Below the pieces are notes generated by a model. The model was not told the origin of the DNA. It did not search any database and saw only the letters and a list, made by a program, of their open reading frames with translations. From an uncultured Actinomycetes bacterium (GTDB taxonomy: Bacteria > Actinomycetota > Thermoleophilia > Gaiellales > Gaiellaceae), in assembly GCA_963798725.1 (NCBI GenBank), contig CAWCUL010000003.1, forward strand, positions 46,910-110,909: a stretch of 64,000 nucleotides of DNA. Reading direction: 5' to 3'. Made by a program: the position numbers and the translations under genes. The number at the start of each line of letters is the position of its first letter. Positions within the stretch are counted from its first letter, which is position 1. Below, one piece after another: positions 1-64,000 of the stretch.

Positions 1-2
1 AG

Positions 3-1511
3 CCGGTGCTCGCGATCGTCGGTCAGCAGGCGCGATCGGCGCTCGGGGGCTCCTACCAGCAGGAGGTCGATCTGACGACGCTGTTCAAGGACGTCGCCCA
101 CGAGTACGTCGAGATGGCGACCTCGCCGGAGCAGATGCGCCACCTCGTCGACCGGGCTGTGCGGATCGCCAAGGCAGAGCGAACGGTCACCTGCCTGATC
201 GTCCCGAACGACGTGGCGGGGCTGGAGGCAGTCGAGTCGCCGCCGCGGGAGCACGGGACGATTCATTCGTCGATCGGGTACTCCGCACCGACGGTCGTGC
301 CTGCGGCGGATGACCTGAAGCGCGCTGCCGACGTGCTGAACGAGGGTGAGAAGGTCGCGATGCTCGTCGGCGCGGGCGCGCTCGGCGCCTCCGATGAGGT
401 GGTCGAGGTCGCGGAGCTGCTCGGCGCAGGCGTCGCCAAGGCACTTCTCGGAAAGGCGGCGCTGCCGGACGACCTGCCGTTCGTAACCGGGGCGATCGGC
501 CTGCTCGGGACGAAACCGAGTTGGGACCTGATGGTCGATTGCGACACGCTGCTCATGGTCGGCTCGAGCTTCCCGTACTCGGAGTTCCTGCCGGAGGAAG
601 GTCAGGCACGCGGGGTTCAGATCGATGTCGACGGGCGAATGATCGGCATCCGCTACCCGATGGACGTGCACCTCCTCGGCGATGCGAAGGCCACGCTGCA
701 GGCGCTGATCCCGCTGCTCGAACGCAAGCAGGACCGCGAATGGCGCGGCCAGATCGAGGACGGAGTCGAGGCCTGGTGGAAGCTGATCGAGGAGCGCGCG
801 CTCGAGAGCGCCGACCCGCTCAACCCGCAACTGCTCTTCTACGAGCTCTCGAAGCGGCTTCCCGACGACGCGATACTCACGGCGGATTCCGGCTCGTCGG
901 CGAACTGGTTCGCGCGAGACCTGAGGATCCGCAAGGGGATGATGGCGTCGCTCTCCGGAAACCTCGCAACGATGGGGCCGGGCGTGCCGTATGCGATCGG
1001 GGCCAAGTTCGCGCATCCCGACCGGGTCGTGATCGCGATGGTCGGAGACGGGGCGATGCAGATGAACGGGCTCGCGGAGCTGATCACGATCGGCAAGTAC
1101 TGGCGCCGCTGGTCCGACCCTCGGCTGGTCGTTCTCGTCCTCCACAACGACGACTTGAATCAGGTGACCTGGGAGCAGCGGGCGCTCGAAGGCGATCCGC
1201 GCTACGACGCGTCGCAGGACATCCCGGACTTCCCGTACGCCCGGTACGCCGAGCTGATCGGTCTCGAGGGTATCCGGGTGGACGATCCAGGGGACGTGGC
1301 GTCTGCCTGGGACCGGGCGCTCGCCGCCGACCGTCCCGTCGTCCTCGAGGCGATAACGGACCCGTCCGTGCCGCCGCTGCCCCCGCACATCACGTTCGAG
1401 CAGGCGACGCACTTCGCGCAGGCCGTCCTCGGAGGCGATTCCGATCGGCGCGGGATGATCGTGCAGTCGGTGAAGCAGATGGCGGATCAGCTCGTTCCCG
1501 GGCGCGGGTAG
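3..1511 (+). CDS. Thiamine-pyrophosphate-requiring enzyme, pyruvate oxidase/dehydrogenase (PoxB)-like; 5' end lies outside the window
   Basis: YQQEVDL motif, FAD-domain pattern (LLMVGSSFPY), TPP motif GDGAMQMNG...LHNDDLN; the frame is open to the window edge. Confidence 0.85.
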   Translation, partial: PVLAIVGQQARSALGGSYQQEVDLTTLFKDVAHEYVEMATSPEQMRHLVDRAVRIAKAERTVTCLIVPNDVAGLEAVESPPREHGTIHSSIGYSAPTVVPAADDLKRAADVLNEGEKVAMLVGAGALGASDEVVEVAELLGAGVAKALLGKAALPDDLPFVTGAIGLLGTKPSWDLMVDCDTLLMVGSSFPYSEFLPEEGQARGVQIDVDGRMIGIRYPMDVHLLGDAKATLQALIPLLERKQDREWRGQIEDGVEAWWKLIEERALESADPLNPQLLFYELSKRLPDDAILTADSGSSANWFARDLRIRKGMMASLSGNLATMGPGVPYAIGAKFAHPDRVVIAMVGDGAMQMNGLAELITIGKYWRRWSDPRLVVLVLHNDDLNQVTWEQRALEGDPRYDASQDIPDFPYARYAELIGLEGIRVDDPGDVASAWDRALAADRPVVLEAITDPSVPPLPPHITFEQATHFAQAVLGGDSDRRGMIVQSVKQMADQLVPGRG

Positions 1512-2624
1512 ATGGCGACCGCCGTGCTGGGCGCCGACGTCGCAGTCGAGCGGCTCGACGTCTCCGTGTTTACGGTGCCGACCGACTTCCCCGAGTCTGA
1601 CGGCACCGCAGAGTGGGACTCGACGACCATGGTGCTCGTCGAGGCCCACGGCGGCGACCACATCGGGCTCGGCTACACGTACGGCGACGCCGCGACCGGC
1701 ACGCTCGTACGCGACACGCTCGCGGAGGTCGTCGAGGGCCGCGACGCGCTCGCGGTGACGGCGACCTGGCAGGCGCTCGTGCGCGCCTGTCGCAACCTCG
1801 GGCGGCCCGGCCTCGCGTCGATGGCGATCGCCGCTGTCGATACGGCGCTCTGGGACCTGAAGGCTCGGTTGCTCGACCTGCCGCTCGCAACCCTCCTCGA
1901 CGCGTCACACGAGAGCGTCCCGGTCTACGGAAGCGGGGGCTTCACCTCCTACCCCGACGGACGTCTGGCCGAGCAGCTCGCCGGTTGGGCTGAGCAGGGG
2001 ATCCCGCGCGTGAAGATGAAGGTGGGGCGCGACCCGGAGGACGACCTGCGGCGGCTCGGGATCGCGCGCGCGTCGATCGGGGAGGCGACCGAGCTCTTCG
2101 TCGACGCGAACGGGGCGCTCACGCGCAAAGAGGCGGTCCGGTTCGCCGCGTCGTACGCAGACGACTTCGGCGTGCGCTGGTTCGAAGAGCCGGTCTCCTC
2201 CGACGACCTGGCCGGGCTCCGCCTGATACGCGACCGTGGGCCGGGGGGCATGGATGTCGCCGCGGGCGAGTACGGCTACACGCTCGACTACTTCGAGCGG
2301 ATGTTGGCCGCCGGTTCGGTCGACTGCCTGCAGGCGGACGTCACGCGCTGTGAGGGAATCACCGGCTTCTTGCGTGTAGCGGCGCTCTGTCAGGCCCGCT
2401 CGTTGCAGCTCTCCGCTCACTGCGGCCCGGCGATCCACCTTCACCCGTGCTGCGCGGTCGTGCCGCTCCGCCATCTCGAGTACTTCCATGACCACGTCCG
2501 CATCGAGCGGATGCTCTTCGACGGGGTCCAGGCCCCGGTGGACGGTGAGCTCCGCCCCGATCTCTCACGGCCGGGGAACGGGCTCGAGCTCAAGCGCGCC
2601 GACGCCGAACCCTACGAACACTGA
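1512..2624 (+). CDS. Mandelate racemase/muconate lactonizing enzyme (enolase superfamily) protein
   Basis: KMKVG, FVDANG, WFEEP, AGEYGY, QADVTRCEG, SAHC metal/catalytic motifs; ATG directly follows the upstream stop. Confidence 0.9.
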   Translation: MATAVLGADVAVERLDVSVFTVPTDFPESDGTAEWDSTTMVLVEAHGGDHIGLGYTYGDAATGTLVRDTLAEVVEGRDALAVTATWQALVRACRNLGRPGLASMAIAAVDTALWDLKARLLDLPLATLLDASHESVPVYGSGGFTSYPDGRLAEQLAGWAEQGIPRVKMKVGRDPEDDLRRLGIARASIGEATELFVDANGALTRKEAVRFAASYADDFGVRWFEEPVSSDDLAGLRLIRDRGPGGMDVAAGEYGYTLDYFERMLAAGSVDCLQADVTRCEGITGFLRVAALCQARSLQLSAHCGPAIHLHPCCAVVPLRHLEYFHDHVRIERMLFDGVQAPVDGELRPDLSRPGNGLELKRADAEPYEH

Positions 2625-2639
2625 ACGAAGGAGAACCGA

Positions 2640-3086
2640 ATGACACTGGGCAAGAGGCGCGGCCGAGTCGCACGAGCGCTCGCCAACGTACGCGCAGGAC
2701 GAATGCAGAGGACGCTGGCCGCAGCGGCGGCGCTGAGCGCTCCACCGCTCGCCTTCGAGATCTACCTCGAGCACTACAAGGGCTCGTTCGGCGACAAGTG
2801 GATGTGGACACCGGTCGTCTTGACCCCGCCGCTGACGGCGGCCGGGATCGCCGCCGTCTTCTCGGAACGAGCGGCCAGGACAGTGCTGCCGGCGATCTCG
2901 GCCCTCTACTGCCTCGACGGAATCGTCGGTCTCGTGACCCACGTGCAGGGCGTGCGCAAGAAGCCGGGCGGCTTCTCCGAGCCGACCTACAACCTCGTGA
3001 TGGGCCCGCCGCTCCTCGCGCCCGGGTCGCTGCTCATGATCGGAGGCTTTGGCCTGCTGGCGCCGCTCATGGGGCGAGAGCGCTGA
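2640..3086 (+). CDS. Hypothetical integral membrane protein (about 4 TM)
   Basis: RBS GAAGGAG upstream; hydrophobic segments; motifs EHYKGSF and NLVMGPPLLAPG; operonic position. Confidence 0.75.
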   Translation: MTLGKRRGRVARALANVRAGRMQRTLAAAAALSAPPLAFEIYLEHYKGSFGDKWMWTPVVLTPPLTAAGIAAVFSERAARTVLPAISALYCLDGIVGLVTHVQGVRKKPGGFSEPTYNLVMGPPLLAPGSLLMIGGFGLLAPLMGRER

Positions 3087-3087
3087 C

Positions 3088-3819
3088 GTGGCACCTGACT
3101 TCCGCCAAGCCCTCCATCTACCGAATATCAGCGGCGACGTCGGCGCTGACCCGCACGAGCTCCCCCGGCAGCGCCGTGGGAGCACGCCGCAGATGCACGG
3201 CCGCTACCCGGACTACGACTGCCTAGAGCATGTCGGTCACTGGGACGATCTGACGCGCAAGGTCGTCCTCGATCGGATCGAGCACGTCCCCGACTACCGC
3301 TTCTTCACGGAATCGGAGAGAGCCACCCTCACAGCCTTCTGTGACGTGGTGCTCGCTCAGGATGCAGAGCCGAAAATCCCGGTGCTCGCATTCGTCGACG
3401 ACAAGCTTGCCGACGGGAAGCTGGACGGCTTCCAGTACGCCGACATGCCCGACGACCGGGAGACCTGGAGGCTCGTCGCGCGTGGGCTGGACGAGAGCGC
3501 CCAGGCACGCGGGGCGGTGTCGTACGCGGATGCACCGGACCGCCTGCAGGCCGCCCTCTCGGACGACCTCGCCGACGGGAAGCTCGAAGGAGGCGTCTGG
3601 GAGACGGTCGATCCCGGGCGCGCCTGGGGCGTCGTCATGCGGAGCGTCCTCGCGGCCTTCTACGCGCACCCCTGGGCATGGAACGAGATCGGCTTCGGCG
3701 GCCCTGCCTACCCTCGCGGCTACGCGCGGCTCGGGGGAGGGCTCTCGGAGACCTGGGAAGGCGCCGAGGCGATCGATGTCGACCCGGTGAAGGACGTGAA
3801 GAAGCGCGGGCTCGAATGA
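3088..3819 (+). CDS. Gluconate 2-dehydrogenase subunit 3 family protein
   Basis: GTG start 1 nt after the upstream stop; FYAHPWAWNEIGFGGPAYPRGY C-terminal signature; adjacent to a GMC flavoprotein. Confidence 0.8.
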   Translation: MAPDFRQALHLPNISGDVGADPHELPRQRRGSTPQMHGRYPDYDCLEHVGHWDDLTRKVVLDRIEHVPDYRFFTESERATLTAFCDVVLAQDAEPKIPVLAFVDDKLADGKLDGFQYADMPDDRETWRLVARGLDESAQARGAVSYADAPDRLQAALSDDLADGKLEGGVWETVDPGRAWGVVMRSVLAAFYAHPWAWNEIGFGGPAYPRGYARLGGGLSETWEGAEAIDVDPVKDVKKRGLE

Positions 3820-5513
3820 GGTTGGGCGCCGACCTTCTCAAGGGCTCTGTTCAGCCACCGGACAACGACTCGGCGTTCCTGCTCGACGTCCACCGGCGCG
3901 GCGTGCCCGGGCGAGAGCGCATGCGTCGCTTTTCGGACACAGACGAGGTCGACCTGCTCGTCGTCGGCTGCGGCGCCGGGGGATCCGTGCTCGCCCAGCG
4001 GCTCGCGCGTGCCGGCTGGCGGATCGTCGTTCTCGACCGCGGCCCGTTCTGGGATCCAGACGAGGACTGGGTCTCGGACGAGGAGGGGTCGCACCACATC
4101 TACTGGACCGACAAGCGCATCGTCGGAGGCGAGGACCCGGTCGAGCTCGGCAAGAACAACTCCGGACACGGCGTCGGCGGGTCGATGGTGCACTTCGCCG
4201 GCTACACGCCTCGGTTCCACCCCTCCGACTTCGAAACACGCACGCGCGACGGGGTCGGCGACGACTGGCCGATCTCCTACCGGAACCTGAAGCCCCACTA
4301 CGAGCGTCTCGAGCACGAGCTTCCGGTCGCCGGGCAGCACTGGCCCTGGGGAGACCCGCATACGTATCCGCATGGGCCGCACCCGATCGGAGGCGCGGCG
4401 GGACGTGTGTGGGAGGGCGCCCGCGCACACGGAATCGAGATGCGGGTCGGGCCGGTCGCGATCACGAACGGCGTCTTCGGGAACCGGCCGCACTGCATCT
4501 ACCGCGGCTTCTGCCTGCAGGGCTGCAAGGTCAACGCGAAGGCATCGCCACTGGTAACCCACGTCCCCGATGCCATCGAGCACGGTGTCGAGATCCGCGC
4601 AGGCTCCATGGCCGTGCGGATCGAGCTCGACGAGGCGAGCGGGAGGGTCGCGGGCGTGACCTACGTCGACGTCGAGAGCGGGCGCGAGCGCTTCCAGCGG
4701 GCCGCGGCGGTCGCCGTCTGCGGCTACTCGATCGAGTCGCCGCGGCTTCTGCTCAATTCGATCTCGAATCGGTTTCCTCATGGGCTCGCAAACACCCACG
4801 ACCAGGTCGGCCGATACGTGATGGTGCAGGGCGCGAGCCAGGTCGCCGGACGCTTCCCCGCGCTCCTGCGCATGTACAAGGCGCCGCCGCCCGAGGTCTC
4901 GTCCGAGCAGTTCTACGAGACCGACGAGTCGCGCGGCTTTGCCCGCGGCTTCTCGCTGCAGACGGTGAGCCCGCTCCCGATCGGCTGGGCCGAGCACGTG
5001 CTCGCCGACGGTCACCGCGGGGCGGCGCTGCGCGAGTACATGCGCGACTACAACCACTGGGCCGTTCTCGGCTCGCTGTGCGAGCTTCTGCCCTTGCGCG
5101 AGAACCGGGTCACGCTCGCCGACGAGCCCGACCAGTTCGGGATGCCGGTCGCGCGCTTCGACTACACGCAGTCTGACAACGACCGCGCCAATATCGCCTT
5201 CGCGAAGGAGACCATGCATGCGATCTGGGAGACGGCCGGCGCGCAGGACGTCCTCACGATCGACCGCTACGCCCACCTCGTCGGCGGCTGCCGCATGGGC
5301 TTCTCCGCGCCGACGAGTGTCGTCAACGCCGATCACCAGGCATGGGAGGTGGCCAACCTGTTCGTTTGCGACGGCAGCGTGATGCCGACCCAGGGCGCGG
5401 CCAACCCGGCGCTGACCATCATGGCGCTCGCCTCGCGGCTCGCCGAGCGCCTGACGAGAAAGCGCATCTCCTCGCAGACGCGCATGCAAGGGAAAGCAGC
5501 TGCAGCGCGCTGA
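3816..5513 (+). CDS. GMC family oxidoreductase (flavoprotein subunit)
   Basis: ATGA overlap; VVGCGAGGS FAD motif, GVGGSMVH, CIYRGFCLQGC Cys cluster, HLVGGCRMG, NLFVCDGSV, ANPALTI. Confidence 0.92.
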   Translation: MRLGADLLKGSVQPPDNDSAFLLDVHRRGVPGRERMRRFSDTDEVDLLVVGCGAGGSVLAQRLARAGWRIVVLDRGPFWDPDEDWVSDEEGSHHIYWTDKRIVGGEDPVELGKNNSGHGVGGSMVHFAGYTPRFHPSDFETRTRDGVGDDWPISYRNLKPHYERLEHELPVAGQHWPWGDPHTYPHGPHPIGGAAGRVWEGARAHGIEMRVGPVAITNGVFGNRPHCIYRGFCLQGCKVNAKASPLVTHVPDAIEHGVEIRAGSMAVRIELDEASGRVAGVTYVDVESGRERFQRAAAVAVCGYSIESPRLLLNSISNRFPHGLANTHDQVGRYVMVQGASQVAGRFPALLRMYKAPPPEVSSEQFYETDESRGFARGFSLQTVSPLPIGWAEHVLADGHRGAALREYMRDYNHWAVLGSLCELLPLRENRVTLADEPDQFGMPVARFDYTQSDNDRANIAFAKETMHAIWETAGAQDVLTIDRYAHLVGGCRMGFSAPTSVVNADHQAWEVANLFVCDGSVMPTQGAANPALTIMALASRLAERLTRKRISSQTRMQGKAAAAR

Positions 5514-5582
5514 TGCAACGCAACACCCAGGCGGCCCGCGCGAGGACGGGCAGCATCACGCATCCGAGCGAGAGGGGAAATC

Positions 5583-6584
5583 GTGAACGGAAACGGAAGG
5601 AAAGAAGTCGTCGTGGTCACCGGCGCGTCCGGCGGCGTGGGGCGGGCGGTAGCCCACGCGTTCGCCAGGCGCGGCGCGCACATCGGGCTCGTGGCGCGCG
5701 GTGAGCAGGGCCTCGAAGGTTCACGCCGGGAGGTCGAGTCCCTCGGCGGCCAGGCGCTCGTGCTGCCCACGGACGTGGCCGACGCCGAGCAGGTCGAGGC
5801 CGCGGCCGAGGCGGTCGAGAGCGAGCTCGGGCCGATCGACGTCTGGGTCAACGACGCGATGGCCACCGTGTTCGCTCGGTTCGTGGACGTCACGCCCGAG
5901 GAGTTCCAGCGAGCGACGGAGGTCACCTACCTCGGCACCGTCTACGGGACGATGGCAGCGCTCCAGCGGATGGTTCCGCGCGACCGCGGCACGGTGGTGC
6001 AGGTCGGCTCGGCGCTTTCCTACCGGGCAATACCCCTGCAATCGACGTATTGCGGAGCAAAGTTCGCGGTGCGCGGCTTCACCGACTCGGTGCGGACCGA
6101 GCTGATGCACGACGGCAGCAACGTCTGGATCACGATGGTGCAGCTACCGGCGGTCAACACCCCGCAGTTCAACTGGTGTCGTACGAAGCTTCCCGACCAC
6201 CCTCAACCGGTGCCGCCGATCTACCAGCCGGAGGTGCCGGCCGAGGCGGTCTACTGGGCGGCGCACCACCGCCGGCGCGAGCTCGACGTCGGCGCGAGCG
6301 CGGTCAAGGCGATCGTGGGCAACAAGCTCTCGCCGCGCATCGCCGACTGGTATCTCGCCCGCGGCGGCTACGCCTCGCAGCAGGTCGACGGGATGTCCGT
6401 CGGCGATCGTCGGGACAACCTCTTCGCGCCCGTGCCCGAAGAGGCCGCGACGCACGGCATGTTCGACGATCGAGCCAGAACGCGCAGCTATCAGCTCTGG
6501 GCAAACACGCACCGGCCTCTCGCTGCAGCAGCGCTCGCCGCCGCTGCCGGAGCGGCAGCGGGTCTCGCGCGACGAGGGCGGTGA
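5583..6584 (+). CDS. SDR family oxidoreductase with C-terminal extension
   Basis: TGASGGVG, VWVNDA, YCGAK (YxxxK). Confidence 0.92.
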   Translation: MNGNGRKEVVVVTGASGGVGRAVAHAFARRGAHIGLVARGEQGLEGSRREVESLGGQALVLPTDVADAEQVEAAAEAVESELGPIDVWVNDAMATVFARFVDVTPEEFQRATEVTYLGTVYGTMAALQRMVPRDRGTVVQVGSALSYRAIPLQSTYCGAKFAVRGFTDSVRTELMHDGSNVWITMVQLPAVNTPQFNWCRTKLPDHPQPVPPIYQPEVPAEAVYWAAHHRRRELDVGASAVKAIVGNKLSPRIADWYLARGGYASQQVDGMSVGDRRDNLFAPVPEEAATHGMFDDRARTRSYQLWANTHRPLAAAALAAAAGAAAGLARRGR

Positions 6585-6668
6585 GCGAGCCGGATGGATC
6601 AGGCGACCAGCCCGAACACGGCATTAACATCGGATGACGATCTATATTGCCCGCAAGGAGGTGGTTCG

Positions 6669-7052
6669 ATGGCTCTGGATGACACGATCTCGGCCGTTTC
6701 CCACGACGCGCTGACGGCGGCTGATCCGACACCGGGGCTCGTGCGCGAGGTGGCGTTCGCAACCGACCGTGCGCTTCTCACTCGCGTTCACGGGGAGCCG
6801 AGGATCGTCTCGGGTTGGCATCACCACGGACAACGGGAGGTGCTCGGGTACGTGCTACGCGGCCGCGTGCGGTTCGAGTTCGGGCCGGGCGGCCGATCGA
6901 CCACCGACGTCGAGGAAGGCGGGTTCTTCCACGTGCCGGTCGGGTGCGTGCACCGGGACGTCAATCCCGAGGACGTCGCGCAGGAGCTGATCATCTCGTT
7001 CGTGGGTGAAGGCCCGCTCGTCGTCAATCTCGGCGGCCCCGACGCGGTCTGA
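6669..7052 (+). CDS. Cupin domain protein
   Basis: WHHHG...E and FFHVPVGCVH cupin motifs; RBS AGGAGG before ATG 6669 (alternative start 6594). Confidence 0.8.
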   Translation: MALDDTISAVSHDALTAADPTPGLVREVAFATDRALLTRVHGEPRIVSGWHHHGQREVLGYVLRGRVRFEFGPGGRSTTDVEEGGFFHVPVGCVHRDVNPEDVAQELIISFVGEGPLVVNLGGPDAV

Positions 7053-7079
7053 CCCGGCCCGTCGCGCTCGACCGCGTCC

Positions 7080-7105
7080 GATGAGTTTCGCGCGGCCGTC
7101 CGGTC
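7080..7105 (+). promoter_or_regulatory. Candidate ECF-type promoter GATGAGTTT-N13-GGTC
   Basis: Near-identical motif and spacing recur upstream of another VOC gene (31348-31323, minus strand). Confidence 0.45.
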
Positions 7106-7135
7106 TGTACCCGGACCCGACCGGATGGAGGAAAC

Positions 7136-7609
7136 ATGCAGAAGATCACCCCGTGCCTCTGGTTCGACACGGAAGGAGAGGAGGCAGCCCGTTTCTACAC
7201 CTCGGTCTTCCCGAACTCGCGGATCGTCGAGGTCACGCACTACGGCTCTGCGGGCCCGCGACCGGAGGGGATGGTGATGACCGTGACCTTCGAGCTGGAC
7301 GGGCAGCAGTTCACCGCGCTCAACGGCGGTTCGCAATTCGCGTTCAACGAGGCGCTCTCGCTCGCGGTGAGCTGTGAGGCGCAGGAGGAGGTCGACAGGC
7401 TCTGGAGCGCGCTCTCCGAGGGAGGCGAGGAAGGACCATGCGGCTGGCTCAAGGACCGCTACGGCCTGTCGTGGCAGATCGTCCCCGCCAGGCTTCTGGA
7501 GCTTCTCTCCGACCCCGACCGCGAGAAGGCGCAGCGCGTGATGGCCGCCATGCTGCAGATGGGGAAGATCGACATCGCCGGTCTCGAGCAGGCGGCCGGG
7601 GCTGCCTGA
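7136..7609 (+). CDS. VOC family protein (PhnB / 3-demethylubiquinone-9 3-methyltransferase-like)
   Basis: [34 protein letters not shown]; RBS GGAGG. Confidence 0.9.
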
Positions 7610-7727
7610 CCGGGAAGCTCGGGTTCACGGTCACGACGTCGCTCGGCGGGTACCTCGCCGGTCCCGACCCGAGCCTCGAGCACCCGCCGAGCCGGACGGA
7701 GGTGGCCGATCTTCTCCTCGTGCGGGG

Positions 7728-8525
7728 CTAGAGGCTCGTGACGTCGTTCGGGCCGCCTGCCAGCTCGGCGAGCACGGCTGCCGCCGCCGCTGCGACGTGA
7801 GGCTCCACGCCCAGGTCCGAGAGGAGCGCAACGGCCGCGTCCATTTCGTCCACACGACGACGAGCGTGGACCGAGCTTCCGGCCACGAGCCGCTCGAGGA
7901 GCGCCTCGTCGGCAGCGTCGAGCACGGCGGCGATCTCGGTGCGAAGCCACGGCTCGCAGTCCGCGGCGCGTGCTGCAGAGAGGCTCTCGATCGCGGCCGC
8001 GGCGATCCCCTTGGTGAAGACGCTGCGCACGAGCTTGCGGGTCGCTGCTTCGCCGGGAACGTCGCCGAGCACCGCGACCGGCGTGCCGAGCGGGCCGAAG
8101 ATCGCCGCGTAGAGCGGCGCTCCCGGGCCCGAGGCGAGGCAGGGTACGCCGAGGCCCCTTCCCGGTAACGGGCCGAGGACGGCGACGTCTACGAACGCCG
8201 CTCTGGACGGCGCGATCGCCGCGGCGAGGTCGCGCTTGGTCGCCGCACTCGTCGTGTTGAGGTCGGCATACAGATGGGCTGCGGTGAGGTCCATCGCGAC
8301 GCTCCTCGCGGCCCCGAGCGCGACGGACGCGGCGTTGACGCTGAGAACGGCGTCGGCGGGTGCGGCCGCGTCGCCCGGAGCGCCGACGCGCTCGACCCCC
8401 GCGACCGACCGCGAGGTGTCGGGATCGAAGCCCAGAGTCCGAACGCCTGCAGCGACGAGATCGGCGGCGATCGCGGAGCCCGCCTCGCCGAGGCCGAGCA
8501 GGGCGATCACCGGCAGTTCGGTCAC
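7728..8525 (-). CDS. NAD(P)-dependent oxidoreductase, 3-hydroxyisobutyrate/6-phosphogluconate dehydrogenase-like (DUF1932 type)
   Basis: LLGLGEAGSAIA Rossmann motif, YADLNTTS, KLVRSVFTKG, HARRRVDEM. Confidence 0.8.
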   Translation of the reverse strand: MTELPVIALLGLGEAGSAIAADLVAAGVRTLGFDPDTSRSVAGVERVGAPGDAAAPADAVLSVNAASVALGAARSVAMDLTAAHLYADLNTTSAATKRDLAAAIAPSRAAFVDVAVLGPLPGRGLGVPCLASGPGAPLYAAIFGPLGTPVAVLGDVPGEAATRKLVRSVFTKGIAAAAIESLSAARAADCEPWLRTEIAAVLDAADEALLERLVAGSSVHARRRVDEMDAAVALLSDLGVEPHVAAAAAAVLAELAGGPNDVTSL

Positions 8526-8584
8526 GCCCCTGTCCTCTGCTTGACCACGCCTCTCGTCAGCTTAGGCGGTAACGTCGCGCCTGG

Positions 8585-9547
8585 ATGCGCGACACGAGTG
8601 TGGCGAATCTTCGGGACGACGGATCGTCGGCACAGCCGTCCGATCGTGCGCGTGAGCTCGTGCGCACGGCGTACGACCTGCACGTGCACATCGGCCCGGA
8701 CGTGATGACCCGCCGGATCGACGACGTCACGCTCGCCGAGCGGTTCCTCGAGGTCGGTCTTGCCGGCTTCGGCCTCAAGTCGCACTACACGTCGACCGCC
8801 GAGCGGGCGCAGGTTGTCGCCCGGGCGGTTCCCGGGGTCGACGTCGTCGGGACGCTCACCCTGAACGCCGCGATCGGCGGCCTCAACCCCCTTGCCGTCG
8901 AGATCGCCGCGAGGGAGGGCGCGCGGATCGTATGGCTGCCGACCGTCGACGCCGTCAACGAGGCCGGCGCGCGGGATCGCGAGTATCCCGAGGGCGCTGC
9001 CAAGCCTCTATGGGCGCGAATCCAGTCGGAGCTTCGCGACCAGGGGCTCGAGGCGGCGCCGGTGGCGGTCGTCGACGGTGCCGGAGAGCCGCTCCCGGCG
9101 CTCCTCGACGTGCTCTCGGTCGTCGCGCGCCATGGCCTCGTTCTCGGGACCGGCCACCTCGACCGGGACGAGATCTTCACGGTCGTCGACGCCGCGCTCG
9201 CCGCGGGCGTGCGGAACGTCGTCGTCACGCACCCGGAGTTCCCGGCGCAGGACCTCGGCATCGACGACCAGATCGCGCTCGCAGGGCGCGGTGCGCTCCT
9301 CGAGCGCTGCTTCACGACGCCCTACACGGGCAAGTGCTCGTGGGAGCGGGTATGCGAGGGGATCCGCGCGACGGGCGCCGAGCGCAATCTTCTCTCCACC
9401 GATCTCGGTCAACCGGCGAACCCGCCGGTCGAGGACGGGCTCGCGCTGTTCGCCGAGTCGCTTCTCGAAGGCGGCGTCACCGAGGACGAGGTCCACACGA
9501 TGACCGTCGTCAACTCGCGGGCGCTCGCGGGGGTCGCGGCCGAATGA
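8585..9547 (+). CDS. Metal-dependent amidohydrolase-like TIM-barrel protein (DUF6282-like)
   Basis: DLHVH, LKSH, WLPT, GTGHL, VTHP, STDLGQ motifs. Confidence 0.75.
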   Translation: MRDTSVANLRDDGSSAQPSDRARELVRTAYDLHVHIGPDVMTRRIDDVTLAERFLEVGLAGFGLKSHYTSTAERAQVVARAVPGVDVVGTLTLNAAIGGLNPLAVEIAAREGARIVWLPTVDAVNEAGARDREYPEGAAKPLWARIQSELRDQGLEAAPVAVVDGAGEPLPALLDVLSVVARHGLVLGTGHLDRDEIFTVVDAALAAGVRNVVVTHPEFPAQDLGIDDQIALAGRGALLERCFTTPYTGKCSWERVCEGIRATGAERNLLSTDLGQPANPPVEDGLALFAESLLEGGVTEDEVHTMTVVNSRALAGVAAE

Positions 9548-10257
9548 GTCGCAGGCTGCTCGTGATCGGCGCGCACTCGGCGGACTTCGTGTGGCGCGCG
9601 GGAGGCGCGATCGCAGTGTCAACCAGAGCGGGCGGCGTGGCGCAGGTGATCGCCCTGTCCTACGGTGAGCGGGGCGAGTCGGGCGAGCTCTGGAAGGTCG
9701 AAGGCCAGACGGTCGAGAACGTCAAGCGCGCTCGCCACGCCGAGGCGGAGCGGGCGGCGACGGCGCTCGGTGCCGAGCTCGTGGCGCTCGATTTCGGCGA
9801 CTACCCGCTCGAGATCGGCGAGGAGCGTCTGGCTCGGGTCGTGGAGGCAATCCGTGCGTTTGCGCCGGACGTGATCGTGACGCATACCGACACCGACCCC
9901 TTCAACCCGGACCACCCGGTTGCACACGCCGCGGTGATGCGGGCGCGTACCCTCGCCGCGGGTGCCGGCGTCGCGAGCGCGTTCCCGACGATCTCGTCGC
10001 CGGCCCTCTTCCTCTTCGAGCCGCACCAGCCCGAGCTGTGCAACTTCGTTCCCACCACGTTCGTGGATATCACGGGCGTGATCGAGTCGAAGCGCGAGGC
10101 GATGGGGGCGATGGAGTCGCAGGCGTACCTGCGGACGTACTACGACGAGCGCGCGGGTCACCGTGGCAATCACGCGCGCCGAGCGTCGGGCTCGAGCGAG
10201 ATCCGGTTCGCCGAGGCGTTCCAACGCGTCCTGCCCCAGGTGGTGGCAGAGCTGTGA
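9544..10257 (+). CDS. galB: PIG-L family protein, 4-oxalomesaconate hydratase GalB-like
   Basis: GAHSADFVWRAGG (HSAD rather than HPDD), LSYGERGESGELWK, DPFNPDH, FEPHQPELC; ATGA overlap. Confidence 0.85.
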   Translation: MSRRLLVIGAHSADFVWRAGGAIAVSTRAGGVAQVIALSYGERGESGELWKVEGQTVENVKRARHAEAERAATALGAELVALDFGDYPLEIGEERLARVVEAIRAFAPDVIVTHTDTDPFNPDHPVAHAAVMRARTLAAGAGVASAFPTISSPALFLFEPHQPELCNFVPTTFVDITGVIESKREAMGAMESQAYLRTYYDERAGHRGNHARRASGSSEIRFAEAFQRVLPQVVAEL

Positions 10258-10877
10258 GCGCATTCTCGGAGCTCGCGCGGCTCGGCACGGCGACCGTGTA
10301 CGAGGCATCGGGTCGCGTGGGCCTCGTCGACGTCGCCCTCCACCAGATCGTCCCGGGCTCCCGCGCCGCGGGGCCGGCCCGCACCGTGCGCTGCGGCCAG
10401 GACGACAACCTTGCGATGCACGCGGCGATGGCCGCGGTCAAGCCCGGTGACGTGCTCGTCGTGACGATGCCCGAGCCGACGCCGGTTGCCCTCATGGGCG
10501 ACCTGCTCGCGACCCAGGCAAAGGTCCACGGCGCCGCAGCGGTTCTCGTCGACGGGGCGGTACGCGACGTCGAGGAGCTCGCCGAGCTCGGCCTGCCGGT
10601 CTGGGCGCGCTACGTCCGGGTTCGAGGCGCCGGCAAGGAGGACCCGGGTGCGATCGACGAGACCGTGACCGTCGGCGGTCAGCCGATCGAGCCCGGAGAC
10701 GTCGTCGTCCTCGACGCGGACGGTGCCGCGGTGGTCGCCCGCAGCCGGGTCGACGAGGTGCTCGATGCAGCGCTCGAGCGCGAACGGCGCGAGACCGCGA
10801 AGCGAGCAAAGCTCCAGGCCGGAGAGCTGTCCTACGACCTCGACGGGCTGCGGGCGAAGATGGAGGGATCGCCGTGA
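10254..10877 (+). CDS. galC: 4-carboxy-4-hydroxy-2-oxoadipate/HMG aldolase (GalC/LigK, RraA fold)
   Basis: TVYEA, GPARTVRCGQDDNLAMH, MGDLLATQA, DGAVRDV, DADGA; GTGA overlap. Confidence 0.85.
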   Translation: MSAFSELARLGTATVYEASGRVGLVDVALHQIVPGSRAAGPARTVRCGQDDNLAMHAAMAAVKPGDVLVVTMPEPTPVALMGDLLATQAKVHGAAAVLVDGAVRDVEELAELGLPVWARYVRVRGAGKEDPGAIDETVTVGGQPIEPGDVVVLDADGAAVVARSRVDEVLDAALERERRETAKRAKLQAGELSYDLDGLRAKMEGSP

Positions 10878-11884
10878 GCCGCGGCGATCTCGCGCATCTC
10901 GGCCACGTCGAGCTCTTGACGCCCGAGCCGGAGCGGAGCCTGCGGTTCTTCGTCGACGGGCTCGGGATGGAGCAGGAGGCGGCCGAGGGCCAGTCGGTGT
11001 TCCTGCGGGGATACGGGGACTACCAGCGCTATTCGCTGAAGCTCACGGAGGCGCCCGAGGCAGGCATGGGCCACCTCGCGATCCGCGCCGCGAGCCAGGA
11101 AGGGCTCGAGCGAAGGGTCGACGCGGTCACCGCCGCGGGGCACGGCCTCGGCTGGATCGACGGCGACGTCGGCCACGGGCCCGCGTACCGGTGTGCCGAT
11201 CCCGACGGCCATGTCTTCGAGCTCTACTACGAGACCGAGCGCTACGAGGCTCCCGCGCACCTCCGGCCGGTGCTGCGGAACCAACCGCAGCGGTACACGG
11301 GCCGCGGAGTGGGGGTCACGCGCCTCGATCACGTGAACCTGCTCTCGGCCGAGGTGACGCCGTGTCGCGTGTTCGCGACCGACGAGCTCGGTTACGGCCA
11401 CTACGAGGGCATCGTGCTCGACGACGGCACCGAGTCGGGTGCGTGGCTCAGCCTCTCGATCGCCGCGCACGAGCTGATCTACGTCGCCGACGCCCGTGGG
11501 CTCAGCGGCCGGCTGCACCACATCGCGATGTGGGTCGACACACGCGAGGAGGTGATGCGCGCAGCCGACGTGCTGATGGAGCACCGGGTGCCGATCGAGT
11601 TCGCTCCGTCGAAGCACACGGTCAGCCAGGGCTACTTCCTCTACGTCTTCGAGCCGGGGGGCAACCGGGTCGAGATCACGAGCGGCGGCTACTTCGTCTA
11701 CGACCCCGATCGCGAGCCAATCCTGTGGACGGAGGCCGAGCGATCGCGCGGCCAGGCGTGGGAGGTCAAGACCGTCGAGAGCTTCCACTACTACGGCACG
11801 CCACCCACCGACACCGATCGCGCGTACGCGGCGCGCGCACGGGATGCGATGTCCGAACCGGGGGAGAGGGACGGGAGCGCATGA
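10874..11884 (+). CDS. Type I (VOC-fold) extradiol ring-cleavage dioxygenase, catechol 2,3-dioxygenase family
   Basis: HLGHVELLT, LDHVNL (Fe His), AHEL, LHHIA (Fe His), KH..SQGYFLYVFEPGGNRVE (His/Tyr/Fe Glu). Confidence 0.88.
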   Translation: MSRGDLAHLGHVELLTPEPERSLRFFVDGLGMEQEAAEGQSVFLRGYGDYQRYSLKLTEAPEAGMGHLAIRAASQEGLERRVDAVTAAGHGLGWIDGDVGHGPAYRCADPDGHVFELYYETERYEAPAHLRPVLRNQPQRYTGRGVGVTRLDHVNLLSAEVTPCRVFATDELGYGHYEGIVLDDGTESGAWLSLSIAAHELIYVADARGLSGRLHHIAMWVDTREEVMRAADVLMEHRVPIEFAPSKHTVSQGYFLYVFEPGGNRVEITSGGYFVYDPDREPILWTEAERSRGQAWEVKTVESFHYYGTPPTDTDRAYAARARDAMSEPGERDGSA

Positions 11885-11981
11885 GACGTCCTGTGTCAAC
11901 TTCTGACGCCCGCGCGTTCCCGTCAGGCGGCGGCGGAGCCCGGCTCTGCCGGGCGGGAGCGGCCGCCGGCCGGGAGCGCGC

Positions 11982-12740
11982 GTGACGGGGGTGCTCGAGG
12001 GCCGACGGGCGCTGATCACCGGCGCGGCCGCGAACATCGGCGCCGCGACGGCGCGGCGCTTCGCCGAGGAGGGCGCGAAGCTTCTTCTGATCGATCGCGA
12101 CCCGGCGATCGAGGCAACGGCTGCCGCGATCCGCAAGACCGGTGGGGAGTCGAGCGGCGTCGTCGTCGACCTCTCTTCCGTCGAGGAGGTCGACGCGCTC
12201 ACGGGGATCGTGGAGGAGCGGCTCGGCGGTCTCGACGTCCTCGTGAACAACGCCGCCGTCCAGCGGGTCGGCGGGGTGGACGACTTCTCGGTCTCCGACT
12301 GGGACGAGACGTTCGCGGTCAACGTCCGCGGGTGCTTTCTGACGGTGCGGGCGCTGGTTCCGCACCTCCGCCGGTCCGACGCTGCGGCGATCGTGAACAC
12401 GTCCTCCCAGGTGGGGCTCCACGGCGCGCCCGGGGCAACCGCGTACTCGGCGTCCAAGGGCGCGGTGATCGCGTTCACGAAGGCGCTGGCGCTGGAGCTC
12501 GCAGCAGATGGGATCCGCGTGAACGCGATCTGTCCCGGTTGGGTCGACACGTCGTTCAACGAGCCTGCGATCGGGATGCTCGGCGGCCACGAGGCGCACG
12601 CCGACCTCGTCCGAGCGACCATCCCGCTCGGACGTCAGGCGCGTCCCGACGAGATCGCGGCCGGCACCCTGTACCTCGCGTCCCGTGAGTCCTCCTACAT
12701 GACGGGCCAGGTCCTCCCGGTAGACGGCGGGGTGACGTGA
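11982..12740 (+). CDS. SDR family oxidoreductase
   Basis: TGAAANIG, NNAA, YSASK, IRVNAICPG. Confidence 0.9.
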   Translation: MTGVLEGRRALITGAAANIGAATARRFAEEGAKLLLIDRDPAIEATAAAIRKTGGESSGVVVDLSSVEEVDALTGIVEERLGGLDVLVNNAAVQRVGGVDDFSVSDWDETFAVNVRGCFLTVRALVPHLRRSDAAAIVNTSSQVGLHGAPGATAYSASKGAVIAFTKALALELAADGIRVNAICPGWVDTSFNEPAIGMLGGHEAHADLVRATIPLGRQARPDEIAAGTLYLASRESSYMTGQVLPVDGGVT

Positions 12741-14335
12741 GCCGTACCGTCCGCGACGAGACGTTCGCGCTGATGCGCCGTCTCGGGATGACGCGGATCT
12801 TCGGCAACCCGGGATCGTCGGAGATCCCTTTTCTCACCGACGTTCCCGACGACCTCGATTTCGTCCTCGGGCTCCACGAGGGAGCCGTGGTCGGCATGGC
12901 GAGCGGCTACGCGCTGGGCACCGGCCGGCCGGCGTTCGTCAACCTGCACACGGCCCCGGGGCTCGGCAACGCGGTCAACGCGATCGTGTGCGCGCGCGAC
13001 AACCGCATCCCACTCGTGATCGTCGTCGGCCAGCAGGATCGCCGCCAGCTGCCGTTCGCGGCGTTCCTCACGGGTCGCAACCTCGAGCGGCTCGCGGGCG
13101 ACTACCCGGTGTGGGCGACACAGCCGGCCGACCCCGCGTCGGTGCCCGGGGCGATCGCGCGCGCCTGGCACGAGGCCGTCCTCCGTCGTGGGCCGGCCGT
13201 CATCGTCGTGCCCATGGGCGACTGGGAGGTAGCCCTCGGCGACGACTGGCCGGGTGTCGCGGCCCCCGACACCCTGTTGCACGATTCGCTGCCTGCGGAC
13301 GCGGCCGTCGAGGAGCTCGCTCGGCTCGTCGCGGCGGCGTCCGCACCCGCCCTCGTTGTCGGCGCCGGTCTCGACACGCCCGATGGTTGGACGGCCGTGG
13401 TCGCCCTGGCCGAGCGGCTCTCTTGCCCCGTCTGGCAGGACACGTTCTCGAGCCGCGCAGGCTTCCCGCAGGATCATCGCCTCTTCGCCGGGCACCTGCC
13501 CTGGAGCCGCAGCGGCCTGCGGGCCTGCTTCGCCGGCACGGACCTCGTGATCGCCGCGGGAACCCCCGCGTTCAGGCTCTACCTCCACGACGGCGGCACG
13601 CTCGTCGAGGACGGCACCCGGGTCGCCGTCGTCAGCGACGATGCGGAGGAGACCAACCGGAGCCGCTGCGATCTCGCCGTGCTCGGGTCGCCCGCGCGCG
13701 TGCTCTCCGCCCTCGTTCCCGGGGTCGCGGAACGAAGCGGGGAGGTCGCGGGCATCGAGCGTCCTCCTCCTCCGCCCCCGCCCGCGCCGGGCGAGGCGCT
13801 CGCGGCCGAGCATCTCCTCCAGGCGCTCGCCGAGCGGCTTCCCGCCGACGCGATCCTCGTCGAGGAGGCGCCGTCGAGCCGTCCGGAGCTGCTCGCGCGC
13901 GTGGCCATTCGGTCGCCGTTGGGCTTCCTCGCGGTCGCGAACGGCGCTCTCGGCTTCGCGTTGCCCGCCGCGATCGGGTTGCGCATGGCGCTGCCGGGAC
14001 GGCCCGTTGTCGCCCTCGTCGGGGACGGATCGGCCACGTACACGATCCAGGCACTCTGGAGCGCCGCGCACTATGGCGCAGGAGTCGCGGTATGCGTCGT
14101 CGGCAACGGCGGGTACGGGGTCATGGACGAGCTCGCGCGCCTCCACGGCGGGGTGGGCGCCTGGCCGTCGTTCGAGGAGCTCGACCTCGCCGCCGTGGCC
14201 CGGGGCTTCGGCTGCCCGGCGGAGCGGATCACGACCCACGACGAGCTTCTCGGCTCCCTCGACGACGTCCTCTCGGATCTGCGCGAGCGGAAGACACCGG
14301 TCCTTCTCGACGTCCGGGTCGGGCCGGGAGGCTGA
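12737..14335 (+). CDS. mdlC: Benzoylformate decarboxylase-like TPP enzyme
   Basis: FGNPGSSEIPFL, GLHEGAVVGMA, NLHTAPGLGNA, GDGSATYTIQALWSAA, NGGYG; GTGA overlap. Confidence 0.85.
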   Translation: MSRTVRDETFALMRRLGMTRIFGNPGSSEIPFLTDVPDDLDFVLGLHEGAVVGMASGYALGTGRPAFVNLHTAPGLGNAVNAIVCARDNRIPLVIVVGQQDRRQLPFAAFLTGRNLERLAGDYPVWATQPADPASVPGAIARAWHEAVLRRGPAVIVVPMGDWEVALGDDWPGVAAPDTLLHDSLPADAAVEELARLVAAASAPALVVGAGLDTPDGWTAVVALAERLSCPVWQDTFSSRAGFPQDHRLFAGHLPWSRSGLRACFAGTDLVIAAGTPAFRLYLHDGGTLVEDGTRVAVVSDDAEETNRSRCDLAVLGSPARVLSALVPGVAERSGEVAGIERPPPPPPPAPGEALAAEHLLQALAERLPADAILVEEAPSSRPELLARVAIRSPLGFLAVANGALGFALPAAIGLRMALPGRPVVALVGDGSATYTIQALWSAAHYGAGVAVCVVGNGGYGVMDELARLHGGVGAWPSFEELDLAAVARGFGCPAERITTHDELLGSLDDVLSDLRERKTPVLLDVRVGPGG

Positions 14336-14455
14336 CGTCGCGACCGCGGCCCGGCCGTACGCCTCTCCAAGCCCGAGATCGTCCGGGCTGATGCGCCTGA
14401 ACCCGTGCCGGGGTCATGGCGGCCACGATCCACATCGAGGCTCTAGTCTCGTGCC

Positions 14456-14896
14456 ATGGCGTTCCGAGTAGTCCACCCCGACGAGCTCGTGTGGAGGACA
14501 CGCGATCACGCGCCGGACGAGCCGGCGCGTCATGTCGCGGAGCTGAGCGATCTGGCGGGCTTCGCCCACACGCGTGCGAACGTCTGGCGATACGAGCCCG
14601 GCGCCCAGGGGCGACGCCACAGGCACAGTCTCCAGGAGGAGACGTTCGTCGTCCTCGAGGGGACGCTCACGATGTACCTCGGCGACCCACCGGAGCGTCA
14701 TGACGTGCCCAGGGGCGGAGTGATCCACGTCGAGCCTGGCACGGTGCTCCAATCCGTGAACCACGGCGGCGAAGATCTCGTCGTCTACGCCTACGGCACG
14801 CCGCCGGAGCTGGAGCGAGCCGAGCTTCTCGACTCGGCAGTCCAGGCCGCGGGCAACGCGCCGCAGGCGCTGCCCACGCAGCACAACCCGGCGTAG
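14456..14896 (+). CDS. Cupin domain protein
   Basis: HRHSLQEETFVVLEG motif; TAGTCT -10 six nt before ATG (leaderless). Confidence 0.8.
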   Translation: MAFRVVHPDELVWRTRDHAPDEPARHVAELSDLAGFAHTRANVWRYEPGAQGRRHRHSLQEETFVVLEGTLTMYLGDPPERHDVPRGGVIHVEPGTVLQSVNHGGEDLVVYAYGTPPELERAELLDSAVQAAGNAPQALPTQHNPA

Positions 14897-14980
14897 CCGA
14901 CCGATAGCACGACCGCGCCGGTCCGGCGTCCTTGCGCACACCCGTATGGTTGATGTCAACCCCATCAGGAGGCATCCCCC

Positions 14981-15820
14981 TTGACGAACAGCGACACCCG
15001 CACCGACCGGATCCCGTTGATGCTGATTCACGGAGCCTGGCTTTCGTCACGCAGCTGGGAGAACTTCGCCGACTACTTCGAGAAGCGCGGCTTCGTCGTG
15101 TCGGCTCCGGAGTGGCCGCGCAAGCACGGCGAGGTCGAGGAGCTCCGCGAGAACACCGAGCAGCTCGAGGGCCTCGGCCTCACCGAGATCGTCGACCACT
15201 ACGAGACGTTGATCCGTGAGCTCGACGGGCCACCCGTTCTCGTCGGCCACTCGTTCGGCGGCCTGATCGTCGAGCTCCTGCTCGATCGCGGTCTCGGCCG
15301 GGCCGGCGTGGCGATGAGCCCGGCCCCGCCCAAGGGCATTCTCGTGCTCCCGTTCTCGTCGCTCAAGGCGGCGTCTCCCGCCCTCGCGCACCCGTCCCGG
15401 TGGCACGGCGTCGTGCCGCTGACGCAGGAGGAGTTCACGTACGGCTTCGTGAACACCTTCTCCCCCGAGGACGCCGTGGCGGCGTACGAGCGCTACGCCG
15501 TTCCGGAGACGGGCCAGATCTTCTACGAGGCGGGCTTCGCGAACTTCCACCTCCACCCGCCGACCGAGGTTCACTTCAAGGGCGGGGACCGGGCGCCGCT
15601 TCTCATCGTCGGCGCGGAAAAGGACCACACGGTGCCCGCGTCCGTCTCCCGGAAGCAGTACGAGAAGTACGAGCGCTCCTCGGCGAGGACCGACTATGTC
15701 GAGCTCGAGGGGAGGCCGCACTTGTTCCTCGTCGGCGACGGCTGGGAGGAGGCCGCAGCCGAGGTCGGCAGCTGGCTCGACGGGGTGCTCGACGCCGTTC
15801 CGGTCGAAGCGGCGTCCTGA
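14981..15820 (+). CDS. Alpha/beta hydrolase
   Basis: LIHGAW, VGHSFGG nucleophile elbow, DHTV, GRPH; TTG start with RBS AGGAGG. Confidence 0.88.
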   Translation: MTNSDTRTDRIPLMLIHGAWLSSRSWENFADYFEKRGFVVSAPEWPRKHGEVEELRENTEQLEGLGLTEIVDHYETLIRELDGPPVLVGHSFGGLIVELLLDRGLGRAGVAMSPAPPKGILVLPFSSLKAASPALAHPSRWHGVVPLTQEEFTYGFVNTFSPEDAVAAYERYAVPETGQIFYEAGFANFHLHPPTEVHFKGGDRAPLLIVGAEKDHTVPASVSRKQYEKYERSSARTDYVELEGRPHLFLVGDGWEEAAAEVGSWLDGVLDAVPVEAAS

Positions 15821-15832
15821 GCTCCTGCAGCG

Positions 15833-16516
15833 TCAGGCGCTGACGGAGGAGAGCAGGCGGCCGTCGCGCATCGCCAGGCGCCGCGGCGCGCGCTCGGCGA
15901 GGTCGGTGTCGTGGGTCGCGACGATCACCGTCGTACCCCGGCTCGCGGCAAGGCCGGCGAGCCTCTCGATCACGTCGCCGCCTGTGCCCGAGTCGAGGTT
16001 TCCGGTGGGCTCGTCGGCCAGGATCACGCGAGGCTCGACTGCAAGGGCGCGCGCGATCGCGACGCGCTGCTGTTCTCCTCCGGAGAGGTGGGCGGGAAGG
16101 TGGGAAACGCGATCCGCCAGGCCGACCTCCTCGAGCAGAGCGGTCGCGCGGTCGCGCAGCCCGTCGCCTGCGAGCCCGGTCGGAGCGAGCTTGACCTCGA
16201 CGTTCTCGAGCGCGGTCAGCGTCGGGATCAGGTTGAAGTGCTGGAAGACGAATCCGAACGACCGCAGCCGCAGCTCGGCAAGCTCCGCGTCGCGCAACCC
16301 CGCCAGGTCGCGTCCTTCGAAATGGACCTGCCCGCTCGATGCGCGGTCGAGCGCGCCGAGGAGCTGTAGCAACGTTGTCTTCCCCGATCCGCTCGGGCCT
16401 TCGAGCGCGACGAGCTCTCCCGGCTCGATCGTCAGATCGACGTCCTGGACAGCGTGGATCAGCGCGGGGCCCCGGGTGAACGACCTGCCGACGCCGGTGA
16501 GCTCGTACTGGCTCAC
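15833..16516 (-). CDS. ABC transporter ATP-binding protein (LolD/MacB type)
   Basis: GPSGSGKT, FVFQHFNL, LSGGEQQRVAIARAL, ILADEPTGNLD; GTG start overlaps the permease stop. Confidence 0.93.
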   Translation of the reverse strand: MSQYELTGVGRSFTRGPALIHAVQDVDLTIEPGELVALEGPSGSGKTTLLQLLGALDRASSGQVHFEGRDLAGLRDAELAELRLRSFGFVFQHFNLIPTLTALENVEVKLAPTGLAGDGLRDRATALLEEVGLADRVSHLPAHLSGGEQQRVAIARALAVEPRVILADEPTGNLDSGTGGDVIERLAGLAASRGTTVIVATHDTDLAERAPRRLAMRDGRLLSSVSA

Positions 16517-18225
16517 TCGACGGTCCTGAGAGCGTCGGCGGGACGGAGCCGCGCTGCACGGAACGCGGCAGCCGCGCCGGCGAGGAGGCCTCCCAGGAGG
16601 GCGATCCCGAAGCCGAGGAGCACGAGACCCAGGCTCACGGGGGCGGTGAGAGCCACCTGCTGCGTTGTCGGTCGCGCCACGTCGCCGAGCCCGAAGAGAC
16701 CGTTTCCTCCGGTCGTCGAGCTCGCCTCGAGGGTCGGGCCGAACGCGTTGATCAGAAGCGCGGCCGTGAGGCCGACGGCCACGCCGAGGACCCCTCCAAG
16801 AATTCCCTGCGCGAGCGATTCGCCGGTGACCTGCCGTACGACCCGGCGCTGGGTCCAGCCGAGCGCCTTCAGCGTCCCGAGCTCGCGGACACGCTTGCCG
16901 ACGGAGGAGAGCGCGAGCAGGGCCGCGAGGAGAAACGCGGCGACCGCCGCGAGGACGGAGAGTGCCAGGCCAAGGTTGTGCGCGAGGTTGGACGCGTCGA
17001 CGAGCGAGCCGCTGATGGTGCTCGCGACCTGCGTGGCGCTCGCCACCTGCGCCTCCGAGTACGTGCTCTCGATCGACTGCTGGACAGAGGCGACGGACGC
17101 GCTGTCGACGGCGCGCACGAGCACGATGTTCACGAGCCCCGGCTCGCCGGCGAGCTTCTGCAGGGTCGCGAGCGGGACGTACACGTCGGCCCCCTGGCCG
17201 CCGAGCGGCGGATCGACGAGACCGACGATTGTGAGCTTGGTGCCGTTCAGGTCGAGCTTCGAGCCGACTGCGAGCGAATGCCGGGCAGCGTAGGCGTCCG
17301 AGACCATAGCCTCGTGCGCGGCGGCGAGGTAGCTGCCCTTCGTAACCTGTGCTTTCGTGACGAGCCCGATCGTCGGGTCGTCCATCTGGACGCCCGCGAT
17401 CGTGTACGACGCGCTCGTGATGTCCGTCTGGGGCGGGTCGAGAACCTGCTGCAGCGTCTCGCGCGGGGTCGTGATCGTCGTCCGGAACCGGCGCATGCGC
17501 TCCGGCAGGCAGGCGGCGAATGCCCCGCGGTCGAAGCCGCCGGGGCCAAAGCCGCCCGGCCCGCCGCCGCCGCGGCGCGGCGACGAGCCTCCCAGCCCGC
17601 CGCCGTCGCCGCCCCCGGTGGCGCCGTTGTCCTGCCCCCCGGTGCTGCTGCCCTGGAGCTTGGCGATGCACGACTGGATCGCCGCCTGCTCCTTCGCCGT
17701 CGGCGGCGTGATCCGCCGGGTGACGTCGATCCGGTTGCCCCCTGTCTGGATGCGCGCGACGATCTTCGGCACCTTGCCCTCTTGGTGCACGGCCTGGAGG
17801 GTCAACCCTGCCGAGACGGCGTCGACGCCGTCGAGCTGGGCGATCTTCTGCGTCTGGGACTGCTGGAACGTGAGCTGTGTGCCGGGCAGGAAGAAGTCGT
17901 GGACGAAGTGCTCGCCCGGCTTGCCCAGCTTCGAGAGGTCGGTGATCGCCGACTGGTTCGCCTCCAGGAGGTCGCGATCCGCGCCGCCGCCGAATCGGCC
18001 GTCACCCTGTCCACCCTGGTCATCCTGGGCGGCGCGCGTGACGGTCAAGTCGGTTCCGATGCCCGCGAGCGGGTCGAGCGTCTGCTTCTGCGCCTCGTCG
18101 AGCCCGTTGGAGAGGCTCGAGATCGTGATCACGAGCCCCACGCCGAGCGCGAGGCCGAGCAGCGTCACGATCGTCCGACCCTTGCGCCGGACCAGCTCGG
18201 CGCGGAGGTAGCGGAGGTAGAACAC
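16513..18225 (-). CDS. MacB/FtsX-type ABC transporter permease with a large extracytoplasmic domain
   Basis: N-terminal TM (RTIVTLLGLALGV), RVRELGTLKALG, three C-terminal TMs; Gly-rich insert. Confidence 0.88.
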   Translation of the reverse strand: MFYLRYLRAELVRRKGRTIVTLLGLALGVGLVITISSLSNGLDEAQKQTLDPLAGIGTDLTVTRAAQDDQGGQGDGRFGGGADRDLLEANQSAITDLSKLGKPGEHFVHDFFLPGTQLTFQQSQTQKIAQLDGVDAVSAGLTLQAVHQEGKVPKIVARIQTGGNRIDVTRRITPPTAKEQAAIQSCIAKLQGSSTGGQDNGATGGGDGGGLGGSSPRRGGGGPGGFGPGGFDRGAFAACLPERMRRFRTTITTPRETLQQVLDPPQTDITSASYTIAGVQMDDPTIGLVTKAQVTKGSYLAAAHEAMVSDAYAARHSLAVGSKLDLNGTKLTIVGLVDPPLGGQGADVYVPLATLQKLAGEPGLVNIVLVRAVDSASVASVQQSIESTYSEAQVASATQVASTISGSLVDASNLAHNLGLALSVLAAVAAFLLAALLALSSVGKRVRELGTLKALGWTQRRVVRQVTGESLAQGILGGVLGVAVGLTAALLINAFGPTLEASSTTGGNGLFGLGDVARPTTQQVALTAPVSLGLVLLGFGIALLGGLLAGAAAAFRAARLRPADALRTVE

Positions 18226-18247
18226 GGGATGATCGAAGCAGCGCGGG

Positions 18248-18264
18248 CTAAGACCCAGCTAAGA
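18248..18264 (-). promoter_or_regulatory. MprA-type direct repeat TCTTAG-N5-TCTTAG upstream of the ABC permease
   Basis: CTAAGA at 18248-18253 and 18259-18264 on the plus strand, 11-bp period. Confidence 0.65.
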
Positions 18265-19599
18265 ATCGATCGCCTGGTTGCCGTCGAGGCGCAGTCGCAT
18301 CGTCGTGCCCCCGCCGTCGGCCGGCTCGGCGACGACCGTCCCGCCGTGCGTCTCGGCAACCTGCTTCACGATCGCGAGGCCAAGGCCGGAGCCCGGCAGG
18401 CCACGCGCCGAGCGGGCGCGGTAGAAGCGGTCGAAGACGTACGGAAGGTCCTCGGCAGCGATTCCCGGGCCGTGGTCGCGAACGGTCACCTCGCCTGCGC
18501 GCACCGAAACCTCGACGGACGCGCCGCCGGGACTCCACTTCGCCGCGTTGTCGAGCAGGTTCCCGACGGCACGCTCGAGCGTCGACGGGACACCGCGGAT
18601 GGTGGTCTCCTCCGCCTCGAGTCGGAAGTCGGTGTCGGGCCTGTCCCGCGCGACGCGCTCGACTGCCGCCCGGGTGACCAGATCCAGGCGAACGTCCTCC
18701 GGCTCCGCGGGATGCTGCTTGCCCCGCGCGAGCTCCATGAGCTCCGCGATCAACGTGGTCATCTCCTCGATCTGCTCGACGGCATCGGAGAGGAGCCGTT
18801 CTCGCTCGTCGGGCGGAAGCTCACGCCCGCCGGCGAGCACCTCGATGTTCGTGCGCAGGCTCGTCAGCGGCGTCCGCAGCTCGTGCGAGGCGTCGGCGAC
18901 GAGCTGCCGCTGGGCGCGCGTGGAGTCCTCGAGCGCCGCGAGCATCGTGTTGAAGCTCGAGGCAAGCCGCCCGAGCTCGTCCTGTCCGCTTGCGTCGATG
19001 CGCTGCGACAGGTCGCCCGTCTCGCCCACGTGCTCGGTGGCGACTGTGAGCCGGGTGACCGGCGCGAGCGCGGCGCGGGAGACGCCGTAGCCGAGCGCCG
19101 CAGCGACCGCGACCCCGCCCCCGGCGATCAGAAGGAGAAAGAGCCTGAGCCGTCGCAGCGAGGCGTCGACCTCCGTGAGCGGGCGTGAGACCTGCAACGC
19201 CGCGATCCCGGGCGCGTACGTCGCGGTCAGCACGCGGAGATGGATGCCCTGCACGTGCTCGTCCGCGAAGAACGGCCTGGCCTCGCCTCGTGCAACGGCG
19301 AGCACCTGCTCGTCCACCGGCAGCTGGACGCTGTAGCCCTGCGGCAGGAAGACCTGACCGTCGAAGCGGACGAGCTGCGGATAGCCACCGCTTCGGCCCA
19401 CCTCGGGCTGGGGCGCGGAGAAGCGCCGGAGCGCCGGTATCGGGTCGCGTGCGATCTCGGCGGCCGTGTCGCGCAGCCCGTCGTCGACGGTGCTGCGCAG
19501 CTGATCGCGCACGACGACGTAGACCACGGCCGACGCCGCCACGACCGCCAGCGCCACGGCCGAGGCGGCGACGAGAATCAGACGGGCACGGAAGGACAT
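18259..19599 (-). CDS. mprB: HAMP sensor histidine kinase, MprB-like
   Basis: Two TMs, HAMP, DASHELRTPLTSLRTNIE, NLLDNAAKW, DHGPGI, GSGLGLAIV; ATG overlaps the regulator stop. Confidence 0.88.
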   Translation of the reverse strand: MSFRARLILVAASAVALAVVAASAVVYVVVRDQLRSTVDDGLRDTAAEIARDPIPALRRFSAPQPEVGRSGGYPQLVRFDGQVFLPQGYSVQLPVDEQVLAVARGEARPFFADEHVQGIHLRVLTATYAPGIAALQVSRPLTEVDASLRRLRLFLLLIAGGGVAVAAALGYGVSRAALAPVTRLTVATEHVGETGDLSQRIDASGQDELGRLASSFNTMLAALEDSTRAQRQLVADASHELRTPLTSLRTNIEVLAGGRELPPDERERLLSDAVEQIEEMTTLIAELMELARGKQHPAEPEDVRLDLVTRAAVERVARDRPDTDFRLEAEETTIRGVPSTLERAVGNLLDNAAKWSPGGASVEVSVRAGEVTVRDHGPGIAAEDLPYVFDRFYRARSARGLPGSGLGLAIVKQVAETHGGTVVAEPADGGGTTMRLRLDGNQAIDS

Positions 19600-20291
19600 C
19601 AGGCGGGCGACCGTCGCTCGGCGTCCGAGCGGAGGGCGTACCCGACCCCGCGGACGGTGTGGATGAGGCGTGGACGGTCGCCGGCCTCCGTCTTTCGACG
19701 CAGGTAGCCGATGTAGACGTCGAGCGAGTTCGAGGCGAAGCCGAAGTCGTATCCCCACACCCGCTCGAAGATCGTCGACCGGGTCAGGACCTGGCGCGGA
19801 TTGAGCAGGAACAGCTCGAGGAGCGAGAACTCCGTGCGGGTCAGCTCGACGGGCTCTCCGGCTCGTCGCACCTCGCGCGTGACGGGATTGAGCTCGAGAT
19901 CAGCGAAACGAAGCACCTCGCCCTCGCCCGGCGACGTCCTGCGCAGGAGCGCTCGCAGGCGCGCAAGCAGCTCCTCCAGCGCGAACGGCTTCGTCACGTA
20001 GTCGTCCGCCCCCGCGTCGAGGCCGGCGACGCGGTTCTCGACCTCGTCGCGTGCGGTGAGCACGAGCACAGGGACGCGGCTGCCCGACATGCGAAGCAGC
20101 CTGCAGACCTCGAGGCCGTCCGGCCCCGGCATCAGCACGTCGAGGACGACGGCGTCGGGCTCGTCCTCGTCGAGGCGGGCAAGCGCCTGCCTGCCGTCCT
20201 CGGCCAGCTCGACCTCGTAGCCCTCGAGCTCCAGAGCACGTCTGAGCGCCTCGCGCACGGCACGCTCGTCGTCGACGACCATGATCTTCAC
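19599..20291 (-). CDS. mprA: OmpR-family response regulator, MprA-like
   Basis: [30 protein letters not shown]...[13 protein letters not shown]...TVRGVGY; CACAAT six nt before GTG (leaderless). Confidence 0.9.
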
Positions 20292-20313
20292 GCGCACATT
20301 GTGCGGTGCGCGC

Positions 20314-20330
20314 ATGAGACGTAGGTAAGA
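20314..20330 (-). promoter_or_regulatory. MprA-type direct repeat TCTTAC-N5-TCTCAT upstream of mprA (autoregulation)
   Basis: 11-bp spaced hexamers just upstream of the CACAAT -10. Confidence 0.55.
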
Positions 20331-20420
20331 GCCCGTCGCGGAATGAGGGCTCGTGGGCTGCCCGACGTTCAGGCCGCATGCGGCTTCGCTCCGCGAAGAG
20401 CTCCAGAAGCTCCTGCGTGG

Positions 20421-20459
20421 TCTCACGGAGTTCTTACATGCGTCTCAGGCTGGTCTTAG
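20421..20459 (+). promoter_or_regulatory. Four-fold MprA-type repeat array upstream of htrA
   Basis: TCTCAC 20421, TCTTAC 20432, TCTCAG 20443, TCTTAG 20454; exact 11-bp period. Confidence 0.7.
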
Positions 20460-20473
20460 GCGCGCCTGATCCC

Positions 20474-21628
20474 ATGAGCGTCATGACGACATCCAATACC
20501 CGCAAGCTCACTGTGACCGCCGCAGCGCTGTTCGCCGCCCTCGGAATCGGCGCCGGCGGCACCGCCGTCGCGTTCACGCTCTTCGACTCGGCCGGCTCCG
20601 CCCCCGCGACGGAGGCGGCCCCAGGCGGCTCCGCGTCCAACGCGAGCGCCGGGTCGCTCACGATCAACCAGATCTACCGCAAGACCTACAAGGGCGTCGT
20701 CGAGGTGAACGTGACGTCGACGACCAGCTCCGGGTTCGGCCCGGGCGAGAGCCAGCAGGCGCTTGGCACGGGCTTCGTGCTCGACCGGCAGGGCCACGTC
20801 CTGACGAACGAGCACGTCGTCGACGGTGCCCAGACCGTGTCGGTTCGCTTCTCGAACGGCGCGAGCTACAAGGCGACCGTGGTCGGGGCCGACGCGTCGA
20901 CCGATATCGCCGTGCTGCACGTCGATGCGCCGTCGTCCCTCCTCACGCCGCTCGCGATCGGCGACTCGGGCGCGGTGCAGGTCGGTGACGGCGTCGTGGC
21001 CATCGGCAGCCCGTTCGGGCTCGCCGAGACGGTGACGAGCGGCATCGTCAGCGCTCTCCATCGGCAGATGACTTCTCCCAACCAGTTCACGATCAACGAC
21101 TCCATCCAGACCGACGCGGCCATCAACCATGGCAATTCGGGCGGTCCGCTCCTGAACGCTGCGGGCGAGGTGGTCGGGGTCAACGCCCAGATCCAGAGCG
21201 ACTCCGGCGGGAGCGACGGCGTCGGCTTCGCAATCCCGTCGAACACCGCCAAGTCGATCGCCGCGCAGCTGATAGCGAGCGGCAAGGCCGAGCACGCTTA
21301 CCTGGGCGTCGGCGTGGCCTCGGTGCCCGAAGCGGTCGCCGGTCAGCTCGGCGTCACCGCGGGTGTCGCGGTCACCGACGTGCGACCGGGCACTCCCGCC
21401 GCAGGCGCCGGTCTCCGTGCGGCGACCGGCGAGAGCACCGTCGACGGTCAGGCGTATCCCACCGGCGGAGACGTGATCACCGCCGTCGACGGGAACGCGC
21501 TGAGCTCCGCCGCCGAGCTGCAGAGCGCGATCGACGCACACCGGCCGGGCGACACGATCGCCTTGACGGTCCGTCGCGACGGCTCCACGCGCACCGTTCA
21601 CGTGCAGCTCGCGACGCGGCCGTCGTAG
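20474..21628 (+). CDS. htrA: HtrA/PepD-like S1C serine protease with N-terminal TM and one PDZ domain
   Basis: GTGFV, LTNEHVV, TDIAVL, IQTDAAINHGNSGGPL, PDZ (GDVITAVDG). Confidence 0.93.
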   Translation: MSVMTTSNTRKLTVTAAALFAALGIGAGGTAVAFTLFDSAGSAPATEAAPGGSASNASAGSLTINQIYRKTYKGVVEVNVTSTTSSGFGPGESQQALGTGFVLDRQGHVLTNEHVVDGAQTVSVRFSNGASYKATVVGADASTDIAVLHVDAPSSLLTPLAIGDSGAVQVGDGVVAIGSPFGLAETVTSGIVSALHRQMTSPNQFTINDSIQTDAAINHGNSGGPLLNAAGEVVGVNAQIQSDSGGSDGVGFAIPSNTAKSIAAQLIASGKAEHAYLGVGVASVPEAVAGQLGVTAGVAVTDVRPGTPAAGAGLRAATGESTVDGQAYPTGGDVITAVDGNALSSAAELQSAIDAHRPGDTIALTVRRDGSTRTVHVQLATRPS

Positions 21629-21672
21629 AGCGCCCGACACGAGGGCTGCCGGCGCTCGCTCCCGGCGACACC

Positions 21673-21707
21673 CTCCGCGGCCGGCCCCACCAGGGCCGGC
21701 CGCGGAG
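21673..21707 (+). terminator. GC-rich 15-bp perfect hairpin downstream of htrA (intrinsic terminator-like, no U-tract)
   Basis: CTCCGCGGCCGGCCC-CACCA-GGGCCGGCCGCGGAG. Confidence 0.6.
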
Positions 21708-21732
21708 CCAGGCGCGATGCGGCACAGCCCCA

Positions 21733-21755
21733 GCTTGTGTTGATTCAACACAAGC
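21733..21755. promoter_or_regulatory. Perfect 23-bp palindromic operator overlapping the promoter of the MmcQ/YjbR gene
   Basis: GCTTGTGTTGA-T-TCAACACAAGC, followed by TACCCT-N6-ATG. Confidence 0.65.
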
Positions 21756-21772
21756 GTCACTACCCTTGACCC

Positions 21773-22141
21773 ATGGTGACGCTCGACGACGTGCGCGCCT
21801 TCGCGAACGGGCTTCCGCGCGCGACGGAGGTCTTCGTGCAGGGTCGGGTCAAATACCGGGTCGGCCGGATCGTGTTTCTCTCGTTCTCGCGCGACGAGAC
21901 GTTGATGGGCTTCGGGTTTCCGAAGGAGTGGCGCGAGGCGCTCGTCTCCTCGGAACCGGAGAAGTTCCTGCTCCCGCGCGAATCCGACCTGCGCTACAAC
22001 TGGGCGGTCGTCCGCCTCGCGGCGATCGACGAGCCCGAGCTGCGCGAGCTGGTGCTCGACGCCTGGCACATGGTCGTGCCGAAGAAGGTGTCGGCCGCCT
22101 ACAGCCAGCCCGGGCGCGGCACCGCCACGCGTCCGGACTGA
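21773..22141 (+). CDS. MmcQ/YjbR family protein
   Basis: VKYRVGRIVF, WAVVRLAAIDEPELRELVLDAW...PKK pattern. Confidence 0.82.
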   Translation: MVTLDDVRAFANGLPRATEVFVQGRVKYRVGRIVFLSFSRDETLMGFGFPKEWREALVSSEPEKFLLPRESDLRYNWAVVRLAAIDEPELRELVLDAWHMVVPKKVSAAYSQPGRGTATRPD

Positions 22142-22344
22142 CGGACGTTTCCTCGAATCGCTATCGGCTCCCTACAGTCGCCACGTTCGTTGCGCGCTAC
22201 CTGGTCGCGGACTGAGATCACCGCAGTGGCCTTTGGATCGGCATCCGGCGCCCGGGCGACGGGTAGTCCACATGCTCATTCGGTCGCGTAACGTCGTCAG
22301 GACTGCGTTCCAGGGTGTTCCGTCATCGCCCGCCGGGAGAGCCG

Positions 22345-22626
22345 CTAGGGGTGGAGCACCTCGTGAACGGGGAACTCCTTGATGTCGGGCGGCCCCTGCG
22401 GTTGGACGCCCGCTGCCTCCATCCCTTCGGCGATTCGGCCCGCGAACGCGTCGAAGTCCTCGCGTGACTCCCAGAAGTCGATGATTCCCCAACCGCCGTC
22501 GACCGGTCCCGACGCGTGAAAGAGGAGACCCTTCGGCGGCGTTCGGTCGGGATTGATGTGGTCGTGTCCGCGATCGAACTGGTCCTGGGTGATCCCGAGG
22601 AGCTTGATGCGGATGCCAACGGCCAT
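22345..22626 (-). CDS. Small dimeric alpha+beta barrel-like hypothetical protein
   Basis: GLLFHASGPVDGGWGIIDFWESREDFDAF pattern; GAGG RBS. Confidence 0.75.
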   Translation of the reverse strand: MAVGIRIKLLGITQDQFDRGHDHINPDRTPPKGLLFHASGPVDGGWGIIDFWESREDFDAFAGRIAEGMEAAGVQPQGPPDIKEFPVHEVLHP

Positions 22627-22756
22627 GCGGCCTCGCTTTCATTGGGGAACTCGACTCTACTCCGATGGCTCCGCCATGGCGCGACGGCTTCCTCATCTTC
22701 TCGTCCTCGTAACACCTCGCTCATGTCGGACGCGGCGTTCGTGAGGTCGGAGCCGT

Positions 22757-23263
22757 TCAGCTCCGGTTCTGGCTCGTGAGGAGCGCGTGAATCTGTCTGG
22801 TCAGGTCCGCGACCTGCTCGGTTAGCTCCTTGTCCTGCCGTGTGAGGTCGGTGTTCGACGTGAGGAGCACGAGCAGCTTGTCGGTCTCCGTCTTCGAGAT
22901 TTGCTCGAGCCGGCTGTGGCCCGTCTCGATCCGATCGGCGTGGGCCTTGTCGCGGTCTGCCTGACGCGTCTGCGCCAGCAGGATCAGGGGTGCTGCGTAG
23001 GCGGCCTGCAGTGAGAAGAGCAGGTTCAAGGCGATGAACGGATAGACGTCCCACGCGAACCCGAGATGCAGCTGGGTCGAGTTGACTACCACCCACGCGA
23101 GCACCGCAACGGTCTGACCGACGATGTACTGCGGCGTGCCGAAGAACCTGGCGGCCTTCTCCGCCAACCGTCCGAACGCGTCGTTGCCGAACGCCCCATG
23201 GAGCTGCGCACGGTGATGGTGCTCCGCGAGGTCCGCGGCTTCGGGTGCACTTTCCGAGGACAC
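22757..23263 (-). CDS. DUF1003 family membrane protein
   Basis: FFGTPQYIVGQT, DVYPFIALNLLFSLQAAYAAPLILLAQTRQADRD; start inferred at GTG 23263. Confidence 0.85.
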   Translation of the reverse strand: MSSESAPEAADLAEHHHRAQLHGAFGNDAFGRLAEKAARFFGTPQYIVGQTVAVLAWVVVNSTQLHLGFAWDVYPFIALNLLFSLQAAYAAPLILLAQTRQADRDKAHADRIETGHSRLEQISKTETDKLLVLLTSNTDLTRQDKELTEQVADLTRQIHALLTSQNRS

Positions 23264-23464
23264 CTTGCTGGCGTGTTCTCGCCCTCGAAGCCCGCTCCTC
23301 CGCCAACCCCCGTGGGATGGCCCGCCGCCCAGACGGTCTGGCCCTCGCGTGCGCCAGTGTTCGGGAATGTCTTTTGGGGCGCTCAGCGCTCCGCCCGAGA
23401 GTCCGGGCGTATGCTCATCCACACTCGGCGGCGATCCCGGCGCGGAGGACAAGGGAGGACCGAC

Positions 23465-23737
23465 ATGCTGCTGGCAACGACGAAGGTCGAGGACGTGGAC
23501 CGCTTCCTCAGCATCTTCTCCACCAAGGGCGCCGAGAAGCGACAGCAGCACGGGTCCAAGGGCTCGACCGTCTTTCGCGATCCCGCCGAGGAGGACAGGG
23601 TCTGGGTGATCTTCGACTGGGATGCGGACGGCTGGCAGAGCTTCGTCTCCGATCCGGAGGTGCCGGCGATCCTGCAAGAGGCCGGGCACATCGGTCGGCC
23701 GCAGGCGGCTGAGCTCGCCGGTCAGTACGACGCCTAG
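23465..23737 (+). CDS. Small dimeric alpha+beta barrel-like hypothetical protein
   Basis: RBS AAGGGAGG; VFRDPAEEDRVWVIFDWD pattern. Confidence 0.75.
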   Translation: MLLATTKVEDVDRFLSIFSTKGAEKRQQHGSKGSTVFRDPAEEDRVWVIFDWDADGWQSFVSDPEVPAILQEAGHIGRPQAAELAGQYDA

Positions 23738-23806
23738 AACCGCTCGCGTCGGGCGCAATGCCGAGGCGCCGCGGCTCGACCGCTAGTTCCTCGACGGGGT
23801 ATCGAC

Positions 23807-23832
23807 TGCCGCCAGGGTGAGGCCTGGCGGCA
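23807..23832. repeat. 10-bp perfect inverted repeat (hairpin) upstream of the cupin gene
   Basis: TGCCGCCAGG-GTGAGG-CCTGGCGGCA. Confidence 0.55.
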
Positions 23833-23855
23833 ATGCTTTCAGAGAGGAGAGCGCG

Positions 23856-24200
23856 GTGGACAACGAACAGGCAACACCTGAGACGAAAGGTGTTACGGCA
23901 GAGGTCCTTGCGACGGTTGACCTTGGCTCTGAGATCGAGGGCATGGCAGGGCGCTGGCTTCGAATGCGCATGGTGAGCATCGAGCCTGGGGGCGTTTTCG
24001 GCCCTATTCACGACCACAAGGACAGGCCAGGCATCGTTTACATACTGCAAGGAACGATCACTGACCATCGAGAAGGAGTTGCTACCGACTACGGGCCGGG
24101 AGTGGGCTGGCCCGAGGATAGGAACACCACACACTGGCTCGAGAACAGAGGAGCGATGCCGGCACTGGAGATCTCGGTGGACATAGTCAGGCAGGAGTAG
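23856..24200 (+). CDS. Cupin domain protein with atypical (AT-richer) codon usage
   Basis: PIHDHKDRPGIVYILQG...HWLEN; RBS GAGAGGAG before GTG. Confidence 0.85.
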   Translation: MDNEQATPETKGVTAEVLATVDLGSEIEGMAGRWLRMRMVSIEPGGVFGPIHDHKDRPGIVYILQGTITDHREGVATDYGPGVGWPEDRNTTHWLENRGAMPALEISVDIVRQE

Positions 24201-24646
24201 GCTCGGGCCCGAACGTCTACTGCACGAGCGCCTCGGCACATGCCGGTCGAGAAGCGCTCCCTTGTGCGGGCGTGGCGTTCGGAATGTCGCCTGGGGTCGA
24301 CCCGACGCAGCCGGCTCAGCTCGTCGTACGCGTGTCGGCGTCAGATCACCGAGGCCGAGACGACGATCCGGCGGAACCACGAGGCCCGTTGTGGTAACGA
24401 ACGCCGTGGCGGTCGACCGGCCGAGCGGCCGACCACCGTGGGACCTACGCGAACGGCAAACGACTCTTCATCGAAGCCGAGACGACCAAGGGAGCAGGCG
24501 CCGCCGTCGAGCGGGAGATCCAGCAGATCGTCAAATCGATCAGCTTCGAATGAACGGAAGATCTTGCGCGATACGCCCGGAGGTGAGAACGTCGGTCACT
24601 GCGAGCGTGCAGAAATGTCCCGAGGCTCCCTAGATGGACATCGGAC

Positions 24647-25804
24647 TCAAGAGGGCAACGGCGCGCCAGTCAGCGCCGCAACCAACCCTGCGGTCGCTGC
24701 GAGCAAGAGCGTCACGACGACACCGCGCCGTAGTGCGAGGAGCAAGATCGCAGCCGCAGCAAGGACGGCGTACTGCCAGCCTTCCTGGAGGGCGCGGCCA
24801 AGCGGGATCGAGGAGCCGAGGATGGCGCCGATCGCAGCCGGGCCTGCGCCGTCGAGGAAGGAGCGGGCACGTTTGTCGCGGCGGATCTGATCGAAGCGTC
24901 GGCCGCCCCCGAGGATGAAGACGAAGGAGGGCGAGAACGCCACGACGGCCGCAAGAAGCGCGCCTCCGATCCCCGCGGCCGCATAGCCGACAGCCGCGAC
25001 CGTGTGCACGACAGGGCCGGGAGTGATCTGGCCGAGCGCAACCGCGTTCAGAAATTGGCCGGCCGTCATCCAGTGGTACCGGTCGACCGCGTCTCCCTGC
25101 ATGAGCGGGATGATCACGAAGCCTCCCCCGTAGGAAAGGGCACCGACCTTGAAGGCCACCCAGGCCAAGGACAGCAGACCGCCCGTTGCCACTCCCGCTG
25201 CCGCGAGCGGCACGACACCGATCGGGCCCCTTGGCGAAGCGATCGCTCGTTGCATGATCAGCTCGGTCACGCCGCAGGCGAGCAGGACGAGCACGAGCCA
25301 CGGCCCGAGAGTTGCCGCGGCGGCTCCCCCTGCGAGCACGTAGACGACCCAGCGGATGCGAGCGCCACCCGCGACTCGTCGCCAGCTTGCCGGAACCAGA
25401 GACCAGCCTGCGTGTACCGCCACCGCCGCCACCGCGGCTCCCGCCCCCGCCCCTGCCCCGAGCACGACCCGCGGCGGTGACGACGCCAGGAAGAGCGCTG
25501 CCAGCGCGATGATCAAGAGGAGGCCGGGCAGGATGAAGGCGGCGCCACCGAGTATCGCGCCGGAGCGGCCTCGCAACCGCCAAGCGCAGTAGATCGCGAG
25601 CTGCGTCGAGGCTGGGCCGGGCAGCAGGTTGCAGGCCGCGATCGCGTCCTCGAAGTCCTCGGGATCGAGCCAGCGGCGCCTTTCGACGCATAGCCGGCGC
25701 AGAAGGGCGATATGCGTCGGCGGCCCGCCGAACCCTATGCAGCCAATCCGTCCCCACTCGCGCACGAGCGTGGTGAGCGGCACGGCATCAGACGAAGCGG
25801 TCAC
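24647..25804 (-). CDS. chrA: Chromate efflux transporter (CHR family, long-chain)
   Basis: GFGGPPTHI, LLPGPASTQL, SYGGGFVIIP, ALGQITPGP duplicated motifs. Confidence 0.92.
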   Translation of the reverse strand: MTASSDAVPLTTLVREWGRIGCIGFGGPPTHIALLRRLCVERRRWLDPEDFEDAIAACNLLPGPASTQLAIYCAWRLRGRSGAILGGAAFILPGLLLIIALAALFLASSPPRVVLGAGAGAGAAVAAVAVHAGWSLVPASWRRVAGGARIRWVVYVLAGGAAAATLGPWLVLVLLACGVTELIMQRAIASPRGPIGVVPLAAAGVATGGLLSLAWVAFKVGALSYGGGFVIIPLMQGDAVDRYHWMTAGQFLNAVALGQITPGPVVHTVAAVGYAAAGIGGALLAAVVAFSPSFVFILGGGRRFDQIRRDKRARSFLDGAGPAAIGAILGSSIPLGRALQEGWQYAVLAAAAILLLALRRGVVVTLLLAATAGLVAALTGAPLPS

Positions 25805-25925
25805 AGCCCAAGCGGAGGTTATGCGGCGGTGGCTCGCGTAAGAACTCGTTTCCTCGATCGAGCGGGCCCGGATGGGCCAGTATTCGGGAACTGCCCCTTG
25901 AGCCGACCTCTCTACCATCCCGCTC

Positions 25926-26321
25926 GTGAGCACTCGACACGCGGCGTGTAGTTCTGGGCAGCTCCGGCTCACGGTCGACGGAGAGCCGGTGCGAGTCTCG
26001 ATGTGCCACTGTCTCGCGTGCCAGCGTCGTACCGGGAGCGTCTTCGGTGTCCAGGCGCGATTCGAGGCGGATCAGGTAACGACCGAGGGTGTCTCTCGGC
26101 AGTACATCCGCGTCTCGGACGATGGAGGGAAAGGCGTCTTCCACTTCTGCCCGGACTGCGGCGCGACCGTGTTCTACACCACCGAGGGTATGCCTGGAGT
26201 CGTGGCCGTCCCGGTGGGCGCGTTCGCGGATCCTTCCTTCCCTGCGCCGACGAGGTCGGTCTGGGAGGAGCGGCAGCATTCGTGGCTGCGGCTTCCAGAC
26301 GACATCGAACACCTGCACTAA
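25926..26321 (+). CDS. GFA/CENP-V family protein
   Basis: CSSG, CHCLACQRRTG, FCPDCG Zn motifs; TACCAT-N7-GTG. Confidence 0.9.
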   Translation: MSTRHAACSSGQLRLTVDGEPVRVSMCHCLACQRRTGSVFGVQARFEADQVTTEGVSRQYIRVSDDGGKGVFHFCPDCGATVFYTTEGMPGVVAVPVGAFADPSFPAPTRSVWEERQHSWLRLPDDIEHLH

Positions 26322-26382
26322 CCGGGGGCCAGATCACGCGCCTGCGCCACGTTCGGGAAGGGCCACCCGACGTGCGAGGCGG

Positions 26383-26673
26383 TTACGGGATGTGGACGGG
26401 CACCTCGAAGCGATCGAGCGCGACACGGTGCATCGACCCCTCACCCGGTGCCATCGCGCTCATCGCTGCATCTCCCTCTCTCAGGTCGTCCTCGGTCTCG
26501 AACAGCAGCACTTCGACAACCTTTCCGTCCACACGGTCGACCATCATCAAGAACCCGACTGCCGGGATCCCGTCGGGCAGGCCGCCTCCATCCGTGTAGC
26601 GCCGCGTCGTCTCGACCTCGCCGTCGATCAATCGCGGATCGTCGACCTCGAATGTCGCCACGCGAGCGAACAT
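26383..26673 (-). CDS. Small alpha+beta barrel-like hypothetical protein
   Basis: RBS GGAGGTG; MFARVATF...LMMVDRVDGKVVEVLLFETEDDL pattern. Confidence 0.7.
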   Translation of the reverse strand: MFARVATFEVDDPRLIDGEVETTRRYTDGGGLPDGIPAVGFLMMVDRVDGKVVEVLLFETEDDLREGDAAMSAMAPGEGSMHRVALDRFEVPVHIP

Positions 26674-26793
26674 CGTCACCTCCAGGGCTGCACGGCCACA
26701 AGCGAGAGCAACCTAACGCATTCCGTCGACGACACCAGGCCTCGAGGAGTCGGTAGCCGCGCCTTCGGAGCCAGGTTGAAGTACCTTCCGTGA

Positions 26794-27108
26794 ATGCTTC
26801 CAGGCCGTATTCGGCATACCGTCGCCTTCACGCTGATCCACGCCGCCGACTCGGAGCATGAGACCGGCTTTCTCGACGCGGCAGAAAGGCTGGCTGCGAT
26901 ACCGGGCGTCGAGGCGTTCGAGCTCTTGGCCGAGCTGAGCCCGAAGAACGACTACCGATTCGGGATCTCGATGGAGTTCGCAGATCGAGCCGCATACGAG
27001 CGCTACAACGAGCACCCGGATCATGTCCGCTTCGTGCAGGAGCGTTGGCTACCCGAGGTGACCGACTTCCTCGAAATCGACTACGCGGCACGACCGCGAT
27101 CAAGGTGA
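26794..27108 (+). CDS. Dabb (stress-responsive A/B barrel) protein
   Basis: IRHTVAF, FADRAAYERYNEHPDH, EIDY; TACCTT-N6-ATG. Confidence 0.85.
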   Translation: MLPGRIRHTVAFTLIHAADSEHETGFLDAAERLAAIPGVEAFELLAELSPKNDYRFGISMEFADRAAYERYNEHPDHVRFVQERWLPEVTDFLEIDYAARPRSR

Positions 27109-27153
27109 CCGACGGCACCCGTGAAGTCGTCTCCGAGGGGCACTGGAAGCTGT

Positions 27154-27273
27154 TCACCCGATAGGACCGAGAGCGCTTCGCAAGGAGATGGGCGCTTTAA
27201 ACGGTCCTTCGCGGACGGACTGATACGCGACGGTGACATCGCCGCTCCTCGCGTACCGGGTCTCGGGTAGCAC
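27154..27273 (-). pseudogene. 5' relic of an alpha/beta-hydrolase/adenylate-cyclase (LipJ-like) gene
   Basis: VLPETRYARSGDVTVAYQSVREGPF matches the typical N-terminus, then diverges and stops within about 14 codons. Confidence 0.6.
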
Positions 27274-27388
27274 CCGAACAGTCTCGCACCGCATTCCGAC
27301 GCACGCTCGGCGAGCGCAGTTCCCAGCGTTCCGGTGCGGGAGCGTGGCCGGAAACGCGAACGCCGTGCCCCGATTACCATCGCCGCCC

Positions 27389-27934
27389 GTGGGCGAGGCC
27401 GTCCTCATCCGTTCCGAGCGCGATGCGGATCGTTCCGTGATCGCAGATGTGGTCCGCGCGGCATTCGTCGGACACCCCGACGAGGTCGCGTCGTTCGTCG
27501 AGCGCATTCGGGCGTCGGAACGATTCGTTCCGGAGCTGGCGTTGGTCGCCGAGGACTTCTCCGGTGTGATCGGTCACGTGATGCTGAGCTGGGTCGGCGT
27601 CGAAGGCGGATCCCGCACAAGGATCCTCAACCTCACGCCGATGTCGGTTCGGCCCGACCGCCAGCGCATCGGTGTGGGGGCACGGCTGATCCGGGACGCG
27701 CTCGGCCGCGCCGAGGAAGCGGGCGAGCCTGCCGTCATGGTCGAGGGCATTGCCGCGTACTACCCTCGCTTCGGCTTCGAGCAGGCGAGCGCGCTCGGCT
27801 TCATCTCGCCGCATCCGAAGATCCCCGACGACGCTTTCATGGTCAAGCGGCTCCCGGGATACAGCCCCGACCTCGCCGGTCGGATCGTCTATCCGGCCGC
27901 GTTCGACGCTCTCGGGTACGAGCGGCCGGTCTGA
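27389..27934 (+). CDS. GNAT N-acetyltransferase (YhbS-like)
   Basis: VIGHVMLS, SVRPDRQRIGVGARLI, YYPRFGF; start approximate. Confidence 0.88.
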   Translation: MGEAVLIRSERDADRSVIADVVRAAFVGHPDEVASFVERIRASERFVPELALVAEDFSGVIGHVMLSWVGVEGGSRTRILNLTPMSVRPDRQRIGVGARLIRDALGRAEEAGEPAVMVEGIAAYYPRFGFEQASALGFISPHPKIPDDAFMVKRLPGYSPDLAGRIVYPAAFDALGYERPV

Positions 27935-28194
27935 GAAGAGCGGCGCGTTCGGCCGGTCGCAACATGATGTCCGGCGAAGTCCCCGAGCGTCGCTACGCGA
28001 CCTCTGCTACGAGCCCTCTGCTGCGCCAGTGCGCGGGAATGTCACCCGAAGCGGTGGGACGGTGACGCCCGAGGCGATCCGTCGAAGGCCGCCTCCTGCG
28101 ATCATCCTCACGGCCACCTGCCGCAGTCCGAGGTTCGTGCTCGCATCGTCGATTCCGTTGGCCGAGCTCCGACCTGTTCACGGGCTTCCGTCTC

Positions 28195-28755
28195 GTGCAT
28201 CGTGAGTCGGTGCGCGTCTTCTCGATCCTGCTTCTCGCTGCGGCGCTCTTCGCGCTGCCGGGCGGTGCCAGCACCGTCGATCCCGAGGCGCTCGTCGCGA
28301 AGAAAGCGGACATCGGAGCCGGTTATCGGCTCGATGCGGCCGACAGCGGGGGCCTCGCAGAACGAGGCGGAGAACAATCTGATCCGGCGATGGCTCGAAT
28401 CGCGGCACGCAATGGGCGTGTCGACGGCTACGTCGCGGTGTACGAGGACGGCCGAGGACGCCGTGTCATTTCGCGGGCTGATCTGTATCGACGGCAGAAA
28501 GGCGCGAAGAATGTGCTGGGATTCGCCGACCTCGGGATGCGGAAAGCCGGAATCAAGGGACTGCGCCGGTCGCGCATCGCGATTGCCTCCGGGGGATGGA
28601 TCTACTGGGGTGGATCGGGTGACTTCGCCCTCGCCGTAGCGGCGTGGCGGCACGGCCGCGTCTTCGCCTCGATCACGACGGCCGGCCTCACGCGCAAAGC
28701 CTCGCTCGCGATTGCAATGAAGCAGGATCGTCGCATCGTCGCTTCCCTTCGATGA
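28195..28755 (+). CDS. Secreted hypothetical protein
   Basis: Signal-peptide-like N-terminus (RVFSILLLAAALFALPGGA); no family recognised. Confidence 0.6.
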   Translation: MHRESVRVFSILLLAAALFALPGGASTVDPEALVAKKADIGAGYRLDAADSGGLAERGGEQSDPAMARIAARNGRVDGYVAVYEDGRGRRVISRADLYRRQKGAKNVLGFADLGMRKAGIKGLRRSRIAIASGGWIYWGGSGDFALAVAAWRHGRVFASITTAGLTRKASLAIAMKQDRRIVASLR

Positions 28756-28963
28756 GCTTCGGCGGGTCGCCGACCGCAGTCGTTTCGAGCCGCCCGTCCG
28801 ACGATGGCCGAGGTGGTCACCACTCCGGGAGTAGGGCGCAACCGCAGGACGAGTCTCAGCGCAGCGCCGCCTCGGACGCCTGGGCCAGCGTTCGGGAATG
28901 TGATCGAGCCTGGCGAGTGCTGCGCGCTGGACCTCGCCCGGACAAGCCTCGGCCGCTGCGGTT

Positions 28964-29175
28964 CTAGCCGAGATCGGCTGGCAGGAGCGAGTACAGGACG
29001 CTGTCCTGACGCTCGGTGCTCATCGTCGCTACCAACCCGCGAAGGACGCCCTCGCGGGTGAACCCCGCGCGTTGAGCGACACGCTGGGACGCAACGTTTT
29101 CCGGTGCGGTTGTCAGCTCGAGCCGCTGCACGCCCAACTCGTCGAATGCCCAGCGTGAGATGAGCTTCACCGAAA
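28964..29175 (-). pseudogene. 3' fragment of a RimJ/RimL-type GNAT acetyltransferase
   Basis: KLISRWAFDELGVQRLELTTAPENVASQRVAQRAGFTREGVLR; no plausible N-terminal half upstream. Confidence 0.7.
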
Positions 29176-29537
29176 AGTTCGGCGTCGATCCCGACCGCGT
29201 GCGCGGCATGGAGAGTGAGGATCTCGCGTGGCTGCGCGCGGGTGAAGGCGAAGGGCACTTCCACGGTCCCGGACCATGGCCGTTCGGCATCACGGCGTAC
29301 GCGGGTCGCGAGGACAACGATCTCATCCTCTGGCTGCCGTCGATCAATGCGATCGTCACCGGCGATTCGCTCTCCGATTTCGGAGATGGACTGGACTGGC
29401 TCGGCAATCGCAAGCACGTGACGCGCGAGGATGTCGCCCGACGGCTCCGTCCGCTGCTCGACCAGCCGGTCGAACTCGTACTGCCCGCGCACGGAGAACC
29501 GACGGATCGCGTGGCGCTCGAGCGCGCGCTTTCCTGA
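29160..29537 (+). pseudogene. 3' fragment of a metallo-beta-lactamase-fold protein
   Basis: AIVTGDSL...VELVLPAHGEP C-terminal MBL motifs; N-terminal metal motif absent. Confidence 0.65.
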
Positions 29538-29602
29538 GCGGCGCTCGGCGGAACCTACAGCTCAGACGGGGCGCATCGATGGGCGAGCGCTCGGGAAATC
29601 TG

Positions 29603-30270
29603 CTACCCGGTCGTTTGGGCCGCCTCGCCCTGAACCAGCTCCTTGAACGCGGCCTCGTCCCGGATCGGGTCGAAGTCGCTGTCCTCGGCAGCAAGCGAAC
29701 GGAACGATTCCTTGCGGTCGATCGCGAGCCGGAGATGCCTGATCGCGTCGTCTGTCCGGCCGGCGAGGCTCTCGCAGCACGCGAGGTTGTAGAGAGGCCC
29801 GGCGTACTCAGGATGAGCTTCGATCAACTCGCGTCCCCGATCGGCGGCCTCGGCATATCGGCCTGACTCGTAGAGATGGTGGAGCGGCATCCAAATCTCG
29901 CCGCCCTGGGCCTCGTACGCCTTCCCCGGAGTTCCGCCGAGCGCAACGATCGTCGTCCCCGCTTCCTCGGCGAACGCCGTCCGCTTCACGGCGGGGCGAG
30001 CGAAGACGAGTGTGCCCGCGGGTGCGTCCACCCGCTCGCCGTCGAGCTCGAACGTCGCGCGCCCGCGCTGCACTAGGTAAAGCTCCTCCTGCAGGTCATG
30101 CTCCTGTGACTCGTCGTGCTCGTTAATGAGCCGATCGCCCACCTGATGAGCTGTAAACGCGTTGACGCCGAACGACGTGATACCGAAGTGGAACCGGACG
30201 GGCCGCAAGGGACGCGGCCGTCATCGATCTCGTCGATCTCGTCAATCTGGGCCACCGCGTAACCGCTCAT
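29603..30270 (-). pseudogene. Cupin + TPR protein with a 1-nt frameshift near 30208 (pseudogene or sequence error)
   Basis: RBS plus MSGYAVAQIDEIDEIDDGRVP in one frame; RPVRFHFGITSFGVNA...EHDE...YNLACCES in another; total length 668 nt (3n+2). Confidence 0.75.
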
Positions 30271-30423
30271 TGGGCCGTCCTTCCTCGGGTTGTGGGAATG
30301 AGCAAGCGACCAACCCTAACGAGCGCCCGCAGGATCGACCGCCTCGCCGCGGCGAGACCGTGGATGCTCGCGTGAGCCAGTGTTCAGGAATGTTCCCCGA
30401 GATCGCGCTCTAAGATCGAGGGC

Positions 30424-30825
30424 GTGTCGCTGCCCGTGACGCTTCCTCTCATCGACCACTTGGCTCTGCGAGTCCGTGACCTGAGACGCAGCCGCACCTT
30501 TTACGAGCAGGCCCTCGAGCCGTTCGGAGTGAAGGTAGTGGAGAGCTCGCAGGGGCCTGGGTTCGCCATCGAGGGCGGTGGGGATTTCTGGATCGCGGAA
30601 GGGGAACCCCCGGCCGCTCCCGTTCATGTGGCCTTCGCCGCAGCCGACCGAGCCACCGTTGACAAGTTCCATCGCGCCGCCGTTGCAGCCGGCGGCCGCG
30701 ATAACGGCGCGCCGGGTCTCCGACCGCACTACCACGCCGGGTATTACGCAGCGTTCGTCATCGACCCGGACGGGAACAACGTCGAAGCGGTCTTCCACGG
30801 CGATCCCCAACGGCCAGCCACATGA
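30424..30825 (+). CDS. VOC/glyoxalase family protein
   Basis: IDHLALRV, HVAFAA, DNGAPGLRPHYHAGYYAAFVIDPDGNNVEAV; TAAGAT-N7-GTG. Confidence 0.92.
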   Translation: MSLPVTLPLIDHLALRVRDLRRSRTFYEQALEPFGVKVVESSQGPGFAIEGGGDFWIAEGEPPAAPVHVAFAAADRATVDKFHRAAVAAGGRDNGAPGLRPHYHAGYYAAFVIDPDGNNVEAVFHGDPQRPAT

Positions 30826-30869
30826 CGCTCGCTTGGGCCAGTGCTCGGGACTTCAGAGCGCCTCTCCGC

Positions 30870-31265
30870 TCATGAGGGGATCTTCGCGGCGACCTCCCAG
30901 ATGTGACCGTCGGGGTCGGTGAACGCCGCAGTGCGCAGACCCCACTCGCGATCCATCGGACCGTTCAACAGCTCTACACCGCGCGCTGCCAGTTGCTCGC
31001 AGACACCGTCCGTGTCCTGAACCCAAATCGTCAGCTGAAATCGCCTGGCTGCGCCGGAGTCGCCGACGGGTGCCGGCGCGATCAACTCGTGCGCCGCCGG
31101 TACGCGGAGCAGGTTGACGACCATGTTCTCGAAGTTGAACGCGACCGCGTTCTCGTCCTCGTAGACCGCGTTTGCGCCAAAGACCTGTTCGTAGAAGGCC
31201 TTCGACCGCTGCGTGTCCTCGATGAACATCGTGATCGCGCCGACGTTGTTGAGCGATTCGCTCAT
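30870..31265 (-). CDS. VOC/glyoxalase family protein
   Basis: SKAFYEQVFG, DREWGLRTAAFTDPDGHIWEV. Confidence 0.9.
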   Translation of the reverse strand: MSESLNNVGAITMFIEDTQRSKAFYEQVFGANAVYEDENAVAFNFENMVVNLLRVPAAHELIAPAPVGDSGAARRFQLTIWVQDTDGVCEQLAARGVELLNGPMDREWGLRTAAFTDPDGHIWEVAAKIPS

Positions 31266-31322
31266 TATCTGGCATCCCTTTCGTGTGTCGATGACAAGCC
31301 TGCGCTGGCTCGCGAAGGCTAC

Positions 31323-31348
31323 GACCTGGTCGGAGAGAGAAAGTCATC
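31323..31348 (-). promoter_or_regulatory. Candidate ECF-type promoter GATGACTTT-N13-GGTC
   Basis: Same motif and spacing as at 7080-7105. Confidence 0.45.
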
Positions 31349-31507
31349 GCTCCGGCTAACGCGTCGCGCACGATGATCGGAAACGTCGCCGGCGCTGACC
31401 GGGCAGAGATCACGCCCGCCTCCTCGAGCGTGTCGTCGCCCGAGCTCCTGGTCAGTCGAGTCGCAGCCCCGGATGGTTCGGCGCGATGGGCAGGCAGATG
31501 GTCCGAG

Positions 31508-32674
31508 TCAGGCTCCGAGCTCCGCGCGACGCTGCTCGAGAAAGCGCCGCTCGGCGTCCGAATGCACGAGACCCAACGCGACGTCGTAGGCAGCGCGCGC
31601 GTCGTCGACCCGGTCGAGGCGGCGCAAGAGCTCGGCCCGGGTCGCGTGCAGGTAGTGGTAGTGGTCGAGCTCGAGCCCGTCCACCAGCCCGAGCGCCGTT
31701 ATGACGTCGCCCGCCTCGGCGATCGCTGCGGCGCGGTTGAGCTCGACGACGGGCGAGCCGGTGAGACGGAAGAGCTCGTCGTAGAGCTCCGCTATCTGCG
31801 GCCAGTCGGGCGGGTCTTCCACGTGCAGCGAGGCGATCGCGGCCTGCAGCACGTATGGGCCACGGCCTCCGAGTGCGAGGGCCCGGTCGAGCTCAAGGCG
31901 TCCCGCCGCGAGCCTCGCCTGGTCCCAGAGGCTGCGGTCCTGCTCGGCGAGGAGGACGATCGTCCCGTCCGCGAACCGCGCCTCGCGACGCGCGTCGTTG
32001 ATCTGCATCAGGGCGACGAGTCCGTGCGCCTCGGGCTCGTCGGGCATCAGTTCCGCGAGGAGGCGTGCGAGCCGGATTGCCTCGGACGCGAGCTCGCCGC
32101 GGCCGCCGTATCCCTCGTTGAACACGAGATAGACGACCGCGAGCACTGCGGCGAGCCGGTCGGGGAGCCGGTGTGCGGGAGGAACGCGAAACGGGATGCC
32201 GGCCGCCCTGATCTTTGCCTTCGCGCGTACGAGCCGTTTGGCCATGGTCTCCCGGGGGACGAGGAACGCGCGGGCGATCTCCTCGGTTGTCAACCCGCCC
32301 AGCGCCCGCAGCGTGAGCGCCACCTGGGCGTCGAGCTCGAGCGCCGGGTGGCAGCACGTGAAGACGAGCTCGAGCCGCTCGTCCGGGATCGTGGTCTCTT
32401 CCAGGTCGTCCTCCGTGGCCTGCGGGACGTCGAGCAGCCGGGTCTTCTCCAGGAGCGTGCGATCTCGGCGGATGCGATCGATCGCGCGGTTGCGCGCCGT
32501 GGTCTGCAGCCACGCGCGCGGGCTCGCCGGCGGCCCATCGCGTGGCCAGCGCTCCGCTGCGATCGCGAAGGCCTCCTGGGCGGCCTCCTCGGCGAGGTCG
32601 AAGTCGCCGAGGAAGCCGATCAGCGAGGCGACGACGCGCCCCCATTCGTCGCGGAAGACCTGCTCGAGCGTCAA
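31508..32674 (-). CDS. ECF sigma factor with C-terminal TPR extension (ECF42-type, DUF6596)
   Basis: [49 protein letters not shown]; paired with an upstream YciI/DGPF gene. Confidence 0.9.
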
Positions 32675-32679
32675 GGCCT

Positions 32680-33039
32680 CTAGTACTCCATCACGGGCCG
32701 GATCTCGACCGCTCCACCGAGGCGGGCGGCCGGCACGCGGGACGCGATCTCGATCGCTGCGTCGAGATCCTCGGCCTCGAAGACGAAGTAGCCGCCGAGC
32801 GCTTCCTTGACGGAGACGAATGGCCCGTCGGTGGTCAGCGTCCTGCCGTCCTGCACCCGCACCGTGGTCGCCATCTCCGGTGGCTGCATCCAGAGACCCG
32901 GCGTGACGCCCGGCGTCTGGTTGATCGCCTGGTAGTCGGCCGGGATCTGCTGCTGCTCGGCCTCAGACAGCCGGGCCCACGCCTCGGGATCGCTCGGGGT
33001 GGGCGTGTCGCCCTGGTGGATCAGCATCAGGTACTTCAT
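32680..33039 (-). CDS. YciI/DGPF-family protein
   Basis: [30 protein letters not shown]; RBS AGGAGG. Confidence 0.92.
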
Positions 33040-33073
33040 GGCTTCCTCCTGTTCGACGGGTGGTCGCCTCTTG

Positions 33074-33100
33074 GACGAACGGGGGGCGGAGAAATGGACA
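33074..33100 (-). promoter_or_regulatory. Putative ECF42-type autoregulated promoter TGTCCA-N17-CGTC
   Basis: Resembles the reported ECF42 consensus (TGTCGA / CGTC); lies upstream of the yciI-ecf operon. Confidence 0.5.
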
Positions 33101-33154
33101 CCCCGCGTGAATCGGCGGCCAGAGTCGGTCGCACCCGCGAGAGTAGAGGGCGCG

Positions 33155-34249
33155 CTACGTGAGGTGATGAGCGCGGAGCCACGCGCCGACGCGCGGAAAG
33201 AGGCCTCTCGCGTAGCGATCGGAGCGGAGCATCTCCGTCGTGAGCCCGGACTTCGTCGCGACGAGCGCGTGGTTTCCTTGGGGAAGGATCGCGACCGTGA
33301 AGTCGCGTCCCTGTTCGGCGACGAGCGGCTCGAGCCGTCTGGCCGACAGACGCGGCGGCACGACGTGGTCGAGTGCTCCGTAGAGCCAGAGCGCGGGTAT
33401 CCGGAGCGCGCGGATCGACGGCATCGGATCGACGCCGCCCGGGCCTGCATGCTCCACCCGCGCGTCCACCTCGGCGTCGGAAAGCCGCTGCGGGCGGTCG
33501 CCCTGGCCGGCGAGCGTCTGGTAGAGGTCGTTTTCGTCTGCCGTGACGGCGGGGCCGGAGAACGTGACGAGGAAGCGGACGGCGGGCTCTCGCGTTGCGG
33601 CCAGCGGCATGATCCACCCGGCCTGGCTGTGGCCTGCGAGACCGACCCTCGCCGCGTCGACCTCGGGCCGTGCGGCCAGGAACCGGACCGCGGCGGCCGC
33701 GTCGCGGGCGAGAACGTCGATCGCCTCGACGGTCGGCGACTCGCCTGGATACGTTCCGCCCGACGCGCCGACACCGCGCTTGTCGTAGGCGAGCACGGCA
33801 ACGCCGTTCGACAGCAGAAGCGCCTGGAATTCGGGGAGGTACTCGCGCGTCGTCGGTCCCGAGCCCGTCACGTACGCTACGGCCGCGTGTCGAGCGCCGC
33901 CCGGGGGCACCATCAGCGTCCCCGCGAGCATCGCCGTGCCGCTGCGGAACGTGACGGGGATGGTTCGCAGGCCGAGGAGGCTGACGCGCTTGCCTGCGAT
34001 CGTGCCCCCGCGTGGGCCGAGGATCGCGCGGCCTCGCACGGGGGCGCGGGTCGCAAAGCCCGAGCCGATCTCGAGGGAGTGATCGGATCCGTAGAGCGCG
34101 TGCACGCGGCCTCCGCGAAGGTCGACGAGCCGCGGCGGGCCGTAGGGGTCGTCGACGACGGCCAGGCCGCCGCTGTAGAGGCGCACGGATGCACCGGCGG
34201 GTGCCGCGAGCGCGAGCGCGGCGACGAGTACGAGAGCGGCCCTCCACAT
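33155..34249 (-). CDS. Secreted alpha/beta hydrolase (S9/S15-like)
   Basis: Signal peptide, YDKRGVG, GHSQAG, DHVVP, GNH. Confidence 0.85.
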   Translation of the reverse strand: MWRAALVLVAALALAAPAGASVRLYSGGLAVVDDPYGPPRLVDLRGGRVHALYGSDHSLEIGSGFATRAPVRGRAILGPRGGTIAGKRVSLLGLRTIPVTFRSGTAMLAGTLMVPPGGARHAAVAYVTGSGPTTREYLPEFQALLLSNGVAVLAYDKRGVGASGGTYPGESPTVEAIDVLARDAAAAVRFLAARPEVDAARVGLAGHSQAGWIMPLAATREPAVRFLVTFSGPAVTADENDLYQTLAGQGDRPQRLSDAEVDARVEHAGPGGVDPMPSIRALRIPALWLYGALDHVVPPRLSARRLEPLVAEQGRDFTVAILPQGNHALVATKSGLTTEMLRSDRYARGLFPRVGAWLRAHHLT

Positions 34250-34251
34250 AG

Positions 34252-34284
34252 TGCGTCGGCGCACGAGTTTAGTGCGCAGACGCA
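34252..34284. promoter_or_regulatory. Inverted repeat between the divergent hydrolase and MarR genes (candidate MarR operator)
   Basis: TGCGTC-G-GCGCAC-N7-GTGCGC-A-GACGCA. Confidence 0.5.
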
Positions 34285-34306
34285 TCATCTGCAAGGGTAC
34301 GAGCCG

Positions 34307-34780
34307 ATGCCCCGCGACGACAGGCTCTTCCTCAAGACAACGGCGACGGGCCAGTACGTCCTGCAAATGGTCGAGCGGCAACTGGCGCCGGTCGGCATCC
34401 CGTCCTACCAGCTCGCGCTCGTCACGCACGTCCGGCACCACCAGCCCGTCAGTCCGACGGAGATCTCCCGAGCTTCGGGCATCCCGCCGACGACGCTTCG
34501 CGACAACATCCGGCGGCTCGTCGACCTGTCACTCGTGCGCCGCGTGCCTCATCCGGACGACCGGCGCTCGTACCTGCTCGAGCTGACGCGCCGAGGTGAG
34601 CTGATGGCCCGTGCCGCAGACCCGGCCCTTGCCGAGGGCTACGCCACGCTCGAGCGTCTGCTGCCGCGGCCGCTCGCACACTACGAGGCCATGGTCGACG
34701 AGCTCAACCAGGCCTTCGAGGAAGCACTCTCCGTCGAGCCGGGTCCGCCTCTCACGCGAGCTTCTCGCAGAGAATCGTGA
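34307..34780 (+). CDS. MarR family transcriptional regulator
   Basis: VSPTEISRASGIPPTTLRDNIRRL, VRRVPHPDDRRSYLLELT. Confidence 0.9.
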   Translation: MPRDDRLFLKTTATGQYVLQMVERQLAPVGIPSYQLALVTHVRHHQPVSPTEISRASGIPPTTLRDNIRRLVDLSLVRRVPHPDDRRSYLLELTRRGELMARAADPALAEGYATLERLLPRPLAHYEAMVDELNQAFEEALSVEPGPPLTRASRRES

Positions 34781-34915
34781 TTCGGCCCCAGCTGCGCTTC
34801 CGGTGTTCGGGCGGGGACACGCACGAACGAGTCACGAGAACGCGGTCACCTGCGGTTGCATTCTGACGCCGGCCCCACCCGCGGGGCGGGTGGGGCCGGC
34901 GAGGTCTTCCGCAGA

Positions 34916-35188
34916 TCAGATCCCGAGGATCTGCTTCTTCTTCGCCTCGAACTCCTCGTCGGTGAGGATGCCCTGCTGCTTCAGCTTCGCGAGCTGTTCG
35001 AGCTCGGCGGCGTAGTCCGGTTCAGCCGCAGCCGGCGGCGCATAGTAGGCCTCCTGCTCGGGCTGTGCCTCCTGGGCCTGCCGTGCGTACTTCTCGTCCT
35101 GTCTGTGCCTGACGGCTCCCGCCGTACCGGCGACGACCGCCGTGGTCGCCGCAGCTCGGACAAGCCCTGGTCCTCTACGTCCGAACAT
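34916..35188 (-). CDS. SHOCT domain protein
   Basis: GLVRAAATTAVVAGTAGAV; LEQLAKLKQQGILTDEEFEAKKKQIL. Confidence 0.88.
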   Translation of the reverse strand: MFGRRGPGLVRAAATTAVVAGTAGAVRHRQDEKYARQAQEAQPEQEAYYAPPAAAEPDYAAELEQLAKLKQQGILTDEEFEAKKKQILGI

Positions 35189-35215
35189 CGTTCTCCTTCC
35201 TCAGCTGTGCGGTTG

Positions 35216-35650
35216 CTACGCCGATGCCTGCTCGAGCGCCCATTCACGCGCGGCCTGCACGATCTCGTGCGGGATGCGCTCGAAGGCGACGAGCTCGCCG
35301 CCTGCGTCGCGAATGGTTTGGGTGACGGTCCGCGCCCAGACGTTCTCCCACACGATGAGCGCCGCCGAGGTGTTCGGCTCCAGAGCGTCCGCCGTGTCCA
35401 TCAGGTCGTCTTCGTTGAGGAGCCCACCGACCTCGACGCCGATGCTCTCGAGGCTTTGCTGCACCTCCGGGTCGAGCTCGGTCAGCTCCATGGCGACGGC
35501 ATCGCCGTCGGCGTTCTTCCCAACGAAAGCGATGTCGATGACCCGGATCGTCCCGGCGTCCACCAAATCCTGGATCGCAGGCGCGATCTCGCCGCGGAAC
35601 TGATTTCCCGGAAACACGATGATCGCGTAATCGACGGGTCCGATCTCCAT
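35216..35650 (-). CDS. DUF6325/DUF1269-like protein
   Basis: MEIGPVDYAIIVFPG, GTIRVIDIAFVGK, AALIVWENVWA. Confidence 0.8.
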   Translation of the reverse strand: MEIGPVDYAIIVFPGNQFRGEIAPAIQDLVDAGTIRVIDIAFVGKNADGDAVAMELTELDPEVQQSLESIGVEVGGLLNEDDLMDTADALEPNTSAALIVWENVWARTVTQTIRDAGGELVAFERIPHEIVQAAREWALEQASA

Positions 35651-35669
35651 CGAATCTCCTCTCTCGCTA

Positions 35670-36068
35670 CTACGACGCAGCGAGTGTCTTTTGCTTGATC
35701 GCGTCGAACTCGGCCTGTGTGATGGCACCGGAGTCGAGCAATCCCTTGGCCTTCTCGATCTCGGCCGCGGCGCCGCCGGAGCCGGCAACCGAGCGGATGT
35801 ACGCGTCCGCATGGGCCTGCGCGGCCTCGGCCTGCTTGATGTTCCGCGTCTGCATCCCGTCGTGGTTCACGATGAGATAGATGAACACCCCGAGGAACGG
35901 CAGCACGATGACGAAGATGATCCACAGAACCTTCGTGAAGCCCGACGCGTCGTGTCGGCGGAACAGGTCCGTGAAGACCGTGATCAGGAGCCAGAACCAG
36001 ATCACCCACGCGAAGATGACGAGCATCGTCCAGAGGACGTCGAGGAACGGGTAGTCGGCAGCAATCAA
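35670..36068 (-). CDS. PLDc_N + SHOCT membrane protein
   Basis: DLFRRHDASGFTKVLWIIFVIVLPFLGVFIYLI; KAKGLLDSGAITQAEFDAIK; TTG start with RBS. Confidence 0.85.
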   Translation of the reverse strand: MIAADYPFLDVLWTMLVIFAWVIWFWLLITVFTDLFRRHDASGFTKVLWIIFVIVLPFLGVFIYLIVNHDGMQTRNIKQAEAAQAHADAYIRSVAGSGGAAAEIEKAKGLLDSGAITQAEFDAIKQKTLAAS

Positions 36069-36152
36069 GCTAGAACCTCCTCGTTGCCGCCTTTCACTCG
36101 GCGGATGCGTGGAATCTATCGGAAATAGAGCGCGATTTTGGCTTCGCTCGAC

Positions 36153-37463
36153 TCACCCATCGGGCGCCTCGCTTCCAGGCGCACGTCCGCTCGAAACACC
36201 GATGCCGGGACGGGGTTCGACGGGCTCGTTCGTGCCGGCGAGAGCATGGTCTTCGTGCGGGTTCCCGCCCGAGAACCGTAGGCCGACGAGCGGAAAAGCG
36301 AGCACCGAGATCATCCCTGCTCCGATGAGGGAGGCGCCGACCTCGCTGCCGATAGCGCCGCGGTCCATCCCGATGCCGACGATCGCAACGACCAGCGGCA
36401 GCGCGGCGGCGCCGAAGAACGTGAGGCCGGCCGTTCGGCGAGATCCGAGCTCCCGGAGCCACAAGATCGCGGATGCGCCGCGCACGACGAGGAACAGCGC
36501 GAGGAACAGGGCGGCGAGCGCGAGGCCGCTTGCCGTGAGGAGGCTGTCGAGGTCGAAGTTCATCCCGGTGACGACGAAGTAGATGGGAACGAGGAAGCCG
36601 TAGCCGATGCCTTCGAGCCGCGTGCGTACGGGCTTCGCCTCGGGCGAGTCGAGCGCCAGCCCGACGACGAGACCGGCCGCGAGCGCGCCGAGCACGAAAT
36701 CGAAGCCGACGTCGTGCGCTATGAGCGCGAGCACGGCGATGAAGAACACCGAGAAGCGGACCGCCGTCTGGCCTGTCGTATGGACGGTTTCCTGCAGCAC
36801 CCGCACGATCCCGGGAGGGCGTGCGCGAAGCGCAGCGGTTGCGGCGAGCGCGACGACGAGGCCGAACACGCAGAGGAGCAGGATCTCCTCCCCGGCGCGG
36901 CGCTGGCCCGTGAGGAACACCGAGATCACGACGATCGGCCAGAACTCGCCCGCGACGCCCGTGCCGAGCACGGCGGCGCCGAGCGGCGTGGGAAGGACCT
37001 TCGCGTCGGAGAGGATCGGCACGAGCGTCCCGAGCGTGGTCGTTGTGAGCGCGATCCCGAGCACCCACCACTCGGCGTCGATGCCGGTCACCTGGAGCAC
37101 GACACCGAGCGTCAGGCCGATCGCGATCGACAACGTCCAGCCGTAGGTGCCGCGAATCAAGGACGTCCTGGGCACCTTCTGCTCGACCACCTCCACGCCG
37201 ATGAAGAAGAAGAGGAGCGCGAGACCGAACGTCGAGAGGAACTCGAGGTACGCATCGACCTGGGCGATGTCCAGCACGGCGGGCCCGATCAGGATGCCGA
37301 GCACGATCTCGAGCACCACCGTGGGCAGCACGATCCGGGAGTGCAGGCGTGAGAGAAGCGCGCCGAGGCTCGAGGCGAAGAGGACGATCACGAGCGAGCC
37401 GAGGTCGGGAGGCATGGCCGCCCCGAGAATCGCGGGAAGGGTCGTCGTGTCGGTCATCGTCAT
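36153..37463 (-). CDS. Cation:proton antiporter (CPA2/KefB-like)
   Basis: Multiple TMs; EIVLGILIGP, TTLGTLVPIL, GVAGEF, FLVPIYFVVTG. Confidence 0.88.
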   Translation of the reverse strand: MTMTDTTTLPAILGAAMPPDLGSLVIVLFASSLGALLSRLHSRIVLPTVVLEIVLGILIGPAVLDIAQVDAYLEFLSTFGLALLFFFIGVEVVEQKVPRTSLIRGTYGWTLSIAIGLTLGVVLQVTGIDAEWWVLGIALTTTTLGTLVPILSDAKVLPTPLGAAVLGTGVAGEFWPIVVISVFLTGQRRAGEEILLLCVFGLVVALAATAALRARPPGIVRVLQETVHTTGQTAVRFSVFFIAVLALIAHDVGFDFVLGALAAGLVVGLALDSPEAKPVRTRLEGIGYGFLVPIYFVVTGMNFDLDSLLTASGLALAALFLALFLVVRGASAILWLRELGSRRTAGLTFFGAAALPLVVAIVGIGMDRGAIGSEVGASLIGAGMISVLAFPLVGLRFSGGNPHEDHALAGTNEPVEPRPGIGVSSGRAPGSEAPDG

Positions 37464-37855
37464 GGGAGGTGGGACGCCGTGAGCGGGGACCGTACGGTCA
37501 ACAGCCCCAGCCGCACGGGCAGTGGAGACCGACGCCGCCGCCCGAAGGCGCGCCGATCAACGGCGACACGATGTGCCACGAGCGTCTCGTTGGGGACTTA
37601 ATCATCGTCGGATCGCGCATTCTGTCGCGTTCCCCGAGCCCGTGCCGGGATCTGGGATCGCGGGCAAGGGCCCACCTGTGAACTCGGGCCGCAGACGCGG
37701 ATACCGCCCGTTCGACCGAGGCGACCTATAACGAGCCGCGCCGCTCGAGACGATCGGATCGGTGGGAGCTCGTCGTGCTCGTCGTCTATATCGCGGCGTT
37801 CGCGTTCTCGCCGGCGCGGTCGCAGCGTCGGCCTCGTCGAGCGGGGTCGGCGGTC

Positions 37856-38833
37856 TCAGCGACTACCGGCGACCCCACCCCCCGCGTACCGCGGCAGGAT
37901 CTCGGACTCGTAGAAACGGAAGAACCCCTCCTGGTCGGGGCCTACCTGGTGGACGTAGACGTGGGTGTATCCCGCGTCGCGATAGGCGTCGAGCTGCGCG
38001 ACGTGCGCTTCGGGATCGGGCCCGCAGACGACTGCCTCGGCGACGTCGTCCTCGGTGACCATCTCGGCCGCCGCCTCGAAATGCGAGGGAAGCGGCAGCT
38101 CCTGGCCGAGCGTGCCCTTCAGCGCGGCGTTGGGCCACCACTCGTGGGCCGTGCGGCGAGCCTCGTCCTCTCGCTCGGCCCAGCACACGGTCGCCTGGGC
38201 ATAGCGCGGCTTGCCGGCCCCTCCGGCGCCGTCGAATGCGCTCACGAGCTTCGCATCGGGCGCGGTGCCGATCATCCCATCGCCGATCCTGCCGGCGAGC
38301 TCGGCCGCTTCCGGACCCCCGGCCGCGACCATCACGTCGAGAGGTTCCTCCGGGAGCGTGTAGATCCGCGCGTTGTCGACCGTGAAGTGTCGGCCGCGGT
38401 GACTTGTCAGCTCGCCACCCCACAACTCGCGCATCAGGCCGACGGCCTCCTCGAGCATCTCGCGCCTGATCTCCGTCGCCGGCCACCGCTGCCCGACGAC
38501 ATGCTCGTTCAGGTTCTCGCCCGTTCCGACGCCGAGGAAGAAGCGACCAGGGAGCATCGAGGCGGCCGTCGCGGCCGCCTGGGCGACGATCGCCGGATGG
38601 ATCCTGATCGTGGGGCAGGTGACGCCTGTCCCGACGACCAGCCGTTTCGTCGCAAGCGCGATCCCCCCGAGCACGCCCCACACGAGCGGGCTCTGGCCCT
38701 GGCGGTCTGTCCACGGATGGAAGTGGTCCGAGACGAGCGCGAAGGTGAACCCGCACTCCTCCGCGCGCGCGGCGTTCCTGACGAGGTCGAGTGGTCGATG
38801 CTCCTCGCTCGAGACGGCGTATCCAAGCTCCAT
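37856..38833 (-). CDS. F420-dependent LLM-class oxidoreductase (G6PDH-like, TIGR03557-type)
   Basis: GYAVSSEEH, SDHFHPW, TGVTCPTIRIHPAIVAQA, GVGTGENLNEH. Confidence 0.88.
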   Translation of the reverse strand: MELGYAVSSEEHRPLDLVRNAARAEECGFTFALVSDHFHPWTDRQGQSPLVWGVLGGIALATKRLVVGTGVTCPTIRIHPAIVAQAAATAASMLPGRFFLGVGTGENLNEHVVGQRWPATEIRREMLEEAVGLMRELWGGELTSHRGRHFTVDNARIYTLPEEPLDVMVAAGGPEAAELAGRIGDGMIGTAPDAKLVSAFDGAGGAGKPRYAQATVCWAEREDEARRTAHEWWPNAALKGTLGQELPLPSHFEAAAEMVTEDDVAEAVVCGPDPEAHVAQLDAYRDAGYTHVYVHQVGPDQEGFFRFYESEILPRYAGGGVAGSR

Positions 38834-38935
38834 GTCAATCCCCTCCGGGTGGCCCTTGCTCCGCGTAGTGTCGGACGCGGGTCTCCCCCGCCCGCGTGAC
38901 GGGTAAACACGTCTGCGTCGAGGCGGGCTCGTCGC

Positions 38936-38989
38936 CCCGCCTCGACCGACGTTTGGGAGCTGCCCGCCTCGACCGACGTTTGGGAGCTG
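38936..38989. repeat. Exact 27-bp tandem duplication in a divergent intergenic region
   Basis: CCCGCCTCGACCGACGTTTGGGAGCTG x2. Confidence 0.9.
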
Positions 38990-39004
38990 AGAGGGAACGG
39001 GTAC
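38978..39004 (+). promoter_or_regulatory. SigF/SigB-type promoter GTTT-N17-GGGTAC
   Basis: Matches a motif that recurs across the island. Confidence 0.6.
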
Positions 39005-39037
39005 CGACCTCCAGAGCCGACAACGAAGGGAGACCTC

Positions 39038-39265
39038 GTGCCCGACAAGCGACCCAGCGTGAAGAACGAGAAGCAGTACGAGGCCCTGAAGGACAAGGGC
39101 ATGTCGAAGGAGCGCGCAGCGAGAATCGCGAACTCCCCCGGCGCCTCGAGCCGCGGCGGCAAGAAGTCCGGCTCGGGAGGGAGCTCGCACCAGGGCGGCA
39201 CGACGGCGCAGAAGAAGGCGGCTGGCCGGAAGGGCGGCAGGGCGACCGCCCGAAAGCGCTCGTAG
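39038..39265 (+). CDS. Small basic protein (DUF7218-like)
   Basis: PSVKNEKQYEALKDKGMSKERAARIANS; Lys/Gly-rich tail. Confidence 0.8.
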   Translation: MPDKRPSVKNEKQYEALKDKGMSKERAARIANSPGASSRGGKKSGSGGSSHQGGTTAQKKAAGRKGGRATARKRS

Positions 39266-39325
39266 GCGACTAGACGGGCGCCTGCTCGGGCCTGCGCGCC
39301 GCGCGCCCCGGCGAAGCGCCTCCGC

Positions 39326-39604
39326 TCACCTCGAGCGACGTAACGCCTGGATCAGCTCCGATTTTCCCATCTTGGATCGGCCACGGATGTTGCGCTCCTG
39401 GGCGAGGCGGTAGAGCTCCTCGCGATTCCGGTCCTCGAAGGAGTGGCCGCTCTTGCCGCCTCGCTCCCGTCCGCGACGGGCCTGCTCCAGCAGGTCGCGC
39501 CTCGTCCTCTCGGGCAGGTGTGCGATCGTCCGCTGCTTCGTGGCAGCACGCTGCGCCTTCTTGACATTCTGGCGTGCCGCTTGCCGCTGCTTCGCGGTTG
39601 CCAT
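39326..39604 (-). CDS. Small basic protein with C-terminal Rho-N (HeH)-like motif
   Basis: MATAKQRQAARQNVKKAQ; REELYRLAQERNIRGRSKMGKSELI; RBS AGGAGG. Confidence 0.8.
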   Translation of the reverse strand: MATAKQRQAARQNVKKAQRAATKQRTIAHLPERTRRDLLEQARRGRERGGKSGHSFEDRNREELYRLAQERNIRGRSKMGKSELIQALRRSR

Positions 39605-39636
39605 CCGGCTCCTCCTTTTCCTTGTTCTCCCGCCGT

Positions 39637-39662
39637 GTACCCGATATTCCGGCCTGCCAATC
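39637..39662 (-). promoter_or_regulatory. SigF/SigB-type promoter GATT-N16-GGGTAC
   Basis: Upstream of the gene starting at 39604. Confidence 0.5.
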
Positions 39663-39694
39663 GAGGGCAGCGCGCCGTCGACGGGCGAAAGAAT

Positions 39695-39720
39695 GTTCCC
39701 GGTCGCGCCTCCTCGGGTAC
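39695..39720 (+). promoter_or_regulatory. SigF/SigB-type promoter GTTC-N16-GGGTAC
   Basis: Upstream of udgX. Confidence 0.5.
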
Positions 39721-39803
39721 CGCGAGCAGCTGTGCCGGATCAGGCGCTACCCGAGCCCAAAGCGAGGTTTCGGCGCCCACCCACGGGGCAAGAAGAACGC
39801 GAG

Positions 39804-40829
39804 ATGCCTGCACGCAGCCGCGACGCTCCGCTGCTGGAGGACCTGCGACGCCAGGCGGCCAGGTGCCGACGCTGCGGCCTGTGGCGTAACGCGACCCAGG
39901 TCGTCGTCGGGGAGGGGATGACGCGGGCGCGCGTGATGCTCGTCGGCGAGCAGCCGGGTGACGTCGAGGACCAACAGGGCCGTCCGTTCGTCGGGCCGGC
40001 CGGCGTCCTGCTGCGTCGTGTCGTCCGCGAGGTCGGCTTCGACGAGCGGGACATCTATCTGACGAACGCGGTCAAGCACTTCAAGTGGCGCGCGAAAGGA
40101 AAGCGCCGGATCCACGACACGCCTACCTGGTCGGAGGTCCACGCGTGTGATGTCTGGCTTCGACTCGAGCTCGGCCGCGTCGTCCCCGACGTCGTCGTCT
40201 GCCTTGGAGCGACCGCCGCCCAGGCGCTGCTCGGTCGAGACGCGCGCGTCAACGCCCTTCGCGGGCGCCTTCTCGAGGCCCTCGACATCGCCCCGACCGT
40301 CGTGGTCACGTTCCATCCCTCGGCGGTGCTCCGTGCGGGCGAGCGCCGTGCGCAGCTCCACGAGCAGCTGGTCGACGACCTCCTGCTTGCGCGGTCGGCG
40401 CTGCGGATGAGGGGACGGGGTGTTTCCACGGCGAGCGCGTCGGGTAGCCCAGAGCGACGGACGTTCGAGACCGAAAGGAAGGTCGACATGCCTCCGCGCG
40501 GAGTGAAGAGGGGCAGCAAGCGCGCCCGGCAGTACAAGCACGTCAAGGAGTCGTTGAAAGAGCGGGGGCGTCCCGAGGAGCTCGCCGAGGAAATCGCGGC
40601 CCGGACGGTCAACAAGGAGCGCGCACGGCACGGCGAGGCGCGCGAGTCGTCGAGCCTCTCGCGAGACGACATCTCGTCGGGGCGCCGGGGCGGGATTCGC
40701 TCCCACCGCAAGGCGCCGCGTGGACGTACACGGGACCAGCTCTACGAAGAAGCCAGGCAAAAGGGCATCGAAGGCCGGTCGAAGATGACAAAGGCGGAAC
40801 TCGCGCGAGCCGTAGGCCCGCGCAGGTGA
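39804..40829 (+). CDS. udgX: UdgX-type uracil-DNA glycosylase/binding protein, reading in frame into the downstream small basic protein
   Basis: CRRC, GEQPG, NAVKHFKW...GKRRIH, EVHAC, FHPSAVLR; no stop before ATG 40488. Confidence 0.85.
   Translation: MPARSRDAPLLEDLRRQAARCRRCGLWRNATQVVVGEGMTRARVMLVGEQPGDVEDQQGRPFVGPAGVLLRRVVREVGFDERDIYLTNAVKHFKWRAKGKRRIHDTPTWSEVHACDVWLRLELGRVVPDVVVCLGATAAQALLGRDARVNALRGRLLEALDIAPTVVVTFHPSAVLRAGERRAQLHEQLVDDLLLARSALRMRGRGVSTASASGSPERRTFETERKVDMPPRGVKRGSKRARQYKHVKESLKERGRPEELAEEIAARTVNKERARHGEARESSSLSRDDISSGRRGGIRSHRKAPRGRTRDQLYEEARQKGIEGRSKMTKAELARAVGPRR
40422..40447 (+). promoter_or_regulatory. SigF/SigB-type promoter GTTT-N16-GGGTAG inside the UdgX read-through linker
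   Basis: Followed by RBS GAAAGGAAGG and ATG 40488. Confidence 0.6.
40488..40829 (+). CDS. Small basic protein (so-called plasmid stabilization type) with C-terminal Rho-N motif
   Basis: KRARQYKHVKES...AARTVNKERARHGE; TRDQLYEEARQKGIEGRSKMTKAEL; own RBS. Confidence 0.82.
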   Translation: MPPRGVKRGSKRARQYKHVKESLKERGRPEELAEEIAARTVNKERARHGEARESSSLSRDDISSGRRGGIRSHRKAPRGRTRDQLYEEARQKGIEGRSKMTKAELARAVGPRR

Positions 40830-41119
40830 CGGACGGGGAGGAGCAAGCGCTGCTCGGTCTGCCGGTGTGGGCCGCGGGGGTGCAGCTGGGAACGGTTACG
40901 GCAGTATGGGTGGACGCGTCCGACACGGTCCTCGGCGTCGAGGTCTCCACGACGTGGAACCGCTCGACGTACTACCTGCCGCGGCCGGCCGCACTCGTGC
41001 AGGACGGGGTCGTGAGCGCGAGCGCACTGGCATTTCTCTCGACGGCCGAGACGGGCTTCTATGCTGCGCACGGAGCGCGGCGGATTGCGGTTTCCGACGT
41101 TCGCATGGGATATGTTTGA
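40826..41119 (+). CDS. Small hypothetical protein, PRC-barrel-like
   Basis: GTGA overlap; LLGLPV...QLGTVTAVWVD...VLGVEV pattern. Confidence 0.55.
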   Translation: MTDGEEQALLGLPVWAAGVQLGTVTAVWVDASDTVLGVEVSTTWNRSTYYLPRPAALVQDGVVSASALAFLSTAETGFYAAHGARRIAVSDVRMGYV

Positions 41120-41159
41120 AGCGAGCGCGAAGGGGACGGAGGCCGTCGTCGAGAAGGGG

Positions 41160-41531
41160 ATGAGCGAAGCCGGGTCGACCGAGTTCGGAGTCGAGACGAT
41201 CAGCCGGGGCGACCCGACGGCCGTGATCGCGGTTCACGGCCAGGCCGACCTCCATACTGCGCCCGAGCTTCGAACTGCCATCACGGCTGCCCTCGACGGT
41301 GGCGCGACCGGCCTCGTGGTCGACCTGAGCAAGGCGACCTTCATCGACTCGACGACGCTCAGCGTGCTCCTCGGCGCGGTCAAGCGGCTTCGCCCGGCGG
41401 ACGGGAAGGTGAGCATAGTCTGCGGCGACCCGCACATTCGGCGCATCTTCGAGATCACCCTTCTCGACCGGGTCTTCACGATCCAGTCCGACCTCGACGA
41501 CGCGCTCCGCGTCGCCGGCGGACCCGCGTGA
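41160..41531 (+). CDS. STAS domain anti-sigma-factor antagonist (RsbV/SpoIIAA-like)
   Basis: GQADLHTAPEL, VDLSKATFIDSTTLSVL, RIFEITLLD. Confidence 0.9.
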   Translation: MSEAGSTEFGVETISRGDPTAVIAVHGQADLHTAPELRTAITAALDGGATGLVVDLSKATFIDSTTLSVLLGAVKRLRPADGKVSIVCGDPHIRRIFEITLLDRVFTIQSDLDDALRVAGGPA

Positions 41532-41694
41532 CCTCCAAGTCGCGGGGCTGATCGTGAAGGGGACGTCGGCGACACCGGCTCGAAGACGAGGGCCCGGGCC
41601 CGTCGCGGGCGGCTGTCTCGCTGTAGACGGCCGGGCGGCCGAGCAGTGACCGGAGACTGCGTGCCGGGGTCGAACACGCGATCTCGAGCCTGAA

Positions 41695-42696
41695 GTGGCG
41701 CGACGCGGCGGTTGGCGGCGAGTCGGGAGGCGAAGGCCGTTCCGCTACGTCGACTCGCGGGGAGAGCGCATCGTCGACGAGCAGCAGCTCGAGCGGATCG
41801 AGCAACTCGTGATCCCGCCCGCCTGGAGTGAGGTGTGGATCTCGCCCAGGCCCAGGGCAAAGCTCCAGGCGACCGGCGTGGACTCCGCGGGACGTCGCCA
41901 GTACCTGTACCACCACGCCTACAGGGCGGCGCAGGAGCGAGAGAAGTTCGATCGGCTCGTGCGCTTCGCCGAGCTCCTGCCCGACCTGCGGCACCGGGTC
42001 GAAAAGCACCTCGACTTGGGACCGTACGAGCGCGAATGGACGTGCGCGGTCGCCATCACGTTGATCAATCTCGGCTGGTTCCGCGTCGGCTCCGACCGTT
42101 ACGCGCGCACCAGCCGGACCTATGGCATCACGACGCTCACGAAGCGCCACGTGCGGGTGCGCGGATCACGCGTCGCCTTCCGCTTCCGGGCCAAGAATCG
42201 CGCGCGGGTGCGTGCGACTCTGGTCGACGCCGAGCTCGCGGACGCGGTCCGCGCCCTTCTCCGCTACGAGGGTGGCGCGCGCCTGCTGCGCTTCGATCGC
42301 GAGGGCGAGCCCGCCAACCTCACGGCAGCGGCGCTCAACGAGTACATCGTCGAGAACATGGGCGACGGGTTCACGGCAAAGGACTTCCGCACCTGGGGAG
42401 GCACGCTGACGGCCGCCGTGGCCCTCGCCGAGCAGGGGCCGCCCGAATCGGCAGACGACGAGCGACATATCCTCGCCGCGGCGATGCGCCGCGTCGCGGC
42501 CGAGCTCGGGAACACGCCCACGGTTGCGAGGGCGTCGTACGTCAGCCCTGCGGTGATCGACGCCTGGCGGGAAGGCCGAACGCTCGAGCGCTTCTCTCGT
42601 GCGCGACGCGTCTCGGCGCGCGATCCGGGCCTGCGCGGGGATGAGGCGGCGCTTCTTCGCCTGCTCCGCGCGGAGGCGCGTCGCCGGGGTGGCTGA
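41695..42696 (+). CDS. Bacterial DNA topoisomerase IB
   Basis: IPPAWSEVWI, GRRQYLYH, FRVGSDRY, FRAK, KDFRTW, LGNTPTVARASYV (catalytic Tyr). Confidence 0.92.
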   Translation: MARRGGWRRVGRRRPFRYVDSRGERIVDEQQLERIEQLVIPPAWSEVWISPRPRAKLQATGVDSAGRRQYLYHHAYRAAQEREKFDRLVRFAELLPDLRHRVEKHLDLGPYEREWTCAVAITLINLGWFRVGSDRYARTSRTYGITTLTKRHVRVRGSRVAFRFRAKNRARVRATLVDAELADAVRALLRYEGGARLLRFDREGEPANLTAAALNEYIVENMGDGFTAKDFRTWGGTLTAAVALAEQGPPESADDERHILAAAMRRVAAELGNTPTVARASYVSPAVIDAWREGRTLERFSRARRVSARDPGLRGDEAALLRLLRAEARRRGG

Positions 42697-42788
42697 ACGG
42701 TGTTGTCGTCCGCGTGTCGGCTGACGCCACGCCGACACGGAGGCGTCCGGACGATGTGTTCGGGCGATGCGCAACCCTCTCGGTCGCG

Positions 42789-43529
42789 TCAGACCGGGCC
42801 GGCGCGGCTGCGCTCTTCGAGGGCAAGCAGACGTCGCAGCGTGCGCGCGTTCTGAACCGCGTAGCCACACCAGTCGTTGTTGAAGTACGCGAAGACGTCG
42901 CCTTCCGCCGCGCGGATGCGGTCGGCCCACGTGTTGAGCGCGCGGCGGCCGTACAAGCCTTGGTGCGCTCGCCCGTTGTGGAAGCGGACGTACGCCCAGT
43001 CGGTCGTCTGGATCCACGGCGTCGGCGAAGCGGGAGCGCGATCCGCCACGACGAGCGCCGCGCCGTGCTCGGCGAGGAGCCCATAGACGCGCTTCGTGAA
43101 CCAGCTCTCGTGCCGGAGCTCGAAGGCGTGACGACCGGACGGGAGCGATTCGAGGAACGCTGCCAGACGGTCGTCGTCTCGCCGGAACGTCGGTGGCAGC
43201 TGCCAGAGAACAGGCCCCAGCTTCTGCGCCTCGCGAAGCGGCTCGAGTCGCTCGCAGAGCCGGTGCGTTCCGCTGCGGGGGTCGACCAGCCGCCGGACGT
43301 GCGTCAGATACCGGCTCGCCTTGACCGCGAAGCAGAAGCCGGCCGGCGTCGCCCGCGTCCAATTCGCGACCGTCGTCTTCGCCGGGAGACGGTAGAACGT
43401 CGCATTGACCTCGACGGTGTCGAAGCTCTCCGCGTAGAGCTCGAGCCACCGTGAGCTCGACCCCGACGCCGGATAGAGAACGCCACGCCAGTGCTCATAG
43501 CTCCATCCGGAGCATCCGATCCTCACCAT
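42789..43529 (-). CDS. DUF72 (YecE/YunF) family protein
   Basis: RIGCSGWSY, FDTVEVNATFYRLP, LWQLPP, AFELRH, YVRFH, YFNND. Confidence 0.92.
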   Translation of the reverse strand: MVRIGCSGWSYEHWRGVLYPASGSSSRWLELYAESFDTVEVNATFYRLPAKTTVANWTRATPAGFCFAVKASRYLTHVRRLVDPRSGTHRLCERLEPLREAQKLGPVLWQLPPTFRRDDDRLAAFLESLPSGRHAFELRHESWFTKRVYGLLAEHGAALVVADRAPASPTPWIQTTDWAYVRFHNGRAHQGLYGRRALNTWADRIRAAEGDVFAYFNNDWCGYAVQNARTLRRLLALEERSRAGPV

Positions 43530-43668
43530 CCCGAGCTGCATGTCCGGTTTTCCCCGAGTGGAAACGCCAGTCGCCGTCGGCGATGGCGACTCGAAAGGGC
43601 GCGGGTGCGGCCAGACGAGAGAGGGCGCTGACCACGTCGACGCCCCCTCTCGTCCCGCCGCGGGGACC

Positions 43669-44172
43669 TCAGGCTGCGACGGACGCAGCCGATTCGTTGC
43701 TGATGCGCGTGGCGATCTTCTCGACCGTGCCGAGCGCAGCCTTCTCTTCCTTCAGGTTCTCGTCGAGCAGGCCGACCGCCTCGTCCTCCCCCAGGGCCTT
43801 CGCCATCCTGCGCAGGCCCTCGTATGCCGCGATCTCGTAACACTCGGTCCGCGCGGCGGCGCCGAGGTCGACCGAGTCGATCAGGCTGGAGGACGCCTCT
43901 TCGACCAGCTTCGAGTGCTCGGCCACGAGGCCTTCGAAGCCGAGGCATTTCTCCGCGGACGGCTGCGCGCCGATGAGCTCGAACACGTGCTCCACGTTCT
44001 CCACGTGGCCCTTCGTCTCCTCCAGATGATGCTCGAGCGCAGACTTGAGCTCTTCGTCCCGAACTTCGGAGATCAGCTTCGGCAACGCCTCCGCGACGAG
44101 CTTGCGCTCGACGAAGAGGATGTCACCGAGCTCGTGCGTGAACAGCTCACGTGGGGTCGAGATCTCCGACAT
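43669..44172 (-). CDS. yciF: Ferritin-like DUF892/YciF protein
   Basis: HLEETKGHVENVE, KCLGFEGL, ECYEIAAY, NLKEEK; RBS AAAGGAGG. Confidence 0.88.
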   Translation of the reverse strand: MSEISTPRELFTHELGDILFVERKLVAEALPKLISEVRDEELKSALEHHLEETKGHVENVEHVFELIGAQPSAEKCLGFEGLVAEHSKLVEEASSSLIDSVDLGAAARTECYEIAAYEGLRRMAKALGEDEAVGLLDENLKEEKAALGTVEKIATRISNESAASVAA

Positions 44173-44209
44173 GTACGCCTCCTTTACTCGCTTGCCAGTG
44201 ATCCCCGCC

Positions 44210-44235
44210 GTACCCCCGCGGAGGGCAAGCAAAAC
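44210..44235 (-). promoter_or_regulatory. SigF/SigB-type promoter GTTT-N16-GGGTAC upstream of yciF
   Basis: Direct sequence match. Confidence 0.65.
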
Positions 44236-44285
44236 CCGTCTCCCCGTCACGGCACGAGGCGGCCGTGTCTAGGTCGTGTTACGAC

Positions 44286-44311
44286 GTTTCTCGGCACAGG
44301 CTGCCGGGTAC
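44286..44311 (+). promoter_or_regulatory. SigF/SigB-type promoter GTTT-N16-GGGTAC upstream of the small membrane protein
   Basis: Direct sequence match; divergent from the yciF promoter. Confidence 0.65.
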
Positions 44312-44374
44312 CCAGTCTGACGAGCAGGACCCGCTGCCGGGCAAATCTCGTCGTCTGATGAGAGGAGAGACGCG

Positions 44375-44686
44375 GTGAGAAACCAGTGGCTGACAGGCGA
44401 TTGGGTTGTCGACAAGACGAGCGCGCGACAGCGGCGGCGGATCCACTACTGGCTGACGCTGCTCTGGTTCACAGTGGGGTCGGTGGTCTGGGTTGCGCTA
44501 CGCGACGCCCTGTGGTTCGTGGGCTTCATGTCCCTGTACGCAATCTGGATCTCGCATCTCGCAGGATGGGCGGCCGAGACACCGGTTGAGCCGGAGGAGG
44601 CCGACGACGCCGGCTCCGCTCAGGGTGCGACCGCGGGCACCATCACCGATTCGTCTGCGGGCGTCGCGCCGGCTGCCGGCTCGTAG
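44375..44686 (+). CDS. Small membrane protein, unknown function
   Basis: RBS GAGGAG; Trp-rich hydrophobic core IHYWLTLLW...FMSLYAIWISH. Confidence 0.65.
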   Translation: MRNQWLTGDWVVDKTSARQRRRIHYWLTLLWFTVGSVVWVALRDALWFVGFMSLYAIWISHLAGWAAETPVEPEEADDAGSAQGATAGTITDSSAGVAPAAGS

Positions 44687-44698
44687 CGCGAGTCACGT

Positions 44699-47600
44699 CT
44701 AACGGCGGAAGCGCTGCAGACCTAGGAGCGCGACGTCGTCGTGGAGCGCAGCACGGCCGGTGAGGGCCGGCTCGCCGACGAGGGTCGCGAGGAGATGCTC
44801 GAGGAGGTGCTCGACACTTTCTCCGACACGGCCTTCGAGGCTACGCCGAAGCCTCTCGAGTGCATCGTCCAGACCGACCCTGGGACGTTCTACGAGCCCG
44901 TCGGTGTAGAAGATGATCGCGTCGCCGGGCTCGAGCCGGATCTGACCTTCGGCGAATGACGTGTCGGGCCCAACGCCCAGGGGCATGGACTCCCCGCCTC
45001 TCACGAAGCGACTGCGCCCGTTCGCCTCGAGCAGCACGGGCGGTAGATGGCCGGCGATGCAGTATCGAAGATCGCCGCTCGCGGGGTCGAGATCGAACGC
45101 GACGACTGTCGCGAGGAACGACTCGGTCGCCTCGACGAGCGTGTTGATCCGCGAGACGACGGCGGCGGGCGAGAGGCCCTCGAGACTGTGTGCACGCTGA
45201 GCGGTGCGGAGCTGGCCCATCCGCGACGCCGCCAGGACGCCCTTCCCGGCGACGTCGCCGACGCTCCCGCCCAGCCTGCCGTCTGGCCGCTCCACGAGGT
45301 CGTACCAGTCCCCGCCGACGTCGGCCTCGGCGCTCCCGCTGAGATAGCGGACTGCGACCGTGACGTTCTGCGGCACGACGAGTGGGCCCGGCAGGAGCGC
45401 GCGCTGGAGCTCGACCGCGATCCGGTGATCGCGCTCGAAGACCTGGGCGTTGGCGATCGCCTGGGCGCACTGCCTGCCGAGCGTGAGCAGCACCTCGCGC
45501 TCGGCGCCTTCGAGGCGTCGCGGGCCTTCGAAGCTGACGATCAGGACGCCGATCGTCTTTCCGGCGACGCGGAGCGGGACGATGGCCTCGGCTTCGAGAT
45601 GGGGATCGAGAAGGAGCTCCTGTTCCGCGTACGTCGCCTCCATCTCCGCGAGCGACTCGACCCACAGCGGCCGTCCCGTTGCGAAGACCCTGGCGGCGAC
45701 CAGCGGATCGCCGGGGCCGAACCTGCGGTAGAGCGCCTGAAGCTGGTCGCCATAGCCGACCGAGCGAACCGTCTCGAGCGCGTCGTCGCCGGTGGCCAGG
45801 ACGAGCGCGCCGGCCGCACCGTGCAGCTCGGCGACGCCCTGATCGATCACGATCGCGGCGACCTCGTTGACGGTCATCGCACCCCCCAGGAGCTCCGTGA
45901 CGCGTTGCAGCCTGCCGAGGCGGTCCGAGACGACGCGCTCGTTCTCCAGCACTCGCGCGCGGTCGAATGCCTGGGCCGACAGTCGCGCGAATGAGTGCAC
46001 GAGAGCGAGGTCGTCCTCGTCGACCGCATGATCGGCCGGAAAGCTGACGGCGATCGCGCCCTGAGTGACACCGTTCGAGACCAGGGGCGCGATGATCGAC
46101 GGCCGCGCTCCGCGGGGCTCGTCGACGTTCGCAAGCAGAGGGAAGCGCAGCTTGACCTCCGCGGGAGACGCAAATACCAGCGTCTCGGATCGACGGACGG
46201 CCTCGGTGACGGGCACATCCGCGCTCAACGGGATGCTCGCCCAGTGCGCCGTGGTTCGCTCGTCGTAGCCCGCCGACGCGACGAGGTTCAGCTCCTCCCC
46301 GGCCACGAGGTAGGCGAGTATCGCGTCGGCTCGGACCGCCGCCAGCCCGTCGTCGACCACTGCCGCGCCCACCTCGTCTGGCGTGGCCGCGGCCGAGAAG
46401 GCGGCGGTGACGGCCTGCAACCTCCGGGCGACGTCCCGCGCCCGTGCCGTCGCGTCGAGCAGCCGGGCGCGCTCGAGCGCCTGGGTACACAGCGTGATGA
46501 TGGCCTCCGTGAAGGCCCGGTCGTCGGGGTTGAACGCCCGCGATTCGTCGAAGAACGCGACGAGGAAGCCGCGCCCCGATCCCACCGGGAGCGGAAGTGC
46601 ACACAACGACCTCCAGGACGTGTTGGCGAAGACGTCGGCCAGGAGCGGAAACCGTTTCTCGGCCTCTTCCCGGTCCGGCAACCAGACCGCCACCCCGGTT
46701 CGCGCGGCCTGGGGCCCAGGGAGATCGGAATCAAGGGGTACCGTCGTCCACCGGTTGGAGGCATCGTTGGCCGCGTATCCGGCGGTCACCCGGCGCATGA
46801 CCGATTCGCCATCCGGATACGCGATCGAACCGCCGGACGCTCCGATGATCGCGAGACCGTCCTCGATCGCGACCTTGAGGACCTCCTCCGCGGTCGCCGC
46901 GGCCGAGAGCCGGGCGGTGACCTCCTGGAGCGCTTCGGTACGGCGTGCCGACCGGCGCTCGGCTTCCAGGAGGCGCAGCCGCTCGAGGCCGAGGCCGGTC
47001 CGTCGGCCGAGCGCCTCTGCGAGCGCTATGTCCTGTATGTCGAAGCCAAGGGACTTCGCACGCCCGAGGATGAGCAGTGCGATGACTCCTTGCCCCTCGG
47101 ATGTCACCGGGACGATGAGCTCTTCCCCGACCTCCTGAAGCGGAACACGCGTCGTCGACGCGGACCGGATCGCAGCCGAACGAAGGTCGAGCTCGTTGCC
47201 GCTGGCCGTGTGGTGCTCGTGCACGGCGCGGATCAACGGGGCGAGCTCCGGGTCGCGGTGAGCGACCGCGAGGATCGCCGTCGGAGCGCCGCCGGCCACC
47301 TCCTGCACGAGGCACCAGTCCACGACCGCCGACGCCGTGAGCTCACAGAGCCGCTGTAGCGCGACGTCTGCCGAGGTACGAGTGAGCAGCACCTGCGACG
47401 CCCGGGCGACGAAGAGCTCCGTGTCCTCCCTCCGGCGCCGCTCCGTGATGTCCCGCGTTACGCCGACGAGCCGTCCGCCGTCTCCCGGAACGACCTCCGC
47501 GCGCGTCCAGAGCCAACGCAGCGCACCGTCGGGGAAGACGACCCGGAAGTCGAGCTCGTAGCCCACTCCATCCGAACGTGCTCGCCGCACCGCACGATCG

Positions 47601-47878
47601 AGCGATGGCCAGTCGTCGGCATGGACCAGCTCGCGAAAGTCGTCGTAGCCAACCGGCGCCCACCCGCGCGGCCTGCCGTGGAGGGGCCCCAGGCCCGGTG
47701 ACCACGCGATCGTATCCGTCGCAAAGTTCCACTCCCACTCCCCGGTCTGCGTCAGGTCGAGCAGCGCATCGAGACGCTCGCCTGTCTCCCGAGACACGAA
47801 GGCCGCGTCGGCGCTCGGTCTGGTCGGAGGTCTCTCGGGCTGGCGCACCGGGTCGTCACGCGCTGCGGACTGGCTCAT
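44699..47878 (-). CDS. PAS + 4 GAF + SpoIIE/PP2C serine phosphatase (RsbU/RsbP-like)
   Basis: PAS (GEWEWNF...VHADD), repeated GAF units, VGGDWYD, VGDVAGKG, AGHLPP, YTDGLVE, DDVALL. Confidence 0.9.
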   Translation of the reverse strand: MSQSAARDDPVRQPERPPTRPSADAAFVSRETGERLDALLDLTQTGEWEWNFATDTIAWSPGLGPLHGRPRGWAPVGYDDFRELVHADDWPSLDRAVRRARSDGVGYELDFRVVFPDGALRWLWTRAEVVPGDGGRLVGVTRDITERRRREDTELFVARASQVLLTRTSADVALQRLCELTASAVVDWCLVQEVAGGAPTAILAVAHRDPELAPLIRAVHEHHTASGNELDLRSAAIRSASTTRVPLQEVGEELIVPVTSEGQGVIALLILGRAKSLGFDIQDIALAEALGRRTGLGLERLRLLEAERRSARRTEALQEVTARLSAAATAEEVLKVAIEDGLAIIGASGGSIAYPDGESVMRRVTAGYAANDASNRWTTVPLDSDLPGPQAARTGVAVWLPDREEAEKRFPLLADVFANTSWRSLCALPLPVGSGRGFLVAFFDESRAFNPDDRAFTEAIITLCTQALERARLLDATARARDVARRLQAVTAAFSAAATPDEVGAAVVDDGLAAVRADAILAYLVAGEELNLVASAGYDERTTAHWASIPLSADVPVTEAVRRSETLVFASPAEVKLRFPLLANVDEPRGARPSIIAPLVSNGVTQGAIAVSFPADHAVDEDDLALVHSFARLSAQAFDRARVLENERVVSDRLGRLQRVTELLGGAMTVNEVAAIVIDQGVAELHGAAGALVLATGDDALETVRSVGYGDQLQALYRRFGPGDPLVAARVFATGRPLWVESLAEMEATYAEQELLLDPHLEAEAIVPLRVAGKTIGVLIVSFEGPRRLEGAEREVLLTLGRQCAQAIANAQVFERDHRIAVELQRALLPGPLVVPQNVTVAVRYLSGSAEADVGGDWYDLVERPDGRLGGSVGDVAGKGVLAASRMGQLRTAQRAHSLEGLSPAAVVSRINTLVEATESFLATVVAFDLDPASGDLRYCIAGHLPPVLLEANGRSRFVRGGESMPLGVGPDTSFAEGQIRLEPGDAIIFYTDGLVERPRVGLDDALERLRRSLEGRVGESVEHLLEHLLATLVGEPALTGRAALHDDVALLGLQRFRR

Positions 47879-47975
47879 CTGCACCAGTGTGGCGGATGGG
47901 TCCGTCCACTGCCAACTCGAAGGACCGGACGCGACAGAGGAGAAGCGCACCAACTGAAGCAGCTCTGCTTCGGGC

Positions 47976-48650
47976 CTACCGACGACCTCCACCGGAGCGG
48001 GGGGCAGGGCTCGGGCGCTCGTCCCGCTCCTGGCCCCCGCCGAGCAGAAGGCTGCGCGCCGCCTCCTGGAGCGTGGCCGTCAGCCGCCGGTCGGAGAGAC
48101 CGGCTTCGCGGAGCTCGCGAAACGTCTCGTAGCTCGTCAGCACCAGCAGCATGTCGACCGCACCGCGGCGATTCATGCCGACACGAAGTCGGCCGCGACG
48201 CGAGAGATTGTGCGCAAGCCGCTCGAGCTCGTTTCGTCGATCGCCGCGCTGGCGCTCGACGAGCTCTCGGGCGGCCGGGTCGATCGCCGTGACCCCGTAC
48301 AGCTGCTCGAGGATCGGGTCCTCCGATGACCAGAACCCCACCGCGCTCGCGATCGTCTCGGCGAGGGCGTCATCGGCGTCGGGGAGCTCGACGGCCTCCC
48401 GGAGCCTCAGCAGGGTCGGGTTCGCGTCGAACGTGTCGCAGATCGCGTCGACGAGCTCCAGGCGAGAGCCGAAGTGCTGGTAGAGCGTGGCCCGGGCAAT
48501 ACCGGCGCGGTCGGCCACCTCCTCGACGGTCGACTGATGGAACGCACCCTCGGCGAGCAGCGAGCGAACCGCCGCGACGATCCGACCGCGTGTCTCGTCG
48601 GAGCGCTTCGAACGGGTGCGGGCGCGGTAGGACGAAGGGCTCATAGACAT
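47976..48650 (-). CDS. TetR/AcrR family transcriptional regulator
   Basis: STVEEVADRAGIARATLYQHFGSRLEL; start 48650 or 48644. Confidence 0.92.
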   Translation of the reverse strand: MSMSPSSYRARTRSKRSDETRGRIVAAVRSLLAEGAFHQSTVEEVADRAGIARATLYQHFGSRLELVDAICDTFDANPTLLRLREAVELPDADDALAETIASAVGFWSSEDPILEQLYGVTAIDPAARELVERQRGDRRNELERLAHNLSRRGRLRVGMNRRGAVDMLLVLTSYETFRELREAGLSDRRLTATLQEAARSLLLGGGQERDERPSPAPRSGGGRR

Positions 48651-48653
48651 GGA

Positions 48654-48718
48654 GTCTAGACATCATGTCCGGAATATGCTAGAACCCGGCCATGTCTAGA
48701 CACACTGTCTAGACATGG
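48654..48718. promoter_or_regulatory. TetR operator region: three GTCTAGAC palindromes, two forming a 13-bp perfect inverted repeat
   Basis: CCATGTCTAGACA-CAC-TGTCTAGACATGG at 48690-48718; GTCTAGAC at 48654-48661. Confidence 0.8.
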
Positions 48719-48745
48719 TGTCTTGCCACACGAGAGGAGAGTCCG

Positions 48746-49111
48746 ATGCCGAAGGCACGCAAGGAGACCGCTTCGAAGGTCGAGGACGTCGGCGTGATGG
48801 AGGGCCGCTACGAGGAGCTCGGCGGCTATACGGTCGGGTTCGAGTCGTTTCGCGAGGACGTCGATGCGACCCCGCTGTTCAGAGGGCTTCCGGACGACCG
48901 CTGCCAGAGCCCCCACTGGGGCTACGTCATGAAAGGGAACGTCACGTTCCGGTATGCCGACCGTGAGGAGGTCTACGAGGCCGGCGACGCCTACTACGCA
49001 CCGCCCGGACATGTTCCGGTCGTCACCTCGGGCACGGAGATCGTCGAGTTCAGCCCCACGGAAGAGTACGAGCGCACGATGGAGGTGATTGCCGCCAACC
49101 TCGCCGCCTGA
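48746..49111 (+). CDS. Cupin-fold protein
   Basis: CQSPHWGYVMKG, AGDAYYAPPGH; RBS GAGAGGAG. Confidence 0.85.
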   Translation: MPKARKETASKVEDVGVMEGRYEELGGYTVGFESFREDVDATPLFRGLPDDRCQSPHWGYVMKGNVTFRYADREEVYEAGDAYYAPPGHVPVVTSGTEIVEFSPTEEYERTMEVIAANLAA

Positions 49112-49291
49112 CCGGGCGCGCGTGACCCGTTGGACGGCGATTGGGAGGAGCGGGTGACGTCTACGATGCGCTGTCGTGACGATCCTGCGATCAGCGTCGG
49201 CTACGGATGAGCGGACGCTGACGCTTTCGCGGCTGTGCGCACGTGCTCTCAGCTGTGAGCATGCCGATTCGACTGGGGCGGTCCGCGGGCG

Positions 49292-52129
49292 GTGAGCACG
49301 CCCCACCGGGGATCGACCGCGCGCGGCGCAGACGAGCTCGGAGCCGAGCCTCACGTCACCCGGAAGCCCGACGCCCTGGAGCGCCGACTGGAGCTGCGGC
49401 TGCTCGGCCCGTTCGACGCGCTGCTGGACGGGACGCCGCTCGAGCTCGGTCGCCGGCCGCGCCTGGTCCTCGCGGCCCTCGTCCTTCGACGCGGTCAGCG
49501 GGCGTCGACGAGCTCGCTCATCGAATCGGTCTGGGACGACCGCCCGCCCGCCTCCGCGAAGAGCGTCCTGCACGTGTATCTGTCGCAGCTGCGTCGCGCC
49601 CTGCCCGCCGGCCGGCTCGTCACCGAACACGGGGGCTACAGGCTCGTGGTGCAGGCGAGCGAGCTGGACGCGGGACAGTTCGAGCAGCTCTTCGCGGACG
49701 GTCGTCGAGCTCTTGCCGACGGGGCCGTGAGCCGAGCGGCGTCACGCTTCTCGGAGGCGCTCGATCTGTGGCGCGGCGACGCTCTCGAAGATCTCTGCGA
49801 GGAGCCGTTTGCGCGCGATGAGGCGCTCCGGCTGGACGAGCTCCGGCTCGCGTGCCTCGAGGGCCGCTTCGACTCCGATCTCCTGCTCGGCCGTCACGGC
49901 GAGATCGTGCCCGACCTCGAGGGGCTGGTCTCTCGACACCCCCTGCGCGAGCACCTCAGGGGACAGCTGATGATCGCGCTCTACCGTGACGGGAGGCAGG
50001 CCGAGGCGTTGGCCAGCTATCGCGAGGGCCGAGCGGCGCTCGTCTCCGAGCTCGGCCTCGAGCCGGGCACGGAATTGCGGGAGCTCGAACGGCGGATCCT
50101 CGAGCACGACCAGGCGCTCGCCGGCCCGCCGCAACTCGCCGCGCCCCCGCCCCGTGTGCCGATGCCCCAGACGCAGACGATCGGACGAGATACGGAGCTG
50201 GCCGAGCTCGGGACGCTCCTCGCGGACCCTCGTACGAGACTCGTCACGCTGATCGGCCCGGGCGGCGTGGGGAAGACCCGGCTCGCGACCGAGCTGGCGG
50301 TCGCCCTCGGCGACGAGCTCGCGGACGGTGCGGCTCTCGTGGATCTGGCGCCGATCACCGACTCGCACCAACTGCTTCCGACGATCGGGCGTGCGCTCGG
50401 GCTGCGGGAGGGCGACTCGACGGGGTGGCCCGAGCTCCTCGGAGAGCATCTCGGGGACCGCGAGCTCTTGCTCGTCCTCGACAACCTCGAGCACCTCCTC
50501 GACGGCACCGTAGAGCTCCCGCCTCTTCTCGACGTCGCTCCCCGGCTGACCGTGCTCGCGACGAGCAGGCGGCGGCTTCGCCTCTCCGCCGAGCACGTCG
50601 TCGAGGTGCGACCGCTCGATGCCTCCTCGGCGCGCGAGCTCCTGGCGAGCCGGGTCGCCGCGGCCGGCGTGACGGTGGACGCTGACGAGCGGGTCCTAAC
50701 GGAGGTCTGTGAGCGCCTCGACGGCATGCCGCTCGCGATCGAGCTCGCCGCGCCCTGGTTTCGGACACGGTCTCCGACCGAGCTCCTGAGCACGCTCGAA
50801 GCGCGTCTCGATCACCTGGGCGACGGCCCTCGCGATGCACCGGATCGCCAGCGCACCATGCGCTCGGCGATCGACTGGGGCTTCGACCTGCTCGATCCGG
50901 CGTCGCAACATCTTCTCGGCCGCCTGTCCCTCTTCAGACGCGAGTTCACGGCATCGGCCGCGCTCCGGGTGGGCGGCCCGGAAGCGACGGCGGCTGCGCT
51001 CGAGCAGCTGGTCGAGTCCAGTATCGTCCAGCACTCGGGCGAGAGCTTCAGCCTGCTCGAGATCGTCCGTGAGTACGCGCAGGCCCTCCCGTCGGCCGAC
51101 CGCGAGGGCCGCGACCTGCATGCGTCCTACTTCCTCGAGCTCGCCGAAGCCGCCGAGCCGGCGCTCATCGGCGCCGACCAGGGCGCGTGGCTCGTGGCCA
51201 TCGAGTCCGTCCACGACGATCTCCGTGCGGCGCTCGACTGGTTCTCGGGCTCACGAGACGCGGCGCTCGAGCTGCGTCTCGCTGCGGCTCTCGGCCGATT
51301 CTGGTACGTCCGCGGTTACCTGAGCGAAGGGCTCGAGCGTCTGGAAGAGAGCGTCGAGCGAGCCTCGGGCGCTCATCCGCAGCTCGCTGCCAACGCACTA
51401 CGCTCGGCGTCCGCTCTTGCGGTGCTGCGGGGCGATTACCCACAGGCGCGAACGCTCGTCGAACGTGCGCTCGAGGCCTACCGCGCGCTCGGCGACGTCC
51501 AGGGCGTCGTCCGGTCGCTGAGCAATCTCGGTGCAATCCTGCACGGGCTCGGCGAGCTCGATGCGGCGGTCGCGACCCTCGACGAGTGCATCTCCACCGC
51601 CCAGTCGCTCGACGAGCCGCGACTGCTCGCGCTCGCGCGAAACAACCGCGGCGACGTGGCGCTCTCGCAAGGGAAGCTCGAGGTGGCACGCGAGGAGTTC
51701 GGCCAGAGCCTCGCCCTCCTTCGCGAGGCCGGTGACGTCGTGAACGTCGCTCGCTCGCTCTACAACCTCGGCGCGGTCGCGCTGGAGCAGGAGCGTTTCG
51801 GCGACGCGCGCGGCCTGCTCGTTGAGGCGCTCGACCTGTCCTGCAGCGTCGACGACAGGGAGGACATCGCGTGGTGCGTGATCGGCCTCGCGGCGGTGGG
51901 CGCGGCGAGCGACAGGCTGCACGACTCCGCAGTCGTGCTCGGGTTCGCCTCGGCCCTGCTCGAGCGGATCAGTGCCACGAGCAAGCCGTTCGAGCGCCGT
52001 CTCTACGAGACCACGTTCGGGCGGCTCGACGCCACCTTCGGCCGGCCGGCCCTCGACGATCTGCTCGCCACCGGCTCGCGCATGCCCGATCTCGACGGCA
52101 TAGCGCTCGCGCGCTCCCTCGGCGCATAG
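49292..52129 (+). CDS. AfsR/SARP-family regulator (wHTH-BTAD-NB-ARC-TPR)
   Basis: LRLLGP, HPLREHLRGQLMIALYR, GPGGVGKT, LLVLDNLEH, DGMPLAIELAA, TPR repeats; start uncertain. Confidence 0.92.
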   Translation: MSTPHRGSTARGADELGAEPHVTRKPDALERRLELRLLGPFDALLDGTPLELGRRPRLVLAALVLRRGQRASTSSLIESVWDDRPPASAKSVLHVYLSQLRRALPAGRLVTEHGGYRLVVQASELDAGQFEQLFADGRRALADGAVSRAASRFSEALDLWRGDALEDLCEEPFARDEALRLDELRLACLEGRFDSDLLLGRHGEIVPDLEGLVSRHPLREHLRGQLMIALYRDGRQAEALASYREGRAALVSELGLEPGTELRELERRILEHDQALAGPPQLAAPPPRVPMPQTQTIGRDTELAELGTLLADPRTRLVTLIGPGGVGKTRLATELAVALGDELADGAALVDLAPITDSHQLLPTIGRALGLREGDSTGWPELLGEHLGDRELLLVLDNLEHLLDGTVELPPLLDVAPRLTVLATSRRRLRLSAEHVVEVRPLDASSARELLASRVAAAGVTVDADERVLTEVCERLDGMPLAIELAAPWFRTRSPTELLSTLEARLDHLGDGPRDAPDRQRTMRSAIDWGFDLLDPASQHLLGRLSLFRREFTASAALRVGGPEATAAALEQLVESSIVQHSGESFSLLEIVREYAQALPSADREGRDLHASYFLELAEAAEPALIGADQGAWLVAIESVHDDLRAALDWFSGSRDAALELRLAAALGRFWYVRGYLSEGLERLEESVERASGAHPQLAANALRSASALAVLRGDYPQARTLVERALEAYRALGDVQGVVRSLSNLGAILHGLGELDAAVATLDECISTAQSLDEPRLLALARNNRGDVALSQGKLEVAREEFGQSLALLREAGDVVNVARSLYNLGAVALEQERFGDARGLLVEALDLSCSVDDREDIAWCVIGLAAVGAASDRLHDSAVVLGFASALLERISATSKPFERRLYETTFGRLDATFGRPALDDLLATGSRMPDLDGIALARSLGA

Positions 52130-52272
52130 CCAGCCCGATCGGCCCGCGGTTCCGTCTGGAGCGGTGAAAGGGACTCTATGGAGATCGTATGGAGGCCGTC
52201 GCGACACTGGAATCCATCGGAGGTCCGGTGCGGGTGGTCCGGCCGGCGAGACGACGATGGGAGGCTTGCGTG

Positions 52273-52971
52273 ATGGAAGAGGAAAAGGTTCCGACAGGCC
52301 CGCGGGAGACCGCCGGCAGGCTCACGCCGACGTGGCGACGGGCATCGGCACTCGTTGCAGTGCTCGCGCTCGCGGCGCTCACGCTCGTCGCGGTCGGCTC
52401 GTCCTCGACGACCAAGGCGTGCGCTTTCTGCGGCAAGAACCTGATCAAGAATCCCGGCGCCGAGGCAGGGCGCGGTCTGACCACGACGGATGTGAGGGGC
52501 ATCGTGCCCGGCTGGACGAACGCCGCCGGCCAGTTCGGGGCCGCCTCCTGGAACGGGTTCGGGGTCGGGTGGTTCTCGGCAAGGTCGAAGGGGCCGAAGG
52601 TCAGAGGGAAGAACTACTTCTTCGGAGGAACCACCCCCGACGCGACGGGGGCGAAAGCGAGCATCGGCACCCAGACGATCAAGCTCCCGGCTGCCGCGGC
52701 CGGCCACAGGGCCACTCTCAGCGGCTGGCTCGGCAACTACAGCTCGAACACCACACAGGTGCGGGCGCAGTTCATGGACGCATCCGGTGCGGCGCTGTCG
52801 GCGGTCAGGATCGGCCCGGATACGACGATCGGCGGCGCGGACATGGCGCTGCGAACCCGGAGCGGCGTCGTGCCGCACGGGGCCAAGTCCGTTCTGGTCT
52901 CCGTCACTTTCACCGACCACGCGAACTACAACCTCGCCGGGGCAGACAGCCTGTCCCTCGTGCTCAGCTGA
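52273..52971 (+). CDS. Secreted/membrane-anchored beta-sandwich (galactose-binding-like) protein
   Basis: Hydrophobic signal; NLIKNPGAEAG; ADSLSLVL end; Thr/Gly-rich beta strands. Confidence 0.6.
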   Translation: MEEEKVPTGPRETAGRLTPTWRRASALVAVLALAALTLVAVGSSSTTKACAFCGKNLIKNPGAEAGRGLTTTDVRGIVPGWTNAAGQFGAASWNGFGVGWFSARSKGPKVRGKNYFFGGTTPDATGAKASIGTQTIKLPAAAAGHRATLSGWLGNYSSNTTQVRAQFMDASGAALSAVRIGPDTTIGGADMALRTRSGVVPHGAKSVLVSVTFTDHANYNLAGADSLSLVLS

Positions 52972-53142
52972 GGCTTGGGGGGGAAAGGGCGGGGTCGCGC
53001 TGCGGCGGCCCCGCCCGCGTCACGGCGGCAAGGAACGCATTGCCGACGCCGGCTCTGCGAGGATTGCGACGGTCGAGTCGATCGACGACGCGATGGGAAA
53101 CCGGATACCTCAGACGCTCGAGCGCGGATTGGCGGGGCCGCG

Positions 53143-54009
53143 GTGAGCATCGACCTGGAGCGGGTCGTCGCGATCGACGTGCATACGCACGCCGAGGTCG
53201 GGCGCACGGGGGAGGATGGCCTCCTGCCCGAGTGGCGCGAGGCCGCCGCCGCGTACTTCGGCGAGAGCAGGGTGCCGACCGCCGACGACGTTGCGGCCTA
53301 CTACCGGGAGCGCAACATGGTCGCCGTTGTCTTCACCGTCGACGCCGAGACCGTGACCGGCCGGCGCGCGGTGCGAAACGAGGAGATCTTCGAGTCGGCC
53401 GCGGCGAACCCCGACGTCCTGATCCCGTTCGCCAGCGTCGACCCCAACAGGGCGAACGCGCTCGAGGAGATCCGACGGCTCGTCCGCGACTACCCGGTGC
53501 GGGGCTTCAAGTTCCACCCGAACGTCCAGGCGTTCTTCCCGAACGACCGCGCGTTCTACCCTCTCTACGAGGCGATTCAGGAGGCCGGGGTGCCGGCGCT
53601 CTTCCACACCGGCCACTCGGGGATCGGCACCGGTCTTCCCGGCGGCGGCGGCATCCGGCTCAAGTACTCGAACCCGATGCACGTCGACGACGTGGCGGTC
53701 GACTTCCCCGAGCTGACGATCGTTCTCGCGCATCCGTCATTCCCGTGGCAGGACGAGGCGATCTCGGTCGCGCTCCACAAGCGCCAGGTCTACATCGACC
53801 TCTCGGGCTGGTCACCGAAATACTTCCCGCCGCAACTCGTCCGCTACGCGAACACGCAGCTCAAGGACCGGGTGCTCTTCGGCTCGGACTTCCCACTCAT
53901 CACACCGGACCGGTGGCTTGCCGATTTCGAGCAGGCGGGGTTCAAGGACGAGGTGAAGCCGCTGATCCTGAAGGAGAACGCGGTCCGGTTGCTCGGGCTC
54001 GGGGACTGA
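53143..54009 (+). CDS. Amidohydrolase_2 family, 4-hydroxyphenyl-beta-ketoacyl-CoA hydrolase-like
   Basis: IDVHTH, GFKFHP, FHTG, AHPSFPWQDEA, IDLSGWSPKYFP, FGSDFP. Confidence 0.88.
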   Translation: MSIDLERVVAIDVHTHAEVGRTGEDGLLPEWREAAAAYFGESRVPTADDVAAYYRERNMVAVVFTVDAETVTGRRAVRNEEIFESAAANPDVLIPFASVDPNRANALEEIRRLVRDYPVRGFKFHPNVQAFFPNDRAFYPLYEAIQEAGVPALFHTGHSGIGTGLPGGGGIRLKYSNPMHVDDVAVDFPELTIVLAHPSFPWQDEAISVALHKRQVYIDLSGWSPKYFPPQLVRYANTQLKDRVLFGSDFPLITPDRWLADFEQAGFKDEVKPLILKENAVRLLGLGD

Positions 54010-54250
54010 CGGCTCGAGGCCGGCCGCGAGCTCGGACCGGTCCGGGCGACCCGCCCAGGAGATCTCGAGAGCGGTGTCGCGGCGCAATCCGGCTTGGGAT
54101 CGCGCGTGATCGGCCGTATTGTGTTTCGAGGGGACCAGCCACCCGTCCCGAGGAGCGCGACATGAGCAGCGTCAACGGCGATTACGACACTGGGCGGCAG
54201 CTTCCACGACGCCGATGCCGAGGGACGCGGCCTGCCGGGGAGGCGCGCTG

Positions 54251-62887: not shown

Positions 62888-64000
62888 ATGGCGCGAGGGA
62901 CCCTCCGCATCTATCTCGGCGCCGCGGCCGGCGTCGGCAAGACGTTCGCGATGCTGAACGAGGGACGCCGTCGCGCCGAGTACGGCGAGGACGTGGTCGT
63001 CGGGCTCGTGGAGACGCATGGCCGCCGCAAGACCGCCGAGCAGATCGGCGACCTCGAAGTCGTGCCGCGCAAGCGGCTGCGCTACCGCGACACCGAGTTC
63101 AGCGAGCTGAACGTCGACGCTGTGCTCGCGCGGCGGCCGCAGACAGCGCTCGTCGACGAGCTCGCGCACACCAACGTGCCCGGGTCGCGCAACGAGAGGC
63201 GCTGGCAGGACGTCGAGGAGCTGCTCGCAGCGGGGATCAGCGTCATCTCGACTCTGAACATCCAGCACCTCGAGTCGCTGAACGACGTCGTCGAGCAGAT
63301 CACGTCCGTGAAGCAGCGCGAGACGATCCCCGACGAGGTCGTCCGCCGGGCCGACGAGCTGCAGCTGGTCGATCTCACCCCGGTCGCTCTTCGCAACCGG
63401 CTCGCCCGCGGTGACGTCTATCCATCCGAGCGGATCGACACCTCGCTCGCCAACTACTTCCGACCCGGCAATCTCTCCGCGCTACGCGAGCTCGCTCTCG
63501 CCTGGCTCGCCGACCGCGTCGACGAGGGCCTCGCCGAGTACCGGCGGCGGCACGGCATCGAGCAGCCGTGGGAGACACGCGAGCGGGTGCTCGTCGCTCT
63601 CACGGGCTCCAGCGACGGCGAGAGGCTCGTGCGCCGCGCTGCCCGCATCGCGCAGCGCTCCAAGGGCGAGCTCGTCGCGGTGCACGTCGTTCCGCAAGAT
63701 GGGCTCGCCGCTCCCTCGGCTGCGCTGCTCGCGGAGCAGCGGGAGCTCGTGGCCGAGCTCGGCGGCACCTATCACGAGGTCGCAGGTGCCGAGGTGGGCG
63801 AGGCGCTTCTCGACGCCGCGCGCTCGTTGAACGCGACCCAGATCGTGATGGGCGCGACCCGTCGCTCGCGCTGGCAGCGCCTCACGCGCGGCTCGGTGAT
63901 CGGCAGGGTCATCCGAGAGTCCGGCGTCGCGATCGACATCCACGTCATCAGCCATCCCGAGGCACGCTCGGAGGAGGCGTTCGCCGTCCCTCGTACTCGG
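62888..64000 (+). CDS. kdpD: Sensor histidine kinase KdpD (N-terminal KdpD and USP domains); truncated by the window edge
   Basis: RIYLGAAAGVGKTFAML, LVDELAHTN, RWQDVEELL, TLNIQHLESLND, FRPGNLSALRELAL. Confidence 0.95.
   Translation, partial: MARGTLRIYLGAAAGVGKTFAMLNEGRRRAEYGEDVVVGLVETHGRRKTAEQIGDLEVVPRKRLRYRDTEFSELNVDAVLARRPQTALVDELAHTNVPGSRNERRWQDVEELLAAGISVISTLNIQHLESLNDVVEQITSVKQRETIPDEVVRRADELQLVDLTPVALRNRLARGDVYPSERIDTSLANYFRPGNLSALRELALAWLADRVDEGLAEYRRRHGIEQPWETRERVLVALTGSSDGERLVRRAARIAQRSKGELVAVHVVPQDGLAAPSAALLAEQRELVAELGGTYHEVAGAEVGEALLDAARSLNATQIVMGATRRSRWQRLTRGSVIGRVIRESGVAIDIHVISHPEARSEEAFAVPRTR

Follow-up and report, generated by a model that had tools for sequence, protein, structure and literature searches.

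Gene content and organization of the locus

The window analysed here is a stretch of 64,000 nucleotides from the genome (95.8% complete) of a soil actinobacterium. Genes were called by third-position GC frame analysis and translation, followed by Pfam and NCBIfam scans, which resolved the region between positions 7728 and 14335 into the following features:

7728-8525, minus strand: dehydrogenase of the NAD(P)-binding type, NAD_binding_2 + DUF1932 (Pfam PF09130, 51.5 bits; PF03446, 31 bits)
8526-8584, no strand: divergent intergenic region of 59 bp, presumably a promoter/operator region that the DUF1932 gene and the operon share
8585-9547, plus strand: DUF6282 protein (PF19799, 204.6 bits)
9544-10257, plus strand: GalB-type 4-oxalomesaconate / 4-carboxy-2-hydroxymuconate hydratase, PIG-L fold (match to 5CGZ)
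10254-10877, plus strand: GalC/LigK-type HMG/CHA (4-carboxy-4-hydroxy-2-oxoadipate) aldolase / oxaloacetate decarboxylase, RraA-like (NF006731, 3NOJ)
10874-11884, plus strand: type I (VOC) extradiol dioxygenase, two-domain Glyoxalase/VOC (TIGR03211, Fe ligands)
11885-11981, no strand: GC-rich palindromic intergenic element of 97 nt, REP-like dispersed repeat (folding, genome matches)
11982-12740, plus strand: classical SDR oxidoreductase (adh_short_C2, 217.6 bits)
12737-14335, plus strand: benzoylformate-decarboxylase-like (BFD-like) ThDP enzyme (NF005485)

The four genes from DUF6282 to the dioxygenase form an overlapping run (8585-11884) with overlaps, read from the sequence, of ATGA (9544-9547, DUF6282/galB), GTGA (10254-10257, galB/galC) and GTGA (10874-10877, galC/dioxygenase); the SDR and BFD-like genes then follow and share a GTGA overlap of their own (12737-12740). 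The galC gene starts with the GTG at 10254, the ORF start at 10038 not being the real one. The gene calls and the Pfam and NCBIfam assignments bear out the arrangement given in a preliminary description of this DNA, including the overlapping run and the divergent DUF1932 gene. No regulator gene adjoins the 8526-8584 region, nor does this region contain a match to the sigma-70 consensus, which is uninformative for the phylum of the host.

The lower pathway and the missing canonical upper enzymes

GalB matches P. putida GalB (5CGZ) over its full length (E 1.7e-54), with the next PIG-L structure following only at E 6e-5, and the motif AHSADFVWRAGGAIA is common to both proteins. GalC reaches the cut-off of the CHA aldolase equivalog NF006731 (182.6 against 179), matches 3NOJ with an E value of 3e-43 and keeps nine of the ten active-site residues of the P. 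putida CHA aldolase, as taken from PMC5065237 (R123, D124, E199, R195, N71, H75, K147, R40 and G101); the sole change is an Ala at the position of T145. Judged by homology, the GalB and GalC of the operon are genuine.

The window holds no canonical upstream enzyme, as had been noted before, and for two families this extends to the whole 95.8%-complete genome, in which neither the LigB family (PF02900) nor PrpF (PF04303; GalD/LigU) has a match. According to the preliminary description, a canonical galA/ligAB elsewhere that feeds GalB/GalC would refute its reading; the search for one was negative. One Amidohydro_2 gene is present 39 kb off (52972-54009) in a non-aromatic context, and it matches no NCBIfam model. 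The genome further carries a pcaIJ-pcaHG-pcaC-pobA cluster, a pcaB-like gene scoring slightly below its cut-off, and a LigM ortholog (854.9 bits, cut-off 580). The DesA-like paralog that adjoins the dioxygenase in relatives is not in this genome, which has the LigM ortholog only, so that no source of syringate can be made out.

A distinct clade of VOC dioxygenases

The best NCBIfam model for the dioxygenase is TIGR03211 (catechol 2,3-dioxygenase), whose cut-off is not reached (304.2 against 320.2); given a score just below this equivalog cut-off, the enzyme may be active on plain catechols. In the alignment it keeps the Fe ligands H153, H216 and E267 as well as H199, H248 and Y257. Its clade is marked by R290, R292, Q294, W296, T300 and H305, invariant in 234-236 of 237 homologs, with position 292 being always Arg or Lys. 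The residues of the AphC alkyl pocket include L296 and F309 (PMC9062432), and these align with Q294 and H305, both invariant in 235 of the 237 clade members. All nine enzymes with an oxalomesaconate context carry the Arg/Arg-Lys/Gln/His motif, as opposed to none of four homologs from other contexts, even though the overall identity of the latter is similar to that of the motif carriers. The alignments place the dioxygenase in a distinct clade with polar or cationic residues where alkylcatechol enzymes have a hydrophobic substituent pocket, and it is a candidate ring-cleaving enzyme for gallate/3-O-methylgallate and/or for protocatechuate in a 4,5-type mode. Type I enzymes can open 4-substituted catechols by 2,3 or 1,6 cleavage, depending on the binding orientation, which speaks for the pathway proposed below. 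They usually cut such substrates in the 2,3 mode, from which protocatechuate would give no oxalomesaconate, a point against it.

Conservation of the module

We compared the synteny of 80 related loci and examined a class sample of 301 genomes. DUF6282 and GalC are each present in 69 of the 80 loci (Thermoleophilia), GalB in 67 and DUF1932 in 58; with recurrence in 67-69 loci, the association of these genes is far beyond chance. GalB occurs in 21 genomes of the class sample, including this one, and in all 20 others the dioxygenase lies about 1-3 kb away, which supports the link between GalB/GalC and a VOC dioxygenase made earlier; 14 of these 20 lack a LigB-family match. A bona fide PcaH is encoded by all 21 cluster-bearing genomes, this one included. 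The same core is found in other phyla, namely in Geobacillus zalihae, Thermus oshimai, Agrobacterium, Pantoea and Thioclava. A LigM/DesA-like O-demethylase is present in 45 and an MTHFR in 30 of the 80 loci, and the neighbours of related clusters comprise aromatic-acid transporters, LigM/DesA-like demethylases, VanAB and PobA, thus including producers of carboxylated catechols.

Of all genes, DUF6282 shows the tightest linkage to the dioxygenase. Its residues H33, H35, K65, H191, H216 and D273, an HxH/K/H/H/D set, are invariant in 32 homologs. The sequence has no match in the PDB; its AlphaFold model (pLDDT 91) retrieves amidohydrolase-superfamily enzymes only in Foldseek, at query-normalised TM-scores of at most 0.61. 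As modelled, the protein is an amidohydrolase-superfamily TIM barrel with a complete binuclear-metal ligand set, and we regard it as a candidate 2-pyrone-4,6-dicarboxylate lactonase or oxalomesaconate isomerase. The tautomerase GalD is found in none of the 80 loci and not in this genome, but in four proteobacterial clusters without DUF6282; since the two are mutually exclusive in otherwise identical clusters, DUF6282 may do the job of GalD. The earlier suggestion that it replaces LigI is thus only one option.

The best solved relatives of the DUF1932 protein (1I36, 3QSG and 4EZB) are all of unknown function. It had been treated as a side item, with the SDR in the place of LigC, and here the preliminary description has to be revised: the DUF1932 protein is the conserved dehydrogenase of the module, being annotated also in the clusters of Agrobacterium, Pantoea, Thioclava, Methylobacterium, Roseomonas, Thermus and Geobacillus, whereas an SDR homolog adjoins the dioxygenase in only one of the 80 loci, and the SDR is therefore very probably not the LigC substitute. 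The DUF1932 enzyme is a candidate for oxidising a ring-fission semialdehyde in a LigC-like role.

An accessory SDR-BFD pair

When folded, the element at 11885-11981 reaches -68.3 kcal/mol (z = -3.56), a stability matched by none of 200 shuffles; the genome has 18 matches to it, among them a full-length copy of 85% and part-length copies of 92% identity. This hairpin, derived from a dispersed repeat, separates the core operon from the SDR-BFD pair. No equivalog cut-off of NCBIfam is reached by the SDR, and the BFD-like protein stays below that of NF005485 (benzoylformate decarboxylase; 477.7, cut-off 493), its best solved relatives being all P. putida BFD (E about 1e-90). A BFD-like homolog lies within 10 kb of the dioxygenase in 16 of the 80 loci, directly 3' in the two most closely related ones. 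The pair is a separate, lineage-specific accessory outside the conserved pathway, and the BFD-like gene, earlier listed together with the run, is an add-on. BFD-like homologs of at least 50% identity occur in 13 loci, and in 11 of these no LigM-like gene lies within 10 kb. This suggests that the pair does not carry out a core step but feeds the pathway from upstream in an alternative way; the BFD-like enzyme may do so as an aryl-glyoxylate decarboxylase.

Proposed pathway and alternatives

As far as can be read from the sequences, the gene set very probably degrades plant phenolics of the gallate or protocatechuate type, with pyruvate and oxaloacetate as end products. We consider it likely that the five-gene catabolic module, consisting of the divergent DUF1932 gene and the coupled DUF6282-galB-galC-dioxygenase run, encodes a LigB-independent meta-cleavage via 4-oxalomesaconate / 4-carboxy-2-hydroxymuconate (OMA), with the ring opened by a different protein family than in the textbook gallate and protocatechuate pathways. 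We infer the steps upstream of GalB from context: the VOC dioxygenase would open the ring of a carboxylated catechol; DUF1932 would oxidise the product with NAD(P)+, if this is a semialdehyde, as LigC does; and DUF6282 would make the GalB substrate, either by hydrolysis of 2-pyrone-4,6-dicarboxylate (LigI-like) or by isomerisation of oxalomesaconate (GalD/LigU-like). Hydration by GalB and cleavage by GalC to pyruvate and oxaloacetate would follow, both well supported by homology.

As physiological substrate of the dioxygenase, gallate/3-O-methylgallate comes close to an even chance and is favoured by pcaHG in 21 of 21 cluster-bearing genomes, since an ortho route for protocatechuate exists. 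Protocatechuate in the 4,5 mode is a serious possibility and is favoured in turn by the retention of DUF1932 across phyla, as a gallate-only route needs no dehydrogenase. Something else is rather doubtful. By analogy with LigAB of Sphingobium, gallate and protocatechuate may both be used.

An ordinary catechol-type meta-cleavage, in which a non-carboxylated catechol or pyrogallol is cleaved and the GalB- and GalC-like enzymes process a non-carboxylated product, would give DUF1932 a role without protocatechuate: one route runs from 2-hydroxymuconate via 4-hydroxy-2-oxoadipate to pyruvate and malonate semialdehyde, the latter handled by DUF1932 as a beta-hydroxyacid-dehydrogenase-like enzyme. 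The only characterised, distant DUF1932 relatives are indeed semialdehyde-acting 3-hydroxyisobutyrate-type dehydrogenases, TIGR03211 is the top model for the dioxygenase, and homologs in T. thermophilus HB8 (48-49% identity) belong to classical dmp-type meta pathways. However, the clade motif is absent from the dmp-linked homolog, GalB matches a tricarboxylate-specific enzyme over its full length, GalC retains the CHA aldolase active site but for one residue, and the neighbouring transporters, demethylases, VanAB and PobA point to carboxylated catechols, making this explanation unlikely.

A proximal, 2,3-type cleavage of protocatechuate to 5-carboxy-2-hydroxymuconate semialdehyde, with a further route left unspecified, would be expected by default when a type I enzyme acts on a catechol substituted at C4. 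It is the mode in which AphC, XylE and homoprotocatechuate dioxygenase cleave such catechols, and the polar motif sits at the positions of the AphC C4-substituent pocket. Cai et al. likewise guessed 2,3-cleavage, of gallate, in R. opacus (PMC8442903). The 5-carboxy product is, however, not convertible to oxalomesaconate or CHA, on which GalB and GalC, the operon's most securely identified enzymes, act, and neither a PraH-type decarboxylase nor dmp-type lower pathway genes were found in the cluster, so that we hold this mode to be very unlikely. Most improbable is the wiring drawn earlier, a protocatechuate 4,5-cleavage with the SDR for LigC and DUF6282 for LigI, taken here to require the BFD-like enzyme as well. 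The genes for the SDR and the BFD-like enzyme do lie on the same strand directly 3' and are coupled, and the latter recurs near the dioxygenase; but the hairpin intervenes, most loci with a BFD-like homolog of at least 50% identity lack a nearby LigM-like gene, and the near absence of the SDR from related loci contrasts with DUF1932, which is found in every cross-phylum example.

Comparison with known systems

The closest biochemically characterised homolog of the dioxygenase, at about 41% identity, is the 4-alkylcatechol 2,3-dioxygenase AphC of Rhodococcus jostii RHA1 (7Q2A/3LM4), which has identical catalytic machinery (Fe ligands, His200, His249 and Tyr258) with a ligand spacing of 62 and 51 instead of 63 and 51 residues. 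Its alkyl pocket is hydrophobic (M205, L296, L303, F309), whereas the operon clade has V/T/S204, Q294 and H305 together with R290 and R/K292, and its pathway is alkylphenol meta-cleavage and not one via oxalomesaconate. Within the clade, the Geobacillus zalihae protein 9WGJ (55% identity) has all motif residues, with a Tyr at the acid-base His199; its gene neighbours are GntR, DUF6282, PIG-L, RraA-like, DUF1932, MFS and an esterase. It is deposited as 'catechol 1,2-dioxygenase', a name unfit for a VOC extradiol enzyme, and a literature search on this entry found no paper. In R. opacus PD630, which has no DesB/LigAB homolog, the type I VOC 'catechol 2,3-dioxygenase' AHK27425.1 is genetically required for gallate degradation and suffices for gallate removal in E. 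coli; its product was a guess and the downstream genes were not described (Cai et al., Sci Adv 2021, PMC8442903). Compared by reported spacing alone, its Fe ligands (His158, His221, Glu272; 63 + 51 residues) equal those of the operon clade.

With the gal pathway of P. putida KT2440 (GalA, GalD, GalB, GalC, GalT, GalR) the module shares homologous GalB and GalC, and the same end products are expected. The LigB-fold gallate dioxygenase GalA is here replaced by the VOC-fold enzyme and the DUF1932 dehydrogenase, and GalD, absent from this window, by DUF6282, while the proteobacterial versions (Pantoea, Thioclava, Agrobacterium) retain GalD, a LysR regulator and an aromatic-acid MFS transporter. 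For protocatechuate, the 4,5-cleavage pathway that Sphingobium sp. SYK-6 uses (LigAB, LigC, LigI, LigU, LigJ, LigK; demethylases DesA/LigM; DesB/DesZ) matches one-to-one in reaction types, that is dioxygenase, NAD(P) dehydrogenase, amidohydrolase-fold hydrolase, hydratase and aldolase, and in relatives the dioxygenase has a THF-dependent LigM/DesA-like demethylase and MTHFR as its immediate neighbours. The families differ: the dioxygenase is of LigB fold in SYK-6 and VOC here, the dehydrogenase Gfo/Idh/MocA as against NAD_binding_2/DUF1932, and the hydratase an amidohydrolase as against PIG-L; LigI is metal-independent whereas DUF6282 has a full predicted binuclear metal site, and LigU has no counterpart. 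The aldolase, LigK in SYK-6 and GalC in the operon, is the only homologous enzyme.

Gene Organization and Conservation of the Module

Gene calls in the window (G+C ∼70%), based on third-position GC and translation and named from Pfam and NCBIfam, confirmed the gene list of the preliminary description. A divergent gene is separated by a 59-bp gap from a chain of four plus-strand genes with overlapping starts and stops, which is followed by a second overlapping pair:

Genes of the module and of the adjacent pair
7728-8525, minus strand, DUF1932/NAD_binding_2 gene (Pfam)
8585-9547, plus strand, DUF6282 gene, first in the start/stop-overlap chain
9544-10257, plus strand, PIG-L protein (predicted GalB), overlap ATGA with the DUF6282 gene
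10254-10877, plus strand, RraA-like protein (predicted CHA aldolase), overlap GTGA with the PIG-L gene
10874-11884, plus strand, two-domain VOC protein (dioxygenase), overlap GTGA with the RraA-like gene
11982-12740, plus strand, SDR, 97-nt gap after the dioxygenase
12737-14335, plus strand, ThDP enzyme (BFD-like), overlap GTGA with the SDR

The names of homologs indicate the Gaiellaceae/Thermoleophilia. Species-representative genomes were scanned with an alignment of the dioxygenase, which yielded 555 relatives. The best 80 of these loci were examined for homologs within 10 kb:

Loci with a homolog within 10 kb (best 80 of 555)
DUF6282, 69/80
GalC, 69/80
GalB, 67/80
DUF1932, 58/80
LigM/DesA-like GcvT-fold demethylase, 45/80
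MTHFR, 30/80
BFD-like, 16/80
SDR, 1/80

The conserved module therefore comprises DUF1932, DUF6282, GalB, GalC and the dioxygenase. The SDR had been proposed as a substitute for LigC, which is not borne out, as it has a homolog in only 1 of these best 80 loci, and the BFD-like gene is an accessory outside the conserved module. By homology the ThDP enzyme is BFD-like (NF005485, 477.7 vs. a cut-off of 493), its best PDB matches all being P. putida BFD at about E 1e-90. Homologs of at least 50% identity occur in 13 loci, 11 of which lack a LigM-like gene within 10 kb. The 97-nt spacer between dioxygenase and SDR (11885-11981) folds into a hairpin of -68 kcal/mol (z = -3.6) with no U-tail. It belongs to a family of dispersed, GC-rich palindromic repeats that has 18 matches in this genome, with identities reaching 92%. 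The spacer may serve in attenuation or may stabilise the RNA; alternatively, it may mark the junction where the SDR-BFD pair replaced the MTHFR-demethylase pair of the relatives.

GalB was found in 21 genomes of a 301-genome sample of the class, and in all 20 of those other than our own the dioxygenase lies 1-3 kb from it; 14 of these 20 lack a LigB-family match. Within the window's own genus the other four sampled genomes have no GalB, and the trait is therefore patchy. Apparent gene fusions among the related loci (RraA+VOC in P0078/L008, 10001-11578; PIG-L+RraA in L010, 8535-10004; DUF1932+DUF6282 in L030, 6995-8662) were rejected as Rosetta-stone evidence. They are most likely frameshift artefacts of long-read MAGs and not natural proteins, because their translation shows Arg/Ala/Gly-rich out-of-frame sequence at the junctions and in some internal stretches.

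GalB and GalC

The identities given to GalB and GalC in the preliminary description are both supported. The PIG-L protein (PF02585, 75.7 bits vs. a cut-off of 28.2) aligns over its whole length, residues 4-235, with the P. putida 4-oxalomesaconate hydratase structure 5CGZ at E 1.7e-54, and this sets it apart from deacetylase-type PIG-L proteins: the next PIG-L structures, including all deacetylase-type ones, reach E 6e-5 or worse, and it falls far under the cut-offs of the bacillithiol and mycothiol deacetylase models. It is thus predicted to be GalB, hydrating oxalomesaconate/CHM to CHA. The RraA-like protein scores marginally over the cut-off of NF006731 (182.6 vs. 179) and under that of TIGR02798 ligK_PcmE (168.1 vs. 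304.5). In a gap-free alignment with the CHA aldolase 3NOJ, whose residue roles were taken from PMC5065237, it keeps the catalytic Arg-123 and the metal ligands Asp-124 and Glu-199 as well as the pocket residues Arg-40, Asn-71, His-75, Gly-101, Lys-147 and Arg-195, Thr-145 (Ala here) being the sole active-site residue replaced. On this conservation the protein is predicted to be a CHA aldolase of the GalC/LigK type.

The Dioxygenase and Its Clade Motif

The type I extradiol machinery of the dioxygenase is complete, with a two-domain VOC fold, a 2-His-1-carboxylate iron site and two His and one Tyr in the second sphere. Its residues H153, H216, E267, H199, H248 and Y257 align with H155, H217, E268, H200, H249 and Y258 of AphC, the 4-alkylcatechol 2,3-dioxygenase of Rhodococcus jostii RHA1, and its score against the catechol 2,3-dioxygenase equivalog TIGR03211 is slightly under the cut-off (304.2 vs. 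320.2). In AphC, the pocket for the C4 substituent of the substrate is formed by W192, M205, I251, L296, L303 and F309 (PMC9062432). Across 237 aligned homologs of the window and Geobacillus dioxygenases, the corresponding positions are W191, V/T/S204, I/V250, Q294 (235/237), V/I301 and H305 (235/237). Likewise invariant in this clade are R290 (236/237), R/K292, W296 and T300; the AphC residues at these four positions are I, T, V and K.

The motif formed by R290, R/K292, Q294 and H305 is present in all nine cross-phylum enzymes with oxalomesaconate-pathway gene neighbours and absent from all four homologs of other context, namely those of Thermus thermophilus HB8 (dmp-type pathway), Deinococcus and Rhodococcus qingshengii, and AphC. 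The two groups do not differ much in overall identity to the window dioxygenase (48% for HB8 vs. 46-54%). The motif lends independent, sequence-based support to a polar or anionic substituent and so to a carboxylated catechol as the probable substrate. The R. opacus gallate enzyme had been considered as a further member of the clade; this placement was not retained. The Rhodococcus plasmid homologs are AphC-like (∼40% identity) and lack the motif.

The Thermoleophilia branch keeps the second-sphere acid-base histidine (residue 199, window about 11468-11470; His200 in AphC and in homoprotocatechuate dioxygenase). This residue is Tyr in 118 of the 237 clade members, including Geobacillus 9WGJ and all Thermus and proteobacterial examples (noted at the related loci L096, L097, L098, L099, L102, L104 and L105). 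Such a change is unusual at a position considered central to O2 activation.

Occurrence in Other Phyla

The same core was found in Geobacillus zalihae, where the dioxygenase has recently been solved as 9WGJ (55% identity to that of the window), and in Thermus oshimai, with PobA close by. Clusters in Agrobacterium vitis, Pantoea piersonii, Thioclava and Rhizobium etli combine a LysR regulator, an aromatic-acid transporter, galB, a CHA aldolase and oxalomesaconate tautomerase. The gal cluster of P. putida contains GalA, whereas these proteobacterial look-alikes have a VOC dioxygenase and a DUF1932 protein in its place; R. etli is the exception, as no dioxygenase, aldolase or DUF1932 is annotated there and the dioxygenase reading frame is truncated. 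In A. vitis a carboxylesterase lies 3' of the cluster.

Some members of the clade are encoded on plasmids. These were found in Agrobacterium of walnut and grapevine and in Rhizobium of Calliandra, Leucaena and Gliricidia, which are tannin-rich hosts, as well as in Pantoea piersonii and Roseomonas sampled from humans. On plasmid p1 of Roseomonas mucosa (L099; NZ_CP147881.1, 110355-127507) a LigB-type (class III) extradiol dioxygenase and a motif-bearing VOC dioxygenase share one operon-like run with vanAB, ligK, DUF1932 and an amidohydrolase gene; presumably each dioxygenase acts on a substrate of its own.

DUF6282 and DUF1932

DUF6282 has no sequence match in the PDB and matches PF19799 only in Pfam. 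Its AlphaFold model (32 homologs, pLDDT 91) resembles amidohydrolase-superfamily TIM barrels only, at low TM-scores, and an HxH, Lys, His, His, Asp set typical of a binuclear metal site is invariant. Because of this fold and these residues, we predict a binuclear-metal hydrolase-type enzyme that is not a relative of LigI. DUF6282 and GalD were never found together: the four proteobacterial clusters without DUF6282 have GalD, and tblastn with the A. vitis GalD retrieved it from none of the 80 Thermoleophilia loci, nor from our own genome. DUF1932 accompanies both versions of the cluster, and its nearest solved relatives are proteins of unknown function.

Genomic Context

The genome (3.08 Mb, 6 contigs, 95.8% complete) has no match to the LigB family (PF02900) or to PrpF (PF04303; GalD/LigU). 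A canonical galA or ligAB elsewhere that could feed GalB and GalC, which would have spoken against the non-canonical pathway, was thus looked for and not found. At C2:26822-32354, outside the window, the genes pcaIJ-pcaHG-pcaC-pobA form an ortho-cleavage cluster for protocatechuate, in which PcaH, PcaG, PcaC and PobA score over curated cut-offs and a pcaB-like gene slightly under (352.9 vs. 355.75). Also outside the window, at C2:151110-153453, an MTHFR-like gene precedes an ortholog of LigM, the vanillate/3-O-methylgallate O-demethylase (854.9 bits vs. a cut-off of 580).

Several other genes were considered and set aside. None of the three Amidohydro_2 genes of the genome, examined as a hidden LigI or LigJ, matches a relevant curated model. 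The one within the window (52972-54009, 181.7 bits) has no NCBIfam match and stands in a non-aromatic context between an AfsR/BTAD-NB-ARC-TPR regulator, a protein of 267 aa with no assignment and a molybdopterin oxidoreductase; it seems to have no connection with the operon. Neither the cupin at 14456-14896 nor the alpha/beta hydrolase at 14981-15820 was retained as a pathway member, both having no homolog in the 80 related loci and no NCBIfam assignment. A mandelate-pathway reading of 3-6584 (ThDP enzyme, MR/MLE, GMC oxidoreductase) was likewise rejected, NCBIfam describing pyruvate-oxidase-like and sugar-acid-dehydratase-like proteins unrelated to the operon. The region upstream of the module (3-7609) looks like a separate sugar-acid/oxidoreductase cluster. 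It encodes a pyruvate-oxidase-like ThDP protein, truncated at the start of the window, and a sugar-acid-dehydratase-like enolase, together with a GMC oxidoreductase paired with a gluconate-2-dehydrogenase-subunit-3-like protein, a PRK07109-type SDR, a cupin and a PhnB-like protein.

Substrate of the Dioxygenase

Bona fide PcaH is encoded in all 21 sampled cluster-bearing genomes, often 6-25 kb away, so that protocatechuate is already served by a route; this co-occurrence of pcaHG favours gallate or 3-O-methylgallate as the substrate. The same substrates would be favoured by a second demethylase paralog that adjoins the dioxygenase in relatives (best model DesA, 673.5 bits, under the cut-off) and is missing from our own genome, and by the gal-like architecture of the proteobacterial clusters. 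A type I enzyme cutting beside the third hydroxyl would, moreover, yield oxalomesaconate directly. Cleavage of protocatechuate in the 4,5 mode draws on other observations. A dehydrogenase is conserved alongside the dioxygenase in every lineage, which counts for this mode because only a semialdehyde product needs one, and the protocatechuate-making PobA, VanAB and LigM are neighbours in Thermus, Roseomonas and Thermoleophilia, which favours it as well. Also in favour of the 4,5 mode, type I enzymes can change from 2,3 to 1,6 cleavage, or back, when a 4-substituted catechol is bound in flipped orientation. An enzyme that, like LigAB, accepts both gallate and protocatechuate would reconcile the two lines of evidence.

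The sole experimental precedent for a VOC enzyme as a gallate-degrading dioxygenase gives neither product nor pathway (Cai et al., 2021); our literature search retrieved it as the only relevant paper on such an enzyme, and no follow-up on AHK27425, the R. opacus enzyme. The search likewise returned no paper on DUF6282, on 9WGJ or describing this module.

Implications and Comparison With Known Pathways

The module is a real, conserved and non-orthologous form of a known pathway, in which the steps before GalB are putative. Tentatively, and with slightly less than even confidence, we propose that the VOC enzymes with the motif constitute a third and convergent family of gallate/protocatechuate-4,5 ring-cleaving dioxygenases, that DUF1932 is a new ring-fission semialdehyde dehydrogenase and DUF6282 a new metal-dependent stand-in for LigI or GalD/LigU, and that together they form a complete alternative to LigAB/GalA for lignin- and tannin-derived acids in abundant soil Thermoleophilia, Thermus, Geobacillus and plant-associated Agrobacterium/Rhizobium.

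Protocatechuate and gallate are funnel points in lignin and tannin breakdown, and textbooks and annotation alike assign their meta-cleavage to the LigB superfamily. If the proposal is true, surveys for ligAB, galA, desB or desZ overlook this capacity in thermophiles, in plant-associated rhizobia and in one of the commonest groups of soil actinobacteria, the Thermoleophilia. DUF6282, DUF1932 and a clade automatically named “catechol 2,3-dioxygenase” would then receive new or corrected functions, for which the C-terminal motif offers a simple sequence test for re-annotation, and new enzymes, some of them thermostable, would become available with which lignin could be turned into 2-pyrone-4,6-dicarboxylate and similar building blocks.

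LigAB, GalA, DesB and DesZ have the LigB (PF02900) fold, whereas the window enzyme has the VOC fold and may function like them without being a member of their family. LigC, the CHMS dehydrogenase, has a Gfo/Idh/MocA fold, while the conserved dehydrogenase of the operon combines NAD_binding_2 and DUF1932. LigI, finally, is a metal-independent member of Amidohydro_2/COG3618; DUF6282 keeps its metal set and has only the superfamily fold in common with LigI.

Follow-up and report, generated by a model that had tools for sequence, protein, structure and literature searches.

Genes and Promoter-Like Sites at the Locus

The window (the whole 64-kb stretch of DNA analyzed) contains an island of 12 genes, which we called with a home-made GC3 caller, so that the start codons given here may be off. 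The island opens with a predicted F420-dependent LLM-class oxidoreductase, related to G6PD (325 aa, 37856..38833 (−); Pfam Bac_luciferase, 1e-48; TIGR03557, 461 bits, above cut-off). A variant promoter-like site, GTTT-N16-GGGGA, lies 51 nt upstream of this gene at 38884..38908 (−), and is supported by the presence of GTTT-N16-GGGAA at the same position, ahead of the orthologous gene, in three congeners. A perfect 27-nt tandem duplication (38936..38989 (+)) includes the −35 GTTT of the next promoter, with a correctly spaced −10 in the second copy only; this promoter is an exact copy of the motif, GTTT-N17-GGGTA (38978..39003 (+)), 35 nt before the start of a small basic DUF7218 protein (75 aa, 39038..39265 (+); Pfam PF23855, 5.9e-16). 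Then come a small basic protein of 92 aa with a Rho_N-like C-terminus (RhoN92, 39326..39604 (−); Pfam Rho_N, 6.6e-5, slightly under the gathering score) and a UdgX-family uracil-DNA binding protein (39804..40409 (+); TIGR03914, 242.5 bits, above cut-off). Both are preceded by candidate variant sites, GATT-N16-GGGTA (39638..39662 (−)) 34 nt before RhoN92 and GTTC-N16-GGGTA (39695..39719 (+)) 85 nt before udgX, and in the closest relative, G003, GTTT-N16-GGAAA occupies the place equivalent to the latter.

The udgX frame is open on to 40829 in this genome, while G003 has a stop codon ahead of the promoter that follows. That promoter, an exact GTTT-N16-GGGTA (40422..40446 (+)), lies within the read-through frame, 42 nt before the gene for RhoN113 (113 aa, 40488..40829 (+); Pfam Rho_N, 0.0018), which like RhoN92 is small and basic and has a Rho_N-like C-terminus. 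The start of a PRC-barrel-like ORF (PRC97, 97 aa, 40826..41119 (+); Pfam PRC, 0.0022, below cut-off) overlaps the RhoN113 stop, and tblastn matched this ORF at one congener locus only, in G012 (49% identity). The following gene encodes a STAS anti-sigma-factor antagonist (123 aa, 41160..41531 (+); Pfam STAS, 3.8e-18; TIGR00377, 69.8 bits, above cut-off) with Ser64 within a FIDS motif. The degenerate GTTT-N13-GGGAT found 48 nt before it (41090..41112 (+)) is probably a weakened site, since congeners have exact N15–17 GGGTA promoters at that position.

The remainder of the island comprises a bacterial type IB topoisomerase (TopIB, 333 aa, 41695..42696 (+); Pfam Topoisom_I, 2e-29; Top1B_N_bact, 7e-23), which in congeners follows the LLM gene behind a GGGAA promoter, a DUF72 protein (250 aa, 42789..43541 (−); Pfam, 4e-72), a DUF892 protein of the YciE/YciF-like ferritin fold (167 aa, 43669..44172 (−); Pfam, 1.4e-42), a 103-aa protein that matches no family and contains two hydrophobic helices (44375..44686 (+)), and a 1061-aa phosphatase combining PAS, multiple GAF and SpoIIE-type PP2C domains (44699..47884 (−); Pfam SpoIIE, 2e-43; GAF_2 in four stretches; PAS_3). 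The catalytic Asp motifs of the latter are intact (DVGGDWYD, GDVAGKG, YTDG, HDD). Exact copies of GTTT-N16-GGGTA lie 39 nt before the DUF892 gene (44211..44235 (−)) and 65 nt before the gene for the 103-aa membrane protein (44286..44310 (+)). We found no convincing motif upstream of TopIB, DUF72 or PP2C, and an exact promoter stands ahead of only 4 of the 12 genes.

A sequence-only reading of this DNA had placed six sites at 38978(+), 39662(−), 39695(+), 40422(+), 44235(−) and 44286(+), and a pattern search returned all six at exactly these positions, together with the weaker variants it had named at 38881(+) (GTCT-N16-GGGTA), 38908(−) and 41090. The gene content agreed with what it had listed (small basic proteins, UdgX, the YciF-like DUF892 protein, the small membrane protein, STAS and PAS-GAF-PP2C), to which we add the F420-type LLM oxidoreductase, the PRC-barrel-like ORF, topoisomerase IB and DUF72, and no sigma factor or RsbW-type kinase was detected in the 64-kb window, as it had stated for the island. 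Its proposal that the motifs precede these genes held for the exact copies at DUF7218, RhoN113, DUF892 and the membrane protein, whereas the sites at udgX and RhoN92 are variants of a kind that is not enriched.

Spacer Specificity and Enrichment of the Motif

The loose pattern G[TA]T[TC]-N16/17-GGGTA matched seven times in the window and 46 times in the 3.08 Mb of the genome, six of these matches falling inside a 5.3-kb part of the island. When the spacer was varied, GTTT-N16-GGGTA gave 12 genome matches, 10 of them intergenic, compared with approximately 1.3 for each other spacer, and the exact motif with spacers of 15–17 gave 21 matches (14 intergenic) compared with 3–4, none intergenic, at control spacers. 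The −10 variant GGGAA was also enriched across the genome (16 intergenic matches vs. two at control spacers) and GGGGA weakly so (8 vs. 4), while the one-mismatch −35 variants GTTC and GATT showed no enrichment in the genome-wide count, leaving 39662(−) and 39695(+) supported by position and local context only. Judged by these counts, GTTT-N16-GGGTA is a real, spacer-specific element of the predicted SigF/SigB promoter type, in agreement with the identity first proposed for it, and such putative promoters also accept GGGAA as their −10 element.

The refined motif, GTTT-N15-17-GGG[TA]A, had 38 matches in the genome, 30 of which were intergenic. Four of these lie in the island, where 0.07 would be expected (Poisson P ~9e-7), which bears out both the enrichment over the rest of the genome and the physical clustering that had been claimed. 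The same figures do not make the island a self-contained unit, as had been suggested, because a second and larger cluster of 10 sites lies just upstream of the window (C3:18–47 kb); the two promoter-rich clusters, of which the island is the smaller, lie in a region of ~73 kb that holds 14 of the 38 genome sites. The last member of the upstream cluster is a pyruvate-oxidase-like TPP enzyme whose 3′ part enters the window (1..1511 (+); NF006129, 1071 bits) and whose exact GTTT-N17-GGGTA, 75 nt before the start, lies just outside it at C3:46530.

Elsewhere, the predicted regulon includes a Dps-like ferritin, two more DUF892 genes, a YdaD-like SDR, the pyruvate-oxidase-like enzyme and a CsbD-like protein, as well as a PRC-barrel protein, AHSA1/SRPBCC, DUF6458 and small membrane peptides, a set that resembles classic SigB/SigF targets. 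It also takes in operons for formate dehydrogenase and an aa3-type oxidase, and a PQQ dehydrogenase that carries a cytochrome c domain.

A Single SigB/F/G-Family Sigma Factor and Its Partner-Switching Genes

The sequence-only reading had called for the cognate sigma factor to be located, and we found one SigB/F/G-family sigma gene in the genome, on another contig (C1:936489-937211; TIGR02980, 274 bits). This was the sole match above the cut-off, although at least seven other sigma-70-family genes scored 120–140 bits on the same model. Against the SigB equivalog model TIGR02941 it reached 195 bits, below the cut-off of 315, and its identity is therefore given at the family level only. The gene is flanked by an RsbW-like kinase (C1:937208-937612), a degenerate RsbW-like ORF, three STAS genes and a GAF-PP2C-kinase fusion, and an exact copy of the motif lies 22 nt ahead of the first STAS gene. 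The island STAS is a paralogue of that first gene (C1:935373). Here, at least 700 kb of contig sequence separates the sigma cassette from both promoter clusters.

Two strong SpoIIE-type phosphatase domains were found in the genome, which encodes seven or eight STAS proteins and a single RsbW. The island PAS-GAF-PP2C carries one of the two, which makes it a credible input phosphatase. The earlier idea that the island has its own input module is thus supported as regards a candidate input phosphatase, but not as regards a self-contained island.

Conservation of the Motif and Its Genes in Congeners

In a comparison of 81 congeners, enrichment of the motif went with possession of the sigma gene: the mean number of GTTT-N16-GGGTA matches was 10.5 in sigma-positive genomes (control 1.4) and 3.2 in sigma-negative ones (control 1.8), bearing in mind that such cross-genome statistics overstate independence because congeners are related. 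Among genomes at least 90% complete, the means were 11.1 with the sigma gene and 2.1 without it (controls 1.6 and 2.0; Mann-Whitney p = 1e-5), and every sigma-negative congener with at least five motif matches was less than 80% complete. One complete congener, G005, has the sigma gene with no enrichment of the motif. Among complete genomes, 14 of 20 with the sigma gene and none of 13 without it had RhoN113 (Fisher p = 5e-5); the RhoN113 orthologues, 72–83% identical, are confined to sigma-bearing or incomplete genomes, and the motif is conserved ahead of them at most of the congener loci examined. The synteny check proposed earlier gave a divided answer, in that the motif stays upstream of RhoN113, STAS, DUF892 (in several congeners), DUF7218 and LLM, but gene order is shuffled. 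Across Actinomycetota, 41 of 68 high-GC DUF7218 loci had a sense GGGTA at −110..−10 (expected 3.4%), compared with five in antisense.

The island STAS has an orthologue that heads the sigma operon in at least nine congeners, with an RsbW-like gene, the sigma gene and RsbW directly behind it, placing the sigma cassette inside the island. The absence of sigma factor and anti-sigma kinase from the island is consequently not general in the genus.

Discussion

With the motif, its spacing specificity, intergenic placement and conservation, the cross-species link to the sigma gene and the domain content all directly observed, the region is very probably a cluster of promoters for the only SigB/SigF/SigG-family (group 3) sigma factor that the genome encodes, and a segment of a general-stress or stationary-phase regulon. 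Free sigma would guide RNA polymerase to GTTT-N16(±1)-GGG(T/A)A at predicted transcription start sites, and would drive short, mainly monocistronic units for DUF7218, the two Rho_N-type proteins, DUF892 and the small membrane protein; it probably also drives UdgX, the F420 oxidoreductase and the RhoN113-PRC-STAS unit. The small basic DUF7218 and Rho_N-type proteins would act as nucleic-acid binders. Under the pairings we infer for STAS, PP2C and RsbW, RsbW would sequester sigma and phosphorylate the STAS antagonists, setting sigma availability, and unphosphorylated STAS would capture RsbW and free sigma. The island PAS-GAF-PP2C would be the likeliest signal-controlled phosphatase reactivating STAS-P, and the island STAS would add antagonist capacity.

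The inducing signal is likewise inferred, and the dormancy/desiccation regulon first proposed would fit the gene set no better than a general stress or stationary-phase regulon, the two appearing to fit equally well. It is possible, though unlikely, that these are real sigma-dependent promoters answering one specific cue, such as respiratory or redox impairment, with no general-stress or dormancy/desiccation program. Loss of the aa3 oxidase strongly induces the SigF regulon of Mycobacterium smegmatis (PMC7693655), the predicted regulon here holds the formate dehydrogenase, aa3-type oxidase, PQQ dehydrogenase/cytochrome c and pyruvate-oxidase-like genes, and PAS and GAF domains like those of the input phosphatase are often sensors of redox state or small ligands; however, protectants of a general kind make up many of the targets (Dps-like ferritin, DUF892, CsbD-like protein, small basic nucleic-acid binders).

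We find it doubtful that the clustering is a passive remnant of an ancestral sigma neighborhood with local duplications and no selected island with an input module of its own, its STAS and PP2C having no action on the sigma factor. The cassette does lie in this neighborhood in the nine or more congeners, the island STAS duplicates a sigma-locus STAS, we found no GC deviation at the island and no tRNA or mobile-element boundary, and PP2C, lacking the motif, could serve another pathway. Against this stand the scarcity of strong SpoIIE-type phosphatases relative to STAS proteins, the PP2C orthologues that remain beside a DUF6458/STAS promoter pair in congeners, and the 10-site cluster 40 kb off, which is hard to derive from the sigma neighborhood alone. 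That the motif is instead the operator of a DNA-binding regulator, or another sigma factor's element co-inherited by coincidence, is very improbable despite the further sigma-70-family genes, the phylogenetic confounding of the cross-species association and the case of G005, given a bipartite, oriented element with a strict spacer of 16 ± 1, 8–100 nt before start codons, that exactly matches the SigF consensus established by experiment, its −10 T/A alternative included (PMC4694148), and precedes the sigma operon itself in this genome and in congeners.

The preferred reading, a cluster read by the group 3 sigma factor, describes a system that is not of a new kind, because M. smegmatis SigF shows the same consensus, GTTT-N15-17-GGG(T/A)A, and a clustering of individually promoted genes (MSMEG_1766-1804) beside sigF (PMC4694148). 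Genes for a type I topoisomerase, Dps, an RsbW homologue and a STAS protein belong to that regulon (PMC4694148), and the dense run and counterparts of these genes recur here. Both systems (in M. smegmatis, RsbW1/2/3, RsfA and RsfB) have an autoregulated sigma locus, as predicted here from the motif, and several RsbW paralogues, one of them a non-kinase, and the regulatory serine of STAS is near-identical in position (Ser-63 in M. smegmatis, Ser64 here). They differ in lineage (Thermoleophilia, Gaiellales, Gaiellaceae here), in the distance of the sigma cassette from its clusters, which sigF adjoins in M. smegmatis, and in input, putatively a PAS-GAF-PP2C here and an RsfSR two-component route there; moreover, udgX, which lies in our island, is not among the M. 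smegmatis SigF targets listed in the published account.

Likeness of the sigma factor to Bacillus subtilis SigB is at the family level only, as the TIGR02941 score indicates. SigB belongs to the same sigma family, recognizes GTTT...GGG(A/T)A promoters, and is controlled by a STAS antagonist, the RsbW kinase and PP2C phosphatases with sensory domains, of which RsbP has a PAS domain. Its targets Dps, CsbD, the YdaD-type SDR and the YdaP pyruvate oxidase all have counterparts in this genome, although to our knowledge the SigB regulon has not been reported as concentrated in one region. Streptomyces coelicolor has nine paralogous SigB homologues, likewise actinobacterial group 3 sigma factors, with cross-recognized GGGTA-type promoters and many STAS and PP2C inputs; the single SigB-family sigma factor here would leave no room for such paralogue cross-talk. 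The larger upstream cluster and the sigma cassette inside the island in at least nine congeners extend what was first read from this locus, some 10 kb from the genome of an uncultured soil actinobacterium in which predicted stress-sigma promoters stand densely ahead of small, putatively DNA- or RNA-binding and DNA-repair genes.

Promoter Motif Enrichment in the Genome and in the Island

Six SigF/SigB-type promoter sites had been proposed from the sequence alone for the promoter-rich gene cluster at 37,856–47,884 (hereafter the island). All six (38,978, 39,662 on the minus strand, 39,695, 40,422, 44,235 on the minus strand and 44,286) were among the seven matches returned when we searched the 64-kb window (C3:46910–110909) with the permissive pattern G[TA]T[TC]-N16/17-GGGTA. 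The same pattern matched 46 times in the whole genome (3.08 Mb, 70% GC, six contigs, 96% complete), with at most three matches in any 6-kb span outside the island; the matches outside mostly began with GATC and lay within genes, and the informative core was GTTT. For one protein of this genome, the nearest named records were metagenome-assembled genomes bearing the labels Gaiellaceae, Gaiellales, Thermoleophilia, Solirubrobacterales or just Actinomycetota; the lineage guessed from the sequence is therefore reasonable, and the organism is uncultured and appears to be represented by metagenome-assembled genomes only. As the null for motif counts, we used spacer controls, which leave composition unchanged, together with reversed-pattern controls. 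GTTT-Nk-GGGTA gave 12 matches at k = 16, 10 of them intergenic, compared with a mean of ~1.3 at other values of k from 8 to 30, and the exact motif (GTTT-N15-17-GGGTA) gave 21 matches, 14 of them intergenic, compared with 3–4 matches, none intergenic, at control spacers. Among all one-base variants, GGGAA in the -10 element was the sole one clearly enriched (16 intergenic vs. 2 control). The -35 variants GTTC and GATT showed no genome-wide enrichment, and neither did one-mismatch -35 variants as a class (26 intergenic vs. 24–25 at control spacers). Based on the spacer peak, the enrichment of GGGAA and the lack of enrichment of GTTC and GATT, we adopted GTTT-N16(±1)-GGG(T/A)A as our working consensus, which is also the published consensus of Mycobacterium smegmatis SigF, including its GGGAA alternative (PMC4694148).

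This refined motif matched 38 times in the genome, and 30 of the 38 matches were intergenic in a genome that is ~90% coding according to GC3-based gene calls; 28 lay ≤450 nt, and mostly 8–100 nt, before a start codon on the same strand. The island was enriched relative to the rest of the genome, with four exact sites where 0.07 were expected. The GTTT core, with GGGAA admitted, was thus borne out, but the GTTC and GATT sites that the sequence-only reading had included, upstream of udgX and of a gene encoding a 92-aa protein, are well placed and statistically unsupported as a class; because the one-mismatch -35 class was not enriched, we did not count them as proven. Scanning the region for sigma-70 promoters and for terminators was uninformative, with no promoters and four terminator-like sites (3.3 expected).

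Gene Content and Borders of the Island

The island opens with a gene for an F420-type LLM oxidoreductase (37,856–38,833, minus strand), preceded by a GTTT-N16-GGGGA variant, and a DUF7218 gene (39,038–39,265, plus strand) with an exact motif 35 nt upstream. These are followed by the gene for the 92-aa Rho_N-tailed protein (39,326–39,604, minus strand), with the GATT variant, and by udgX (from 39,804, plus strand), with the GTTC variant. The gene for RhoN113, a small basic protein of 113 aa with a Rho_N-like C-terminus (40,488–40,829, plus strand), has an exact motif 42 nt upstream; the PRC-like ORF whose start overlaps its stop (40,826–41,119, plus strand) has no motif of its own, and the STAS gene (41,160–41,531, plus strand) has upstream only a remnant of the motif with a 13-nt spacer. 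Exact motifs also precede the DUF892 gene (43,669–44,172, minus strand) and a gene for a two-helix membrane protein (44,375–44,686, plus strand). No motif was found upstream of the genes for topoisomerase IB (TopIB; 41,695–42,696, plus strand), DUF72 (42,789–43,541, minus strand) or the PAS-GAF-PP2C protein (44,699–47,884, minus strand), which may or may not be sigma-dependent in this genome.

Genes for a Na+/H+ exchanger and for a TetR protein form the borders of the island. That it might have arrived by horizontal transfer was rejected, given that its GC content (0.68–0.70) is like that of its flanks and that the 64-kb window contains no tRNA; its variable presence across congeners fits gain or loss and is not proof of transfer. 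The region is a regulon cluster and not a recognizable transferred island.

Several local features of the sequence were also observed. The UdgX frame (39,804–40,829) has no stop before RhoN113, giving a 341-aa fusion frame that encloses the promoter at 40,422; the closest relative, G003, has a UdgX stop codon just ahead of the equivalent promoter, and the read-through is therefore either specific to our genome or an assembly error. At 38,936–38,989, a perfect 27-nt tandem duplication (two copies of CCCGCCTCGACCGACGTTTGGGAGCTG) takes in the -35 of the promoter of DUF7218, with the correct spacing to the -10 in the second copy only. At the TetR border, the TetR gene (47,976–48,644, minus strand) and a gene for a 121-aa protein (48,746–49,111, plus strand) are divergent, and in the intergenic region between them (48,642–48,748) a TGTCTAGACA-type palindrome occurs four times, probably as the TetR operator array.

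The Cognate Sigma Factor and Its Locus

Our search for the cognate sigma factor identified a single SigB/F/G-family gene, at C1:936489–937211 on another contig, which scored 274 bits on TIGR02980 (the SigB/SigF/SigG model; cut-off 234) and was the sole above-cut-off match in the genome; its second-best model was the mycobacterial-type SigF. A gene for an RsbW-type kinase (C1:937208–937612) overlaps the sigma stop, with a PF13581 (HATPase_c_2) match of 96 bits at C1:937232–937597, and its top NCBIfam matches were RsbW models, scoring below their equivalog cut-offs. Three STAS genes surround the sigma gene, and the preceding gene encodes a GAF-PP2C-HATPase_c_2 fusion. The first STAS gene in this locus begins 22 nt past the end of an exact motif, GTTTCCCAATCGCCTCGAACGGGTA, and a GGGAA version lies upstream of a DUF6458 gene on its far side. 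Because a promoter of the motif type heads the sigma locus, as in SigF/SigB systems, we tied the motif to this sigma factor.

Directly upstream of the sigma gene lies a 116-aa degenerate RsbW-like ORF (C1:936116–936466) that matches RsbW models in its N-terminal part only and lacks the kinase boxes; its position is kept in congeners. Among the several RsbW paralogues of M. smegmatis is a non-kinase antagonist (PMC7693655), and the product of this ORF may be a non-kinase paralogue like M. smegmatis RsbW3.

The sigma factor is only 58–65% identical to those of most congeners. Its replacement by a foreign copy was considered and set aside, as G003 (85% identity) and G008 and G017 (70%) have the same arrangement of the sigma locus, and ordinary sub-clade divergence is the simpler explanation.

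Co-Occurrence of the Sigma Factor and the Motif Across Congeners

The genus is a large one, and carriage of the sigma gene varies within it: the gene was found in 51 of 81 sampled congener genomes, and in 19 of the 29 with ≥90% completeness and ≤5% contamination. We counted GTTT-N16-GGGTA in all 81, with the reversed pattern as control, and obtained means of 10.5 matches (control 1.4) in sigma-positive and 3.2 (control 1.8) in sigma-negative genomes. Among genomes at least 90% complete, the corresponding values were 11.1 and 2.1 (controls 1.6 and 2.0; Mann-Whitney p = 1e-5, where p-values overstate independence because the congener genomes are related). The sigma-negative genomes with ≥5 matches were all <80% complete, so that in these the sigma gene may simply be unassembled. 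RhoN113 followed the same division: among complete genomes, it was found in 14 of the 20 that were sigma-positive and in none of the 13 that were sigma-negative. DUF7218 pointed in the same direction with fewer cases. The one clear exception was G005 (96% complete), in which a sigma gene above the cut-off was accompanied by no enrichment of GTTT-N15-17-GGGTA (3 matches vs. 3 control), and in which RhoN113, DUF7218 and any DNA match to the island were all absent. Kinship notwithstanding, the cross-congener pattern matches what a sigma-promoter relationship predicts.

One string, GTTTACGGCGTGGACTACCAGGGTA, occurred in identical form once per genome in G004, G007, G009, G012, G017, G001 and G071, with or without sigma; it probably belongs to a conserved coding sequence and fits the motif fortuitously.

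Promoter Conservation and Relocation of the Sigma Cassette

We compared syntenic pieces from ten congeners, in which the island proteins are ~60–80% identical to ours. Despite shuffled gene order, the motif recurs 5′ of the RhoN113, island-type STAS, DUF892, DUF7218 and LLM orthologues. In the phylum as a whole, a sense-strand GGGTA lay 10–110 nt upstream at 41 of 68 high-GC DUF7218 loci, with 3.4% expected, compared with an antisense GGGTA at only 5 of the 68. The strict motif was found upstream of only 9 of 72 DUF7218 loci, the -35 being more variable, and the part conserved at these loci is the GGGTA -10.

The sequence-only reading had described the island as lacking a sigma factor and an anti-sigma kinase. 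This holds for our genome and not in general: at least nine congeners have the sigma cassette within the island, in the order promoter, RhoN113, promoter, island-type STAS, RsbW-like ORF, sigma, RsbW. Next come a convergent pair of STAS and DUF6458 genes with its own promoter, and then a promoter driving LLM and TopIB. The PRC-like ORF between RhoN113 and STAS had a tblastn match in only one such locus (G012). In our genome and in its nearest relative G003, the cassette is at a separate locus behind the GAF-PP2C-kinase gene, and in the island only the STAS paralogue is left from it, abutting TopIB. The absence of sigma from the island is thus a sub-clade feature, the sigma cassette has moved from its ancestral neighborhood in our genome, and the separate location of the cassette in this sub-clade accounts for the decayed look of the STAS promoter.

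Three congeners (G012, G018 and G022; loci L033, L039 and L040) carry an extra CsbD-like gene between UdgX and RhoN113, preceded by GTGT-N16-GGGTA within the 3′ end of udgX.

A Predicted Partner Switch

The island STAS protein exceeds the TIGR00377 cut-off (69.8 vs. 53.45 bits), and its conserved serine, Ser64, is within FIDS; the phosphorylatable serine of M. smegmatis RsfB is Ser-63 (PMC7693655). The island PP2C matched PF07228 over the full profile with 149 bits, and its metal-binding aspartate motifs are intact (DVGGDWYD, GDVAGKG, YTDG and HDD). The genome encodes seven or eight STAS genes, compared with only two strong SpoIIE-type phosphatases, namely the island PAS-GAF-PP2C and the GAF-PP2C-kinase of the sigma locus. 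By analogy with SigB/SigF systems and from domain content, the switch most likely works as follows: RsbW would hold the sigma factor and phosphorylate STAS antagonists on the conserved serine (Ser64 in the island protein), a PP2C would strip the phosphate from these, and unphosphorylated STAS would capture RsbW, freeing sigma for GTTT/GGG(T/A)A promoters. Intact catalytic aspartates and the lack of an upstream motif fit the prediction that the island PAS-GAF-PP2C is a constitutively present sensor. For the inducing signal, dormancy or desiccation is a possibility alongside several others.

A Second, Larger Cluster and the Wider Predicted Regulon

Clustering was confirmed, but the island is not self-contained; it is the smaller of two clusters. 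The larger, at C3:18–47 kb on the same contig and ending just ahead of the window, has ten sites where 0.36 were expected, and the two clusters combined account for 14 of the genome's 38 sites, in a span of 73 kb. The upstream cluster encodes small membrane peptides, a trehalase-like GH15 enzyme, an MFS transporter, a DUF4440 protein, another STAS protein, a YdaD-like SDR, a second DUF892 protein, a CsbD-like protein, an aa3-type oxidase operon, a pyruvate-oxidase-like enzyme (the 3′ part of whose gene is window 1–1,511) and a formate dehydrogenase operon, the first ORF of which is terminated by an in-frame TGA at the expected position of a selenocysteine. Elsewhere in the genome, the motif lies upstream of genes for a Dps-like ferritin, a third DUF892 protein, a PRC-barrel protein and an AHSA1/SRPBCC protein, and of glmS.

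The formate-dehydrogenase-like molybdopterin enzyme (C3:29165–32248; L135:12165–15248) is split by the TGA after ...VENQARI, and lies downstream of an exact GTTT-N16-GGGTA site at C3:28992.

Discussion

The motif, sigma and cross-species tests support the core interpretation of the island as a physically clustered, predicted SigF-type regulon. Such clustering is not new, as M. smegmatis has a dense block of individually promoted SigF-dependent genes next to sigF (MSMEG_1766–1804), and among the genes that its SigF controls are those for a type I topoisomerase, Dps, a homologue of RsbW and a STAS protein (PMC4694148). Searching the literature, we found no publication that connects UdgX to SigF, nor any on a SigF-type system in Thermoleophilia. 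No new regulatory principle is revealed; the added evolutionary interest comes from the joint presence or absence from our searches of sigma and effectors across the genus, and from the relocation of the sigma cassette.

A broader proposal, which we consider rather unlikely, is that the whole SigF-type system of the genus (sigma, switch proteins, ~30 promoters and the nucleic-acid-binding and repair effectors DUF7218, Rho_N, UdgX and TopIB) would be a dispensable module, found in ~60% of the searched congeners and, effectors included, not found in the rest. With much of it packed around the sigma locus, clustering would permit gain or loss of a complete nucleoid-protection and stress programme in few steps.

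For a soil actinobacterial lineage without genetics, the analysis provides a regulon map that was derived from sequence alone and checked against other species. The map comprises ~30 promoters, one sigma factor, the likely switch proteins and the likely sensor phosphatase. It gives regulatory context to families without assigned roles (DUF7218, the two small Rho_N-tailed proteins, DUF892, DUF6458 and small membrane peptides) and would add UdgX and topoisomerase IB to the stress-induced functions. The comparison across the genus, in which enrichment of the motif was gone where sigma was not found, offers a model for how predicted regulons can be validated in uncultured organisms.
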